Source: an uncultured Methanoregula sp.
Lineage (GTDB): Archaea; Halobacteriota; Methanomicrobia; Methanomicrobiales; Methanospirillaceae
Assembly (NCBI GenBank): GCA_964503195.1
Contig: CAZCZK010000001.1
Location: 1 to 62,944, forward strand
DNA length: 62,944 nucleotides
Reading direction: 5' to 3'
Shown: positions 1-62,944 of the stretch, in pieces
Layout: every line of letters begins with the position of its first letter
Numbering within the stretch: the first letter of the stretch is position 1
Translations under genes and position numbers: made by a program
The notes under the pieces: generated by a model
What the model was told of the DNA's origin: nothing
Databases searched by the model: none
Seen by the model: only the letters and a program-made list of their open reading frames with translations

Positions 1-49
1 CATTCGGAAAAGTTCATACAATCCTCCAGGATTTCATGGTTTTTTCTGC

Positions 50-1537
50 TCACGGTGCAGCAGGCTGCTGGCTGCCATTCTTCTTCCCTTCATTCTCAAG
101 GCCGACAAGATCGCGGAACTTCTTCAGGACCGGCTCGATCACGATCTCCAGCAGCCGGGCCTTGTCCTCCACTTTCCCGAAATAGTGGAGCGGGAGGTTG
201 GCGGCTGCCATGTTCGGGTGGCCGCCGGCATCACCCATGTCCCCAAACGCTTCGGACAGGGCGTTGCCGATATGCAGGCGGATGTCGCGGTTGCGGGCGG
301 AGATCACGATCGCATTGTCGGTGATACCGTACACGAGCGCCGTGTTCACGCCTTCGAGCGTGATGAGAAGGTCAGCTGCCTGCGGGAGGGCGTCGCGGTT
401 CATCACGTACCCGACATTTGCAAAGAGGTACCCGCTCTGGATCTTCCGTTTGCAGATAGCAGCGCCTATCACGTCGAGGGTCTCCTGCGACATGGACGGG
501 GACATGATCTTGTCGAGCAGGTCGGCATCGGTCAGCGGCAGCAGGAAGCCGGCATAACTCAGGTCCTGCGGCGTGACATTGCGCTTGAACTCCTTCGTGT
601 CCGTGCGGATGCCGTAGAGGAGTGCGGTCGCGACCCGCTTGTCAACCGGTATGTCGAGCTCCTGCAGGTACTGGGTCATGATGCTTGCCGTGGCCCCGGC
701 ACCGGGACGGATATCAACGAAATTGCTCTGGCCGGCCGCGTGCTTTCCCTCGCGGTGGTGGTCGATGATGATGTTGATCTTCGTTAAGGGAGGGACATCG
801 TTGTTGGCACCCGGCCCTTCGCAGTCGACCATGGCAAGGTAGGTGCACTTCGCGAGGGCATCGGGGGTCAGGTGCTCCATCTTGATATCGAGCAGGTTGA
901 CGAACGTGCGGTTCTCCTGGTGGCCGATATTGCCGTCGTACAGGATACGGGTGGTCAGTGTTTTTGTATTGGCCTGTTTCGCTATCTCAGCAAGTGCCAT
1001 GGCAGAGGAGATCGCGTCCGGATCCGGGTTCTTGTGGGTGATGATCCCGAGCGTTCCCTCCCAGCCGGCCAGAAGGGTGAAGAGTCGCTGCGAGATCCGG
1101 CTCGCGTGCTGTTTTTTTACCTGGAGGACTGCCTGCCGTGCAACCACTTCCTGCGGGTAGAAGACAAAATCTGCCCCTGCTGCGGTCAGGTTCTGGCCAT
1201 TCACCGGGTCGGTCGAGCGGGCAACGACCTGCACGCCGGGATACCGTTTTTTGATAGTGCGGACTGCCGCGAGGTTCACATCGCCGTCTCCGGTCATGAC
1301 GAACGCGATCTCGAACAGGGGGAGTCCCGTGAGGAGGTCCGATGAGGTCAGGTCCCGCTGGTATGCGTCGAACTTCTGGTCCCGGAGGTTGCGGACACGG
1401 GTCTCATCCTTATCTGCCACGATCACGCGCTCGTGCTCTTTTGCCAGCTCGAGAATGATGTTGTACCCGTTCGTCCCGCACCCGAAAATGCAGTATTTTA
1501 CCGGTCCCTGCTGCTCAAACGGGGCTTCCTGCGGCAT
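50..1537 (-). CDS. TrkA-N (RCK/NAD-binding) domain fused to DHH/DHHA1 phosphoesterase
   Basis: N-terminal GCGTNG Rossmann motif; HKNPDPDA, IIIDHH and GGHPNMAAA DHH-family motifs. Start moved to ATG 1537 (ORF track gives 1579). Confidence 0.88.
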   Translation of the reverse strand: MPQEAPFEQQGPVKYCIFGCGTNGYNIILELAKEHERVIVADKDETRVRNLRDQKFDAYQRDLTSSDLLTGLPLFEIAFVMTGDGDVNLAAVRTIKKRYPGVQVVARSTDPVNGQNLTAAGADFVFYPQEVVARQAVLQVKKQHASRISQRLFTLLAGWEGTLGIITHKNPDPDAISSAMALAEIAKQANTKTLTTRILYDGNIGHQENRTFVNLLDIKMEHLTPDALAKCTYLAMVDCEGPGANNDVPPLTKINIIIDHHREGKHAAGQSNFVDIRPGAGATASIMTQYLQELDIPVDKRVATALLYGIRTDTKEFKRNVTPQDLSYAGFLLPLTDADLLDKIMSPSMSQETLDVIGAAICKRKIQSGYLFANVGYVMNRDALPQAADLLITLEGVNTALVYGITDNAIVISARNRDIRLHIGNALSEAFGDMGDAGGHPNMAAANLPLHYFGKVEDKARLLEIVIEPVLKKFRDLVGLENEGKKNGSQQPAAP

Positions 1538-1656
1538 GATACAGAAGATGTAGCACTCCACGGTATTAAGGGATTCCAACAGACGGACATGAAGCAGTCA
1601 CTCCTTTTTCAGCACGTATCCCCTACGGCAGCATGACTTTCCTGCCCGTCCCATCC

Positions 1657-1668
1657 AAAACCTTTATT
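1657..1668 (+). promoter_or_regulatory. Putative archaeal BRE/TATA promoter of tRNA-Lys
   Basis: AAAACCTTTATT about 35 nt upstream of the tRNA 5' end. Confidence 0.5.
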
Positions 1669-1703
1669 CGGCATCATCGACCACATTATCAGGCAACAGG
1701 CAT

Positions 1704-1777
1704 GGGTCTGTAGCTTAGTTCGGCATAGCGGCGGACTCTTAATCCGCAGGTCAAGGGTTCAAATCCCTTCAGGCCCG
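1704..1777 (+). tRNA. tRNA-Lys (anticodon CTT)
   Basis: Acceptor stem GGGTCTG/CAGGCCC; anticodon arm GCGGA-CT-CTT-AA-TCCGC; T-loop GGTTCAAATCC; CCA not encoded. Confidence 0.96.
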
Positions 1778-2115
1778 TTCTCTCTTTTCATTCTTATTTC
1801 TGCGAACGCTGTTCCGGTATCGTGAAGGTCTGATTCAACCGGACGGGAATTCCCTGCGTCACGGCAGGCTGGCGATGATGATGGGATTCTTTCCAGCGAG
1901 TCAGACAGAATGTTGTCATTGCCTCCCGCGACAACGGCGTGGGGATTTCCGCGGAGGATCGGCAGAACCTTTTTGTGGCAAAGGACCTGTGATGAGAGAA
2001 ATACCCCGCACCGTACGGCAACTCCAGTACCATCCAGGTATTTCCGGACCACGGCCGAGTATTGACCGGGGGATATTTATCTTCCATGGAAACAGAACAC
2101 TCCGGGAGTATTACC

Positions 2116-2688
2116 ATGAAGTTCCAGGGAAGCAGGACAGAAAAGAACCTCCTCGCCGCGTTCGCCGGCGAGTCGCAGGCACGGAACCGGTACAGTTTCT
2201 TTGCAAGCGTGGCACGGAAGGAAGGCTACGAACAGATCGCTGCGGTCTTCGAGGGTACTGCGGCGGACGAGCGTGAGCACGCGAAACTGTTCTTCAGGCA
2301 GCTCAAGGGCGGGGATGCCGAGATCACTGCGTCTTACCCCGCGGGTGTGATCGGGACCACAAAGGAGAACCTGGCAGCCGCAGCTGCGGGCGAGCAGATG
2401 GAGTGGGGCACGCTCTACCCGGCATTTACCGCAACCGCGAAAAAAGAGGGGTTCACGGAGATCGCACGCCTCTTTGAGAAGATTGCAGAAGTGGAGGCAC
2501 ACCATGAGTCCCGGTACAGGAAACTGCACGAGAACCTCCTGAATAAAACCGTCTTCAAATCCGAGATGCCGGTAAAATGGCACTGCCGGAACTGCGGGTA
2601 TATCCACGAGGGTAAGGTTGCCCCCGGAAAGTGTCCTGCCTGCGATCACCCGCAGGCATTCTTCGAGATTCTGGCGGAGAATTACTGA
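2116..2688 (+). CDS. rbr: Rubrerythrin
   Basis: TEKNLLAAFAGESQARNRY, ExxH diiron ligands, C-terminal rubredoxin-like CRNCG...CPAC. Start at ATG 2116 after a GGGAG RBS. Confidence 0.95.
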   Translation: MKFQGSRTEKNLLAAFAGESQARNRYSFFASVARKEGYEQIAAVFEGTAADEREHAKLFFRQLKGGDAEITASYPAGVIGTTKENLAAAAAGEQMEWGTLYPAFTATAKKEGFTEIARLFEKIAEVEAHHESRYRKLHENLLNKTVFKSEMPVKWHCRNCGYIHEGKVAPGKCPACDHPQAFFEILAENY

Positions 2689-2702
2689 ATTTTTTAATTT
2701 TC
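2689..2702 (+). terminator. Oligo-T archaeal terminator after rubrerythrin
   Basis: ATTTTTTAATTTT directly after the stop codon. Confidence 0.4.
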
Positions 2703-2941
2703 ACCCATTCATCCGATATTCGGGAGCGCATTGAAAATCCATGGCTGATGCGGGTTCTGGATCGAAGAATTCGTTCACCATCACATCAGGCAGAAACGTT
2801 CCGCGATAGCGGTCACATCATTGCAGCCAGCGCCGTGTTCGCGGGCTTTTCCCCGTATTGCCGGATGGCCATGATCAATAATACGGGAAGCGGCAAGGAA
2901 GGTAAGGGGATCCGGATCGAGTCGAAAAAACTACGGGAAGA

Positions 2942-3610
2942 TCACCGGATCCATCCCATCCGCAACCACCGCTCGTACTCTTCCGTGCGGAATTCCCTGT
3001 TCTCGATCACAAGGTCCTTGAAAAATTCCCGGTTGCCGGCGATCTCCTCCTCCTGCTCCGGGTCGGAAAAGCCCCCGGCAATCGCATCAGCGAGTTGCCG
3101 GCCCAGCGCCCGTGCCTCTGAATCGCGCGCATCCACCGCTCCCACGTCCCCACCGGATGCAACACTGATACCGCCCACAGAGATGATGCCAAGGTAATTC
3201 AGGACATGGTTCTGATACGCGACAACCCCGTCCCCGCCGGAGGTATGCGTGGTCGCGACCGAGCAGCCGTACTTGCCCGCCAGTAACTGGTAGTGTATTG
3301 CATCGGCGAGCCGGTCGAAGAAGATTTTCATCTGGCCGGAGATGGTATCGATGTATACCGGTGATCCGAACACGATCCCGTCCGCTTCCTTCATCCGCTC
3401 AACGAGTGGCATGAGGTCGTCCTCAAAGACGCAGATTCCGGTGAAGGAACAGCCCTCGCAGGCACTGCAGGGGGTAATGCGGAGATCACAGAGGTCGATT
3501 ATCTCGGTCTCTGCGCCACTCTCTGCTGCTCCATCGAGTACGAACCGGGCGAGCCTTCGCGTCGTACTCCGGACCGTGCGGGGGCTCCCGTGGATGGCAA
3601 GAATTTTCAT
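2942..3610 (-). CDS. Iron-sulfur flavoprotein (Isf-like, flavodoxin/FMN reductase family)
   Basis: GSPR motif, CSACEGCSFTGIC (CX2CX2CX5C), GSPVY...MKIFFDR. Confidence 0.9.
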   Translation of the reverse strand: MKILAIHGSPRTVRSTTRRLARFVLDGAAESGAETEIIDLCDLRITPCSACEGCSFTGICVFEDDLMPLVERMKEADGIVFGSPVYIDTISGQMKIFFDRLADAIHYQLLAGKYGCSVATTHTSGGDGVVAYQNHVLNYLGIISVGGISVASGGDVGAVDARDSEARALGRQLADAIAGGFSDPEQEEEIAGNREFFKDLVIENREFRTEEYERWLRMGWIR

Positions 3611-3727
3611 GGACGCGTCAGCACCCCATCTGGATTAGGATGGCGGAGGATATCATCGTAAAGGCCGGCCGGCAATCTCCCTAAAAAATGATTGGGCTCC
3701 AGGGAGCCTGCATGCCGGTAAAGGGAT

Positions 3728-4009
3728 TTATTTCCTGAAGCCCCGTTCGAGCCAGTCACCGGCAAAAGCACCCAGGATGAAGATGACGAGAAAGATAAAA
3801 ATCTCGATAAAGAAGCCGGGCACACCGAAATCACCGATGCCAAGACTTGTACCGCCGGGTACAAGGAACCGCGCAGCGAGCACGAAGATGATCCCGAGGA
3901 CAAGACCGACAACAACACCGTTCTTCAGGAGGGAGTAATAGTCTTCCTTTCCCTTGTGAAAAAAGCCAAAGGCAATACCGAGGATAAGATTCAGCAGTTC
4001 AAACCACAT
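3728..4009 (-). CDS. Small membrane protein (about 3 TM), unknown function
   Basis: 93-aa ORF with three Gly-rich hydrophobic segments, collinear with neighbours. Confidence 0.75.
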   Translation of the reverse strand: MWFELLNLILGIAFGFFHKGKEDYYSLLKNGVVVGLVLGIIFVLAARFLVPGGTSLGIGDFGVPGFFIEIFIFLVIFILGAFAGDWLERGFRK

Positions 4010-4133
4010 ACGAATGCTCTAAGGTTAGGAGGTATTGCGCCCCCTTTTAAAAAAAGGTTTCCAGACGTATCCTTTCGGGGGGTTGTAACCTAAAAGGACA
4101 TCCCCTTCACCGGGGCACGTGAATCCATCGCCA

Positions 4134-4484
4134 TCACGGGAGCGTGACAAACACCTGCAGCCATTTTTTATTCCCGAGAACCCGTGTCCGGTGCCCCTGC
4201 CCGGTCAGATCTTCGGCAAGCAGGACATCCCCCTTACTAAATATTCGTTTCTCACCACTCCCGACCTCAATCGCCGCTTTCCCGTCAATCGTGATAACGT
4301 ATTCCCGGCAGACAACATTGTGCCACGCGTACTCCCAGGTGGGCGGGATCTCACGGAAGAATACCGACTTGGCCGGCTCCGGTATCGTGAAGAGACCGAA
4401 GTCCCCCCGCGACTCGAACGGCACTTCAATATCCTCAAAATAAGACCGGTTATCCGATCCGGTGGAGAGCCTCGTTACTTTCAT
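4134..4484 (-). CDS. Cupin-fold protein
   Basis: WH...REYVITIDG...IEVGSGEKR..F..GDVLLAEDLTGQGH cupin-like pattern; GAGG RBS upstream. Confidence 0.8.
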   Translation of the reverse strand: MKVTRLSTGSDNRSYFEDIEVPFESRGDFGLFTIPEPAKSVFFREIPPTWEYAWHNVVCREYVITIDGKAAIEVGSGEKRIFSKGDVLLAEDLTGQGHRTRVLGNKKWLQVFVTLP

Positions 4485-4542
4485 GGGTGTTCTTCCTCAA
4501 GGCAGATGTGTGCCTCAAAAAGGGAAAAATGAATGCTTTTTC

Positions 4543-5295
4543 TCAGGGGGGCGGGAAGGCGTTGCCCGGCACCGCCACCACCCATGCATGGTCCTTCATG
4601 TTCTCCGAAAAGGTGCGGGCATCGAACCACATGGCATCGAACTCCCCGTAGTTGAAGTATGTGACGCCGTCTGCCCGGTCATCGTGGCAGTCGGCCGGGT
4701 CGGCAAAGAGGATCACATCATCCCTCACCGTTTCTGTTCCCCGGGTATCATAACCGGACACCACGACCCAGTGGCCGCCCCAGTCCATCCATTCTACTAT
4801 CGTGGGGATACCTGACTCCAGGTTCCTGCGCAGCAGATCCCGGCTGCCGCCCGTTCCCCACGTGGCGTTCCAGCCATTGCGCCGGAACCATTGCGCGATC
4901 TGGGCCGGGGTTATACCGGCCTTTTCGGAGACGCCGGGGTACATCTCGTGGGCGATCCGGACCTCGTCACCATCCGTGTTGTTGACCGCGATGCCATAGT
5001 ACGACATCACGGTCATGGCGGCAACAGCGCCGCTGGAGTAGTTCGTGACCTGCTGCCGGAAACTTTTCAGGGGAATAACGGTCCGGTTGTTGTCGGACTT
5101 CAGGGTGAAAAAATCAATGCCGGTATAGTACTGTGGCGGGGGCAGATGGGTATCCATCCCGTATTTCACGTCGATATCCTGTGCACCTGACACGGAAACC
5201 GGTACCAGGGCCGGGCTGGTGAGGATTATGGCTGCGGCAAGGACTGCGATGGTACCGAAGATTGCAACAATGATGAAGAGGTAGAACGAACGCAT
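4543..5295 (-). CDS. Secreted/anchored peptidase C39-like protein (catalytic Cys position is Ser)
   Basis: N-terminal hydrophobic segment; RQQVTNYSSGA, GGHWVVVSGYD and ADP match the C39-like layout. Confidence 0.8.
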   Translation of the reverse strand: MRSFYLFIIVAIFGTIAVLAAAIILTSPALVPVSVSGAQDIDVKYGMDTHLPPPQYYTGIDFFTLKSDNNRTVIPLKSFRQQVTNYSSGAVAAMTVMSYYGIAVNNTDGDEVRIAHEMYPGVSEKAGITPAQIAQWFRRNGWNATWGTGGSRDLLRRNLESGIPTIVEWMDWGGHWVVVSGYDTRGTETVRDDVILFADPADCHDDRADGVTYFNYGEFDAMWFDARTFSENMKDHAWVVAVPGNAFPPP

Positions 5296-5765
5296 GGTCA
5301 GGTAACCATATCTCCGGTTGTCAGTCAGAGGTATTCAAGGATTTTGGGGGGTGTTGTTTATAGGGAACTGCAGGTTTGAGAAGAACTCGTTGGACCCTTC
5401 GACATTCAAGCCGTTGCGTCGCCTGCGGGATCTTCCCTCACCAGTTCCTTTTCCCGTCCATGATCTTGGCAATGCCTTTCCTTTGGATCGCCCGGATATT
5501 CATTTTATCTGCATCCATGAAGACCGCTTGAAAGGGTGTCCCGTTTCCGGCACGCTTCTGCATCGCCGCATTCCCGGCGGGTGCACCTTTTTCCTGGCAG
5601 TATCCCGGGAGGAATTTTCTTGGTTGTCGTAAGAAAAGATATTTTTTTAAAAATTTACAGGAATGGTTACTTCAAGTCATACAGCTAACTGGTATATGGT
5701 AACCTGTTCCCTGAATACCGGTCGTGGTATCCTGGAACTTGGTAATCCAATCAAGAGGTAAAACT

Positions 5766-6035
5766 GTGGAAGCTATATCCTTTGAAGTCCCGCAGGCCTT
5801 TGTGCCTGACCCTATCCATATCCACATTCTCCAGGCAGTATCCGACAAGCAGGGTTGCCATATCGGTCATGTGGTTCAGCAACTGCTCCCCACTCACGGG
5901 GAGAGCGGTGTCAGATCCAGTATCCGTGTCTTACTCTCCAAGCAGTTTCTTGACGGGGGAAAATCCTCGAGCGAGATTATGCTCCGGCTGACCTCGAAGG
6001 GCCGGGTCCTTCTTCAGAAATCATCAGCAGACTAA
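5766..6035 (+). CDS. Small hypothetical protein, possible winged-helix DNA-binding fold
   Basis: GTG start after GAGGT RBS; helical core ending in LRLTSKGR (wHTH-like wing motif). Confidence 0.55.
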   Translation: MEAISFEVPQAFVPDPIHIHILQAVSDKQGCHIGHVVQQLLPTHGESGVRSSIRVLLSKQFLDGGKSSSEIMLRLTSKGRVLLQKSSAD

Positions 6036-6246
6036 TCGGCCCAAACCCTTCCGGGGACCTGCGGGAGTTCAGGCCTTCTGACGCGGTGTGCTTTCCATTG
6101 CCGGGGGTTTGCAGCGCGGTATTGCAGTCCCCGGTTTTTTGGATGCGGAAACCTTTTTTCAACTCAGGCAAAAAGGACAGTAGTCTCGAGCCCGGGCATC
6201 CTGCCAATCAAATCCCTTATGCCATGCCGGGCCGGATACTTATGGC

Positions 6247-6630
6247 ATGGGGCAGTATGTGAAAGGCGATGTCCTCCTTGTTTCGGTTGCTCTGGATGGC
6301 CGGGGCCAGCGGAAAACCCGGCCGTCCGTCGTGATTGGAACAGAAGAGCCCGACAGGATTCATGCCTGTCCGGTCAGCAGCAAACCGCCATCCGATGCTC
6401 CCTCGTTACCCATCTCCATCGACGAATTTTCCCAGGGCGGGCTTGATCTCTTCGGGGAGAGTTATGTGATGACCTCACGGGTGCTCACCCTCCAGAGCGC
6501 GGACGTGATCGGTAAAAAAGGCAGGCTCACCCCCGAAGCACTCGCGGAAATTGCGGGCCGGGTCCCGGCTGCCATGTACTCGGGACCTGCCCCGGCAAAA
6601 AAAGACCGGTACACGCGGAAGGAACGTTAG
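6247..6630 (+). CDS. PemK/MazF-family toxin (endoribonuclease-like)
   Basis: KGDVLLV...KTRPSVVI...CPVSS...ESYV...KGRL pattern of MazF/PemK. Confidence 0.8.
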   Translation: MGQYVKGDVLLVSVALDGRGQRKTRPSVVIGTEEPDRIHACPVSSKPPSDAPSLPISIDEFSQGGLDLFGESYVMTSRVLTLQSADVIGKKGRLTPEALAEIAGRVPAAMYSGPAPAKKDRYTRKER

Positions 6631-6807
6631 CCCGAAGGTATGGCCCTGCCTTGGCAGAGACAGGGGTGCGGGTGTGGTGATTTCCCCTGGCCCGGCAGGT
6701 TCTGTCTGAAACAGCAGGGTCAGTCACGCCGTGCAGAGATTTCCAGAAAAAAAGGATTTATCAGAATCCTTATCGAGAATGTCGTCCCTTCTGACCGGAC
6801 TATGCTG

Positions 6808-6847
6808 ACATGCCGGCATGTGCCGGAGGCGACCGGGTCACCTCCGG
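6808..6847. repeat. Palindrome plus inverted repeat between convergent genes
   Basis: Perfect 14-bp palindrome ACATGCCGGCATGT (6808-6821), then CCGGAGGCGACC-G-GGTCACCTCCGG (one mismatch). Confidence 0.6.
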
Positions 6848-6929
6848 ATGAGGAGATCCGGACTGAAACGGGCAGGGACATGCAGGTTCGTCGATCCCAT
6901 ACAACCCTGTCTGGTTTCCGTCAATCTGA

Positions 6930-7709
6930 CTACAGAGAGTAGGTCAGGAGGGCGAACAGGAGACCGGCGCCAATACAGTAATAGGCAAAGATGATGAAAC
7001 GGTTCTCCTTCAGCAGTCTCATCAGCAACTCGATACTGGCATAGCCGGTAATAAATGCGGTAACCGTTGCGACAGCCAGCGGCAATGCTGAAACCGTGAT
7101 GGCCGGCTCCTCCAGAAAGGTCAGTACCGATGCAATACTCATTGCGGGAATCCCAATAAGGAAGGAAAATATGGCAGCGTCCTCCGCTTTGATCCCAAGA
7201 AGGAGCGCGGTGCCAATAGTACTGCCGGACCGGGAAATGCCCGGGGCAACGGCAATTCCCTGTGCTATGCCGATAAGAAATGATCTTTTGGCGGTCATCT
7301 CACCATCGAAGGGTTTTGCTCTGGATGCGATGAACAAAAAGATACCGGTAACGATAAGCAGGCAGCTGACAAGAAACGGCTGATAAAACAATGCCTTAAA
7401 AAACGTTTTTCCGGAAAAACCGATCAGTGCTGTCCCGATACCTGCGATCACGATAAAGGAACAATAGCGCAGCGAGTTCCGGTCTCCCGCACAGATCCCG
7501 CCGAAGAGCGAGAGGAGGGTCTGCCGGAAATAGAGGATGAGTGCAACAATGGTACCAGCCATGATAACGATATCAAATGCGGCGGGAACAGAGATCCCGA
7601 GCAGCGACTGGACGATCACAAGATGTCCGGAACTGGATATCGGCAGCCATTCGGTGAATCCCTGGATGCATCCCAATAAAATCGCGTCCATGATGGATAG
7701 ATCAGACAT
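6930..7709 (-). CDS. uppP: Undecaprenyl/polyprenyl-diphosphate phosphatase (BacA/UppP)
   Basis: QGFTEWLPISSSGH and PGISRSGST signature motifs; multiple TM segments. Confidence 0.95.
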   Translation of the reverse strand: MSDLSIMDAILLGCIQGFTEWLPISSSGHLVIVQSLLGISVPAAFDIVIMAGTIVALILYFRQTLLSLFGGICAGDRNSLRYCSFIVIAGIGTALIGFSGKTFFKALFYQPFLVSCLLIVTGIFLFIASRAKPFDGEMTAKRSFLIGIAQGIAVAPGISRSGSTIGTALLLGIKAEDAAIFSFLIGIPAMSIASVLTFLEEPAITVSALPLAVATVTAFITGYASIELLMRLLKENRFIIFAYYCIGAGLLFALLTYSL

Positions 7710-8096
7710 GGGTGGTAAGTATTAATCAAAAACAGTAATAAGCCCTTTGAGAATGTAGTGGAGATTCACGGTCATCTGTGGTATTTGGATACCAGATCAA
7801 GCGAAGCTGCAATTTTTCTCCGGGAATTCCTCGATCCTCCAAAATGAGGGAAATTTCCAGTTGCCAAGCATCAGCACAATGTATATAGGGCTTGTTTCTA
7901 TAGGATCGTACGCATGAGAGTTCGTTTTTCAAAACAGGGTTATTTCATTGGGGTGTAATAACAAGGCTTTGCTTTTTATTAACAGAAATTTTTTTTAATT
8001 GCTAGCGGATTGGTGCAAGGCGCCAGTAGAATATTTTATATATATGTTTGAACAATTAACTATTCGTACCATCACGATTACAGTTCAGGAATCCGT

Positions 8097-11000
8097 ATGG
8101 AAAAGTATGATCAGGAACTCGACCAGATAAAAAAGCTGCTGAGAGGATCTGCAAAGGGACTCACCGTCACCGAGATAGCCCGGCATATCCACATGAACCG
8201 GAATTCTGCGGCAAAATACCTGGATATCCTCCTTACCTCCGGGCTGGTTGAGATGAAAACAGCGGGTTCCGCAAAAATATACTCATTGTCAAAGCGGGTA
8301 CCGGTCAGCGCGATTCTCAGCCTCTCATCAGATTACATCTTTGTTATTGATAACGATTCGATCATTACCTATGTCAACGATAATGTTCTCAATTTTGAAA
8401 AGAAAACCGCAGAGGAGATCATCGGGAAACCGGTTGATATCCTGCCCCTTGCTTTTTTTTCCGTCCCGGGTATCCATTCACTGATAACGGAGGGTATCAG
8501 CGGGCAGGAAATACTTCGGGAATTTGAAGTCAGAAAGGATACCAAACCATTCTTTTTCCGGGCGAAGTTCGTTCCGAGTCTCCTTGAAAATCGTAAAAAA
8601 GGACTTCTTCTCTTCCTTGAGGATATCACTGAGATCAAAAAATATCAGAAACAACTGGAAAAAACCGTTGCTGAGCAGGATAAGGAGCTGACAACATCAT
8701 ACCAGAAACTCACCAGTGAACAGGAGATCAGCAAGGAGGTCAAAGGCGCATATGAAGAGAGCGAGAGACGGTACCACAATCTGATCGAGCTTGCCCAGGA
8801 AGGGGTTCTGACCATTGACCCGGACGGGATAATAACATTTTCGAACCTGAAATCATCCGAGATCCTGGGGGAACCCGCAGAAGAAATCAAGGGCCGATCG
8901 ATATTTTCGTTTATCGATCAGACGAATGCAGCCGGATTAAAAAAGAGTATCACCCGCCTGAAGTCGGGACACCCGCAGTGTTTTGATTTGACGTTCAATA
9001 AAAAGGACGGGACTCCTGCCTACACCCGGCTGACCGCATCTTCCGGGCTTGATGAGAATGGAACATTTTCCTACGGATTGTTCCTCATTTCTGATATCAG
9101 TGAACTGAAAAAAGCTGATGAAGCGGTGCAGAAGAGTGATCTTCATTACCGCACTCTTATCGAGACCATGCCAAACGGGGTCATCACCATGAATATGGAG
9201 GGCATAATAAAAACCGCCAATATTCATGCCGCAAAAATGCTGGGGTATATCACAATTGAGGACGCGATAGGAAAAAACCTGTTTGACTACATTGCACCGA
9301 CGGATCTCGAGAAATGCACCAGTGCACTGAAACGTGCCACAGATAACGGTATTTACAAAAATACGGAGTGCACCCTCATATCCGAGGACAGTACCGGCTT
9401 CTGTGTAGAACTCAACATATCAGCTATACAGACAGAGTTCACGCAACCGGCCCTTAAAAACCAGGATACCCCGCCTGCCGTTTTCGTCTGCATCATTACT
9501 GATATCACGGAACGGAGGAAGGCAGAGTACCTGGTCAGGAAATCTGAAGAGAAACACCGGGCCCTTGTTGAGGGCATAAGCAATATCATTTTCACCACGG
9601 ATACCAAAGGTAAGCTGACCTATGTAAGCCCGGTCATCCAACAAAATTTTGGCTATGATCCCCGGGAGTTGGCCGGGAAGCACTTTTACATGCTTACTCC
9701 TCCTGATGAACGGTATAAAATCGGGTTGATGCTCAAGAACGCCCTTTCGGAAAAAACCAGCCCGGAAGAGTTCAGGATGGTGGATAAGACCGGGCATCTG
9801 CACAACGTGCGGATCATTGCGCAGCCATTCAAGGAGAAAGACAAGCCCGCGGGTATCAATGGTCTCATCGAAGACATTACCAACATGAAAAAAGCGGAGA
9901 TCAAGTTAAAAAAAATTGAACTCCAGTACAAGGCAGTTGTGGAAGACCAATCGGACCTGATCTGCCGGTTCCGCCCGGATTTTTCCATCACGTTTGTCAA
10001 CCCTGCGTTCTCGCGGTATTATCAGACACCGAAGGACATGATCCTCGAGAAGGACCTGTTTACCCTTCTTTCTTCGGAGGAGCAGAAGAAGATCCGGGAG
10101 ATCATCGGCAACCTGACCATTGAACGACCGGTCAACACCTTTGAGCATGAGAGTGTCTCAGGCAAAGGAAGCAGGCATTCGTACTATACAACAATCCGTT
10201 CCATCTATGATGTAAACGGCGAGGCAACAGAGTTCCAGATGAGCTCCCGTGACATCACCGAACTCCAGGAATACTATGAAAAGTCCCAGCGCCTTCTCGA
10301 GGAACTCCAGACCCGTCAGAAAGAGCTGGAGGCCCAGAATGACGAGCTCAGGATCCTGCGCCAGCAGGCAGAGCACTCGGAACGGGAATATCTCGACCTG
10401 TATGACAGTGCCCCTGCCGGGTATTTTACCCTTGCACCCAACGGGAAAATTATCCAGGTAAATCAGACAGGGGCAACCCTTCTTGGAAAAACCCGTGAAG
10501 AGATCCGGGATAGTTCGCTCCAGGATTATATTTCTCCCGAAAAACGTGATACCTTCCTCACCTTCTGCAAGCAGGTCTTCGGGTCAATAGGAAAACAGAA
10601 ATGCGAGATCCCCCTTTACCGGGCGGACACTGGAGAGCACCTGGTGATCCAGGCTGACGGCAAGAGAATCGAAGAGGAACCAGGAGCAGAGAACCGGTGC
10701 CGGATTATCATGGCGGATATCACTGACCGCGTCATGGCGGAGACTGCCCTGCGTGAGAGAGAAGACCAGTTAAAGAAGATGATCGAAGGATCCTCGGTGC
10801 CGATCTTCGTGATCGACAGGAACCACCAGGTTCTCTACTGGAATAAAGCGATGAGCGCCTGTACCGGCGTCAAAACGGGAGAAATGGTTGGCACCAGTCA
10901 GCACTGGAAAGGATTCTACACTTCCGACAGACCCTGTCTTGCAGATCTCCTCATCGATGGGGCAATCGATGAGATCCCACGGTTGTACCCGGATATTGCA

Positions 11001-11837
11001 TCTCGTTCCCACCTGATTGAAGGTGCCTACGAGGCGATCGATTTCTTCCCTTCAATGGGAGAAAATGGGAAATGGCTCCATTTCACAGCCGCACCCATCT
11101 ACGATACGGAGCAGAATATCATTGCTGCCCTCGAGACGATCATAGACATCACGGATCTGAAACTTGCTGAAGAGACCGTGAAGAGTGCAAATGTTAAACT
11201 TAATACTTTGACCAAGGTTACCCGCCATGACGTTATCAACCAGCTCACGATCCTGCTGGGTTATATCGAAGTCCTTGAACAGGCTCTGCCGGGGAATACC
11301 AGCATAAAAAAACATGCAGAGAAGATAAAAAATGCAGCACAAACAATCCAGAATCTTGTTGTGTTCACGCGGGAGTACCAGAACCTCGGAATGGAACTGG
11401 CACGCTGGTACTCCCTGGATAAACTCATCCATAATGCAATAGAAAAGGCCAATGCCCGCTCGCTGAAGATTACTCTTGATCCAAGACCTGTTTCAATCTA
11501 CACGGATCCCCTCATAGAAAGGGTATTTGAAAATCTCGTTGACAACGCAACCCGGTACGGGAAGACTGTTTCCGAGATCCGGGTATCCTTTGATGATGCT
11601 AATCATACCGGGAAGATTATTTTTGAGGACAACGGGACTGGAATTCCGGCTGAACTGAAAAACAAGATCTTCACCAAGGATGCAGGAAAAACAACGGCTT
11701 TCGGCCTTTTTATATCAAAGGAGATCCTGGGGTACCATGGCATCTCAATACAAGAGACCGGAGAGCCGGGAAAAGGGGCCCGGTTTGAGATTGGCGTGCC
11801 AACGGCACGGTATAAAATCGGTAAAGAACAGGGTTAG
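8097..11837 (+). CDS. Multi-PAS sensor histidine kinase with N-terminal winged HTH
   Basis: GLTVTEIARHIHMNRNSAAKYL HTH; about 7 PAS/PAC units ending in DITE/DISE; H-box RHDVINQL; N-box ENLVDNA; G1 EDNGTG. Confidence 0.92.
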   Translation: MEKYDQELDQIKKLLRGSAKGLTVTEIARHIHMNRNSAAKYLDILLTSGLVEMKTAGSAKIYSLSKRVPVSAILSLSSDYIFVIDNDSIITYVNDNVLNFEKKTAEEIIGKPVDILPLAFFSVPGIHSLITEGISGQEILREFEVRKDTKPFFFRAKFVPSLLENRKKGLLLFLEDITEIKKYQKQLEKTVAEQDKELTTSYQKLTSEQEISKEVKGAYEESERRYHNLIELAQEGVLTIDPDGIITFSNLKSSEILGEPAEEIKGRSIFSFIDQTNAAGLKKSITRLKSGHPQCFDLTFNKKDGTPAYTRLTASSGLDENGTFSYGLFLISDISELKKADEAVQKSDLHYRTLIETMPNGVITMNMEGIIKTANIHAAKMLGYITIEDAIGKNLFDYIAPTDLEKCTSALKRATDNGIYKNTECTLISEDSTGFCVELNISAIQTEFTQPALKNQDTPPAVFVCIITDITERRKAEYLVRKSEEKHRALVEGISNIIFTTDTKGKLTYVSPVIQQNFGYDPRELAGKHFYMLTPPDERYKIGLMLKNALSEKTSPEEFRMVDKTGHLHNVRIIAQPFKEKDKPAGINGLIEDITNMKKAEIKLKKIELQYKAVVEDQSDLICRFRPDFSITFVNPAFSRYYQTPKDMILEKDLFTLLSSEEQKKIREIIGNLTIERPVNTFEHESVSGKGSRHSYYTTIRSIYDVNGEATEFQMSSRDITELQEYYEKSQRLLEELQTRQKELEAQNDELRILRQQAEHSEREYLDLYDSAPAGYFTLAPNGKIIQVNQTGATLLGKTREEIRDSSLQDYISPEKRDTFLTFCKQVFGSIGKQKCEIPLYRADTGEHLVIQADGKRIEEEPGAENRCRIIMADITDRVMAETALREREDQLKKMIEGSSVPIFVIDRNHQVLYWNKAMSACTGVKTGEMVGTSQHWKGFYTSDRPCLADLLIDGAIDEIPRLYPDIASRSHLIEGAYEAIDFFPSMGENGKWLHFTAAPIYDTEQNIIAALETIIDITDLKLAEETVKSANVKLNTLTKVTRHDVINQLTILLGYIEVLEQALPGNTSIKKHAEKIKNAAQTIQNLVVFTREYQNLGMELARWYSLDKLIHNAIEKANARSLKITLDPRPVSIYTDPLIERVFENLVDNATRYGKTVSEIRVSFDDANHTGKIIFEDNGTGIPAELKNKIFTKDAGKTTAFGLFISKEILGYHGISIQETGEPGKGARFEIGVPTARYKIGKEQG

Positions 11838-11949
11838 GGATACTGCCTTTTAGGATCTGAGGTATGCTGGCGGTTCGGGTTTTGGCCGTTACCGTATAAA
11901 AAAATGAGTTTTGATGAACCGGATAAAACGGTGAACCTGTTTTTTCCCC

Positions 11950-12444
11950 TTATTGCAGCATTTTCTGGGCACGGTCCCGGTTCTCCTGAGCTTCGGTAAA
12001 CTCGGGTGCTATCTGGAGTGCCCGATCAAAGGAGTCGCGTGCGGCCGAATAATTACCAACAGCCATCAACGCTTTCCCCCGGTTGTTCCAGACATAAGGG
12101 ACAAGAGTATTTCGTTCAAGTACCACATCATAAACCGCTATCGCTTCCGCAGAACGGTTCAGTTCCAGGAGAACATTCCCCTTATCTATCCACGCCCGGT
12201 TATACCCCGGATCCGCCGCTATCGCCTGATCGTAGAGATCAAGGGCCGCAGTGTAGTTTCCCGTGCTGTATGCAGCAAATCCCTGTTTATGAAGGTCGAG
12301 TGCTGCTGGAACCGCTGTCGTTGGCAGAGGTGTTGGGGAGGAGGTTGTTCCCGTAGTTTCCGTTTTATTTCCCAAACACCCCAGACTGAGCACGGTCACC
12401 AGCAGGAGGGCGATTAATCCCAGGACGATTCCTTTTCTGCGCAT
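11950..12444 (-). CDS. TPR-repeat lipoprotein
   Basis: Lipobox SLGC, Thr/Pro linker, about 3 TPR units (AWIDKG..L..L..AI..YD, VWNNRG..L). Confidence 0.88.
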   Translation of the reverse strand: MRRKGIVLGLIALLLVTVLSLGCLGNKTETTGTTSSPTPLPTTAVPAALDLHKQGFAAYSTGNYTAALDLYDQAIAADPGYNRAWIDKGNVLLELNRSAEAIAVYDVVLERNTLVPYVWNNRGKALMAVGNYSAARDSFDRALQIAPEFTEAQENRDRAQKMLQ

Positions 12445-12642
12445 GGTTTTTTAGTGGAACCTGAAAATGGATAAATGTAACTGGTTTACAGGAGAGAAAT
12501 GAACGCCAGTCTTTTGGGTATACTCTGATACTCAAGAGGGATGCGTTCACTATCCCCGATCTGAAAAGGGTCAGATCCCTTATAACGGAAACGACCCATT
12601 CAGAAACGAAAAGAAAAAAGATTATTGTGGATAGGTATCAGG

Positions 12643-13359
12643 TTATTCTTTCTTTGTCCTGACATATTCCACTGCGCCTGCTAACCCAATCAGCATTGCG
12701 ACCGGGAGAGCAAGAGTCGGGAACTCAGGAGAGGGAATGTTATGTTCCGGGATATAAACCCTGATAGCTATTGGCTGGGCTACCCAGTCATTCGCATCCT
12801 TCGTCAAGAGGGCAACGTAGTACTGGCCTTCTCCGGGAACAAAGGAACCAGCTGCAGCTGACTGGACAGCAGTCCAGTACGCCTGGAACTTCGCGTTATC
12901 ATAGGTTTTGATGTATGCATTGTCAGTGTACGGACCCGGTGAACTCTTTCCACCATCGAGCTTCCATAAGGCTGCCTGGGTTATCTTCCAGTCATCTGCA
13001 GAAGCGGTAAATCCATACTTGCTGCCATCAAATACATTGTTGGCGATCCAGTTGACTCTGTTCCATTCAATGGTACCCATGTAGTCAGGGTATGAGTTTG
13101 CGATTCTGGTATCCCATGTGGTCCATTCAGTACCATACCATTTCCCAAAAATCTTCCAACCCATACACATGGCATCTTGAGAGCCGGCCGGAAGTTCTGT
13201 GTCACCATTCTGGGTTACTATCTTGAAATAACTGTTTGGTGAATTGGGGCCAGTGATGTCGGCGTTCTTAATGGTCAGTGTAGCAGGTAACGCTGATGCT
13301 ACAGATACAAAGGCAAGCGCCGCAATCAACATCAGTATTACAAATTTCATCTTTCTCAT
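12643..13359 (-). CDS. PEF-CTERM surface protein with putative thioester (TED/TQXA) domain
   Basis: Signal peptide; C-terminal IPSPEFPT + TM helix + RTKKE; single Cys (DAMC), TQAALW and distal VAQPI. GGAGG RBS upstream. Confidence 0.88.
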   Translation of the reverse strand: MRKMKFVILMLIAALAFVSVASALPATLTIKNADITGPNSPNSYFKIVTQNGDTELPAGSQDAMCMGWKIFGKWYGTEWTTWDTRIANSYPDYMGTIEWNRVNWIANNVFDGSKYGFTASADDWKITQAALWKLDGGKSSPGPYTDNAYIKTYDNAKFQAYWTAVQSAAAGSFVPGEGQYYVALLTKDANDWVAQPIAIRVYIPEHNIPSPEFPTLALPVAMLIGLAGAVEYVRTKKE

Positions 13360-13656
13360 AATCACTCCTCCTGGAGATGATGTATACTATTTCACCGGTA
13401 TGTTATTAATAGATGCTTGGCACCAATGCAAGGCAACCCCTGTGTTTATATTTAACTCACGCTTGTTTGCAGGAATAGGTTGGCGAAACCGTGGAGAGGG
13501 TTCGGGACGATGGGGTACAATAGTAATCGGTTCAGTTGAGAGATAGTATGGTGCTTTTTTATCTCACCGTGATAGCCATGGTCGATAAGGGTGTCTTCAC
13601 CTGCTCCCGTATGAATAAAACAACCTTGCAGTACCGTTACAGAGATTTTCCGTTCG

Positions 13657-16188
13657 TCAGTTTGGGGTGAAAACGGATAATATCCGTTTTGCAAGATTTA
13701 CGAAAAATGTTGCTACATCATTGCTGTCTCCTGATACAGATGGCGTCTCACGGGTTTCAGGGGGCTTTTGTTGTGCGATGCTACCGGCTCGTTTTTCAAT
13801 CTTACTGCTATCAACATGCTGTTGGAATATGTCACCCTGAAGGTCCGGTTCCCCCTGGATTCGATAATCGAGTGAGGCATTTCCCTTGTTTGCTGATACG
13901 GAGTCAGTCTTCTTCGACAGGGTGATCCAGGGATTGTTTTGATACTTCAGGTACGATCCGCCAAGAAGGGTTACCTCTGCGTTATCAGCACCCTGGCGGA
14001 TAAAAGCCGTATCAGCATCGGTCGAGAATCCGGCAAATGAGGAGGTTCCTTTTCCGGTGTAGATGTAATCATCAGACGATGCTGAACTCACCTTTACCGC
14101 ATGTCCTGTCCCGGTTACAGGGATTTCGGTTGCAGATTTGGGGACTTCATCAGCGTAACTGGAGAGGAGGGCGGTGACCCGGTATTCCGAGGTGGTAGCC
14201 GGGGTCCTGAAGTACACAACCGGTGAATACACTTCTGACTCTGCAGAATATCCCCCGATTCTGCCGGTATTCTTTTCAATCAGGATTTCTGAGGAGGGCG
14301 CCGAGAATAAATTGAGCTGGACATCTTTTCCGTAGGGATTTTTGGTAGTCCAGGTGAGGGAATTCGTTGTAACGCCGGTAGGTGTTTCGGTTTTTGGCGA
14401 CAACGGCAGCCAGGTATAGGACGTTGATCCGATGACAAGGTTTCCATTGACATGCCCGATTTCTCCGGTATACTTGCCGTCTTTATTTGCATCAACTGTC
14501 GGGGTGACCATAAGGCTGGTTGGTCGGAAGATAGTGCGGTAAACCCAGGGCTGCGAACCTTCAAACCGGTCTACCACAACGAAATAGTCGGTGTCCGGGT
14601 ATACAATCGTGCGTTCGTACTGGACGGGGCTTGAAAGAGTCTGGGAAACACCATATCCTCCTGCATTCACTTTTGTGATGGAACCCGTGCTCTGCAGGAG
14701 CTGCATCCAGGGCACCTGGATGAGGGTGTTGACCGTCGCCGTCGTTGTAAGAACACCGCTCGATCCCTTAAAAATACCCGCTGATGTGCTGCCGGACATT
14801 GGTGTGAGCGCAAACGGGGTTCTCGGATCTTCAAGTGCTATGGTATTGTGATGGATAGCATACTCGCCATACGAACCTGTGTGCTTGGGTTCCCCGGCAT
14901 CAGCGAGGAGCAGGTCCCCGCGGCTGTAGTATTCAAACGCCAGCTGGTCATGATGCATCATGTCCCGGTTGCTTACGTCTGCTTTGTTCCAGGTAATCAG
15001 GGATAGCCAGTCCGCGTCGTCATTCCAGTTTTCACGGAATACCTGGTATATACTCTCGGGATCCAGATGGCTGATAGTAGCCGGAAAGGTACGGGGGATT
15101 GATGCATACTTTCCATAAACGCAATAGAGAAGTGCGCCGGAAGGGTTGCCCCCCATTGCTGAACTGTAGGGTAAAATCTTCGATGATTCTACCCGGTCGA
15201 GGTGGTTGAGTACCTGGCCTTTTTCACTATCCGACAGGAGGCTGATAAACCCTTTTTGATACGTCCATCTGGTGTTCCCGTTGGTGATGAAATTATTGCT
15301 GTAACCGTTTGGCAGGGATTCCCAGAGTTCGGAGGTGAAGGCTTTTTTTACTGCAGGGTATTTTTCCAACAGGTTTTCGCCGTAGGTATGGTTAGCAACC
15401 TGGAGCCATGTCGCGTACTCCGCGGTATAATAGGATTTATAGGCACCGATATAGTTTTTCCCGGTGGTTTCCTCAAACCCGTAACTGAAAAGCGATCGGC
15501 CCGAAGAATGGAGCTTATCATCCTCAAAAAGATATACCGTTCCGACTTTATTCCAGTCCGCCGGGGTTGACGATAGCGGCAGGTTATGGGGGTTGGTATA
15601 ATCTGATAGTGCTGCACCGGCAACTCCCACCATCGGGTATGCCTGACCATGGTAATCGGCAAATGTCACGTACTTCAGGTTTTTTCCATTGTCGTTGAGA
15701 TCTTTATAGACAGTATCAGCTAGCGTAGCTAATTTATCCCGGATAGTTGCATCCGTTGCTGGATCGAGCGACGGCTGGATGAAATCATAGGCGAGCGAAT
15801 AGGATCCTAACGCCAGAGCCCGGTCTGTTTTTCCGGATACCGTACCTACATCCAGATTCAGGAGGGCTTCACGGCCTTTCTGCGCATATTGGGGTTTTTT
15901 TGTTATCTGATAGGCAAGACCAAGATATTCGGCAAATCCTCCACGATACAATACCCGGTCATAGCTGCCCAGCGAACCGGTAAAATCGCGGGAAAGTGAC
16001 TGGTCTGCACCTGACAGGATACCCGATTCCCAGCTCTTCCAGGGTGCTATGGTGCGATACTGGTAACCCGGTGTTTCTCCGATGTTGTTAAATAATAATG
16101 CAGGATGGACAATCGGTGCTGCTGAAGTCATGACCGGAAACAGGATGAGGATGAGGAAAAATGCCCCAAACCCATGGGATATTTTCAT
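13657..16188 (-). CDS. Secreted heparinase II/III-like polysaccharide lyase (copy 1)
   Basis: Signal peptide from ATG 16188; helical toroid-like N-half; HHDQLAFEYYSRGDLLLADAG...Y...HNT heparinase II/III pattern. Confidence 0.78.
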   Translation of the reverse strand: MKISHGFGAFFLILILFPVMTSAAPIVHPALLFNNIGETPGYQYRTIAPWKSWESGILSGADQSLSRDFTGSLGSYDRVLYRGGFAEYLGLAYQITKKPQYAQKGREALLNLDVGTVSGKTDRALALGSYSLAYDFIQPSLDPATDATIRDKLATLADTVYKDLNDNGKNLKYVTFADYHGQAYPMVGVAGAALSDYTNPHNLPLSSTPADWNKVGTVYLFEDDKLHSSGRSLFSYGFEETTGKNYIGAYKSYYTAEYATWLQVANHTYGENLLEKYPAVKKAFTSELWESLPNGYSNNFITNGNTRWTYQKGFISLLSDSEKGQVLNHLDRVESSKILPYSSAMGGNPSGALLYCVYGKYASIPRTFPATISHLDPESIYQVFRENWNDDADWLSLITWNKADVSNRDMMHHDQLAFEYYSRGDLLLADAGEPKHTGSYGEYAIHHNTIALEDPRTPFALTPMSGSTSAGIFKGSSGVLTTTATVNTLIQVPWMQLLQSTGSITKVNAGGYGVSQTLSSPVQYERTIVYPDTDYFVVVDRFEGSQPWVYRTIFRPTSLMVTPTVDANKDGKYTGEIGHVNGNLVIGSTSYTWLPLSPKTETPTGVTTNSLTWTTKNPYGKDVQLNLFSAPSSEILIEKNTGRIGGYSAESEVYSPVVYFRTPATTSEYRVTALLSSYADEVPKSATEIPVTGTGHAVKVSSASSDDYIYTGKGTSSFAGFSTDADTAFIRQGADNAEVTLLGGSYLKYQNNPWITLSKKTDSVSANKGNASLDYRIQGEPDLQGDIFQQHVDSSKIEKRAGSIAQQKPPETRETPSVSGDSNDVATFFVNLAKRILSVFTPN
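15593..15768. repeat. 176-bp segment identical to 29137-29312 (paralogous lyase genes)
   Basis: Base-by-base comparison shows identity; flanking regions differ at many synonymous sites. Confidence 0.85.
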
Positions 16189-16398
16189 CTGCAAAACGCC
16201 TTCTCCTATAATAATCATTATTATCGGATTAAAAGCAGTTGGCAATGTACCAATGATCCAAAGGGGAGGCATGGATTCTTTTTGGGGGATCCTGCAAGGG
16301 CACTGGAGGAATAAAAGGATTTAACAATTTATCTTGGAATAACTAATACAGACAGATAGTGAGGTTGTATTCACTATCATGACACGGGTTTACTGAAG

Positions 16399-19300
16399 AT
16401 GCAAGGAAGAAGAAGCTGGCTGCACAAAATTCAACATTTTGTTGAAGCTTTTCGAACGAAAAATGCATGGAACAGATACTCGGTAATCTTATCTGTTTTT
16501 TTGCTGGCAGTTATTCTTATTTCCTTTGTTATACCGGTAATAACCTTTGGACGTTTTCTTGGAACTGACGATTATACCCATCTGTTCCATACCAAAATGA
16601 TGATTTCATCCAACGGGATGGAGGATTTTTATAATAAGATGGGGGATTACGTGTACAATCCCGCCAGTAGTGATAATGATTATAACTACCCGTTTGGATT
16701 ATGGCTCGTGGGAGCGACAATTGCAAAAATAACAGGGATGTCACTCACGAGTGCGGAATTGATGTTTGTTATTCTCTTTCTCCTGATTATTTTCGGCTCT
16801 TTTTATATATATTCCGGTACATTTCTGGAATTAAAAGAGCAGAAAATACTGGCCGTACTCTTTCTCCTCTCAATGCCTTCAACAACCCTTCAAATTTTAT
16901 CGTACCGTTCTTCTGTTTTTATCCTGCCGTTCCTGTATATTCTCCTGTACATTATGTTCAAGGAACCAGTTCAATGGCAGTTATTCCCGATTGTCTGGTT
17001 GTTCCTGTTTGTCATCACCATCAGTCATACGGGAACATTTATATTTCTTATTAGTTTTTTAATTGTGTTTTTCCTCTTGTATTGCTTATTGTGGGGGAAC
17101 ATTTCCTATCCGGTCTATATTACGATCCTCAGTTCGTTTGTCATTTATGTTTTCTCACTCGCATGGTTCCCTCACATTGCAAGTCAATACGCAATTAAAT
17201 CCACAATTTTTTTATCCCCGGGAAATCTCATTGAATCGAAACTGAATATTTCCCTGCTCTCGGAACTTGGACACCTTTTTTACCAGAATGCGCTCGTCAA
17301 TCAGGAGGTAATTTATTTCATCATAATCGGGGCGTTCATATTCACGGTCGGGAAATTATTGGTGTACATTCACCAGAAGGTTACTGAAAAATACTCGCAA
17401 ACGGCACGTGCTTATCCGGCTTCCATCCTGTCACTCGACATATCACATTCCGTAATTGCAGCACCATTCTGGCTTGGCCCGGTTCACGTGATTTTTTCAT
17501 TTTTCGGTTTTTTCCATATTAACCCGAAAGGGAAATGTATGCTCATCTCAGCATTACTTATCACCCTCTTACCTGAAGTTATGCTGAGTGCACAGGGAAT
17601 CAACGCGGCAACAGGATCGCTCAGGGAGATCAGTTATCTCACCATTATTATTCCCATCACCGCCGTTCTCGGTCTATGGGCGGTTATTTCGGCTCTTGGT
17701 TCCACCAGGCTCACGTATAAAAATCTGCTGGTATTCCTGGTATGGCTTCTTGTGTTACTGACCGTCATAATCACCCCGATACTGGCAACCACCTATTACT
17801 CTCCGAAAATTGCTGGTGAGGATTATATCAATGACGGAATGAAATGGCTTGGCGATACGGGAGATTTAAACGCCAAAGTCAGCGGATATGGCTACCGGAC
17901 GGTTCCCATTTACACAAATATGTCCGATGCCAGTTATGGACTGGCATCCGGAGGAGAGACAAGGACATATGTACGATTACTTAAAGAAATTTACTTTTCT
18001 TCTGTCGGAAACGGTGTGAATGATCTGAAGAATCTTTTCGGGGTGAAATATATCCTTGTATCCGATAAACTGATCACAAATTTCGGGGAAAATACCAGTT
18101 CTCTCAAGATTGACAACAACCCTGAATTGAATAAGATCTTCTCCAGTAAGGATTTTGGCGTCTACGAGGAGATTGCCACTTCAGAAGACCTGAAAGAAGC
18201 CAGGTTGTTGGCAGATAACGTTTCTTTCCAGCAGACCGGGTCTTCCCTCGAGATCGTAACTGACGTTTACAAGGTCGTTTTGAATGCAAATAATCCAATC
18301 ATAGAACAGTTTGGATCGCCCCGGGACAATTATCTTGGTGGCGGGGTTTTCTCGGATACTATTCAGCTCTCGGGACTACGGCGAATTCAAGTCGATATGT
18401 TTGGTACTGCTGAGGAATATTCAGAAGATCAGAAATCAATGGTAGATCGCTACAATTTGAATAGCCTGAACATTCCGTACGAGTTAAAAGATAATCAGAT
18501 CATCTACACGACCATCTTAAAAGATCAAAATGGTGATGATCAGGCATCATTACTTGTCCGGTATACGTTTTATCCAACCTGTGTCAAACGGGAATTCCTC
18601 ATATCGAATGACTGGGTAACAGCAACTTCTCCAGTAACACAAAATATGAAGGTGATTTTCGGAACACGGTTGTTTTCACCTCTCAATGATTTTATCATCA
18701 AAAACAATCAGAGCCGGTTAAAAAGACACATGTATCCCAATCTGGACAGTGTGGATTTGAACACAAAAATCCAGGGGTTGTATCTGTATAACGGGGACCA
18801 GGGTATTTATATAAAGAATGAGCCGACATCGACGTATCCCACTGAAATATATTATGCGGGATCCACCCTGTATAATTTAAGCAGCCTGAGTTTTTCGCAA
18901 GCTGCCTCGCTCACGCCGGGGGCCAGCCTGGATATCACCCAGTTCCTTGCACCAGGAGATGAGATCTCCGCAGAAGAGAATGTCCTGACCCGGGAGGGGA
19001 TTAGTCTCGTGAATTATCCTGACGGGATGATCCCAATCATGTTGTCCGGCTATCGTACCCTGAATTCAAATAGCAGTGCAGATGGTCCTCTGGAGAGGGG
19101 ATATCAGGTGTTACTGGAGGAGAATATTCCCTACTCCGAAGTGGTGGCTCCTTATGAGATCCAGGGTAATGCAGCTGATGTCCAAAACATGACAAAAGTT
19201 GATTTGAGAAAGATTACCAATAAAAATTCCAAGATTATCACCAGGGGAAGCGTTATAGATCCAGCGAGTATTTTTGAAGGATCACGGCGTTTTGGTAATT

Positions 19301-20331
19301 TCAGTACCCAGGAAGGATCCATTGCATCCATGATCGATTATGCAGACAGTTATAACGCACCTTTGATCGGGTATATGCCAGCCTCGATGGATTATAATCT
19401 GGATACCCTAAAAATTGTTTCCGACAACAACATCCCCCTGATCATTTCAAGAGGCGTGACTCCACCCTATCTGGGACTCTTCGGCATGCAAAATAAGTAT
19501 CCTCAGATGGCATCGTATCAGAATTCACCAACCGAAGTAGCGTTAATGCCTGTCTCCTCTCCCATGAGCAATTCACTTTCTACCCGGAACGTGTCAGGTA
19601 CAAATAATGCCCAGATATTTTCCTCATGGACCGCCTCCATCGATGAAGCAGCAATGACCAAGACAATGCTCTTCATGATCCTTCGATCCGAAGAGATCGG
19701 TAATCCGGATTTTACGGATAAATTTAAAGCGCTGTTTGCATATGCAAAAGACCACGGTCTGACATTTACCACACCGGATATCATTGCAGATCATCTGAAA
19801 AAAATGCAGAATATCCAGTGTTCCGGTTCGATTGATAATGACATAGCAACGATTAATCTGACAAATAATAATGATGCCCCGGTTCAGCAGGTTGCTGTCA
19901 GAATTGTGCTGCCCTCCCTGAAAAACGGTAATTATGTCGCGGACGGAGGGAATATCGTGAAAATGGAAGCGGATAACAAGAGCACGATTCTTTACGTGAG
20001 CACGGACATTTCCGCACATGCTGCCAGGGATATTACCATCGTACCGGATACCCGTCGTGAGAAGATCGTTGTGACCATCCCCCGGCAACCAATAGCCGGG
20101 GGGATAACCATTTCTCTGGAAGATAAAAACGGGAAACCATTAACGGACGCATATGCAATTATTGATTCAAAATATTATCAACCGGATGAAAAAGGGGATG
20201 TGAATGTTGATTTACAGCGGGGTATCCATTCGTTAGAGATCCGGTGTCCGGGATATGAGGTGTATACTTCAACCCTGAACGTGAAAGGCAGAATATATTT
20301 GCTTGAGCAGTTTTTCAGGAATGCCTCATGA
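16399..20331 (+). CDS. Large membrane protein: GT-C-like multi-TM domain + extracellular region with degenerate deacetylase-like and PEGA-like parts
   Basis: About 13 TM helices with first-loop GTDDYTH acidic motif; GVKYILV...KIFSS..FGVYE periplasmic motif; GYMPASMDYNLDTL; C-terminal GIHSLEIRCPGY. Confidence 0.65.
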   Translation: MQGRRSWLHKIQHFVEAFRTKNAWNRYSVILSVFLLAVILISFVIPVITFGRFLGTDDYTHLFHTKMMISSNGMEDFYNKMGDYVYNPASSDNDYNYPFGLWLVGATIAKITGMSLTSAELMFVILFLLIIFGSFYIYSGTFLELKEQKILAVLFLLSMPSTTLQILSYRSSVFILPFLYILLYIMFKEPVQWQLFPIVWLFLFVITISHTGTFIFLISFLIVFFLLYCLLWGNISYPVYITILSSFVIYVFSLAWFPHIASQYAIKSTIFLSPGNLIESKLNISLLSELGHLFYQNALVNQEVIYFIIIGAFIFTVGKLLVYIHQKVTEKYSQTARAYPASILSLDISHSVIAAPFWLGPVHVIFSFFGFFHINPKGKCMLISALLITLLPEVMLSAQGINAATGSLREISYLTIIIPITAVLGLWAVISALGSTRLTYKNLLVFLVWLLVLLTVIITPILATTYYSPKIAGEDYINDGMKWLGDTGDLNAKVSGYGYRTVPIYTNMSDASYGLASGGETRTYVRLLKEIYFSSVGNGVNDLKNLFGVKYILVSDKLITNFGENTSSLKIDNNPELNKIFSSKDFGVYEEIATSEDLKEARLLADNVSFQQTGSSLEIVTDVYKVVLNANNPIIEQFGSPRDNYLGGGVFSDTIQLSGLRRIQVDMFGTAEEYSEDQKSMVDRYNLNSLNIPYELKDNQIIYTTILKDQNGDDQASLLVRYTFYPTCVKREFLISNDWVTATSPVTQNMKVIFGTRLFSPLNDFIIKNNQSRLKRHMYPNLDSVDLNTKIQGLYLYNGDQGIYIKNEPTSTYPTEIYYAGSTLYNLSSLSFSQAASLTPGASLDITQFLAPGDEISAEENVLTREGISLVNYPDGMIPIMLSGYRTLNSNSSADGPLERGYQVLLEENIPYSEVVAPYEIQGNAADVQNMTKVDLRKITNKNSKIITRGSVIDPASIFEGSRRFGNFSTQEGSIASMIDYADSYNAPLIGYMPASMDYNLDTLKIVSDNNIPLIISRGVTPPYLGLFGMQNKYPQMASYQNSPTEVALMPVSSPMSNSLSTRNVSGTNNAQIFSSWTASIDEAAMTKTMLFMILRSEEIGNPDFTDKFKALFAYAKDHGLTFTTPDIIADHLKKMQNIQCSGSIDNDIATINLTNNNDAPVQQVAVRIVLPSLKNGNYVADGGNIVKMEADNKSTILYVSTDISAHAARDITIVPDTRREKIVVTIPRQPIAGGITISLEDKNGKPLTDAYAIIDSKYYQPDEKGDVNVDLQRGIHSLEIRCPGYEVYTSTLNVKGRIYLLEQFFRNAS

Positions 20332-20444
20332 TGTCCCGGGTGCAGGGCGGATGATGCGAGGGGTGAGAATGGTTTGTTTTAACTCCAATAAAAACTGACA
20401 GGTTCGATAAAGAGTAAGAAAAAATTCATAACCGGGTATCCACA

Positions 20445-21884
20445 ATGCAAAAAAATCTCTCATTTTATACCTTTTTTTATTTGGGGGGGCTGATCATGAT
20501 GAGAGTGTGCGGGATACTTGCAAAGATCCTGTTAGCCCGCTCAATCACCCCCTATGAATACGGTCTGATCACATTACTCGTTATTGCGCTGCCCGGGACC
20601 TTGCAGGTCATTACCAATTTTTGTTTTTTTGATATTATGGGTCATTCTGTGGAAGGAAAAAGATATTTTAGTTTTTCCCTTATGTACGGAATGATCACCT
20701 CCCTGATTATTTTAATCGTCTTCCTCGTATTTCCGGAAGCGATTTTTCAGTTTCTTAACCTGCCTTTGCAATCCTGGCTTCTCTGGAGCGGTATCTTATT
20801 TGGAGTCCTCCTTTCCGTTACCCTCGGGGGGGTAATCACCGGCATGTTACGAGGGCAAAGGTCCCATTCACTTTCTTCTGCATTTTCTGCAGCGCCCAGC
20901 ATTTTAAGAATTGTTTTTATCGTAGCGGCAGTATATCTGTTCGGGATTACTGACTTTTATCAGATTCTGGTGATATTTGCCCTTCCCCCGGTCGTCGCAT
21001 TAATACCCGTGATTATGTACAAAAGAAAAGCGATATATGAGTCCTTCCACGCTATCACTGTACCCGACCGGGATATCCTCCTGTTTGGCTTCTCCTTTTT
21101 TATTTTAAATGCGTGGGTATCATTGGGTCAGCATATCAACTCTATCGTGATAAGTCATGATCTCGGTATCGTTTGGCAGGGATATTTCGATGTGTCCCTG
21201 AGCCTCGTTGCAGTCATTTCCTTTTTCTCCGGGGCAATTTACTTGATCTCAGCACCCGAAACCTCTGCAAATCCCAATAGTTCTGAAATACTCAGGAAAC
21301 GCGGGGGTTTTGCAGATATCAGCCGCCTGTTTCTTTCAGCGTGCCTGCTCTGCGTTCTGATATTTTATTTCTACTCCCACCAGCTTATCGGGATTTTGTT
21401 CTCCTCGGATTATGCCCCTGCGGGAGATTATCTTATCATACTTGCGATAGGATACATGGTCTTATTCGTGCAGCAGTATTGCGCTTATTTATCGATTTCA
21501 AGTGAGAAAGAAGGAGTTTCGCGATTGACAATCCTCACAGTTGCCAGTATCGCAGTTTTTCCCGTGTTTACCCATCTCATGATCCAGCAATTCCAGTTCA
21601 TGGGAGCCTACCTTGCTATGACCAGTCTGATAGTTATCTATACCATCATAACCCTGCTTTTAATCAAGGATAATACACCGTTTAAGCTGTTACTCTCCCG
21701 GCCCGACCGGCTGGTTCTTTCTGGTGCCACAACCTTTGTTATTTTGTATGTTTTCCATTTTCCACTCTTTACCGGTCTCGTCGTATCAACCGTGACCTTT
21801 TTGATCATGATTATAGTATCCGGATATATTGAGAAAAGTATGGTAACCGATCTGGTATCATCCATAAAATCGAAAATCCATTGA
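20445..21884 (+). CDS. Oligosaccharide flippase (Wzx/MOP family)
   Basis: About 14 TM; LLARSITPYEYG and LFSSDYAPA MOP-type motifs. Confidence 0.8.
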   Translation: MQKNLSFYTFFYLGGLIMMRVCGILAKILLARSITPYEYGLITLLVIALPGTLQVITNFCFFDIMGHSVEGKRYFSFSLMYGMITSLIILIVFLVFPEAIFQFLNLPLQSWLLWSGILFGVLLSVTLGGVITGMLRGQRSHSLSSAFSAAPSILRIVFIVAAVYLFGITDFYQILVIFALPPVVALIPVIMYKRKAIYESFHAITVPDRDILLFGFSFFILNAWVSLGQHINSIVISHDLGIVWQGYFDVSLSLVAVISFFSGAIYLISAPETSANPNSSEILRKRGGFADISRLFLSACLLCVLIFYFYSHQLIGILFSSDYAPAGDYLIILAIGYMVLFVQQYCAYLSISSEKEGVSRLTILTVASIAVFPVFTHLMIQQFQFMGAYLAMTSLIVIYTIITLLLIKDNTPFKLLLSRPDRLVLSGATTFVILYVFHFPLFTGLVVSTVTFLIMIIVSGYIEKSMVTDLVSSIKSKIH

Positions 21885-21997
21885 TGGATCCATTCCCGGT
21901 AACTCTCGACTGAATATAGATAAAAAAAAGCGACTTCACGACGGGAAGAGACCCGACAAGATCCCATTTTATCGAATTCTCGTAAAGGTTCTTTACC

Positions 21998-22996
21998 TTA
22001 AGATATACTGATACCGTGATTCCCGAAATAGCGTTCAAGAGTCCGACCATATTTATCCATTGTTGGGGATTTTGTCCGTGACTCCAGATCAAACCAGTAA
22101 ATCGAATTTTTTTCACAGTCTCCCTTGATAGGTTCAGGGATACCAAATGAGATCAGAAGACCGGGTTTTTTGTATTTTTTCATTTTTTCATCTATTTCCG
22201 AAAAGAGGTCCGTCCTGGGGAGAAACAGGATAGTCCGATTCTGAAAAAGGAAGATCATTTCAAGGTTGTCCCAGGATTTGACCGGGATGATGTTCTCCTG
22301 GTAGACATGCATAAAATCCATCAGGATATCTTTTACGATGATATTTTTATCTTCAGGAGTTAAATTTCTGCGTCTTTCAGATGTTTTAGCAATCCCCTTT
22401 GCAGGCTGCCCCACCACCACTGTGTCAGGGTTCACATTTTTGGTAACAACGGATCGTGCACCGATCGTTGCATCGTGCCCTATGGTAACACCGGGCAATA
22501 CAAAGACATTTCCACCTACGTAAGTGCCGTCCTCAATAATAATCGGGCCAAAATCGTAGGGAGCCCCATCGAGAACCGGGTGGAAAACCATGTGGGTATA
22601 AAACCAGCCGCCACCCCCAATCCCGATATCATTACCAAGGCTTATGTCCCTTCTCAGATCAAAATGACATTCCTGGTCGATATATACATTTTTTCCTGCG
22701 GTGAAATCATGTTGTCCCGATATTCTTGTATTGTTTTTTATCTGTGTACCGGTTCCCAGGGAAAAATTGTTAGAGAAAATATGGACACCGTCTCCTACCG
22801 TCACATCGTCGCCAATATGGATTTTTTTAAATTCATACCCCAGGGGGATAATAAAGGAGCCGAGACCAAGCTCTACATTTTTCCCGATTCTTGCTCCCAT
22901 ACACCGATAGAGGAATATTTTCAATTCGGAGGGGAGATAGGAAAATCCTACGAGCGCCATTTTCTCCAGATATTTAACCAACGACAAGAGAATCAC
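21998..22996 (-). CDS. Hexapeptide-repeat (LbH) acyltransferase with C-terminal extension
   Basis: Repeated IG/VG hexads; PIIIEDGTYVG..VFVLPGVTIGHDATIGARSVVTKNV...VVGQPAK. Confidence 0.88.
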   Translation of the reverse strand: MILLSLVKYLEKMALVGFSYLPSELKIFLYRCMGARIGKNVELGLGSFIIPLGYEFKKIHIGDDVTVGDGVHIFSNNFSLGTGTQIKNNTRISGQHDFTAGKNVYIDQECHFDLRRDISLGNDIGIGGGGWFYTHMVFHPVLDGAPYDFGPIIIEDGTYVGGNVFVLPGVTIGHDATIGARSVVTKNVNPDTVVVGQPAKGIAKTSERRRNLTPEDKNIIVKDILMDFMHVYQENIIPVKSWDNLEMIFLFQNRTILFLPRTDLFSEIDEKMKKYKKPGLLISFGIPEPIKGDCEKNSIYWFDLESRTKSPTMDKYGRTLERYFGNHGISIS

Positions 22997-23144
22997 CCGG
23001 TATTTCTCTAGGTTACCGTATGGGAAGCAATCTATTTATTAGATATCTGATTTGTATGATTCTCACGATCCGTCCTATCTCAAAGCCATTTGGTCAGATT
23101 AGGCTGAAAAAGCAAATATCCTTATTATTTAAGAATAAATTCTA

Positions 23145-23576
23145 GTGTACTTACCTATGTTCCCCCAGGTGGAGTTGACGGACAGTTCAGGACTCATGAA
23201 AATCGCGGTGATAATTGCCGTTTTCCTTGGCCTTATAGCAGCAATTTTTTTTATCGTGATTCAGAAGGAATCCTATTCGGCAATTTATTTCGTTCCTGAT
23301 AGCATTACCCACGATACCGTTGAGAATGCCGTTTTTTTTACCTACGGTATAAAATCATCTGAAACGGGAAAAATGGATTATACCCTTAATACATTTGCAG
23401 AAAAGACGCTCCTGAAAACCAGGACTTTTTCTTTAAACCAGGGAGAGATTTTTGAGGAGCGGGTAAAGATAACCATACCCCCCGATATGAACTACCCGTT
23501 GAAAATCAGTCTTAAAATGACAACGAACGCGGCAACAGAAGAAATTCATTTCTGGTTACCAGAGGTAAGGCAATAA
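23145..23576 (+). CDS. Membrane-anchored protein resembling the DUF1616 C-terminal domain
   Basis: One TM helix then beta-rich domain ending EEIHFWL; start could be 23157 or 23196. Confidence 0.6.
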   Translation: MYLPMFPQVELTDSSGLMKIAVIIAVFLGLIAAIFFIVIQKESYSAIYFVPDSITHDTVENAVFFTYGIKSSETGKMDYTLNTFAEKTLLKTRTFSLNQGEIFEERVKITIPPDMNYPLKISLKMTTNAATEEIHFWLPEVRQ

Positions 23577-23763
23577 TCCCCGTTAAAAACCTGTTGTGCC
23601 TTTTTTCGCTGAAGGATCCCATTGTCATTATCCATTCAGGAGCAGATCGAATGACATTCCCTCTTGAATAAAACACTCGTTATGATACACAATGAATGTG
23701 ATTTGTTGTGGAGTCATATACGAAAGTACTTTAGCGCCTTATAACATATTTTTTAGCGGACAC

Positions 23764-24669
23764 ATGCAAGAAACAATACCTTCCCTTGCCCGGGATATAC
23801 AAAAAGTTGCGTTAATCTGGACCGCTTTTTGTCTTTTAACTCTGGGCTCATTTATCCTGACCCAGAACTCCAGTTACATGGAAATTGACGCGTTAAGCAT
23901 GTGGATCCTGTCATGTGTTGCGATTATTTATCTCTCTCAAAAATATAAGGGGCAGACGGTCAGCACTCCAGATTATTTTTTTCTGATTATCGGATTTTTG
24001 ATGTGTTTACTGAGTTTTTTCTGTATTCCCCTGGGTATTACGAATCCCCCCTTTTCGATTGGAGAATTTTCCCTGTTCCTCTCTGGCATGGGAGTTATGA
24101 TTTTTGCCCTTCTTGGCTTTCGATGGCTCTTGTTACCGGTATCTATTCCTTTCATAGCCGTCATGGGGTTTAGTGGATACGAAACGTTCCTGAGAAATGA
24201 GGACTGGATTACAGCCCCGCTGATTCCCGTTATAACAAATATCACTGTTGCCATGTTGAATTTCCTTGGTCTCAGCACTACTGTCACCAATGGAAACATT
24301 ATTTCTTTCATGTCCCAAACCGGGAGCCCTATCAATCTATCCATTGTGCCCGATTGTACCGGTATCTGGTCACTGGGCACATTTACCGTGACGGTGATTA
24401 TTGTACTTTCCAGTTTTCCAGCGAGTTTTACCAAAAAAAGCCTTGTATTAATAGCAATCGGGTATCTCGGAACGGTCGTTGCAAACCTTACCAGAATTGT
24501 ATTGATTGCACTTGCCGGTTATTTTTTTGGTCCATCCGGGGTAATTGAAAATGTCCATATCCATATCGGCTGGATTGTCTTTTCCGCATGGCTGATCATT
24601 TTTTGGTATTATTACTTCACGCGCCAGCTCGGTATCGTATTCTTTAAAAAGAAGAGTGAATCGGCATAA
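23764..24669 (+). CDS. artC: Archaeosortase (exosortase family), probably ArtC for PEF-CTERM
   Basis: About 8 TM; catalytic triad PDCTG (Cys), NLTRI (Arg), VHIHIG (His); a PEF-CTERM substrate lies in the same locus. Confidence 0.85.
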   Translation: MQETIPSLARDIQKVALIWTAFCLLTLGSFILTQNSSYMEIDALSMWILSCVAIIYLSQKYKGQTVSTPDYFFLIIGFLMCLLSFFCIPLGITNPPFSIGEFSLFLSGMGVMIFALLGFRWLLLPVSIPFIAVMGFSGYETFLRNEDWITAPLIPVITNITVAMLNFLGLSTTVTNGNIISFMSQTGSPINLSIVPDCTGIWSLGTFTVTVIIVLSSFPASFTKKSLVLIAIGYLGTVVANLTRIVLIALAGYFFGPSGVIENVHIHIGWIVFSAWLIIFWYYYFTRQLGIVFFKKKSESA

Positions 24670-24741
24670 GAAAAGAAATAATTGCTCTGCTGAAACATGG
24701 CATGGACGGGAGTTCACACCAGAAGCATGAAAATCTACGGT

Positions 24742-24853
24742 ACGAGGGCTCCCCGCATCAGGGCCCCTCCCTGGCACGGCGATGCAGACTGCCGTTTTTG
24801 CAGGTAATGGATCAGCCGCGGGCGTCCCTTTTTGGGGCGGCGGGGTTCATCGT
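24742..24853 (+). repeat. GC-rich multi-hairpin intergenic element (REP/MITE-like or structured RNA)
   Basis: Closing stem ACGA..CCCCGC/GCGGGG..TCGT; hairpins CAGGG/CCCTG, ACGGC/GCCGT and CGTCCC-TTTT-GGGGCG. Confidence 0.5.
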
Positions 24854-25004
24854 TCCTGAGTAGAATGAATTTGAAAACACCGTAAAATGTTTCACGGTAT
24901 TCTCGATTTAATATGAAAAACCTCCGGTATTTTCATCCGGTGTGCTCGTGGCCCTTTTCGCATCATGTTTGTTTTTCATGGGAAACCCTCTTTTCAAGTG
25001 ATGA

Positions 25005-25166
25005 TCGCTCCCCCTCGCGCCAAGCCTGCCCCCATGGGGGGCTCATGGCACACGCGATTGAGATTACCTTAATGGGAATTTCTTCTCCTCAGTCCCGTAC
25101 AGGAAATACGGCCTAATCGCAACCGGGGGATGCCAGGGCAGCGGGGGCAGAGCCCCAAAGAGCGTC
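25005..25166 (-). ncRNA. Structured non-coding element, copy A (homologous to 31829-31970)
   Basis: Reverse complement shares GGGC-nnn-GCCC hairpin, CCCCGGTTG, AATCGC..GCCATGAGCCCC and GGGCAGG with copy B; compensatory changes in stems. Confidence 0.6.
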
Positions 25167-25268
25167 AAAATTACTATCAAATGATGTCTACAGAGCAGAA
25201 ATAATCATACGTGATAAAAACCGGAAAAATTGTTTTTTCTTCCATCTGAAAAAAGGTAATTGTTTTCA

Positions 25269-28200
25269 CTATTCTAATTTGATGAAGACAGCATTTTGAG
25301 AGGAGGTCATTGTATCAATAACGGTAATACGAAGCAGCTTGCTGGTCAGAAGCTTCCCGTCACTGGTAACGAGGGTAATATCATAGGTACCGGCCTGATC
25401 ATATCCCGGAGTCCACGAGAACCGGTGGGTTGCGGAATCAACGGTTGCCCCCTTTGGCAGATTTTTTGCAGAGTAGGTGATAACATCATGGTTCCAGTCA
25501 CCGGCAACGATATTCAGCCGTATAATAGCTCCCTCGTTAACCGTTTTTGCTGTGAAGTTCCCCAAGGGGAAATAAGGTGCATAGTTCACTTTTACCGCGG
25601 TGAAAGTAACACTTCGGCTGACTGATACCGTTCCATCGGTTACCCTGAAGGTAACTACATAGTTCCCTGTCTGGGTGTATGCCGGCATCCAGGTAAACAG
25701 CCGTGTTGCCGGATCGAACGTTGCGCCCGAAGGGAGATTGGAGGCAGAATATGTCAGCGGATCTCCGTCAGGATCAGATGCCGTGACCCTGACATGTACC
25801 AGCTCCTTCTGGTTGACCGATGCATCTGCGATAGCTCCGATTACCGGGGCCTTATTGCTGACATTGTTGTTGTTAATCACAATGATATTGAGCAGTGCGC
25901 GTGCCTGAAGCTGCCCGTCACTAATAATTAAGGTAATATCATAGGTACCGGCCTGGTCATATCCCGGCGTCCATGAAAATGTATGCGTTTCAGAATCAAC
26001 GGTTGCCCCCTTTGGCAGGTTCGTTGCAGTATAGGTGATAGTATCTTCGTTCCAGTCAGCGGCTATGATATTCAGCTGTATCGTGGTTCCTGCGTTCACT
26101 GTTTTTGTGGTGTAGTTCCCCGATGGGAAGTAGGGCGGATAGTTCACTTTTACCGCCGTGAAGGTAACATTCCGGCTTGTTGTTGCTATTCCATCGGTTA
26201 CCCTGAACGTGACGGTATAGTTCCCCGTCTGATTGTATGCCGGCGACCAGGTAAACTTCCGGGTTTCCGGAGAGAATTTTGAACCAGATGGGAGGCGGGA
26301 GGCAGAGTATGTCAGGGTATCTCCATCCGGATCGGAAGCCGTAACATTAACGGTCAGTGTTTCTTTCTGGCTGACCGATACATCTGCGATAACTCCGAAT
26401 ACGGGTGCGTTGTTGGTGCTCTCACGAACGCTAATCTGTACTGACTGGTTATCCGAGAGCAATCCGTCACTTACCATGAACGTGACATTAAATGATCCTG
26501 CCTGACCATCTGCAGGTGTCCATGTGAACGTGTGGTTTGCAGGATGGAATGTTGCATTCTTCGGTAATTCGCCGGAGGAGTAGGTGAGTACATCCCCGTC
26601 TGCATCCGTTGCATTTATGGCAAATTGAAGAGTTGAACGAACAATTACGGTCTTGTTTTCAATATCCTCGAACACGGGGGCCCGGTTTAACAGGGGGTCC
26701 CGGTTTAATTCTTTCACCGTTATCAGCACACTTCTGCTGTCGCCCTGAAGACCATCAGTCACATTGAACACGACTATGAATTTCCCCGTCTGGTTTGTAT
26801 CCGGGGTCCAGGAAAAGGTCCTGGTCGCTGGGTCGAATGTTGCATTTCTCGGTAAATCACTGGCTGAATAGGTGAGCACGTCCCCGTCTGCATCCGTTGC
26901 ATTTATGGCAAATTGATGAGTTGAATGAACGACTACGGTCTTGTTTTCAATATCCTCGAACACGGGGGCCTGGTTTTCTTCTTTTACCGTTATCAGCATG
27001 GTACAGCTGTCGCTCATTCGACCGTCAGTTACCAGGAATGTTACCGAATACTTCCCTACCTGGTTCTCATTCGGAGTCCAGGAAAAGGTCCGGGACGTTG
27101 CATTAAATGTTGAATATTGAGGGAGGTTTGAGGCACTTGCCTGTAATTTTCCCGTTCCGGTGTAGGTGACGCTCAGCGGGACTGTCAGGTGTTCATCGAT
27201 ATTCACGGTCTGGCGGGAGATAGGATCGATGATCAGATAGTCTTCCGAGGATATTGCAAATTCGTGTTCGGTCAGGGTCGTGGAAATTGTCAGGGTCTTT
27301 GCATTTTGATCCGACACCCAGTCATTATAGACAACACCATCCCGTAAAACCCGGGTTCCCACAATATTGTTCAATGTGATGGATCCACTTAAATCGCCCT
27401 TGATTCTGAATTTAATTTCATTTCCTTCTCGTTTTAAGGTGAAATAGTCTAACTTTTTGCTAATGCTTACAATCGTTGAGGTATTCTTTTTAAGAGAGGC
27501 CCCGTTGATGAAGGTAAATTCATTATTGCTCCCGGCATTCCTGATGAAAGCCGTATCGGCATCGGTCGAATATCCGGCAAATGAGGATGTTCCTTTTCCG
27601 GTGTAGATGTAATCATCAGACGATAATGAACTCACCCTGACCGCATGTCCTGTCCCGGTTACGGGGATTTCGGTTGCGGATTTGGGGAGTTCATCAGCGT
27701 AACTGGAGAGGAGGGCGGTGACCCGGTATTCAGAGGTGGCAGCCGGGGTCCTGAAGTACACAACCGGTGAATACACTTCTGACTCTGCAGAATATCCCCC
27801 GATTCTGCCGGTATTCTTTTCGATCAGGATTTCTGATGAGGGCGCGGAGAACATATTGAGCCGTACATCTTTCCCGTAGGGATTTTTGGTAGTCCAGGTG
27901 AGAGAATTCGTTGTAATGCCAGTACGCGTTTCGGTTTTCGGCGATAACGGCAACCAGTTATAGGACGTTGAACCGATGACAAGATTTCCGTTGACATGCC
28001 CGATTTCTCCGGTATACTTGCCGTCTTTATTTGCATCAACCGTCGGGGTAACCATAAGACTGGTTGGTCGGAAGATATTGCGGTAAACCCAGGGTTGCGT
28101 GCTTTCAAACCGGTCTACAACAAGGAAATAGTCGGTGTCCGGGTATACAATCGTGCGTTCGTACTGGACGGGGTTTGAAAGAGTCTGGGAAACACCATAT

Positions 28201-29750
28201 CCTCCGGCCATAACGGTTTTTACCGATACATTGCTCTGCAGGAGCTGCATCCAGGGCATCTGGATGAGCGTATTCACCGTTGCAGGAGTCGCGAAACTAT
28301 AATCCGTTCCTTTGAATATGCCAGCGGAGGTACTTCCTGATATTGGGGTGAGTTTGAACGGGGTTCTTGGATCTTCAAGTGCTATGGTATTGTGATGGAT
28401 ATCATACTCCCCATATGAGCTGGTGTACTTGGGTTCCCCGGCATCAGCGAGGAGCAGGTCCCCGCGGCTGTAGTATTCAAACGCCAACTGGTCGTTATGC
28501 CTCATGTCCCGGTTGCTATCACCAGGTTTGTTCCAGGTGATAAGGGAAAGCCAGTCCGCATCATCATTCCAGTTTTCACGAAATACCTGGTATATACTCT
28601 TGGGATCCAGATGGCTGGTAGCAGCCAAAAAGGTCCGGGGAATTGATGCATAATTTCCATACACGCAATACTGAAGGGCGCCGGAAGGGTTTCCGCCCAT
28701 GGTAGTACTGTAAGGCAAAATCTTCGATCCTGCTACCCGGTCGAGGTGGTTGAGAATCTGGCCTTTTTCAGTATCCGACAGGAGGCTGATAATTCCTGTA
28801 TGATACGCCCATTTGGTATTCCCACTCGTGACGAAATTATTGCTGTAACTGTTTGGTAAGGATTCCCAGAGTTCTGAAGTGAAGGCTTTCTTGACTGCAG
28901 GGTATTTTTCCAACAGGTTTTCACCGTAGGTATGGTACGCAACCTGGAGCCAAAGTGAATAGTCATCGGTTACATAGGATTTGTAGGCACCTAAAAAGTT
29001 TTTCCCGGATGCTTCCTCAAACCCGTAACTGAAGAGCGATCGCCCCGATGTATGGAGTTGATCATTCTCAAAAAGATATACCGTTCCGACTTTGTACCAG
29101 TCTGCGGGTGTCGACGAAAGCGGCAGGTTATGAGGATTGGTATAATCTGATAGTGCTGCACCGGCAACTCCCACCATCGGGTATGCCTGACCATGGTAAT
29201 CGGCAAATGTCACGTACTTCAGGTTTTTTCCATTGTCGTTGAGATCTTTATAGACAGTATCAGCTAGCGTAGCTAATTTATCCCGGATAGTTGCATCCGT
29301 TGCTGGATCGAGAGACGGTTGGATAAAATCATAGGCGAGTGAATAGGAACCTAACGCGAGTGCCCGGTCTGTTTTTCCGGATACCGTTCCTACGTCCAGA
29401 TTCAGGAGGGCTTCACGGGCTTTCTGGGCATACTGGGCTTTTTTGGTTATCTGATAGGCAAGACCAAGGTACTCGGCAAATCCTCCACGATAATTAACCC
29501 GGTCATAGCTGCCCAGCGATCCGGAAAAAGTCCTTGTAAGTGACTGGTCTGCACTTGACAGGATACCCGATTCCCAGCTCTTCCAGGGGGTTATGGTGCG
29601 ATACTGGTAGCCGGGTGCATCGCTGATGTCATGAAATAGCATATATGGATGCCCCGTCTGCGGTCCTGCTGCTCCAATGCCTGGGAGCATCAGGGACACA
29701 AGCATGAGCCCCCACAATAGAATTACAGTAAAATTTTTTTTATCGTTCAT
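25269..29750 (-). CDS. Secreted heparinase II/III-like lyase (copy 2) with 7 C-terminal He_PIG/cadherin-like Ig repeats
   Basis: Signal peptide; N-terminal ~760 aa highly similar to 13657-16188; repeats NxAPVF...DxDGDxLTYSA..LP..ATF...FxWTP...Q.G.Y.VTF.VTDG. Confidence 0.82.
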   Translation of the reverse strand: MNDKKNFTVILLWGLMLVSLMLPGIGAAGPQTGHPYMLFHDISDAPGYQYRTITPWKSWESGILSSADQSLTRTFSGSLGSYDRVNYRGGFAEYLGLAYQITKKAQYAQKAREALLNLDVGTVSGKTDRALALGSYSLAYDFIQPSLDPATDATIRDKLATLADTVYKDLNDNGKNLKYVTFADYHGQAYPMVGVAGAALSDYTNPHNLPLSSTPADWYKVGTVYLFENDQLHTSGRSLFSYGFEEASGKNFLGAYKSYVTDDYSLWLQVAYHTYGENLLEKYPAVKKAFTSELWESLPNSYSNNFVTSGNTKWAYHTGIISLLSDTEKGQILNHLDRVAGSKILPYSTTMGGNPSGALQYCVYGNYASIPRTFLAATSHLDPKSIYQVFRENWNDDADWLSLITWNKPGDSNRDMRHNDQLAFEYYSRGDLLLADAGEPKYTSSYGEYDIHHNTIALEDPRTPFKLTPISGSTSAGIFKGTDYSFATPATVNTLIQMPWMQLLQSNVSVKTVMAGGYGVSQTLSNPVQYERTIVYPDTDYFLVVDRFESTQPWVYRNIFRPTSLMVTPTVDANKDGKYTGEIGHVNGNLVIGSTSYNWLPLSPKTETRTGITTNSLTWTTKNPYGKDVRLNMFSAPSSEILIEKNTGRIGGYSAESEVYSPVVYFRTPAATSEYRVTALLSSYADELPKSATEIPVTGTGHAVRVSSLSSDDYIYTGKGTSSFAGYSTDADTAFIRNAGSNNEFTFINGASLKKNTSTIVSISKKLDYFTLKREGNEIKFRIKGDLSGSITLNNIVGTRVLRDGVVYNDWVSDQNAKTLTISTTLTEHEFAISSEDYLIIDPISRQTVNIDEHLTVPLSVTYTGTGKLQASASNLPQYSTFNATSRTFSWTPNENQVGKYSVTFLVTDGRMSDSCTMLITVKEENQAPVFEDIENKTVVVHSTHQFAINATDADGDVLTYSASDLPRNATFDPATRTFSWTPDTNQTGKFIVVFNVTDGLQGDSRSVLITVKELNRDPLLNRAPVFEDIENKTVIVRSTLQFAINATDADGDVLTYSSGELPKNATFHPANHTFTWTPADGQAGSFNVTFMVSDGLLSDNQSVQISVRESTNNAPVFGVIADVSVSQKETLTVNVTASDPDGDTLTYSASRLPSGSKFSPETRKFTWSPAYNQTGNYTVTFRVTDGIATTSRNVTFTAVKVNYPPYFPSGNYTTKTVNAGTTIQLNIIAADWNEDTITYTATNLPKGATVDSETHTFSWTPGYDQAGTYDITLIISDGQLQARALLNIIVINNNNVSNKAPVIGAIADASVNQKELVHVRVTASDPDGDPLTYSASNLPSGATFDPATRLFTWMPAYTQTGNYVVTFRVTDGTVSVSRSVTFTAVKVNYAPYFPLGNFTAKTVNEGAIIRLNIVAGDWNHDVITYSAKNLPKGATVDSATHRFSWTPGYDQAGTYDITLVTSDGKLLTSKLLRITVIDTMTSSQNAVFIKLE

Positions 29751-29850
29751 GTCCCTTCACCTATTAACTCAATTGATTTTTATAATGGCAAAACCCCGCG
29801 AGTTCCAACTGATAACCATGAAGATCTAACGAATCGCGTAAAAGTATTCT

Positions 29851-29896
29851 ATTATTGTAAACTATATAATGCTTATCCTCAATGTATTACAATAAT
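29851..29896. promoter_or_regulatory. 10-bp perfect inverted repeat flanking a TATA-like box in a divergent promoter
   Basis: ATTATTGTAA-N26-TTACAATAAT; the spacer contains TATATAAT. Confidence 0.45.
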
Positions 29897-29991
29897 GTAT
29901 AGTGATTAAACAATCCTAAAGGAGTACATAAAAAAACAGTATATTGATATGTATTAATGTAAAAAATATTAAGTATAGTAGCGTGTTTTCC

Positions 29992-31701
29992 ATGCCGGAT
30001 CAAGAGGATGAGATTACCCGGATTCGCACAATATTGAAGGAAAATCCCAAGGGAATCACTATAGAGGATATCGCAAAAAAACTCCCGTTAAACAGAACGT
30101 CCACAGCAAAATACCTCAATACGCTTCAGATATCCGGTCAGGCTGAAATGCGGACATTTGGGCGTGCGAAGGTCTATACCCTCTCCCAACGTGTCCCTTT
30201 CTCACAGATGCTGAACCTCTCATCTGATCTGCTCGTGGTGCTTGATCGGAATCTCGTAATAGTGCAGGTTAATGAACCATTCGTCAAAGTCTTTGGGTAT
30301 TCTGCGGAAAGTCTCATAGGTGCCACGCTGAACAAGTCAGGACCTGTACCTGCATTATCCGAAAAATATTTTTCAGAAATCAGGGAATCCATTGCCGGGA
30401 GTGAACACGTTACAACAGATCTCCTCGAGATTAACGGGCAGGAGTATTTTTTTAAGATCAAGCTGACCCCCATCGTTTTTGATCAGGGAGGACAGGGGCT
30501 TGCAATAATTCTTGAAGATATCACGGAACTGAAAAAATATCAGCAACACCTTGAGCAGCAGGTATTTGAAAGAACAAAAGAGCTGATTCGGACAAATGAA
30601 CAATTATTGCAGGAAAGCAAAGAGCGCCAGAAATCCCAGGAGGCGCTTGAACGAAGTGAAAAGAAATACCGCGAACTCGTTGAGAATGCCAACAGTATGA
30701 TTCTTCGAGTGAACGATCAGGGGATTATTACCTTTTTCAATGAATTCGCGGAAACTTTTTTTGGTATATCTCAACAGGAAATAATAGGGAAGAATATATT
30801 TGGATCTATTATTGCGGTAAAAGACCAGTCACAAAAAGAGTTGGAAGAGTTGATCCGGAGATTTCTTAGACCTACGGAATATCTTGCATTCAACGAAATA
30901 GAATGTGTACGAAGAAATGGCGAATCCGTCTGGGTTGCCTGGACCAATAAAGCGGTGCTTGATTCACACAGCACAGCAAGCGAGTACCTTATTATCGGTA
31001 TGGATATTACCGAACGAAAACAGGTTGAAAATGCCCTGTATAGGGTCAATACCAAGTTAAACGTGGTAAGCAGCGTCGCACGTCATGATATTCTGAATAA
31101 ACTCACGGTCATTTCGGGTACACTATCCCTTCTGAAAGAGAGTATCACTGATCCGAAACTGGCAGCCTTCTTGAAACAATCGGAGGATGCTATTGTTGCA
31201 ATAACACGTCAGATGGAATTTACCCGGGATTACAAGAATATGGGAATGGAAAAAGCCGACTGGCAGGACGTTCATATGACCATCCACACCGTGCTCGATA
31301 ATAATTACCGGGATGTTATGCAATGTGATCTCCTGGTGAATGGTCTTGAAATTTTTGCTGATTCCTGGCTGAAAAAGGTCTTTTTCAACATGACGGATGC
31401 AATGATGAGGTATGGAATCCAAACAAAGACAATCCGTGTATCATTCAAAGAATCAGAAGCGGGCATTGATCTGTTTTTTGAAGGGGAAGGTAAAGGGATA
31501 CCTGTTGATCAGAAAGAGAGAATATTCGAACACGGGTATGGGGGTGCGAATGGTTTTGGATTGTTTCTGGCCCGGGAAATACTTGCCATCACCGGTATAA
31601 CGATCCGGGAAACCGGGGAGCCGGGAAAAAATATTCGGTTTGATATTCAGGTTCCGAAACGGGCGTACCGGTTTAACGAGGAGTTCTCTACCGGGATTTA
31701 G
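29992..31701 (+). CDS. HTH-PAS-PAS histidine kinase-like protein with degenerate HATPase motifs
   Basis: GITIEDIAKKLPLNRTSTAKYL HTH; two PAS; H-box RHDILNKL; N-box reads NMTDA and G1 reads EGEGKG. Confidence 0.88.
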   Translation: MPDQEDEITRIRTILKENPKGITIEDIAKKLPLNRTSTAKYLNTLQISGQAEMRTFGRAKVYTLSQRVPFSQMLNLSSDLLVVLDRNLVIVQVNEPFVKVFGYSAESLIGATLNKSGPVPALSEKYFSEIRESIAGSEHVTTDLLEINGQEYFFKIKLTPIVFDQGGQGLAIILEDITELKKYQQHLEQQVFERTKELIRTNEQLLQESKERQKSQEALERSEKKYRELVENANSMILRVNDQGIITFFNEFAETFFGISQQEIIGKNIFGSIIAVKDQSQKELEELIRRFLRPTEYLAFNEIECVRRNGESVWVAWTNKAVLDSHSTASEYLIIGMDITERKQVENALYRVNTKLNVVSSVARHDILNKLTVISGTLSLLKESITDPKLAAFLKQSEDAIVAITRQMEFTRDYKNMGMEKADWQDVHMTIHTVLDNNYRDVMQCDLLVNGLEIFADSWLKKVFFNMTDAMMRYGIQTKTIRVSFKESEAGIDLFFEGEGKGIPVDQKERIFEHGYGGANGFGLFLAREILAITGITIRETGEPGKNIRFDIQVPKRAYRFNEEFSTGI

Positions 31702-31828
31702 TAATAAAACAGGGTACTGTGCTATTTTTACCCCCGCGTTCAAGAAAGAAATACGAGGGGGAAATTCGAGAAATTGCCTGCCAAAAATGGAGAGTGAAAA
31801 AGTGCACCTGCCGGTGATTTTTAAAAAC

Positions 31829-31970
31829 GCCGACTCGTTGGGCTTCGCCCCGACACGATGGTGCCCCGGTTGTGGTAGTTCTGTATTAGCTCTACCATGA
31901 TTTGGAGTAATACAGAGGAATCGCATACGCCATGAGCCCCTAACGGGCAGGGATTGTGCAACGAGTGGCC
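31829..31970 (+). ncRNA. Structured non-coding element, copy B
   Basis: Terminal stem GCCGACTCGTTG/CAACGAGTGGC; GGGC-TTC-GCCC; nested ATGGTG/CGCCAT, TGTGGT/ATCGCA, CTGTATTAGCTC/GAGTAATACAG; GCCC-CTAAC-GGGC. Confidence 0.62.
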
Positions 31971-32006
31971 AATGTGGTTATGAGAGATAGACCTGCGCAC
32001 TCCCTT

Positions 32007-33056
32007 TTATTGAAGAAATTTCCTGAATTGTCCCTGTAATGGTTTTACCACCCGGGAATATCCTTTTTCCAATAGACCGGCGCTGCGCGAATATTTTTTT
32101 ACCGTAGCGTGTGCTTGGAGCACCGGATTAAATTTTGAAACATAATACGAATGCAACCGCTTGTCTCCGGCGGCATTCATCGTTACATAGTACCTGCATC
32201 CATGCTCGTGTGCATATCTGACAGATTCCCAGATGAGAAGATCGTTGGGAGATGGGGATATGGGTTTTTTCGGTTTTGGGCTCCCAATCCAGCTAAAATG
32301 CGTGTCCCGGTAATGGAAGTCAATGCATCCAGAAATTATTTCGCCTTCAGATTTAGCTACAAAAATCTTCAGGTAATCCCGGAAACTATCATAGAGATCT
32401 GAAAAATACTCCCGTGATTCCGTAACGTTTTTTCCTTGCTCGGTATAACGATCGACCATCAGGTCGAAGATCTTTTCACACTCGTGTTTCCCTCCGACTT
32501 CGACACTGATGCCTTTTTTTTTGGCCCGGGTTATATTCTGGCGGCCATTTTTGTCGAGAGTCTGAAACAAGGATTCAAGGCCCAAACTGAGATCGATGAT
32601 ATAGTCGTACTGGAGTTCATAGTTATATCCAGACCAGATAAAAGGTCGGGGATCCTTGAGCGCGGGTGAGAGTGAAATGCTGACATACTGTGCTTTTAAT
32701 TCACGGGAAATAAAATGTTCAACCGAAGCCTGGAAACCGAAATAGTTCTTTTCCCGTTTTTCCTGGTTCAGGGTATCGTATCCTGTCAGTACAGGACCAA
32801 GATATAATATCGAGGTGTGCGGGGGGGGAGAGAAAACCATACGGACGATTCCTTTTTCCTGGAAAAATAATGGCAAAATAGCGACTGGGGTGCTGTTCTG
32901 CATTCCTATGAGAGGGAACAACCTTGTCCGGGTATGCTTTTCGGTGATTTTCAACCAGTCCCAATGATGGAAGAGCGTGCCATGAGGAGACTCTGAAATA
33001 ATCCGGTCCCATTCCCTTGCGTCTTCACTATCAGCGATACGGAGTTCAATGGTCAT
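32007..33056 (-). CDS. FemAB-like / GNAT (Acetyltransf_6-type) protein
   Basis: WDRII.ESPHGTLFHHWDWL; IIDL......LFQTLDKNGRQNITRAKKKGI; PNDLLIWESVRYA. Confidence 0.85.
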   Translation of the reverse strand: MTIELRIADSEDAREWDRIISESPHGTLFHHWDWLKITEKHTRTRLFPLIGMQNSTPVAILPLFFQEKGIVRMVFSPPPHTSILYLGPVLTGYDTLNQEKREKNYFGFQASVEHFISRELKAQYVSISLSPALKDPRPFIWSGYNYELQYDYIIDLSLGLESLFQTLDKNGRQNITRAKKKGISVEVGGKHECEKIFDLMVDRYTEQGKNVTESREYFSDLYDSFRDYLKIFVAKSEGEIISGCIDFHYRDTHFSWIGSPKPKKPISPSPNDLLIWESVRYAHEHGCRYYVTMNAAGDKRLHSYYVSKFNPVLQAHATVKKYSRSAGLLEKGYSRVVKPLQGQFRKFLQ

Positions 33057-33131
33057 AGTAGTAAATAACAATCATATACAGAGCACTTTGGATTTCCTGC
33101 GTCATATTTCCGAAAAAACATTGTGCGTTAT

Positions 33132-34187
33132 TCATGTACCGGAATAGTTAGGCATCCTCTTTCCACACAATGGTTTAAAAATATTTTTATATCCCATCTC
33201 AAATATACCGGACATGCATGATGTTTTTTTTACATTATATCTGATGGTTAATTCGGGATCATATTTTGATGCATAATAGGTGTGTAACCGTTCGTTTCCT
33301 GCAGCACCCATCGTCACTAAGGATGTATACTTCTGTTCACATCCATATCGGACGATTTCCCATGCCATGAGATCGTTGGGGGACGGTGAAACCGGGACCC
33401 GTGGTTTGGGATTTCCAATCCAGCTATAGAGCGTATCCCGATACTGCAGATCGATGAGACCGGTCACAATTTCTCCTTCGGCCCGAGTCACAAAAACGGC
33501 AACATTGTCCTTGAAGGTATCATAAATATCTGTCACATATTCCGGAGTGACCGTTACCATTTTTTCCTGTTCTTCATACCGGGTTGTCATGAGGTCCAAA
33601 ATCAGGTTGATTTCTTTTTGTCCCCCCATTTCTACTGACATCCCCCGTTTTTTCGCTCTGTTTATATCCTGACGTTGTTTTTTATCGAGTGATTGGAACA
33701 GATAATCTGCCCCTTTTTTTAACTCGGTTACATAATCAAAGGACGGTCCAGCAGTATACCCGGACCAGATAAAAGGACGCGGATCCTGGATGCCTGGAGG
33801 TAATGATATAAATATATAATTTGCATTTAAATCATTTATGATGAAATTTTCAACCAACGCGTGGAAATCCATAGAGATAATTTCCCTTTTTTCTTGAGTT
33901 AATCCAGCATTTCGTGCAAAAACTGGTCCAAGATAGAAAAGAGCCGCATGCGGAGGCGGGGAAAAAACCATCCGGGCGGGCCCTTTTTTTAAAAAAAACA
34001 AGGGAAATATCCCGATAGAAATCCCATTAAGCATACCGATAAGCGGGTATAGCTTCGTTTGGGTATGTTTTTCGGTGATCTTCAACCATTTCCAATGATG
34101 GAAGAGCGTGCCATGAGGAGAATCAGAAAGGATCCGGTCCCATTCTTTTGCGTCAGTGTTTTGAGCTATGCGGAGTTCCATCGTCAT
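33132..34187 (-). CDS. FemAB-like / GNAT protein (tandem paralog)
   Basis: Same motifs as 32007-33056; start overlaps the upstream stop (ATGA). Confidence 0.85.
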   Translation of the reverse strand: MTMELRIAQNTDAKEWDRILSDSPHGTLFHHWKWLKITEKHTQTKLYPLIGMLNGISIGIFPLFFLKKGPARMVFSPPPHAALFYLGPVFARNAGLTQEKREIISMDFHALVENFIINDLNANYIFISLPPGIQDPRPFIWSGYTAGPSFDYVTELKKGADYLFQSLDKKQRQDINRAKKRGMSVEMGGQKEINLILDLMTTRYEEQEKMVTVTPEYVTDIYDTFKDNVAVFVTRAEGEIVTGLIDLQYRDTLYSWIGNPKPRVPVSPSPNDLMAWEIVRYGCEQKYTSLVTMGAAGNERLHTYYASKYDPELTIRYNVKKTSCMSGIFEMGYKNIFKPLCGKRMPNYSGT

Positions 34188-35806
34188 GCGATCCCTATGA
34201 TAATCTCATTACTCTTTTGCTGAGGATGGGTTTTAATGTACATACGATCTCCATCCCTTTTGATTATGTCTGCATTTTCCGAACGGATAGTACCATCAGT
34301 ACCAGGCGGCAGATGCACGGTGAAATACTGTACCGGAACAGCGCCGGAAGGTGTTATGGAACACAGGGAACTATCGCAAAAGACGGAAAAGGTCTGCCGG
34401 TTTCGCAGTGATACCCATTCATAAATATCCCGTGCCCGTGTTATCCATGCCCCTCGCTCCGTGCAGTACTGATTCATTTTTATATATATATCCCGGGCTT
34501 CCGGGTATTCCAGCGTGTTAAATACCGGGGGATGCCATAACAGGGTCAGGACACCCTGATATTTTTCTACTCTCTGTGCTAATCTGATACATTCTTCTTC
34601 TTTATTTTCACAGGATTCAAGACAGATGTCCATAATGATGAGAGGGATCTCAAGAATGGGGATCACGGATCCATACGATCCCGGGTAAAATGGAAATGAA
34701 GTCCCCCACTTAAAACCAATGGCGTCTTTAAATCCAAGAGAAGTATCATAGTGTAATCCGGCAAGAATATGGTATTCCCATGTTTTTGGAATATCAAGAT
34801 TGAGATTGTGTTGCCGGGTGCCTATCACCTTCTCCTGGAGGATCCCCTCAAGTTCCCGGGTCTGATCCTCTAGAAGCGCTGGATCGAGATAGGAAAAGTA
34901 AGAGCCATGAATTGCCACCTCATCCCCGTTAATCTGTAATTTTTTAATAAGTGCAATCATTTCAGGACTTTGTAGACTGCGGTTTCTGCCATAAAGGTAC
35001 CAGGTTTTTTTTGAAGAAAGAACCAGATTACCGGTTTCTTTGAGGATATAATACGTGGATTTCACACCGAAACCGTGCTCTATGCTGATTATGTCCTCAA
35101 AGGTATCATACGGTTCAATTCCCTGAATTTTTTGTATCAACGAATTCATCTGACGTCTGAACCCCTGAAGGTCTCCCTTGAGGAGATACCGGGATGGACG
35201 ACTTATCCACTGGTAGGTCTTTTTTATTTCATCGACGTCATGGGTCAGGCAGACCGCAAAGGATTTTCCGTCCGGCCAGACCGATTTCTGGACAAGAGGG
35301 AGGTGACGTTCGGAACATGCCGTAAGGATTGCCTCAAATAAGATATTTTCAAGGAAATCAACGATGGGGAGGGATGCCAGTTCTCTTCGGGACACTATGT
35401 CAAGAGAAGAACGGATATTATCGAGGTGCCCTGATAACAGGTAACCTGTCTCCTTAAAGATATCAATCCCGATTAAAATACCCTGCTTTATCCGGCTTAC
35501 ACAAGGATATCGGACAGTGCCGTTTTCAAAATATGAAATCACCCCGCCTGAAATTCCCGTATCCAGAGGATTTTCGCACAGCGGGATTTGGTCACGGGCT
35601 GTACAACATTTTCCGCAGATTGTATTCTGGATATCATTTATGCTGATTTTTATGACGAAATCGCCCGTGGCTTCTGCACCGTACGTGATGACGATCCCGG
35701 ATTGGGGGGGCAGATTCATGGTAACGGGTATACCAAATTTCTGAATGAAATGATCAATTCCGTACTGGCTATACGGATCTTCCGTCCGGGTATAGAAAGA
35801 AATCAT
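34184..35806 (-). CDS. Polysaccharide deacetylase (NodB-like) family protein with N-terminal extension
   Basis: CLTHDVD, EVAIHGS, GTRQHNL, YDTS, LEIPL..MD, LLWHP. Confidence 0.85.
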   Translation of the reverse strand: MISFYTRTEDPYSQYGIDHFIQKFGIPVTMNLPPQSGIVITYGAEATGDFVIKISINDIQNTICGKCCTARDQIPLCENPLDTGISGGVISYFENGTVRYPCVSRIKQGILIGIDIFKETGYLLSGHLDNIRSSLDIVSRRELASLPIVDFLENILFEAILTACSERHLPLVQKSVWPDGKSFAVCLTHDVDEIKKTYQWISRPSRYLLKGDLQGFRRQMNSLIQKIQGIEPYDTFEDIISIEHGFGVKSTYYILKETGNLVLSSKKTWYLYGRNRSLQSPEMIALIKKLQINGDEVAIHGSYFSYLDPALLEDQTRELEGILQEKVIGTRQHNLNLDIPKTWEYHILAGLHYDTSLGFKDAIGFKWGTSFPFYPGSYGSVIPILEIPLIIMDICLESCENKEEECIRLAQRVEKYQGVLTLLWHPPVFNTLEYPEARDIYIKMNQYCTERGAWITRARDIYEWVSLRNRQTFSVFCDSSLCSITPSGAVPVQYFTVHLPPGTDGTIRSENADIIKRDGDRMYIKTHPQQKSNEIIIGIA

Positions 35807-35808
35807 TT

Positions 35809-36894
35809 CTAATCCATGTGGTTATTTTTATATTGAATAAAACTCTCGGGATATCTTTCGATAAAGTCCGTTAACCAGGTTGTGACATCAATAACATCTG
35901 ACATAAGTTTTTTTCGTTTTTCCTGCCATTGTGCTTTCGATTGGGTATTCTCCAGAATTTCAATTGCTTTTTTTAATGCTAAATCCTGGGTGGGATAAAA
36001 ATACATCAACTGGTATTTATCTCTCAATTCAAGGTAATTCCCGCTCATCTCGCCGGTTGCCTGGCCCGTGGATGTAGATTCTATGTGAATGGCCGGAGTC
36101 CCTAAAACTCCTGCCTCCACGGCCATGGTACCCCCTTCACCAATATACAACTGCGCATAGGAAAGGAGAGAATGAATTTTCTCCGGAGAGACATGCAGGC
36201 GATACGATTCAAGCTCGCCATCCAGCGGTTTTTCAGAAGTGATGAAGATTTTTCCGTAACGGGAAAGGGTTTTTATTAAGTTTTTTTCAGCCCCTTTCTG
36301 GATGCCGCTCAGGCCCACATCGTGCGATGCACCCCATGAAATGAACCTCATGATGATAAATTTGTCATCCGGTAGAAGACCAAGCTCTTCTAACACATGA
36401 GGATCGGGCGAGAAATAATTCGGATGGAGGTAGGCAATTTCCTTGAGCCCGTTGATTTTAATATGCTTTTTTGGGTCAATCCTGTCCCTGAAAAAGCGTG
36501 GGGTGATAACCGTCTGCACAAAAGGATACGTCAGGAGACTCGCGACTTTCACATTTTCAGTGTCTGTAAAAATAATTACCGGCTTACGAAGAATCGCACC
36601 AACATGTGCAACATAGGGATTATGAACTCCGATGAGGAGATCAGGTTTGAATTCTTTTGCAATGCTCAACAATTTCCAGTCAATTTTAAGCATGCCGAAT
36701 GCTTTGTTCAGCATCCCGGTATAGATCTCCCCCCGGTCTTCATACTCAAGACCATATGCCTTTAACAAGGCGAGGGTTACTTCTTTGTTGCGGGCAGTGA
36801 TTTTTACTTCATGCCCATGTTTTTTCAGAGTATATATCGTGTTTTTAAAAAGATGGACATGAGCTGGGTGTCCCATATCAAATAAAACGTTCAT
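35809..36894 (-). CDS. DUF354 family protein (predicted GT-B glycosyltransferase-like)
   Basis: FDMGHPAHVHLFK, KEIAYLHP..F.P, GEGGTMAVEAGVLGTPAI. Confidence 0.85.
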   Translation of the reverse strand: MNVLFDMGHPAHVHLFKNTIYTLKKHGHEVKITARNKEVTLALLKAYGLEYEDRGEIYTGMLNKAFGMLKIDWKLLSIAKEFKPDLLIGVHNPYVAHVGAILRKPVIIFTDTENVKVASLLTYPFVQTVITPRFFRDRIDPKKHIKINGLKEIAYLHPNYFSPDPHVLEELGLLPDDKFIIMRFISWGASHDVGLSGIQKGAEKNLIKTLSRYGKIFITSEKPLDGELESYRLHVSPEKIHSLLSYAQLYIGEGGTMAVEAGVLGTPAIHIESTSTGQATGEMSGNYLELRDKYQLMYFYPTQDLALKKAIEILENTQSKAQWQEKRKKLMSDVIDVTTWLTDFIERYPESFIQYKNNHMD

Positions 36895-36905
36895 CGACCC
36901 GTCTC

Positions 36906-37529
36906 CTATGTTATTATCCACTTGATCACTTCAAATGCTTCGGCATATGTATCCTCTATCTGGGTGCCGCGCGTGAGCGCAAGCCCCCGGATAAAGTCAG
37001 GATTTAAATAAGACCTTCCCTTCTGGGTTTCATAACAATTGAGGGCATTGATTTTTTTTTCAACGTGCTCTTCATTCAGGGATATAAATGCAAGGGTATT
37101 GAAGGTGATATTGTTCCATGGTTGCTCATACCCGAGTATAGTACATTGTTTAAATGCCCGCATGGTTTCTTCAACAGTAGTTTTATGATCCTGATGAGTA
37201 TCGTACCGGGAGGGGGTGAACACCATATCGGGCTGTATTTTTTTTCGCAGCCGTATCAGGGCATCAAGTATTTCCTGCCGTAACTTGGGAAATTCGCGTA
37301 CTTCAAAGCTGAATAATATCGGATCATCAATACCCAGGATTTTTGTGGCTGCTTTTACTTCACGCGAAAGGATATCCCGGGGATATTCAGGGGGTACTGA
37401 TTTTTCACAGCAGGACAGGGCAGCATAGGTTACCTCTGCGCCTTCTTCAATAAATTTTGCTATGGAACCTCCACACCCCAGTTCACCGTCATCGGTGTGC
37501 GGACTTATGACCAGAATCTTTTTTTCCAT
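36906..37529 (-). CDS. PIG-L/LmbE family N-deacetylase
   Basis: SPHTDDGELGCGG and DTHQDH zinc motifs; C-terminal YAEAF. Confidence 0.92.
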   Translation of the reverse strand: MEKKILVISPHTDDGELGCGGSIAKFIEEGAEVTYAALSCCEKSVPPEYPRDILSREVKAATKILGIDDPILFSFEVREFPKLRQEILDALIRLRKKIQPDMVFTPSRYDTHQDHKTTVEETMRAFKQCTILGYEQPWNNITFNTLAFISLNEEHVEKKINALNCYETQKGRSYLNPDFIRGLALTRGTQIEDTYAEAFEVIKWIIT

Positions 37530-39118
37530 TAACTCACCTCAATTGATTCTATCAGGGTATAGTAGTCAGGTATTTCATCATTTTTCGCTTCATGGAAATA
37601 AGGAGTTGCGTATAGCACGTCTTTTCGGATTTTATTCACAATCCCATCAGATTCTACCATTGCCTTCTCCATTGCCCTTCCCCATTCATGTGCAATCACC
37701 GGCCCCTCAAGGGTGGCAAGAAGATCAATAAACGACGGTGTACCCTGAAACAGGTTTTTTGCGGACAGGCAAACATTCACCAGGTTATTTTTGTTGTTCT
37801 CCAGATTTTTCAGGGTATTTTTACGTTCATTCCTTTCTTTTGCTTCAAGGATAGAAGTGTCTATTTCTGATAGGCGGGTGGCGATTTTCTTGTTGAATGA
37901 CCCGTCTGAGATTTCTGAAGATTCCAGTTTAAATGTTTTCATAAGTTCCCGGATACCACGCTGGTGAAATCTGCCAAAATAATAATCCCGGGTGATCCAG
38001 GATAATCTCAAGGGACGGTAAAACCCCAGGTCCTGTGAAATGTGGTCGGATAGTACACCATAGGATGATGACCCCCCGGATCCTGCGAGGAAAAGGGATG
38101 TTCCCATTCCCTGTGCAAAAACGATATTACGTGAAACCGCAGAAAAATCCATGTGGGCATAGACCGAATCCAGTCGTTCATACGTTTTCCCCACGTCGAG
38201 GTGAAATTCTTTCCTGCAGACGGGGCAGACACCGTACCACATGCCGGGTTCAGTGACGGAGAAATTAACTTTTGCTGAGCATTCGCAATGGTACCAAAAC
38301 GGAACCCGGCCGGGAATCACCGGGCGGAGATCGAGATTTTTATCAAGAATAGTCTGGTTAAAAATCTGGTTAAACTCGGCCTGCCGGAGAAGGACCTCTG
38401 TCGATTCTTCCATGAATATTTTTTCATGGCACAGATCCGAAAATGTATAAAAACGGATATTCTCTATTTCCAGAACTTCGTAACAAATCCTTGCAAAAAT
38501 TGAACTGTTTAACTCTGCGAAATTCTGCGAGTGTTCATAGCAATCCCAAAGTATCGTGATGATGTCATCGATCTTTTGTTTTACCTGAACACCATCCGGG
38601 ACAGGTGTATCTGCTTTGTACAGGTCCCCGATTTTATCAATCTCTTTTTCCCATCGTTCCCGGGCAGGTTTTTTGATACAACAAAAGGGTAAAAACCGTT
38701 CTTTTTCATCGATAGTAAAACCGATTTCCGCCATTCCTTTTTTATTCCAGAAGGGAACATGATTTTTTGTGAGAATTTTTGCTGAAGAGAGGTTTTGATC
38801 TGCAAACCCGAAATATGCAATGGCGTTTTTCCCTTTTCTTTCCAGTTGTTTCTGGAACCAGCTCAACAAAAATGCTTTTTTCCATATGCCCGAGTAAGGA
38901 AAAAAATTCGGTTGGTGCCCGGATTCCAAAATGATTGTCTGGTCAACGGTGTCTTTTGTGTAATCACCACGAATTTTTATACGCGAAAAAAAAAGTTCTG
39001 ATATCGTATTAAGTTTTTGAATATTTTGTTGTTGTCTGAGAGTTAATTCGTGATAATCCATGAGATTTAAAACAAATTTTTCAATGGCGATACTATTCAT
39101 ATTATCGCAATATTGCAT
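37529..39118 (-). CDS. Hypothetical protein, BshC-like/nucleotidyltransferase-fold ligase candidate with Zn ribbon
   Basis: ILESGHQPNFFPYSGIWKK; PFWYHCEC...CPVC; AGSGGSSSYG; C-terminal coiled coil. Confidence 0.55.
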   Translation of the reverse strand: MQYCDNMNSIAIEKFVLNLMDYHELTLRQQQNIQKLNTISELFFSRIKIRGDYTKDTVDQTIILESGHQPNFFPYSGIWKKAFLLSWFQKQLERKGKNAIAYFGFADQNLSSAKILTKNHVPFWNKKGMAEIGFTIDEKERFLPFCCIKKPARERWEKEIDKIGDLYKADTPVPDGVQVKQKIDDIITILWDCYEHSQNFAELNSSIFARICYEVLEIENIRFYTFSDLCHEKIFMEESTEVLLRQAEFNQIFNQTILDKNLDLRPVIPGRVPFWYHCECSAKVNFSVTEPGMWYGVCPVCRKEFHLDVGKTYERLDSVYAHMDFSAVSRNIVFAQGMGTSLFLAGSGGSSSYGVLSDHISQDLGFYRPLRLSWITRDYYFGRFHQRGIRELMKTFKLESSEISDGSFNKKIATRLSEIDTSILEAKERNERKNTLKNLENNKNNLVNVCLSAKNLFQGTPSFIDLLATLEGPVIAHEWGRAMEKAMVESDGIVNKIRKDVLYATPYFHEAKNDEIPDYYTLIESIEVS

Positions 39119-39358
39119 TCAACATGGCAAATAATTTTCTCTGTAATTGCAAAAGGAACAAGTCCCGAATTTGTGTTCATTTTCCAAATCTTCCATGAAA
39201 AAACCATTTATAAGCATCAGGATCCGGAGGATCGGTAGCCAGAAACGGCCTTAAATCAGGGATGAGTGTTCTCTTCGGTGAAAGGGATATTCGGGCAAAT
39301 TTAACTGATTCCTTATAAAGGAACCATTTCCTTGATACGGGGATTTTGTCGGCCGGAA

Positions 39359-40825
39359 TCAGAAGCGACCATCCTTTTTCGGTATGATATTTTGAAGGAA
39401 ATGGATCATTCCCTCCTTCAGTTCGGGATCCTGATAAACAATGATAATATAATATACCGCTGTACACACGATGGCAGTGCTGAATACCAGCAGCGATGAA
39501 AGAGAGATGAATTTTGCGATGAGGAGTGGTGAAGCAACAATAAGTCCCAGTGCTGAGTACCGGAAGATATCGTACATGGCACCCCGCAAGGGCACCCCCC
39601 CCATCCTCAATAGATACATATTCATCCAGGTCCAGGAAATGACGCCGGTGACTGATAATAAAACCATGCAGATTATGGGATCTCCATAGAATCCCCCGAT
39701 CAGGATTGCAATAATTCTGCTGAAAAGAAGGACAATATTGAATCCCAGGCTCGCACCCTGTTTTTCAAACACATTGAAGATCGAACCGATGGGTGTTGAA
39801 ATAAACACCACGAAAAACCAGGGTGCGAGAATCTGCGCATATACGCCGGCCGTGATCCACTGCGCACCAAGGATGAACCCGAACAGTTCCGGCCCGATAA
39901 TCATCAGTATCAGGAATACGAATATTCCAAGGGAGACCAGCCTTGAATGAACGGATTTTACCACATGGTCTATCAGACCGGTACGATTTTTTTCTACACA
40001 TGCTTTCTGATAAAAAACTGATGCCAGTGAATTTCCCATCAGCTTGAGGGGCAAAGAAATTATGAGGTGGGTCATTGCGTATAATCCCACGACAACAGGC
40101 GAGAAGGAAACCGCGAGCATGAGGGCGACTGATTGCGTTGCTGCTACACTTGTTAAAGATGATAGCGAACTGAACTTGGGGAATTTTTTATATCGTATGG
40201 CCATTTTACGGATTTGCGTAAATGTCACTTCACGGAACAGAGAAAAATCAGCCATGGTTTTTCTTAATGAAACCGCAATGAGGGTTGCATCATTGATTAT
40301 CGGGCCGAAGATCAACCCGAACGGGGATGGTGAAAACAGTCCCAACCCGATGGACGCTGCTTTACCCGTGACCGAGCTGGACAGATTAGCCTGGGCAAGC
40401 GTGCCAAACGCCTGCCTGCGGGAAAGCCATGAGGCAAGAACATAGGCAATACTCGTTGCGACCACCGCAAAAGGCACAAGGAACAGGTACGATGAAATGC
40501 CAGGGGCATTCAGTACGCTTTCAATCGAACGTGAAAAAATGAAAAGAATTACCGCTGAAACACATGCAGTTGCTAGGATGAGGTATGTGCACAGGACAAC
40601 CACGGAAGCAGCATCTTCATCCTTTTTTGGCAGGTTGATAGCCCCATTGTAGGAAAGGCATGCGACGATGGCAATTAAGTGGACAAGAGAAAAAACCAGT
40701 TGATAGATGCCGAAGTCTGCGGGGGAATAGAGACGGGAGAGAACGGGGGAGGCAATAGCTCCGATAATTTGCCCAAGCAAAGTTGCTGAAAATATTGTGA
40801 ATACATTTGAAACGAACTTCGACAT
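39359..40825 (-). CDS. Oligosaccharide flippase (Wzx family)
   Basis: SPVLSRLYSPADFG, RYKKFPKF, VVGLY, LG.QW..AG; about 14 TM. Confidence 0.9.
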   Translation of the reverse strand: MSKFVSNVFTIFSATLLGQIIGAIASPVLSRLYSPADFGIYQLVFSLVHLIAIVACLSYNGAINLPKKDEDAASVVVLCTYLILATACVSAVILFIFSRSIESVLNAPGISSYLFLVPFAVVATSIAYVLASWLSRRQAFGTLAQANLSSSVTGKAASIGLGLFSPSPFGLIFGPIINDATLIAVSLRKTMADFSLFREVTFTQIRKMAIRYKKFPKFSSLSSLTSVAATQSVALMLAVSFSPVVVGLYAMTHLIISLPLKLMGNSLASVFYQKACVEKNRTGLIDHVVKSVHSRLVSLGIFVFLILMIIGPELFGFILGAQWITAGVYAQILAPWFFVVFISTPIGSIFNVFEKQGASLGFNIVLLFSRIIAILIGGFYGDPIICMVLLSVTGVISWTWMNMYLLRMGGVPLRGAMYDIFRYSALGLIVASPLLIAKFISLSSLLVFSTAIVCTAVYYIIIVYQDPELKEGMIHFLQNIIPKKDGRF

Positions 40826-41019
40826 CCGATAACCATATAGGTGCTTCCAGCGGGTAATTAAGTATTCTTCATAAAGCAAAGAAAAAAATGTTTATGATAC
40901 TCATAATTCCTCTCGAAATCTCCCCTTTTTTAGGGACGGGGAAATTCTCCTCTGTTCCTTAATGGTAAAAGAAATAACCCGACATGATTTTTTTCTGATT
41001 TTATGAACGGCATTACGGA

Positions 41020-42198
41020 TTATGCATAATGTTCCCTTCTTTTCCCCGGGTTTTTCCAGTAATAATCAGGATTATCGATCCCGAATGTTTCCCTCAAACC
41101 GCCATGAGAGATCTGAAGTCCATCAATACCAGCACCAAGATTTATTTCGATTGCGATGGGTCCCTCCTTTGTTATAGCAATATCCCATGCAAGATGAGTA
41201 AAATAAGGTATTTTATTCGCAGATTCCCGGGCAAATTGCAGAACCTCGGCCCAGAGAGGGATATGATAATTTTTAAAAACAAACCCTGTGTCCGGATGAC
41301 GGGGAAATTTTTCACAGTCATAGGACAACGCAAAATCACCCAATTCTCCACTGCTGAGGTCAATTTTGAGGAAAATCCCCCCGGCAGAGGCATTATCGAT
41401 CTCACCCGAGCCACGACCTATCCGTAACATTGCGCAGAGAACAGAGGCATCGCCGTTCTTATTTTCTGTGATGATCCTGATGGTATTCACCGATGCCGGA
41501 AAAACGGAAGATAGGGCCGGGTGCTGTATGATTCCTTTCTGAACAATATATGGCTTTTTTTGTCCCTCTGCGTTCAGAAATTGTTGATTGAATATTCTGT
41601 TATTCAGGGTAAGGAAATCCCCCCCCTCATTTTTATGGAATACATAAAAGCCTAATCCTCTCCCGCTCTCAGCAGGTTTCATAAATATTTTTTTGTTGTT
41701 ACCGGAGCCTGCATTTTGTTTCAGTTTATCAAAGTCAAGGAGAGTCATATCCGGGGAATAAATCCGTCCATTGAGGATCTTGCAAAGGGTATCCGGCTGG
41801 GCAATGTTGTTGTCTTTAAAATAACATTCCGTGAAGATCTTATTGTCGGTTATCATCCAGTACCTGTACGAGGTATGATGGGGAAGATACAGGTAGTACC
41901 AGAAAAAATTCGGGATATAATTAAGAAGTGCGGGTTCTGATAATGGTCTATCGTCCCGGTATAGATCATAAAGATAATAATGATAAGGGAAGCATTTCCA
42001 GAATTTTTTACAAAGGTTAATTTCCGATCTAATCTGGGATACGCTTTTCTTGGTATCACATTCTTCATATCTTTTCATTGATTTGGCTAATGATTGCCGG
42101 GGACTGGTGTTGGGATTGGGATCGTGTTCGGGATATAATTTTTCCTGTATGCGCATAGCCCACTCTGTCGATTTCAGTTTTTTAATGAATCTGACCAT
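41020..42198 (-). CDS. Sugar-transfer-associated ATP-grasp protein (ATPgrasp_ST-like), copy 1
   Basis: DNK, KPAESGRG, SVNTIRI, LRIG..GEIDNASAGG, HPDTG, WDIAIT..GP..IEIN. Confidence 0.88.
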   Translation of the reverse strand: MVRFIKKLKSTEWAMRIQEKLYPEHDPNPNTSPRQSLAKSMKRYEECDTKKSVSQIRSEINLCKKFWKCFPYHYYLYDLYRDDRPLSEPALLNYIPNFFWYYLYLPHHTSYRYWMITDNKIFTECYFKDNNIAQPDTLCKILNGRIYSPDMTLLDFDKLKQNAGSGNNKKIFMKPAESGRGLGFYVFHKNEGGDFLTLNNRIFNQQFLNAEGQKKPYIVQKGIIQHPALSSVFPASVNTIRIITENKNGDASVLCAMLRIGRGSGEIDNASAGGIFLKIDLSSGELGDFALSYDCEKFPRHPDTGFVFKNYHIPLWAEVLQFARESANKIPYFTHLAWDIAITKEGPIAIEINLGAGIDGLQISHGGLRETFGIDNPDYYWKNPGKRREHYA

Positions 42199-42249
42199 AC
42201 GATGTATCCTCCAGATATAGAATCAGGTCCTTTTTCCTGCACCGTGATA

Positions 42250-43413
42250 CTATTGTAACCGTTTTCCCGGGTTTTTCCAGTAATAATCGGGATCGTCGAT
42301 ACCAAACGCTTCCCGTAAGCCGCCGGCAGTTCTATCCATTATATCGATTGTAGGATTGCAATTTATCTCAACCGCAACGGGTCCATCGGCGGTCAGGGCA
42401 ATATCCCAGCCGAGATGGGTGAAAAAGGGCAGTTTAACTGCAGATTGAAGAGCGAAATTCCGGATTTCATCCCATCGGGAGATGGTAAAATTCCGGAATT
42501 CAAACCGAGTATCTGGATGAACAGTAAATGTTTCACTGGCATATGACATCGCGATATTTCCTAACTTTCCGTTATTGATGTTGATATTTATTGTGATCCC
42601 ACCTGATGATGCATTATCAACCTCTGCCTGACCACGACCTATCCGAAACATCCCGCAGACTAATCGCACGGTGCCATTTTTATTCTCGGTAATGATCCTG
42701 CAGGTGTTCACGGATTCCGGGTATATTCTCGAGATTTCCGGATCCTGTACTATCCCTGCCTGGATAATATAATCGGGTTTTTTCGGGAGTGCGTCAACGA
42801 ATTCCCTGTTAAAAAAGATGTTGTCCCGGGTGACATACCTGCCCTCTTCGGTTCTATGAAAAATCAATATACCCTGACCCCCGGAACCATCCACAGGTTT
42901 CATAAACAATTTTTCATAATTATGTACTGTCAATTCCCGTTGTACCTGATCAAACCCTGTCACTTTCATAACGGGCGAGTATAGTATTCCATCCACTACC
43001 TGGCAGAGCGTTTCCGGTTGAGCGATTTCCAGACTTCTGAAAAATTGCTCGGTAATTATTTTATTATCAGTAATGAGAGAATATTTCATTGATCTATAGT
43101 GGGGAAGATACAAATAATACCAAAAAAATGAAGGGATGTACCCGACAAGGTCATTTTTTGTTAATTCTTTCTCTTCCCGGTACAGATCATGCGTAAAATA
43201 ATGGTGAGGGTAACATTTCCAGTATTTCCGGCAGACTTCAATTTCCTGGTTCATTTGAGAGGGGGTCTTTTTATTGTCACAATCCCTGAAGCGCTCCATG
43301 GCTTTCTTATGTAAGGTATAATGGTCAGGAGCATTTTTTTTACTTGGATAGAATTTCTCGGTGACCCGCATACCAAATTCTGACATTCTTATTTTTTTTA
43401 TGATTTTTACCAT
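42250..43413 (-). CDS. Sugar-transfer-associated ATP-grasp protein, copy 2
   Basis: Same motif set (KPVDGSGG, SVNTCRI, VDNASSGG, GWDIAL, EIN). Confidence 0.88.
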   Translation of the reverse strand: MVKIIKKIRMSEFGMRVTEKFYPSKKNAPDHYTLHKKAMERFRDCDNKKTPSQMNQEIEVCRKYWKCYPHHYFTHDLYREEKELTKNDLVGYIPSFFWYYLYLPHYRSMKYSLITDNKIITEQFFRSLEIAQPETLCQVVDGILYSPVMKVTGFDQVQRELTVHNYEKLFMKPVDGSGGQGILIFHRTEEGRYVTRDNIFFNREFVDALPKKPDYIIQAGIVQDPEISRIYPESVNTCRIITENKNGTVRLVCGMFRIGRGQAEVDNASSGGITINININNGKLGNIAMSYASETFTVHPDTRFEFRNFTISRWDEIRNFALQSAVKLPFFTHLGWDIALTADGPVAVEINCNPTIDIMDRTAGGLREAFGIDDPDYYWKNPGKRLQ

Positions 43414-43588
43414 TCGATGATCGCCCCGATGAGCAGATGAATTATTTGTGAAAATTGATGTTCAAGTTTAACCAGACAGAAGTGTAAATAGCTCATAAAC
43501 GGATATTAAAATTCGCTTTTTAAACAATTTATTTGTTCGCCATCTGATTTTCCTTCGATTGAAAGGTTGGAATTGATTCCGTGATAAA

Positions 43589-44752
43589 TTATCGCAATGT
43601 TCTCCCTGAGTTTTTCCAATAATCGTCCGGGACATCAATTCCGAATGCCTCACGTAATCCACAGGAGGTCTTCTCGATGATATCAACGGCTGGAGAACTG
43701 TTTATTTCAACCACAAGAGGTTTTTGAGTTGTCAGGGCAATGTCCCACCCGAGAAATTTGAAAAAGGGCTGTTTTCCCGCTGCCTCCAGAGTGAATTTTT
43801 CGATCTCCTCCCATCGTGATATTCCGTTATTTGAAAATGTAAATCGTGTATCCGGATGCTGTAAAAATTTTTCACCATCGTACGATATTGCAAAATCCCC
43901 AAATTTCCCACTGTTGATATTGATGTTGGTACAGATTCCTCCGGAGGATGCATTATCAACATCGCTGTGACCCCGGCCCATGCGGAGCATTGCACACACC
44001 AGACGAACAGTACCACAATTATTTTCTGTAATGATCCTGCATGTATTGACTGAATAAGGATATATTTTCGAGATCTCCGGGTCCTGGATGATCCCCGACT
44101 GTATAATATAATTGTTGTTCTTTCCGATCATTTCCAAAAAGTGATCATTGAACGTGAGGTTTTCCCGGGTCTCATAGCGACCAGGTGCCATTTTATGAAA
44201 AATATAAATGCCTTTGCCTCCTGCTCCGTCAACAGGTTTCACAAAAATTTTTTCATAGCCATTCTCGCATACCTGCTTCCGCACCTGCTCATAGGAACAG
44301 GGGAGCATATCTGATGCGTACAGTTTCCCGTTGAATACAGAACATAATGTTTCCGGTTTGTTGATTTTTAATGCATTGAAGATGTGATCTGTGATGAGTT
44401 TGTTATTGGCCACCATTGAAAATTTTGGAGAGGCGTGAAATGGAAGGAATAAATAATTGTAAAAAAAATGCGGGATAAAATTTATCAGTTCTTCCTTTGT
44501 AATCTCCTTATCTTTCCGATAAAGATCCTGTATGTAGTAATGGTAAGGGTAGCATTTCCAGTATTTTTTACAAATCTGGATTTCCTTCTTTATCTGGAGT
44601 GCGTTCTTTTTATTTTTACATTTAAAAAATCGATTCATCGATTGCTCTAAATGATCGGTCGTGGCTGGATCATTTTTTTTTGTGGGATAGAATTTCTCTC
44701 GTATCCTCATCCCAAATTCAGACGCTTTCAGAGTACGAATGAATTTTACCAT
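43589..44752 (-). CDS. Sugar-transfer-associated ATP-grasp protein, copy 3
   Basis: Same motif set; start set at MVKFIR by alignment with paralogs. Confidence 0.88.
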   Translation of the reverse strand: MVKFIRTLKASEFGMRIREKFYPTKKNDPATTDHLEQSMNRFFKCKNKKNALQIKKEIQICKKYWKCYPYHYYIQDLYRKDKEITKEELINFIPHFFYNYLFLPFHASPKFSMVANNKLITDHIFNALKINKPETLCSVFNGKLYASDMLPCSYEQVRKQVCENGYEKIFVKPVDGAGGKGIYIFHKMAPGRYETRENLTFNDHFLEMIGKNNNYIIQSGIIQDPEISKIYPYSVNTCRIITENNCGTVRLVCAMLRMGRGHSDVDNASSGGICTNININSGKFGDFAISYDGEKFLQHPDTRFTFSNNGISRWEEIEKFTLEAAGKQPFFKFLGWDIALTTQKPLVVEINSSPAVDIIEKTSCGLREAFGIDVPDDYWKNSGRTLR

Positions 44753-45083
44753 CTTGAGTGCTCGTTGAAAATAGTCATTGAATAAGAATAAAAAGATGTT
44801 CATGTTTGTAACGTATCCGCTCGGTCTGTCGATAGGAAAAACAGAACCCCTGAGGGGTAGTGAGAGTATCATTCAGATAGATTCCCAGGAGACGAAGGCT
44901 AACAGTGAACCTGCCGATAGAAGTCTGTCACTTTTCCACCCAGAGAAATAATAATGCGGATCCGTGTGAAAAAAATCCGGGATTCTGATACTTGAGATTA
45001 AAACAAATAGCCGTTCATAATTAACCGGAACTATTACCGTCAGCTTAACCGTTAATTAGAACATACCAATCCACGGATCAGAT

Positions 45084-46127
45084 ATGAAATTCAGCACCGT
45101 CAATACTGTCATTCTCATCACAACCGTAACAATCGTCATTTTTCTCTCGGTATGGTTGGTAGGATATTTGTGGCCTCCTGCTGAACAAAATGCAGACATC
45201 AACAACACTCCCCTCCACCTGGTTTTTGTCGGTGACGTAATGCTTTCCAGGAACATCGGAAACATCATTTCAAACAAGGGCCCGGAGTATCCGTTTGAGC
45301 ATGTTCATGAAATCCTCCGAAAAGGCGATATCACTATGGGAAATCTTGAATCCCCAATTTCTGATCTGGATAAAACGGTCTGTCGCAAGAATGCAACGGT
45401 CTGTTTTAAAGCTTCACCCGAAACCATTCGTGGACTTACTTATGCAGGTTTTGATATTTTGACCGTAGCAAACAACCATGCACTGGATCAGGGGCCATTC
45501 GTGTTGAACGATACATTGTCTCACCTTTCCAGAGCCGGGATTCAATACTGCGGTGTACAGCAGGGCATGGCTGATACTATCCAGAACGCAGTGATTGTGC
45601 ACGATCCGAGAATGAAGGTTGCCTTCTTGGGATTCGAGGATATAAATAATGTCAGCAGATATTCTGCAAGCGATTATCCGCGGCCATGGAAGGCGTCGGA
45701 GGACGCAGTAATTCAGGCTGTAACGCGAGTGCGGGGTCAGGCAGACGTGGTTGTGGTGACATTCCATTTCGGGGATGAATACAACTTCACCCATAACGAG
45801 AGGCAGGAGCAGCTTTCTCACGCAGCTGCTGATGCCGGTGCTGATATCATCATTGGTCACCACCCCCACGTAATCCAGGGTATTGAGGTATACAATTCTT
45901 CAATCATCGCTTACAGTCTGGGGAACTTCATCTTTGACATGGGGGGAAAAGGTGTCAGGGAAGGGGCAATTCTCACTATTGAAATCGATCCAACAACAAA
46001 ACAGGCACGGGTGCATTCGCTTGAAAAAGTTACTCAGAGCTCTCAGTTCCAGCCCCGGCCCGGGGTAATTGGAATGATTATCTCGTATTATGAGAGGGGT
46101 ATTGCAAAAATATTCGCGATCGTGTAA
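45084..46127 (+). CDS. CapA/PgsA-family metallophosphoesterase, membrane-anchored
   Basis: GDVM, GNLE, ANNHALDQG, HFGDEY, GHHPHV, YSLGNF motifs; N-terminal TM. Confidence 0.92.
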   Translation: MKFSTVNTVILITTVTIVIFLSVWLVGYLWPPAEQNADINNTPLHLVFVGDVMLSRNIGNIISNKGPEYPFEHVHEILRKGDITMGNLESPISDLDKTVCRKNATVCFKASPETIRGLTYAGFDILTVANNHALDQGPFVLNDTLSHLSRAGIQYCGVQQGMADTIQNAVIVHDPRMKVAFLGFEDINNVSRYSASDYPRPWKASEDAVIQAVTRVRGQADVVVVTFHFGDEYNFTHNERQEQLSHAAADAGADIIIGHHPHVIQGIEVYNSSIIAYSLGNFIFDMGGKGVREGAILTIEIDPTTKQARVHSLEKVTQSSQFQPRPGVIGMIISYYERGIAKIFAIV

Positions 46128-46249
46128 AAATAAATTCCTGAAATTTTTAAAAACCGGAGGATTTGAGCACCTCTCGGATCGTTTGTATGTATAAGAAAGT
46201 ATATTACGCAACGAAAATATATAACAAAACAATCATATAGACAATTTTT

Positions 46250-47392
46250 ATGAATCATGCAGTTGTTCCCGGGGGAGAGCATACAGCACTCGCGATTGTA
46301 CGCTCACTGGGGAAAAAGAAAGTTAAGTCAACAGTTATATCAGAAAATTCACAGGCATTAGCCTTTTCTTCCAAATATTGTTCACATCATCTGATTTCTG
46401 ATTCAACTCTTGATGTTTTTTCAGGGTTTACCAAAGATGATGTTGTAATGCCTGTTCTTGAGGACCAGATGGTGGAACTCGCAAAACAAAGGAGTACATT
46501 TCAGTGCGCCATGGCTTTCCCGGAATATTCGGTCCTGGAAAAGACGTCGAACAAGAAAACTGCCCTTGAAAGGGCGTGTGAACTTAATATTCCCTGCCCG
46601 GAAACCTTCTTTTTCAAAGATCTTGATAATTACCGTGCGGAATTCGAGGACCTTAAAACCTCCATACGCTGTCCTGCTGTCATCAAACCATGCCGGGGGC
46701 ACGGGGGTGAGGGAGTATCATTTATCAATTCCATCGACCCGTTACAAAAGAGCTACGAAGAAACGGTACGAAGATTTGGCCCCGTGATGGTACAGGAAAA
46801 AGTCCCGTACAATGAACGGTATTCTGTTGCCGTGATAATGAACTTTGATCAGGAAATCCGGTTATCGTGTGTACTGAAAGAATTGCGGTATTTCCCCGTT
46901 GATTCCGGACCCTCCACCTGCGTAGAGACAATTCACCGGCCGGAGTTAATTGGCTGGGCACAGGAAATTCTCGAGTCCCTGGATTTTTATGGAATTGCCG
47001 AACTTGATTTTATTCATGATTCACGGAATAATACCACGCTGTTCATGGAGATCAATCCCCGCTTCTGGGGATCTCTCCAGGGTGCCATCAGTGCAGGTGT
47101 GGATTTTCCTCATCAGCTCTATACGCTCTTTAAAGATGGGGATATCGAAAAAAAAGATGACTATGCATTGGGAGTAAGGACGAGAAATGTAATTTTTAAT
47201 GATTATCGTCGCTTGTGTTCCATAATAGAGGGGGATTATGATAAAAATTATAAAATATCATCCTGCAGAGATTTTTTACAATTTTACCGGGACGATGCGT
47301 ATTTCATTTTTGACCTTGATGATATGAAACCATTCCTGTCCATGCTTGCGAATGTTATGAGTAGAAAAATGAAAAAAATAGTGAATGAATAA
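46250..47392 (+). CDS. ATP-grasp carboxylate-amine ligase, paralog A
   Basis: LAIVRSLG, PAVIKP..GHGG, VQE, EINPRFWGS, AGVDFP. Confidence 0.88.
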   Translation: MNHAVVPGGEHTALAIVRSLGKKKVKSTVISENSQALAFSSKYCSHHLISDSTLDVFSGFTKDDVVMPVLEDQMVELAKQRSTFQCAMAFPEYSVLEKTSNKKTALERACELNIPCPETFFFKDLDNYRAEFEDLKTSIRCPAVIKPCRGHGGEGVSFINSIDPLQKSYEETVRRFGPVMVQEKVPYNERYSVAVIMNFDQEIRLSCVLKELRYFPVDSGPSTCVETIHRPELIGWAQEILESLDFYGIAELDFIHDSRNNTTLFMEINPRFWGSLQGAISAGVDFPHQLYTLFKDGDIEKKDDYALGVRTRNVIFNDYRRLCSIIEGDYDKNYKISSCRDFLQFYRDDAYFIFDLDDMKPFLSMLANVMSRKMKKIVNE

Positions 47393-47446
47393 CACCCACG
47401 AGTTGTGATGGACATTGAAATCAGTTACGGACAACAACTCAATCCT

Positions 47447-48490
47447 TCAAAATAGTCTTTTTGCAAGCTGTTTTGCAATGGAAAATGCCTTGTTGATAAC
47501 CAGTTTGGCGTTGGAGAATTTTTTCTTGTATGTCATCAGGGGGATCTTATCCCCTCCGAATTTTTCTTTATGGAAGGATAGTTCAGGGGTCTGGGTAATT
47601 CCCATTTCATAGTGCTGGTATCCTCCCTCACAGGCATAGCGAATTGAGGCGCAGATCGGGAGTGTATTGGTAAGATATGTCTCGGATTCGGAGAAATAGG
47701 GAGCCATCGCCAGATATGCCGTTGTAGGTGTATAGTAGCATAAAGCTGCAGATATTGGTTTTTTATCCTGTAAACAGATGAATAACCTGATCTTGTCGCC
47801 GAAAACCCGGATGATCTGTTCATATATGTCCTTTTGTTCAACCCGCCCGAATTTTTTTACCGATTCGATCTGCATGGCATAAAAATCATCAATATATGAA
47901 AACATTTCATCATTGATTACTTCTGCTCCGATTTTTTTCGTGTGCCGGATCCGTTTTCTTAATTTTTTTGACCAGAGGCCGTCCCAGATTTTTTCCTCGA
48001 AGGGATCTTCCAATTTCAGTACATATGTACAGGGTAATCCGGTGGCGGTATTATTTTCCCACACGTATCCATTTCCCGTTAATAACCGCGAGGGAAATTG
48101 GGATTTTTCAGAAAAGGATAGATGTTCCCGCAAAATAATATATGAGTGACTCCCGGCGTAGCTGGCTTCAATAAAATCCAGAAAAGACTGAATTATTTTC
48201 TCTTTTTCCTCCTCAGCCAGGTCGTCTTTGAGCAAAAAGCCATCAGATGCTCCGAACGGGAGTGACGACAAAGAACCATACAATAATTGTAAATTCTCTT
48301 CAATCGGAAAAATCCCCAGGATCTCTTGGGAGCTGTCCTCAATCAGGAGTGGGATGAAACGATGTTTTGATGTATTGAATTCATATATGTATTTCCATTC
48401 AAAATATTGGAAAAAAGTGCCTCTTTCCCGATCCACAAACCGGTTCCATTTTTCTTTGTCATTTTCTGAAGCAATGCGTATATTCATCAT
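47447..48490 (-). CDS. FemAB-like / GNAT protein
   Basis: WNRFV....GTFFQYFEW; KKLRKRIR; IRYACE.GY..YEMG; HKEKFGG. Confidence 0.85.
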   Translation of the reverse strand: MMNIRIASENDKEKWNRFVDRERGTFFQYFEWKYIYEFNTSKHRFIPLLIEDSSQEILGIFPIEENLQLLYGSLSSLPFGASDGFLLKDDLAEEEKEKIIQSFLDFIEASYAGSHSYIILREHLSFSEKSQFPSRLLTGNGYVWENNTATGLPCTYVLKLEDPFEEKIWDGLWSKKLRKRIRHTKKIGAEVINDEMFSYIDDFYAMQIESVKKFGRVEQKDIYEQIIRVFGDKIRLFICLQDKKPISAALCYYTPTTAYLAMAPYFSESETYLTNTLPICASIRYACEGGYQHYEMGITQTPELSFHKEKFGGDKIPLMTYKKKFSNAKLVINKAFSIAKQLAKRLF

Positions 48491-48955
48491 TAATCTCCGG
48501 TTTTTCCGAGTAGATACTAATCTAATACCAGACTTTTTTCGATTTTATTATTTATAAAATCCTGATTTGATATATAATTTTTTAGGGATTTTGAAAGATA
48601 TCTGGTTCCATTTTCTTGGAGGATTTTCATTAATGAGCACCTGATTTCTACAGAAAAGTAGGTTTTTTTTGAGGGGGGCCCATATCATAAGATATTTTAC
48701 AAACGGGATCACCGTGACCTTTTCTAATCATTACAGCGACCTGATGAAAGAAAACGACCATGATTCCCGTTTTTTCCCCTCAGTCCTTTAACCATTTGAT
48801 GCCTGCCGTACCCCAGGATATGTGCAGGCGGCGCATGAATTTATCATCAGGTTTTTAGAGGAAAGTTTCCAGTTCATCAGAATGCAGTACTGATTTTTTG
48901 TGTGTTATCGAATTTTATAATAAAATAAATAAATCTGTTCGCTGCATATCACTCT

Positions 48956-50071
48956 ATGGAAATAACATATCGTTTTTTAGATACAGAATCGGATTCAGAT
49001 ATATCGCAGTGGCTGGACCTGTTTTCTCTTTGTTTTCAGCAGGAAATCACCAATAATTTCTGGAATTACATTTTCATGGAAAATCCGTTTTACAAAAAGA
49101 CAAAGCCATTGATTTTTATCGCTCATGATGAGGAAAAAATAGTTGGTTCATTCTCCGCGATACCTTCACAGCTTGTGGAATATCATAAGGATACAAATAT
49201 TCTGTACAATTCTTTACTCCTCTGCAAGGGAATGGTTCATCCAGCGTATCGGAAAAAAGGAATATTTGCTAACCTGTTAAAAAATGCTCTGCAAACTGCG
49301 GAATCTGAAGAATATGATTTGGTACTCACGATTTCGAACAATCCTTATTCATATCAGAGTTTTATCAAGACGGGATATCACGATATCGCCGCAATGAGAA
49401 TGTCAAGATTATTCTTATCCCGGGATACGGTATTTTCCGCATATATACATCGGCTTCATCTTCCTCACACCGTAAAAAAAATTCTCATAGCTTCAGTATC
49501 TTTTTTGTATACACAACTTGCCCCCCGCAATAATGATCATTTTGAGATTAAACAGGGAGATGCTTCTGAATTTATTGGAGAAATTGAAAAGTTTAATACG
49601 TCAAACCAGAGGAATAACGGTATTTATGGAAACCGATCACATCGTTTCCTCCACTGGACGTTCGTTCGTGAAGATGCATGCTTCAAATGTTTCACGATAA
49701 GGGATAAGAAAGAATTACTTGGGTATGCACTCGTTCAATTAAAAGAGAAGGGGAAATATGCATTCATTGTCGATATTTGCGTTTCCGTTCACAAAAAAAA
49801 TGTGATAGAGGATTTGATCGGAGAGATCAGCATCTACCTCAAAGAGAAAAATTTCCAGACCTTATGGACGTACATGGTGGAAAACGACACAATTCTTTCC
49901 AATTTTTTTACGCTCCGGAATGGGTTTTTTGTCCGATCTTCAAATGCGGGAAAACTCAAAAAATCGCGAATGCTCGTGTATCCCCTGAAAAAAACCAGAG
50001 CACAACCGTCATATATGGATAAGAACATGTGGAATATCCTGCCTGTTGACACTTGTTTGTTCCTGGAATAA
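48956..50071 (+). CDS. GNAT family N-acyltransferase (tandem GNAT folds)
   Basis: MVHPAYRKKGIF acyl-CoA motif A; R...FLHW.F second fold. Confidence 0.85.
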   Translation: MEITYRFLDTESDSDISQWLDLFSLCFQQEITNNFWNYIFMENPFYKKTKPLIFIAHDEEKIVGSFSAIPSQLVEYHKDTNILYNSLLLCKGMVHPAYRKKGIFANLLKNALQTAESEEYDLVLTISNNPYSYQSFIKTGYHDIAAMRMSRLFLSRDTVFSAYIHRLHLPHTVKKILIASVSFLYTQLAPRNNDHFEIKQGDASEFIGEIEKFNTSNQRNNGIYGNRSHRFLHWTFVREDACFKCFTIRDKKELLGYALVQLKEKGKYAFIVDICVSVHKKNVIEDLIGEISIYLKEKNFQTLWTYMVENDTILSNFFTLRNGFFVRSSNAGKLKKSRMLVYPLKKTRAQPSYMDKNMWNILPVDTCLFLE

Positions 50072-50289
50072 TCGGTCTCATAATCGGACTCAGTGAAAAA
50101 ACCATCCATCTGTTGGTATCGGCACTTGTCCCCTTCTTATTTATTCTTATCACAGGTAACGCACAGGAAGGATCTTGGTATAACTCTCTTTTCAACCATG
50201 GGGGATTGTTTACTGACGCTAGAGTATAATAGTGAGGAAACTCTCACATATGATAAGAAACTAGGTATGAATCAAAACAGAGAGATTAG

Positions 50290-51447
50290 GTGAGCGAACG
50301 ATTGAATAGCATTCACCGGGTGATTATCCCCCGCGGGGAGCATTTTGTCGCACTTGCCATTGTCCGTTCATTGGGCAAAAAACGATTGAATACAGCCGTC
50401 GTTTCCGATTACCCGAGTGCGATGGCGTTGAATTCAAAATATTGCAATACCAAGATTGTATCAGATAAGTCCCAAGACCTGTATAAATCATTTTCAAAAA
50501 ATGACATGATAATGCCAACTGGTGAGGATTTGATGATAGAATTGTCCAATAACCGGCAGAAATATCAATGTTTACTTGCATTTCCGGCATATCAGGTTCT
50601 GAACCATGCATTCGATAAAAAGTGTATATTGGAGGATGCAGAGAAGTTGGGCATTCCTTGTCCTGAAACGATTTTCCCCAAGAATACCGATGACCTTCTG
50701 CATGAACTGGATGAATTAAAATTCCCCTTGGTTATTAAACCAATTCGTGGATTAGGCGGCAGCGGGCTCTCTTTTGTGGATTCAGGCAAGGATGTAATTA
50801 CCACATACGAAAAGACGATAAATAAATTCGGCCAGGTCATGATACAGGAAAAAATTCCCAATATAGAACGATATTCAGTGGCCTGTATCATGAATTTTGA
50901 CCATTGTCTCAGAAAATTCTGTGTATTGAAAGTAGTCCGCCGTTATCCGGTGAATACGGGACCCGCAACAACGGTAGAATCTGTTGACCGTCCTGACCTG
51001 GTTGCCATGGCAGATACTCTGCTACAATCGATCAACTTTTCTGGTGTCGCCGAGGTGGAATTCGTTATTGATCTCCGGGATAACACGCCAAAATTAATGG
51101 AGATAAATCCTCGTTTCTGGGGCTCATTGCAGGGAGCGATAAGTGCCGGTGTGGATTTCCCCTTCCTGTTGTACAAGCTTTTTCAGGAAGGAGATCTCGA
51201 TAAAGATAATCATTATAAAACGGGGGTACGAACAAGAAATGCGATAGCGAATGATTACCGGCAATTATCTTCCATTATCAGGGGAAATTACTCGCTGAAA
51301 TCAAAGGGATCGTCATTGCTTGAATTTTTAAAATTTTACCAGGATGACTCATATTATATTTTTGATTGGGATGATATGAGACCATTCCTCTCGTATAGTT
51401 CGGATTCTGCAAAGAGAATTATAAGAAAAAAACTGCATATCACCTGA
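50290..51447 (+). CDS. ATP-grasp carboxylate-amine ligase, paralog B
   Basis: LAIVRSLG, FPLVIKP..GLGG, EINPRFWGS. Confidence 0.88.
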   Translation: MSERLNSIHRVIIPRGEHFVALAIVRSLGKKRLNTAVVSDYPSAMALNSKYCNTKIVSDKSQDLYKSFSKNDMIMPTGEDLMIELSNNRQKYQCLLAFPAYQVLNHAFDKKCILEDAEKLGIPCPETIFPKNTDDLLHELDELKFPLVIKPIRGLGGSGLSFVDSGKDVITTYEKTINKFGQVMIQEKIPNIERYSVACIMNFDHCLRKFCVLKVVRRYPVNTGPATTVESVDRPDLVAMADTLLQSINFSGVAEVEFVIDLRDNTPKLMEINPRFWGSLQGAISAGVDFPFLLYKLFQEGDLDKDNHYKTGVRTRNAIANDYRQLSSIIRGNYSLKSKGSSLLEFLKFYQDDSYYIFDWDDMRPFLSYSSDSAKRIIRKKLHIT

Positions 51448-51521
51448 GATAGGGTGAAGCGCATCTCCTCCATGGATAATGAAGCAGGGAGTACCTTCTC
51501 CCGATACCGTTTGAAGACCGA

Positions 51522-52595
51522 TCAGTCGACGTCCTTCCTCCCGATAAAACCAGGCAGATATGAAAAAGCCTTGTTTGCCCCCATTCTGAACCGGGAGAAC
51601 TTTTTCAGATATACCATCATGGGAATTTTTTTCGCACCGAACTTTTCTTTATACGCTGCTAGCGAAGAAGTTTGCGTGATCCCCATGTCAAAATATTGAT
51701 ATCCCGCATCACAGGCATAGCGGATGGAGGCGCACATGGGAAGAATATTGTTCTGATACCGCTTGGCTTTGAGGTTATAAGGACCAATGGCCCCATACGC
51801 GGTAGTGGGGGTATAATAGGTTAAGAGAGCTGTTACCGGCTCTGAATCAACGAAACAAACAAAAAGCTTGATTTTATTCCTGAACGTTTTGAGAAGCAGA
51901 TCATAATCTTCCTTTTTGGTGACCAGTCCAAATTTTTTTACCATTTCTATATGCATCTGGGCAAAATCATCAAAAAACGTAAAAGTATCATCAATAATAA
52001 CCTGAGCACCGCATTTTCCGGCATGCCGGATCCGGTTTCTCAGGTTTTTTGTCATAGCGCTGAACATTTTCTCTTTAAACGGTTTTTCTAAGCGCAGAAC
52101 ATAGGTACACGGTAAATTTGTTGAAGAGTTCCCACGCCATGCATAACCATTCTCCATCAACAAGTGCGAGGGTTTCGTGAACACCCCAGAAAACGAAAGA
52201 TGGTCCCGCAAGGAGAAAAATGCATGGCTTTGAGAATAATGAGTATCAATAAAATCCAGGAATGACTGCACCACCAGATTTTTTTCGTTATCCTTCAAAT
52301 TGCTATTCAGTAAAAATCCATCAGAATCTCCTTCTGGGAGCGAGGACAATGAAGGATAGACCGCGCCTGGCAGTTCTACAAGGGGAAATATACCGAGGAT
52401 AGCATCTGTGCTGTCCTGAATGAGAAGGGGGATGTAGCGATTCCTTTTTTTATTCTCATAAATATATTTCCAGTCATAGTAGTGAAAAAAACTCCCGCAT
52501 TCACGGTCCACAAACAGGTTCCATCTGTCTTTGTCATTTTCTGAAGCTATTTGTACATGTACCGACAAATCATTGGCTCCGTTATTCAGATACAC
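51522..52595 (-). CDS. FemAB-like / GNAT protein (paralog of 47447-48490)
   Basis: Shares IASENDK..WN.FVDRE.G, LPCTYVL.LE.PF, YYTPTTAY, ASIRYAC and KEKFG. Confidence 0.85.
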   Translation of the reverse strand: MYLNNGANDLSVHVQIASENDKDRWNLFVDRECGSFFHYYDWKYIYENKKRNRYIPLLIQDSTDAILGIFPLVELPGAVYPSLSSLPEGDSDGFLLNSNLKDNEKNLVVQSFLDFIDTHYSQSHAFFSLRDHLSFSGVFTKPSHLLMENGYAWRGNSSTNLPCTYVLRLEKPFKEKMFSAMTKNLRNRIRHAGKCGAQVIIDDTFTFFDDFAQMHIEMVKKFGLVTKKEDYDLLLKTFRNKIKLFVCFVDSEPVTALLTYYTPTTAYGAIGPYNLKAKRYQNNILPMCASIRYACDAGYQYFDMGITQTSSLAAYKEKFGAKKIPMMVYLKKFSRFRMGANKAFSYLPGFIGRKDVD

Positions 52596-52836
52596 CCTGT
52601 GGCGTGATTATTATTTGTGTCTTTTTTTACTACGAAAAGACCATACATCCACCATAACAGATGAGTAACAAGATTTACCTTTCGGGTTTTCACCGCGGGG
52701 ATCGATAGGGGCAGATAGATCCATTCCAGAATTGCAAACTACCAATCTTTTCGTTGTTCGTGTTGAAAACCCAAAACAGGGTTTTCGCGTGAATGGACTG
52801 GAAAATTTATTTGCCAAAAAAACAACTAAAATAATC

Positions 52837-53973
52837 GTGAGACCGATAATAACTACAAATTCTGATGATCATATCGGCCTTGCTGTTGTCCGATCTCTGG
52901 GGAAAAATAATATCGATTTTCAGGTTGTTTCAAATACCAAAAATACTCTGGCATGGCATTCAAGATTCTGTAAAAAAACGGTCGTTGACCGCAATGATCT
53001 GAGTTTTTTCTCAAAACTTTCTGGAGAAGATGTTGTTTTTCCCATGATCGAAGAAACAATGTTATTCCTCGCAAAAAACAAGTCAAAACTGAAATGCCGG
53101 TTGGGTTTTTCAGAATTTGAGACATTACAGACAACCTGCGATAAATCCCTGTTAATCCAGCATGCAATGGAACATAACATCCCCTGCCCGAAGTCGTTCG
53201 TAATTACACAACCTGAAGATATTCAAGCGTGTATTTCTGCTATTGATTATCCGACAATCCTGAAACCCAGCAGAGGTGCAGGGGGAAAAGGGATCCGGTC
53301 TGTTGAGTCCCCGAATCTGCTACCGGCGATTGCTGAACAATTCCTTAGCGATAATGGCCATTTTTTGTTACAGGAAAAGATCACCTATACTACAAAATAC
53401 ACCATAGGCGCGTTATGCAATTCTGACCACGATCTCAGAAGGGTATGTGTTCTCAAAGAACTGAGAAATTTTCCGGTTGAAACGGGTCAGGCATGTTATG
53501 TCGAAACGGTCAGCGAACCGAAATTGGTAAAATTTGCAGAATCATTGCTCAAATCCCTGAATTTTGTCGGGATTGCGGATATCGATCTTGTCATTGACGC
53601 AAGAGATAATCAGCCAAAATTAATGGAAATAAATCCGAGATTCTGGGGATCCCTGCAGGCAGCCATAAACGCTGGTGTGGATTTTCCCTTCCTTTTGAAT
53701 ACAATGCTTCTGGAAGGGGATATAGAAAAGTCCCTCTCTTATAAGAAAGGATTACGGTGTCGGTATATGATTTATGCTGATCTCAAGCGTTTAGTAAACA
53801 TCCTGCGGAATGATTATCCTATTGAATATAAAAGAAAAGCACTGAGGGATTTTTTCACATTCCCCTCTGATGACAGGTATTACATCTATTCTCAGAGTGA
53901 TATCGCACCGTTTTTTTGGTTGTCGTATATCAAAATAATAAGAAAACTGGGGAATAGAGAAAAGACCTCCTGA
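52837..53973 (+). CDS. ATP-grasp carboxylate-amine ligase, paralog C
   Basis: LAVVRSLG, KPSRGAGG, EINPRFWGS; GTG start chosen by alignment (ORF track start 52732). Confidence 0.87.
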   Translation: MRPIITTNSDDHIGLAVVRSLGKNNIDFQVVSNTKNTLAWHSRFCKKTVVDRNDLSFFSKLSGEDVVFPMIEETMLFLAKNKSKLKCRLGFSEFETLQTTCDKSLLIQHAMEHNIPCPKSFVITQPEDIQACISAIDYPTILKPSRGAGGKGIRSVESPNLLPAIAEQFLSDNGHFLLQEKITYTTKYTIGALCNSDHDLRRVCVLKELRNFPVETGQACYVETVSEPKLVKFAESLLKSLNFVGIADIDLVIDARDNQPKLMEINPRFWGSLQAAINAGVDFPFLLNTMLLEGDIEKSLSYKKGLRCRYMIYADLKRLVNILRNDYPIEYKRKALRDFFTFPSDDRYYIYSQSDIAPFFWLSYIKIIRKLGNREKTS

Positions 53974-53978
53974 AAACT

Positions 53979-54332
53979 TCAAAGAGTTTCTGGTATTGCA
54001 ATCTCTTTTTTTCGCTGACCCCTCCGGGAGGAGAGGAATCTCCTGCCCAACCAGATAAGTGCCGCCAGCGCAGTAAGAAACAGAATGGCGGCAGTACAAT
54101 TGAATGCCGTCGTATTAACACCAAGGAAAATATCGAGGAAAAGAATCGCACATAATGTTGACCCGATACTGATCACGCATGATAACACAATTCTTGTAAC
54201 AGGGGGAATATCTGTAATCCTGGGAAAGAAGACAAACGAAATTGCACACCCGGGGATAAATAATACTAATAAAAAACCAAAAATTATCCTGAAAAATCCT
54301 AAAAGGGTTGAAATCATGTCAGCCATTTCCAA
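53979..54332 (-). CDS. DUF1616 N-terminal-like membrane protein
   Basis: RIIFGFLLVLFIPG....FFP......RIVLS..ISI pattern; about 3 TM only. Confidence 0.72.
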   Translation of the reverse strand: MEMADMISTLLGFFRIIFGFLLVLFIPGCAISFVFFPRITDIPPVTRIVLSCVISIGSTLCAILFLDIFLGVNTTAFNCTAAILFLTALAALIWLGRRFLSSRRGQRKKEIAIPETL

Positions 54333-54368
54333 ATCTCCAGCATTAAAATGTTAAGACCTACCTCTATT

Positions 54369-55364
54369 TTATCCAGGGTAAAATAAACCTATCACACAGA
54401 ATAGTGTTGTAAGAGAATACATACAATAGCCTGCAGTCCTTTCGGTCATCCGGAAATAATACGGGAGCACCCATTTTAACGTCAATGCGTTGGGCACCTC
54501 AAGTGTGCCATCGTCGCGCTCTCTGCCAAATTTTGCGATGGGATATTTTTTGGTATTCAGCCTCCAGTAAACATAGAGAAGAAAGTTTACCGTATGAGGA
54601 ATCAGCATGATAAATCCACTGATAATGAATCCCTGGGTCGCGATCAAACATCCGATTGCAGCACCCACCGACAGGGCACCGATATTTCCCCAGAATATCC
54701 GGGAGGGATATTTCTCAAACAGGAAATATGCTGCCATAGCACCGGTAAGACAGACGATAAACAGACCATTATAAATATTCCCGGAAAAAAATGTTTTGAT
54801 AACAAGGGTTACGAGAATAATCAACGAGAGCCCCGGTGCCAGACCATTAAATCCTGAGTGCATATTCACAAGATTCGCGACAACAGGGACATACGTCGGG
54901 ACAATGATCTGCAGGTAAATAATTGATAAATCCACGCCTCCAAAGAAGGGGAAAAGAATGAAGGTGGTGGTAATAAACGGTATCAATGGATAGGAGCAGT
55001 AATAGAGAAGGATCAGTTTTACCGGCCTTCCAATATTAATCATATCATCGAGTACCCCGAACAATGCAAAAAGAACTACGACAACGATGATGACGTAGTT
55101 GATCGTGAGTATGTTTTTTGCATAAAAGAGTGTGAGGATTGAAAGGGAAAAAATTGCCACAAGAATAATCAGGAGACCGCCATTCGTTGGGACCGTTGGC
55201 ATTGTTTTTTTGTACATATCCTGAACAACAAATCCGTTCTCTTTGAGTTTCCTGATAATATATGGCATGGAAAATAGAGTGAATACGAAGGGTACCATAA
55301 AAAAAACTATCAGCATCAGATGCAGGTATGCATCAGAACTTTCCAAAAAAGCGAGTGCCATCAA
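54369..55364 (-). CDS. Glycos_transf_4 (GPT/AglH/MraY family) polyprenyl-phosphate HexNAc-1-phosphate transferase
   Basis: DMYK...VPTNGG, GVLDD, ANLVNMHSGFNGL, IFWGNIG (Asn where FxGD is usual); about 10 TM. Confidence 0.88.
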   Translation of the reverse strand: MMALAFLESSDAYLHLMLIVFFMVPFVFTLFSMPYIIRKLKENGFVVQDMYKKTMPTVPTNGGLLIILVAIFSLSILTLFYAKNILTINYVIIVVVVLFALFGVLDDMINIGRPVKLILLYYCSYPLIPFITTTFILFPFFGGVDLSIIYLQIIVPTYVPVVANLVNMHSGFNGLAPGLSLIILVTLVIKTFFSGNIYNGLFIVCLTGAMAAYFLFEKYPSRIFWGNIGALSVGAAIGCLIATQGFIISGFIMLIPHTVNFLLYVYWRLNTKKYPIAKFGRERDDGTLEVPNALTLKWVLPYYFRMTERTAGYCMYSLTTLFCVIGLFYPG

Positions 55365-55462
55365 GTAACCTGATTAAATGGTTTTTCAGTTTCACTATAT
55401 ATTACTATTTAAAAAATCGAATTCCAGAAACATTAAAGAAAATCAAATTAAAAGGATTATTC

Positions 55463-56779
55463 ATGTTTTCGAAAAGATCTCTTGCATTATCAATATCCCT
55501 TACTCTTCTTGTTCTCTTTTTCATTGTTCCTGTTGCCAGTGCCGCTGAACCAATCTGGACATATGCATCCAAGGGAGACGAAATCGGGGGTGTGTCGATC
55601 TCTTCTGATGGTTCAGCTATTGCAGTTGCGGCGGGTAAGATCTGGCAATTTTCCAGGAACGGCACTCTGCTCGGGAAGGAACCTTTTGGAGAACAGGTAG
55701 TTTTTTCTCGTGATGGTTCGTCACTCGTATCATCATACTCATCTACACTCTTTTTGTTTAAAAGAAATTCTTCCCATAAAGAATCCGAACCATTACTTGA
55801 GAAAATATGGGATATTTCACTCCCGGCTACGGTGCAATCTATCGACATTTCTGATGATGGAAACACTATAGTCGCTTCAATAGATAGCGCGGGAACCTAC
55901 ATTTTTTCTTCAACGGGAAAGATCGTCGGGTCGGATAAACGGTACAATAAGCTCATACGAGTATCCTCTTCAGGAACAAGGATTGCCGGAGTTTCAACGG
56001 GGGTCTTATGCCAGTACAGCAGAGCCGGCGTTTGTTCGAAATCCGATGCGGAAATTGTCGGATCCCAGCCAGATGTTATGGAACTAACGAGCGATGGCAT
56101 TATTGCGATATTTAACGATGACCAGAGAGTTCGAAGTGTATTTCTCAATAACAAAACACTGCGCTGGTCCAAGAGGGCGACCGGGGATGTAACCTCGCTT
56201 GCCATTACTCCCGATGGTTCTAAGATCCTCGTAGGTGTCGATAATGGTAATATCGATCTCTTTGATGATCTGGGGAACATCTCATGGAGCTATGCATCCA
56301 ACCCCACAAATAAACAAGCTGCAGGAATAACCAGTGTCGCTCTTTCAAAAGATGCGTCGGTTGCTGTTGCAGGATCACACGATGGGAAAATTTTTGCCTT
56401 AAATTCCAAGGGGGAGGTGATGTGGTCGAACCAGACAAAAGATCATATTACTCACATAGCAATGAGCGCAGATGGTTTGTTTGTTGTTGCCACAGGGGAT
56501 TATTCGGTCTATGCTTTTTCTGGGTCTGCACAACCACCACCAACAGTACGGACACCAATTAAAACAGCAACGCGGGCTCCAGCACAATCTGTCACCACCG
56601 TACAAGAAAATATCACAACGCAGAAACCACTCACCCCCGGGTTTTCTGAAGGGACTGGAGATATTACTGCAGTACCCACGGAATATTCAGTAATCAGAAC
56701 TTCAACGCAGAGTCCGCTTGATGGATTTGTTTCACTGGCGGGATTGTTTGTCGCACTGCTTCTGGCAATTCGGAGATAA
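55463..56779 (+). CDS. Secreted WD40/PQQ-like beta-propeller with C-terminal sorting-type anchor
   Basis: Signal peptide; repeated V.IS.DG blades; Thr/Pro linker; TQSPL + TM + RR. Confidence 0.85.
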   Translation: MFSKRSLALSISLTLLVLFFIVPVASAAEPIWTYASKGDEIGGVSISSDGSAIAVAAGKIWQFSRNGTLLGKEPFGEQVVFSRDGSSLVSSYSSTLFLFKRNSSHKESEPLLEKIWDISLPATVQSIDISDDGNTIVASIDSAGTYIFSSTGKIVGSDKRYNKLIRVSSSGTRIAGVSTGVLCQYSRAGVCSKSDAEIVGSQPDVMELTSDGIIAIFNDDQRVRSVFLNNKTLRWSKRATGDVTSLAITPDGSKILVGVDNGNIDLFDDLGNISWSYASNPTNKQAAGITSVALSKDASVAVAGSHDGKIFALNSKGEVMWSNQTKDHITHIAMSADGLFVVATGDYSVYAFSGSAQPPPTVRTPIKTATRAPAQSVTTVQENITTQKPLTPGFSEGTGDITAVPTEYSVIRTSTQSPLDGFVSLAGLFVALLLAIRR

Positions 56780-57175
56780 TGACGACACATTTCCACGAAC
56801 AGAACAATCAAACTGGTGGTAAATCCGACCATCACCTCATGCCCGACTTTATTTCTTCCCTCGTTCCACCACCATGGATAGGGCACGAGGAGACAGATTT
56901 ATCCCGTTGGTTTTTTCAAAAACAATACGTTCTCTTTGATGTAACCAGGAGGATTTGCCATCATCTCACGGTTTTTTCTGACAGGTTCTTCCTCCGTTTT
57001 TTAACTGGTTATCCATTCCATTTGGAATACGACTGTTTAATTCCTTAATTCCATCATCGGTTTCACCATCATACAGCTCTTTGCTGCTCTTGATAGCGAA
57101 CATACATGCCAGCACTCTGCAAGCAGGAAAAAAGTTATACTATTATTAAAGAATCTGAACAGGAAATTCATAATT

Positions 57176-58615
57176 ATGGTGATGGAAAAAAAAAGGGTTG
57201 TTCCTCTTCTCATTCTTTTTTTTCTCTTATCATCGGTGCTTCCATGCATTGCCGTAGAACCTGCATGGACATTTTCAGATGAGAATAGAAAAATCAATGA
57301 CCTTGCTGTTGCACCAGACGGATCGGCCGTTGTTGTCGGTATGGGAAGGGTGGTGCTTCTTTCACGGAATGGAACAGTTCTTGCAAAAGAACCTTATGGA
57401 GATGTCCTAGCGCAGTCGCGGGATGGTTCTACGATCGCCACCGCATATTCTTCGAGCGATTCCTCAACAGTATACCTTTTTGAGAAACAAACAGCTGCTG
57501 GGGGGTATCCAATCCTGCAGAAATTATGGGATACCGTAACACCGGATAAAGTAGTCTCCTTAGCAGTATCTGACAACGGGGAGCGCATTGCTCTGAGTAG
57601 TGGGGGGATTTCCGGGGTTCACGTATATGCTGGAAAAACGGGAAACCGCGTCGGGCATAGTAATGAGTATTCATCATTGATCGCAATATCCGGCAATGGT
57701 AATACTATCGCCGGAATCTCCATGGTTCAGGGGCTGAAGGTATACAACTTCAGCGGGGATTTCATAATTGATTCCCGGGGGGATTTCATGAATATCTCCA
57801 GCGGAGAGTTTAAAAATAATTCCCGGGGGAATTTCGTGAATATCTCCACTCAAGATTTCATAAAAAAATATGATACAACCCTGTCCGGACAGCCGAATAG
57901 TTTTCATATGGATACCGAAGGAAATATTGCCGTTTTTAATGCAGGTCCGCAGATTATCGCATTCGACGTTGTTAAGGGGGCTGAGTTATGGAGGAGGAAA
58001 TCCACCAGTGATGTAAACATGCTGGCGATGACCCCGTCCGGGAATAATATCGTTGCGGGAAACGAAAATGGAACTATCGAGAACTATGATTCGAAAGGGA
58101 ACCTGGTATGGACATTTTATTCAAACAGCGGGACTGGTAACGGACAAGCGATCAAAGCTGTTTCGATAGCTCGCAATGGATTGAAAATTGTTGCGGGGTC
58201 TGTTGATGGAAAGATCCTCCTCCTTGATTCGGCCGGCAATCTGCTCTGGACATACAATACCGGAAAGGACACGATCCGTAAAGTAGCGATTGCTGCGGAT
58301 GGTTCACTTGCTGTTGCTGCGGGGGATGTTACGCTCTATGCATTCCCTGCTGTCAAACAGAGTACGACCAGGGTGCCAGTATCGACAAGGCTTACGGTGC
58401 CAACAGAACGATCAGTCATACCACAACAACCGGTTGTACCGGAAACCCAAACAATGAACACGACAGAATATTCCGTTATTCGGAAAGCTACCCAAAGCCC
58501 GGCAGAGACTATAATCATTATCACAGCACTTATGATCACGGCGTTTTTTGCTCTCAGAAAAACCAATGAAAGTAGCTACAGCGGTATCTCTGACGCTAAA
58601 GAAGGAAGGGAATAA
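57176..58615 (+). CDS. Secreted WD40/PQQ-like beta-propeller (paralog) with internal 8-aa repeat insert
   Basis: Aligns with 55463-56779 (EP.WT, NGT.L.KEP, TEYSVIR..TQSP + TM + RK). Confidence 0.85.
   Translation: MVMEKKRVVPLLILFFLLSSVLPCIAVEPAWTFSDENRKINDLAVAPDGSAVVVGMGRVVLLSRNGTVLAKEPYGDVLAQSRDGSTIATAYSSSDSSTVYLFEKQTAAGGYPILQKLWDTVTPDKVVSLAVSDNGERIALSSGGISGVHVYAGKTGNRVGHSNEYSSLIAISGNGNTIAGISMVQGLKVYNFSGDFIIDSRGDFMNISSGEFKNNSRGNFVNISTQDFIKKYDTTLSGQPNSFHMDTEGNIAVFNAGPQIIAFDVVKGAELWRRKSTSDVNMLAMTPSGNNIVAGNENGTIENYDSKGNLVWTFYSNSGTGNGQAIKAVSIARNGLKIVAGSVDGKILLLDSAGNLLWTYNTGKDTIRKVAIAADGSLAVAAGDVTLYAFPAVKQSTTRVPVSTRLTVPTERSVIPQQPVVPETQTMNTTEYSVIRKATQSPAETIIIITALMITAFFALRKTNESSYSGISDAKEGRE
57755..57868 (+). 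repeat. In-frame 24-nt tandem repeat (about 4.7 units, 48-nt higher-order period)
   Basis: GGGGATTTCATAATTGATTCCCGG / GGGGATTTCATGAATATCTCCAGC / GGAGAGTTTAAAAATAATTCCCGG / GGGAATTTCGTGAATATCTCCACT. Confidence 0.8.
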
Positions 58616-58861
58616 CATTCTGCTACTTGAAGTAAGGCAACACATTTCCTTCAATGAAGAATTAATACCGATATAGCTGCCTGCCTTTGTGATTTATTTA
58701 AGAGGAAGTCAGTGCATGCATGAGAACTATCGATAACTGGGAATCCCGGGATCTTTTTATGAAAAAATCACTGACACGGGATACGTAGCGAAATCGCATT
58801 ATATTCCAAAGATGTCCAAATCAGGAGTATCATGGATATGATTTTCGCCTTTTAATCATGT

Positions 58862-58957
58862 ACGAGGGGTATTCCTTCATGTCATCCTCGTCGGAAATGG
58901 AGACCCCCGCTCCCTTCCGCCCGGTCCGGGAAGGTGGACCGGATTCTCCGGTCAGCG
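58862..58957. repeat. Cluster of GC-rich hairpins between convergent genes
   Basis: ACGAGG/CCTCGT, CCTTCC/GGAAGG and perfect GACCGGA-TTC-TCCGGTC. Confidence 0.4.
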
Positions 58958-59052
58958 CTGGAGAAGAAGATTATATACGTAAGTGACGAGGGGCTGGTGC
59001 AGAGATGTTCGGGAGACTGTATTTTTACAGAGAGCAAAGAAAATCCAAAAGA

Positions 59053-59550
59053 TTATTGCAGATAGGACAGGACCAGTGATTCTTCCTGAACCTTGTAGGT
59101 CCTGCCGGCACTCGTGAGGTAGACCTGCACGAAATCGGTGCTTCGGGTACCCTCAATGACAAGCTCATCCCCGCGACGGGGCTTTCTGTTGCCGTCGTTC
59201 ATATATTGCTGGATTACCTCTCCGTTACTGAGGGTAACCTTCATCATGATATTCTGGATAAATACCTCACCTTTTCCGCCATTATAGAGCAGGTGGATAG
59301 AGGAGTCGGGACGCTGCTTGGAGAGTACAAGTTCCACATTCTGCTCTGCAGGCAGGGTCTCGACGGGGAGGGGTGTGGTCATAACCGTAGCTTCATACGT
59401 CTGGAGGGTTGGAGTGAGTGTGGCAACAGCGCTGACTGGAGTTTTAATCTCAGTCTCTGTCGGGCTGGTGCAACCAGCAAAGAGCGCACAGAGAACAAGC
59501 CCTGATAAGGTGGATATGACGAGAAGTTTCTGCATACTGAGTGCTTTCAT
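59053..59550 (-). CDS. Putative lipoprotein, unknown function
   Basis: Lipobox FAGC, Thr/Pro linker, beta-rich domain; start MKALSM at 59550. Confidence 0.75.
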   Translation of the reverse strand: MKALSMQKLLVISTLSGLVLCALFAGCTSPTETEIKTPVSAVATLTPTLQTYEATVMTTPLPVETLPAEQNVELVLSKQRPDSSIHLLYNGGKGEVFIQNIMMKVTLSNGEVIQQYMNDGNRKPRRGDELVIEGTRSTDFVQVYLTSAGRTYKVQEESLVLSYLQ

Positions 59551-59721
59551 TTTTGTGTATTTCTGATTTGTGCTCGAATATTCAGGGGAGGAGTATAAAT
59601 CCGCTTTGTTCCGGTTAAATTCCCCCAGAGACGGTTCCGGGCATGAAAACTGAATAAAACAAGAGGATCGAACAGTTAAATTAAAAAGGGCTCCCATATT
59701 AACTTTACATATCAGGAGTAT

Positions 59722-60336
59722 ATGGGAATGTTCTGTCCTAAATGCGGAAAAGAGACCGATGCTTCCGGAAAATTCTGCCAATGGTGCGGTGCAGATATTA
59801 CCTCGATTCCGGCAAATCCTGTCGTAACACCCGAAGATGAGGAAGGTCTGGATATCGGGGTGTATGCAGGTCTTGGCAGGAGATTTGTCGCGTTTATTGT
59901 GGATTTCATTATTATTTTACTCTTCGACCTGGTAGCGATGGCTGTGCTTGGTCTGACACGGGGAATCCAGAATTCATATTTCTATTTCGTCCAGCATGTT
60001 CCCGTTGAGCAGCTTACAGTTGAAGGAACAATGGGCGCCATGCTTGGGTCTGTGATAGCCGCATACGGGATAGTCCTCGTCTTTATACCATGGCTTTATT
60101 ATGCCGGATTTGAGTCTTCCCGCAGCCAGGCAACACCCGGTAAACTGCTGATGCACATCGTTGTCACCGATATGACTGGCAATAAACCAACCTTCGCACG
60201 GGTCACGCTCCGGCACTTTGCCAAGTTCGTTTCAGCACTCATCATCTTTATCGGCTTTGTCATGGTCGGTCTCACACAGAAACGCCAGGGGCTCCACGAC
60301 AAGATCGCGGGCTGCCTGGTGCTCCTCCAGGACTAA
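59722..60336 (+). CDS. Zinc-ribbon + RDD family membrane protein
   Basis: FCPKCG...FCQWCG; YAGLGRRFVAFIVD; QATPGK; RQGLHDKIAG. Confidence 0.92.
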   Translation: MGMFCPKCGKETDASGKFCQWCGADITSIPANPVVTPEDEEGLDIGVYAGLGRRFVAFIVDFIIILLFDLVAMAVLGLTRGIQNSYFYFVQHVPVEQLTVEGTMGAMLGSVIAAYGIVLVFIPWLYYAGFESSRSQATPGKLLMHIVVTDMTGNKPTFARVTLRHFAKFVSALIIFIGFVMVGLTQKRQGLHDKIAGCLVLLQD

Positions 60337-60360
60337 AACATTTCACCGGCAATTCGCCCC

Positions 60361-60408
60361 TTTTTAAAATTTTTCTTATAAAGGATGCCCTTTTCAGACT
60401 TTTTTTTA
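60361..60408 (+). terminator. Oligo-T terminator region between convergent RDD and SemiSWEET genes
   Basis: Several T-runs after the RDD stop codon. Confidence 0.4.
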
Positions 60409-60431
60409 TCAGGGTGAACCAGAAAAAAGGA

Positions 60432-60686
60432 TCACGGGTATTTGACCTTCATCCAGAGCAGGACAAGGATCAGCAGAAACGTGATCACGTTTGCCGCAAT
60501 AATCGGCATCGAACCGGTCCAGACTCCATAGAGAGTCCAGAGCAGGACCCCCAGGGCAAAGAGGAGGAGCATTGCAGGTGAGAGGTCACGCGTTTCTTTG
60601 AGCTTCCATGCCCGGATAACCTGCGGGACAAAGGAAAGGGTGGTGAAAGTGCCGGCGATATAACCAATGAGAACGATCGTATCCAT
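60432..60686 (-). CDS. SemiSWEET / PQ-loop transporter
   Basis: TTLSFVPQV...KETRDLS, LWTLYG, PIIAAN; start MDTIV at 60686. Confidence 0.9.
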   Translation of the reverse strand: MDTIVLIGYIAGTFTTLSFVPQVIRAWKLKETRDLSPAMLLLFALGVLLWTLYGVWTGSMPIIAANVITFLLILVLLWMKVKYP

Positions 60687-60726
60687 GGGATCTCTTTTTT
60701 TACTATTGCATTCTTCAACAATTTTA

Positions 60727-60751
60727 AACCGGCTGGAATTGCCAGCCGGTT
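60727..60751. terminator. Perfect 10-bp hairpin
   Basis: AACCGGCTGG-AATTG-CCAGCCGGTT at the 3' end of the pseudogene. Confidence 0.4.
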
Positions 60752-61174
60752 CAGGAATAAACGGGTGTGGGCTGTCGGAGTTCCGGCGAGAACTGGTCGG
60801 CGGCAATAAGCCACTTCCGTCCTTCCTTCACCAGAAAGAGCATGTCCCGGCCCTGCAGGGTCTGCTTTGCTATGCCCATGGACCATGTGATCGGGAAGAT
60901 TTACGTGACAACGGCACTTTTCCTGCCGGCATAAAGCTGCACCTTGTGATCGTTTTCCTCCCATTCGTGGATGACTGCCGTTTCGGCAAAGCCCTGCCAC
61001 CCGACAACACTGGTATCCCGCCCTTCAAGCCGCCCGGGTGTTGTCGGTATGATGGCGACTTGCGTCCGGGTGGATACACTGCCGGAACGGTTTTTCATGC
61101 CACCCTGCGGTCCCGCACCGGTTCATTTTTCTGACAATGGGCTCAATTTCGCGTATCCGTACGGTATCGTGCAT
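60751..61174 (-). pseudogene. Disrupted NTF2/SnoaL-like (DUF4440-type) gene
   Basis: MHDTVRIREIE..IHPDA (frameshift near 61060) VAIIPTTPGRLEGRD..SAVVT (in-frame TAA 60901-60903) IFPITW..GRDMLFLVKEGRKWLIAADQFS. Confidence 0.7.
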
Positions 61175-61263
61175 TATAATCTCCGCACCATAAAAAAAGG
61201 ATGAACGGCTAAAAAAGGGACGGGACGGGACAGTGCGAAAGTGCGTGCACAAAAAAGTGGTGA

Positions 61264-61695
61264 TCAGAACCTCACGCGGGGGGCTTCACGTTCCCGCATG
61301 TTGTCTGCCATGGTCCAGAAATACGCTTCGCCATGGGCGAGCCGGAACATAGCGAGGCCGCCACCCTCCGGAGCTGTCTTCAGGAGATCCTTCACCCACG
61401 GCCGGTCCCGGTAGAGCCGCTCCTCCAAGGCCTTGTCCTCGAGAAACTCGACCTTCCCGGCAACCCGCATCATCGTTCCCGCACCCTCGCCGGGTTTAAA
61501 AAAGCAGAGCTCCACCTTCGGGTTCTTTTTCAGCTGCCGGCAGACATTCTTGGGCGTCCCGGTATGGTAGTAGAAACCGGTCTTATCACAAAACCACATC
61601 GCGAAAGCCCGGACCCGCGGCTGGTCTCCTTCAGCAGTCGCAATATACGTCAGCGGGTTCTCGGTTGCAAACTCCACGCATGCAGAAAAATCCAT
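61264..61695 (-). CDS. Pyridoxamine 5'-phosphate oxidase-like FMN-binding protein
   Basis: IATAEGDQPRVR, K.V.RQL.KNPKVELCF. Confidence 0.9.
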   Translation of the reverse strand: MDFSACVEFATENPLTYIATAEGDQPRVRAFAMWFCDKTGFYYHTGTPKNVCRQLKKNPKVELCFFKPGEGAGTMMRVAGKVEFLEDKALEERLYRDRPWVKDLLKTAPEGGGLAMFRLAHGEAYFWTMADNMREREAPRVRF

Positions 61696-61832
61696 ATGAT
61701 CACTTCAGGAATGTATGCACGGGCGGGAAAGAAAAAGGTTCGGGATCCCAATCGTCGCATCAGCGAGGATTGACTGGAGAAGAATCCATCAGGATTCTTC
61801 GACCTGTCGAATATCATGGAACGTGTGCCGGG

Positions 61833-62639
61833 TTATTTCCGGGCAGTTGATTTGAAGAATGTATAACAGAAGACACCATCCGTCTCCGTCGTACGGTAAA
61901 GTGAGACTATTCCCCGTTCCCAGTCCTCCCGGCTCATCAGCACCAGCCTCTCCACTTCCAGGCCCACTCCTTCGACCATGGCCGTAAACGTCAGTTTCGT
62001 GAACCCTTCCACGAGTGCCGGGCGGGAAGAATCGACATAGACCATCCGCGGCGAGACATGAACCTCCTGAAACCCGGCACCGGTCATGAGCGGAAAGAGC
62101 TGCCGCCCAATCAGGGCATTACCGCCAACCAGCTGCTGGAGTTTTACAAGACAGTCAATAGCACAGTGGGCATCCTTACTATCGGGATGGAAGAAGGTGG
62201 ACCCATGATCCCCCTCAATGACCGTGATAGTTCCACCTTCTTTCAGGATCGGGCGGATCTGTTCGAGCGCCCGCTGTGGGTCTGCAAGATGCTCCAGTAC
62301 AAAACAGACAAAGATATGGTTGAAGCTCTCCGGTTCGAACGGGGGGTGGAAGATATCCCCCACACGGAACACCACGTTTGTGATCCCTTCCTCGCGGATC
62401 TTTTCCTGCGCCGTTTTCAGGGAATCCTCCGATATATCAAAGGACGTGATCCGTGCTTCCGGACTATTTTTTGCAAGGATCACGGTCTGGGCGCCAATCC
62501 CGCATCCGGCTTCGAGCACCAGCGAACCCGCAGGGTAGTGCGTATCATGGTGGAGGAGTCTTGTCAGCGTTTCTGCTTGATCTGTGAGCCGTTCAGATTC
62601 ACGGGGGGAATAACCGTGAACATAGTTGTTTTTTGCCAT
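61833..62639 (-). CDS. Class I SAM-dependent methyltransferase
   Basis: VLEAGCGIG motif I; FVLEHL..P; LKEGG.I...EGD. Confidence 0.92.
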   Translation of the reverse strand: MAKNNYVHGYSPRESERLTDQAETLTRLLHHDTHYPAGSLVLEAGCGIGAQTVILAKNSPEARITSFDISEDSLKTAQEKIREEGITNVVFRVGDIFHPPFEPESFNHIFVCFVLEHLADPQRALEQIRPILKEGGTITVIEGDHGSTFFHPDSKDAHCAIDCLVKLQQLVGGNALIGRQLFPLMTGAGFQEVHVSPRMVYVDSSRPALVEGFTKLTFTAMVEGVGLEVERLVLMSREDWERGIVSLYRTTETDGVFCYTFFKSTARK

Positions 62640-62890
62640 AGGATCTTCAGTACTCCGGGAAGTAAACCGTGGGCAGAAATCTGCCTGACGGGACTATCAT
62701 GTAAAAACTTGCGTTCAATTCACAAAAATTTACACCGACCATATTTTTCAGCGAACTCATACCAGAAACGTGATAGCTGGATGGGGGTATTTCCACCGGA
62801 TCGTACACCTGAAAGACGGGCAGATCGCTCGTTACGAAGGTCACTGGAGCATGATGTCTGTATGAGCGGGGAAATGCCCGTAAAAGGAAA

Positions 62891-62944
62891 GGCCAGGGCC
62901 GAGATTTGAACCCGGGTCGAGGGATCCACAGCCCCTTAGGATAA
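62891..62944 (-). tRNA. tRNA-His (anticodon GTG), 5' part cut by the window end
   Basis: Reverse complement AGGGG-CT-GTG-GA-TCCCT; T-arm CCGGG-TTCAAAT-CTCGG; 3' acceptor CCCTGGC plus C discriminator. Confidence 0.9.

Follow-up and report, generated by a model that had tools for sequence, protein, structure and literature searches.

A stalk-less, PEF-CTERM-tailed protein with a predicted thioester-domain fold in a methanogen polysaccharide locus

In the window (the whole 62,944-nt stretch of methanogen DNA analyzed here) we found a gene for a small exported protein with a predicted thioester-domain (TED) fold, in which a conserved Cys and Gln, judged from structure models and alignment, likely form a reactive bond. 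The cell may use this bond to fasten itself to its own slime matrix. One relative is already known under a fitting name, since NCBI MDG6258188.1, 'thioester domain-containing protein [Methanomicrobiaceae archaeon]', is member P0063 of the family described below; the form described here is a stalk-less, PEF-tailed archaeal variant with Trp or Met before the Cys.

Gene layout, predicted fold and Cys-Gln register

The open reading frame is real at 12643-13365 (-) when read from GTG13365. Its likely start is ATG13359, favored because the ribosome-binding site AGGAGGAG lies 5 nt ahead, and the gene would then occupy 12643..13359 (-) and encode 238 aa. Numbering from ATG13359 (C65, T127-W132, Q195, PEF211-213) replaces an earlier one from GTG13365. 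The overall layout is a signal peptide, one domain and a PEF-CTERM tail:

13365..13372 (-): ribosome-binding site AGGAGGAG, 5 nt before ATG13359
12643..13359 (-): gene for the TED-like PEF-CTERM protein, 238 aa (open reading frame, ribosome-binding site, relatives)
13291..13359 (-): predicted signal peptide, residues 1-23 (by eye; conserved in alignment A1)
12748..13290 (-): class I-like thioester domain, approximately residues 24-204 (model, fold searches)
13165..13167 (-): Cys65, beta-strand end, predicted to form the thioester (conservation, register)
13036..13065 (-): WNRVNWIANN helix (alignment, model)
12964..12981 (-): TQAALW, a TQxx(hydrophobic)W motif on the central helix (sequence, alignment, model)
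12775..12777 (-): Gln195, start of last beta-strand, predicted to form the thioester (conservation, register)
12643..12729 (-): PEF-CTERM tail with PEFP, hydrophobic helix and RTKKE (TIGR03024, sequence)

By eye, the signal peptide has a basic start, a hydrophobic core and an ASA end. The residues named in a sequence-only reading of this DNA are all in place in GTG13365 numbering: a sole Cys67 within DAMCMG, RVNWIANN, TQAALW at 129-134, Gln197 in VAQPIAI and PEF at 213. As a control, the 2253 ORFs of 150-350 aa in the same genome include just two with a Cys followed by TQxx(hydrophobic)W, so the pattern lies beyond chance. The TED-like domain is single-copy in the assembly, residues 24-210 have a calculated mass of 20,804 Da, the protein contains no N-glycosylation sequon, and a promoter and terminator scan stayed at chance level (3 versus 2.7 and 2 versus 1.2).

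Sequence-only searches are insufficient to recognize the TED-like domain here. The Pfam TED model PF08341 scores 11.1 bits on this protein against a cut-off of 22 (E 0.58), and Pfam at E 0.05 returns no match for it; weak Pfam TED matches occur in 12 of 49 members (best E 9e-5), and in four relatives the weak match begins at the W-C motif. TIGR03934 does not match this protein and weakly matches 9 of the 90 members, while the best PDB sequence match aligns TQAALW to TQLAIW of FNE 5dcq at E 0.47. This library support is weak, yet all of it points to a TED.

The AlphaFold model of the full protein (pLDDT 89.3, pTM 0.88) consists of strands, a helical middle with TQAALW (helix 100-111) and a C-terminal hairpin. 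Among the best 20 Foldseek matches listed there is no non-TED, with Cpa, SfbI, CpTIE and FNE on top and Cpa 4c0z as best match (E 9e-5, TM ~0.5). A search of 48,161 chains by a method other than Foldseek placed eight TEDs at Z 8.4-9.5 and the next fold at Z 2.9, and the match to CpTIE there has Z 9.5 and an rmsd of 3.7 Å over 153 aligned residues; a further fold search gives CpTIE Z 9.8 and an rmsd of 3.5 Å, also over 153 aligned residues. Structure prediction and comparison with TED structures thus bear out the proposed TED fold, TEDs alone standing above Z 2.9.

In the full model the ends of the aligned ranges already set Gln195 on the bonding Gln of class I chains. A second model, cut so that it begins five residues ahead of the Cys (Cys as residue 6, Gln as residue 136; pLDDT 87.6), aligns to five class I domains as follows (model range on chain range):

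CpTIE: 1..144 on 133..275, Cys on 138, Gln on 267
PnTIE: 1..144 on 89..255, Cys on 94, Gln on 247
SfbI: 1..143 on 104..268, Cys on 109, Gln on 261
Cpa TED2: 1..146 on 421..585, Cys on 426, Gln on 575
Cpa TED1: 1..145 on 57..220, Cys on 62, Gln on 211

We take 62/211 to be the bonding pair of Cpa TED1. The available part of PMC4450167 gives the bonding pairs 138/267 for CpTIE, 94/247 for PnTIE and 109/261 for SfbI, and that of PMC4282584 gives 426/575 for Cpa TED2. Judged by range ends, Cys and Gln of the trimmed model fall on the bonding pair in five of five class I domains, a register that assumes gap-free alignment of the first 5 and last 7-10 aligned residues; this agreement of the model at both ends is strong. 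Only 16 residues separate Gln195 from PEF and the protein contains no other domain, and with a predicted TED-like fold and Cys and Gln in bonding positions the earlier proposal of a minimal stalk-less TED is supported.

Class I chains align end to end with the model, and the beta-sandwich insertion of class II TEDs is absent, which rules out assignment to class II. An alpha-2-macroglobulin-type thioester is likewise ruled out, the sequence here being MCMGW with no CxEQ, and the single Cys rules out a disulfide role. In the portions of the literature available to us, Cys and Gln are the only universally conserved TED residues (PMC6194298) and the thioester is dispensable for TED folding (PMC4450167, PMC4282584). 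Because the bond is dispensable for folding, the joint conservation of Cys and Gln argues for a working thioester. By analogy with solved TEDs, the model makes it very probable that a Cys65-Gln195 thioester forms spontaneously.

Family conservation and distribution

Overlapping searches returned 49 and 65 relatives, and a 90-member alignment was built from 89 full-length relatives with the mature domain plus this protein, leaving aside fragments and tail-only matches. At a mean column identity of 26%, the Cys is kept in 88/90 members, the distal Gln in 90/90, the helix Gln in 89/90 and the helix Trp in 88/90. A W-x3-N-x3-N helix outside the published TED motifs is conserved to the same extent (Trp 89/90, first Asn 90/90, second Asn 89/90), and the least conserved parts are the loop following the Cys and the first strand. 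Cys-Gln spacing ranges over 100-133 residues in the family and is 130 in this protein; 42 of the 90 members have one Cys only. Two members, P0070 and P0077, have Ser and Tyr in place of the Cys yet keep the Gln, and are natural non-reactive controls.

The Met before the Cys, singled out earlier as a departure from Tyr/Phe, is real and a minority state: the preceding residue is Trp in 68 of the 90 members, Met in 13, Phe in 4, Tyr in 4 and His in 1. Among the 88 Cys-bearing members, 8 have Tyr, Phe or Leu at this position and 75 any aromatic residue. The MCMG found here departs from the literal [YFL]C(hydrophobic)(hydrophilic) motif, which is descriptive for class I TEDs and not universal. Qxx(hydrophobic)W is present in 87/90 members, with the strict TQ form in 28/90. 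The distal motif reads AQPIA against (hydrophobic)Q(hydrophilic)(hydrophobic)(hydrophobic), a weak motif from which it differs by Pro at +1, and positions +2 and +3 after the Gln are hydrophobic in 85/90 and 89/90 members. As it departs from the literal [YFL]C motif and stays under the Pfam cut-off, the protein is a W/M-Cys variant. In a tree built from 59 domain sequences the deep branches are poorly supported (16 of the 56 inner branches are open), which rules out reading an origin or direction of transfer from it.

Distribution within the genus is patchy, with the stalk-less form in 3/48 other genomes, and 13 of 401 genomes matched in a phylum sample. The family profile matched 31 of the 301 genomes of the order, and 15 carried the full stalk-less form, a count that excludes tail-only matches and long and non-PEF forms (16/31 genomes). 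DNA sources carrying the gene are bioreactor, sludge and sediment metagenomes. Brockarchaeota and Nitrososphaerota records also hold stalk-less forms with a PEF tail near glycosyltransferase genes, and divergent stalk-less copies stand in tandem in two places, three on one contig in genome G157 (L070:510-3068), which has further family matches on other contigs, and two in L009:7854-9388. Cultured relatives include Methanovulcanius yangii WP_319642279.1 (stalk-less, PEF tail) and Methanofollis tationis WP_176788926.1, and such relatives in cultured methanogens make the TED reading testable.

With the single protein as query, no longer fused form appeared among 299 candidates, a blank that reflects limited sensitivity because profile searches of genomes do find stalked forms. 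Long SdrD_B/He_PIG proteins of three Acidobacteria records carry the domain at their N-terminal end, as does a HYR-repeat protein of a Verrucomicrobia record; it is N-terminal also in DUF7507/SdrD_B proteins with a VPxxxP tail, for example Methanohalophilus mahii WP_013036530.1, and internal in SdrD_B/SpaA proteins of related genera. The tip of a stalk, where stalked relatives carry the domain, is the usual place of a TED and supports the TED reading.

Several further observations concern these stalked forms. In the Acidobacteria and Verrucomicrobia loci (L012:7917-15044, L014:7728-11117, L015:7644-11648, L016:7644-10106) the domain tips long repeat stalks and keeps W-C, Qxx(hydrophobic)W and the distal Gln, in the manner of TIE-like adhesins in diderm bacteria. 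Stalked forms of 574-575 aa with DUF7507/SdrD_B repeats and a VPxxxP tail occur in L050-L052, L054 and L057, one genome holding two copies. The M. mahii record bears just the name 'SdrD B-like/Cna B domain protein', and none of the NCBI records of the M. yangii, M. mahii and M. tationis relatives is named a TED.

Sorting tail, locus enzyme and polysaccharide neighborhood

The PEF-type sorting tail and an exosortase/archaeosortase-family gene were both found in the same locus, alongside a TPR lipoprotein gene and a large polysaccharide cluster:

11950..12444 (-): TPR-repeat lipoprotein gene, 164 aa, 198 nt downstream of the TED gene
13657..55364 (.): polysaccharide cluster (family matches; orthologues beside the TED gene in other families)
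23692..24669 (+): exosortase/archaeosortase-family gene, candidate processing enzyme (TIGR04178, PF09721, co-occurrence)

The tail has a PEF motif, a hydrophobic helix and a basic end, and its match to TIGR03024 (E 0.0057, 16.9 bits, under the 23-bit cut-off) is the only NCBIfam match of the protein; 70 of the 90 members match TIGR03024 at E <= 1. PEF tails are paired with archaeosortase C (ArtC), a pairing also reflected in NCBIfam names. The enzyme at 23692-24669 matches TIGR04178 at 48.8 bits (cut-off 23) and PF09721 at 70.6 bits, and reaches 31.8 bits against a cut-off of 100 for TIGR03762 (ArtC) and 26.9 against 208 for XrtA. Its identity as a canonical ArtC is ruled out by the TIGR03762 score, and the 89%-complete genome contains no cognate ArtC (TIGR03762) above cut-off. 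The enzyme fits no named subfamily and may belong to an unnamed PEF-specific one.

Two PF09721 genes are present in the genome, ArtA on contig C107 (199 bits) and the locus enzyme, and a crude filter counts seven PEF-type and six PGF-type tails. As the genome has these two enzymes, parsimony suggests that the locus enzyme serves the PEF tails. Its orthologues (44-61% identity) occur in 23 of the 301 genomes of the order: in 10/15 genomes with the stalk-less gene versus 13/286 without it and, within the genus, in 3/4 with versus 0/45 without, counts that include related, hence non-independent, genomes and several incomplete ones. Conversely, 13 of the 23 genomes with the orthologue show no stalk-less TED, and 5 of the 15 stalk-less TED genomes show no orthologue when the locus enzyme is the query. 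In the available part of PMC7157517, tail cleavage and lipid anchoring are shown for ArtA substrates only.

The polysaccharide cluster contains heparinase II/III-like proteins, two flippases, an acetyltransferase, a PIG-L deacetylase and a second deacetylase-like gene, four FemAB-like, six ATP-grasp, CapA-like and GT4/MraY-like genes. In three families (f1, f2, f4) the TED gene is bordered by orthologous polysaccharide genes, and near the copies in L066 and L069 the stretch around the gene holds no orthologue of the polysaccharide genes of the window. PEF-CTERM genes unrelated to the TED share the same loci (L061, L062, L063, L067). The TED gene lies directly upstream of the TPR orthologue in 6/6 same-genus genomes holding that orthologue (61 screened), in one of which the TED gene is frameshifted, and the TPR gene adjoins a TED gene in two further loci; in family f4 genomes, the stretches around the TED gene contain no adjacent TPR gene. 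Searching the order broadly for TPR proteins at E 1e-17 gave mostly generic ones, and that result was set aside.

Other features of these loci deserve record. At L011 ~7860-8520 (the L044 locus) a TED-like gene upstream of a TPR gene is split across two frames near its start, and its neighbors are fragmented too, so that this is probably an assembly error. Two secreted paralogues at 13657-16272 and 25269-29750 (-), 77% identical over 355 aa, resemble heparinase II/III in their C-terminal part, and the longer of the two contains many Ig repeats; they are conserved in related loci and are candidate polysaccharide lyases or binders. A 1310-aa membrane protein at 16399-20331 (+) has no Pfam or NCBIfam match and is kept in the same cluster of other families at ~40% identity. 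The segment 32007-53973 carries the four FemAB-like and six ATP-grasp genes with one GNAT and one CapA-like gene, a set that suggests an amino-acid-decorated polymer, and a 529-aa ORF at 37529-39118 has no family match. Elsewhere in the genome, at L002:1492-2487 (-), another PEF-CTERM protein ends in a PGYW...QL.A.L.A..LN domain that by eye resembles the C-terminal part of the stalked Acidobacteria proteins (GFW...).

RNA-library contigs cover the TED gene in 4/4 libraries examined. An X16 contig spans 12637-13315 with 0 differences and an X18 contig 12628-13315 with 4 differences; contigs of X17 span the entire stretch and could come from DNA or from a related strain, and 9 kb outside the TED gene is mostly without cover in X15, X16 and X18. 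The runs were picked with a stretch that holds the TED gene, so that the contigs, which cannot rank genes by level, give a weak hint of its transcription. Some X16 contigs agree with part of the TED gene, within 12692-13065, before their sequence departs from it; they apparently stem from other family members in the sample.

Proposed function, rival explanations and known systems

The best explanation, to which we give an even chance, is that the exported single-domain class I-like TED acts as a short covalent clamp between the cell and amines of its own matrix. As suggested by its sequence, the protein would be exported through the signal peptide, and folding would join Cys and Gln in a bond that very probably forms by itself with loss of ammonia. 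Sortase co-occurrence and the ArtA precedent suggest that the locus enzyme would probably then cut the tail, leaving the protein lipid-anchored or passed to the matrix. A primary amine would attack the thioester to give an amide link, as fibrinogen Lys does with SfbI, and since just 16 residues separate Gln and tail, the target amine would have to lie close to the cell. We tentatively place that target, at somewhat less than an even chance, on an amine close by in the matrix or envelope of the cell itself, the best candidates being de-N-acetylated or aminoacylated sugars made by the locus or Lys residues of neighboring surface proteins. The outcome would be a cell-bound matrix and aggregation, as in the Aquincola PepA/PrsT floc system but covalent.

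We regard it as unlikely that stalk-less, sortase-anchored archaeal TED clamps target amino sugars of their own polysaccharide specifically. The basis for a glycan amine is the gene neighborhood, which does not single out a glycan, and the reactions described in the available parts of PMC4450167 and PMC6194298 involve protein Lys or small amines, not glycans. Against any self-matrix target, the position of the gene may reflect the sortase instead of the target, given the unrelated PEF genes, the mismatches between sortase and TED, and the L066 and L069 context. If such targeting is true, a TED that targets a glycan would be described for the first time, methanogens would have a covalent way of aggregating in anaerobic granules, and the clamp mechanism would be common to exosortase loci of other archaea and diderm bacteria.

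The main rival to a self-matrix clamp is that the protein, a true TED, attaches the cell covalently to something foreign (syntrophic bacteria, other archaea, mating partners or surfaces), with polysaccharide genes nearby only because the sortase sits there. Precedent exists, as SfbI binds fibrinogen, a foreign partner (available part of PMC4450167), and a TED adhesin is needed in liquid mating of pLS20 (available part of PMC8092201). The divergent tandem copies fit varied foreign targets better than a self-matrix, and the variable post-Cys loop and first strand, the patchy distribution and the bioreactor, sludge and sediment sources point the same way. However, a stalk-less domain of ~21 kDa anchored in the membrane would hardly pass the S-layer, which would make attachment to a partner cell hard to picture; the stalked versions in related genera suit foreign adhesion better, and no conjugation gene is present among the window ORFs scanned. 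We judge foreign adhesion rather unlikely.

A true TED could also act as a sacrificial envelope trap for amines on attacking enzymes or viruses, or as an acyl carrier that hands an acyl group on in matrix assembly together with the TPR lipoprotein. The adjacency of the two genes, the reversibility of TED linkages (available part of PMC13685950) and the unrelated alpha-2-macroglobulin thioester traps of archaea (available part of PMC8416519) speak for such roles, but bait region and cage domains are absent, in family f4 genomes no adjacent TPR gene lies in the stretches around the TED gene, and the literature searched describes no trap among TEDs of this fold; we consider them improbable. We assign as low a chance to a TED-fold protein without thioester, whether a non-covalent binder or one whose Cys has another role. 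The Met or Trp in place of Tyr/Phe/Leu before the Cys, the two members without Cys and the invariant helix absent from published TED motifs would suit it, yet retention of Cys and Gln in bonding register at such low identity is hard to explain without a bond that folding does not need, and in the members with a single Cys an internal disulfide is excluded. The covalent clamp on the cell's own matrix remains our preferred reading.

An archaeal family that is free-living and has neither stalk nor animal host would make TED chemistry more widespread and would require an environmental target. It would also give PEF-CTERM cargo a concrete, predicted biochemical activity and suggest, in a form open to test, how sortase cargo could lead to cell-bound polysaccharide and to the aggregation of digester methanogens. 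The TED papers of 2015, 2018 and 2026, in their available parts, describe the domain as Gram-positive and host-directed and call its biological purpose unclear. Our search, which lay outside subscription papers and supplements, found no paper on a TED of this type in archaea and none on MDG6258188.1, whose architecture is the same as that of this protein and whose identification is a database name only. The word 'archaea' is absent from the available parts of PMC4450167, PMC6194298 and PMC13685950, which call TEDs Gram-positive, and from that of PMC9210967; a term search of PMC13658579, on methanogen adhesins, gave no 'thioester', and the archaeal domains in the available part of PMC12617251 are isopeptide domains, not TEDs.

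Among known systems, the protein most resembles the class I TEDs with which it was compared (CpTIE-TED 5a0g/5a0d, Cpa 4c0z/2xi9, SfbI 5a0l, PnTIE 5a0n, FNE 5dcq; PF08341, TIGR03934). It shares with them a predicted beta-barrel plus helical fold with the Cys at a strand end, TQxx(hydrophobic)W on the central helix, the Gln on a C-terminal hairpin, a Cys-Gln spacing of 130 versus 129 in CpTIE, a signal peptide and a C-terminal sorting tail. Unlike them it is archaeal, only 8-16% identical, under the Pfam cut-off, has M-C or W-C for [YFL]-C and carries the extra invariant W-x3-N-x3-N helix of its family; unlike TIE proteins it has no isopeptide or ester stalk and a PEF-CTERM tail in place of an LPXTG anchor. 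The head-domain fold of class II TEDs (BaTIE 6fwv, SaTIE 6fx6, EfmTIE86 6fwy; pLS20 p34) is similar at Z 8.5-9.4, but the beta-sandwich insertion is missing here, and the spacing of 130 contrasts with 171-204 in three class II structures whose Cys-Gln pairs come from the available part of PMC6194298. Archaeal alpha-2-macroglobulin/TEP proteins (available part of PMC8416519) are also secreted, have a predicted Cys-Gln thioester and share the abbreviation TED, but their domain is unrelated, all-helical and built on a local CxEQ, as against a Cys and Gln 130 residues apart with no CxEQ.

On the side of sorting, the locus resembles PEF-CTERM/archaeosortase C systems and Aquincola pepA-prsT in its tripartite tail, exosortase-family enzyme and TPR lipoprotein gene by the cargo gene, and shares with pepA-prsT type systems sensor kinase, FemAB-like and deacetylase genes in a polysaccharide cluster. 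It differs from ArtC and XrtA systems in an enzyme under both cut-offs, and its TPR protein has 164 aa as against the 899 positions of the PrsT model. In Aquincola, according to the available part of PMC9850573, a PEP-CTERM gene upstream of a TPR lipoprotein gene is needed for cell-bound polysaccharide; a reactive bond, not reported there for PepA, is predicted in the cargo here.
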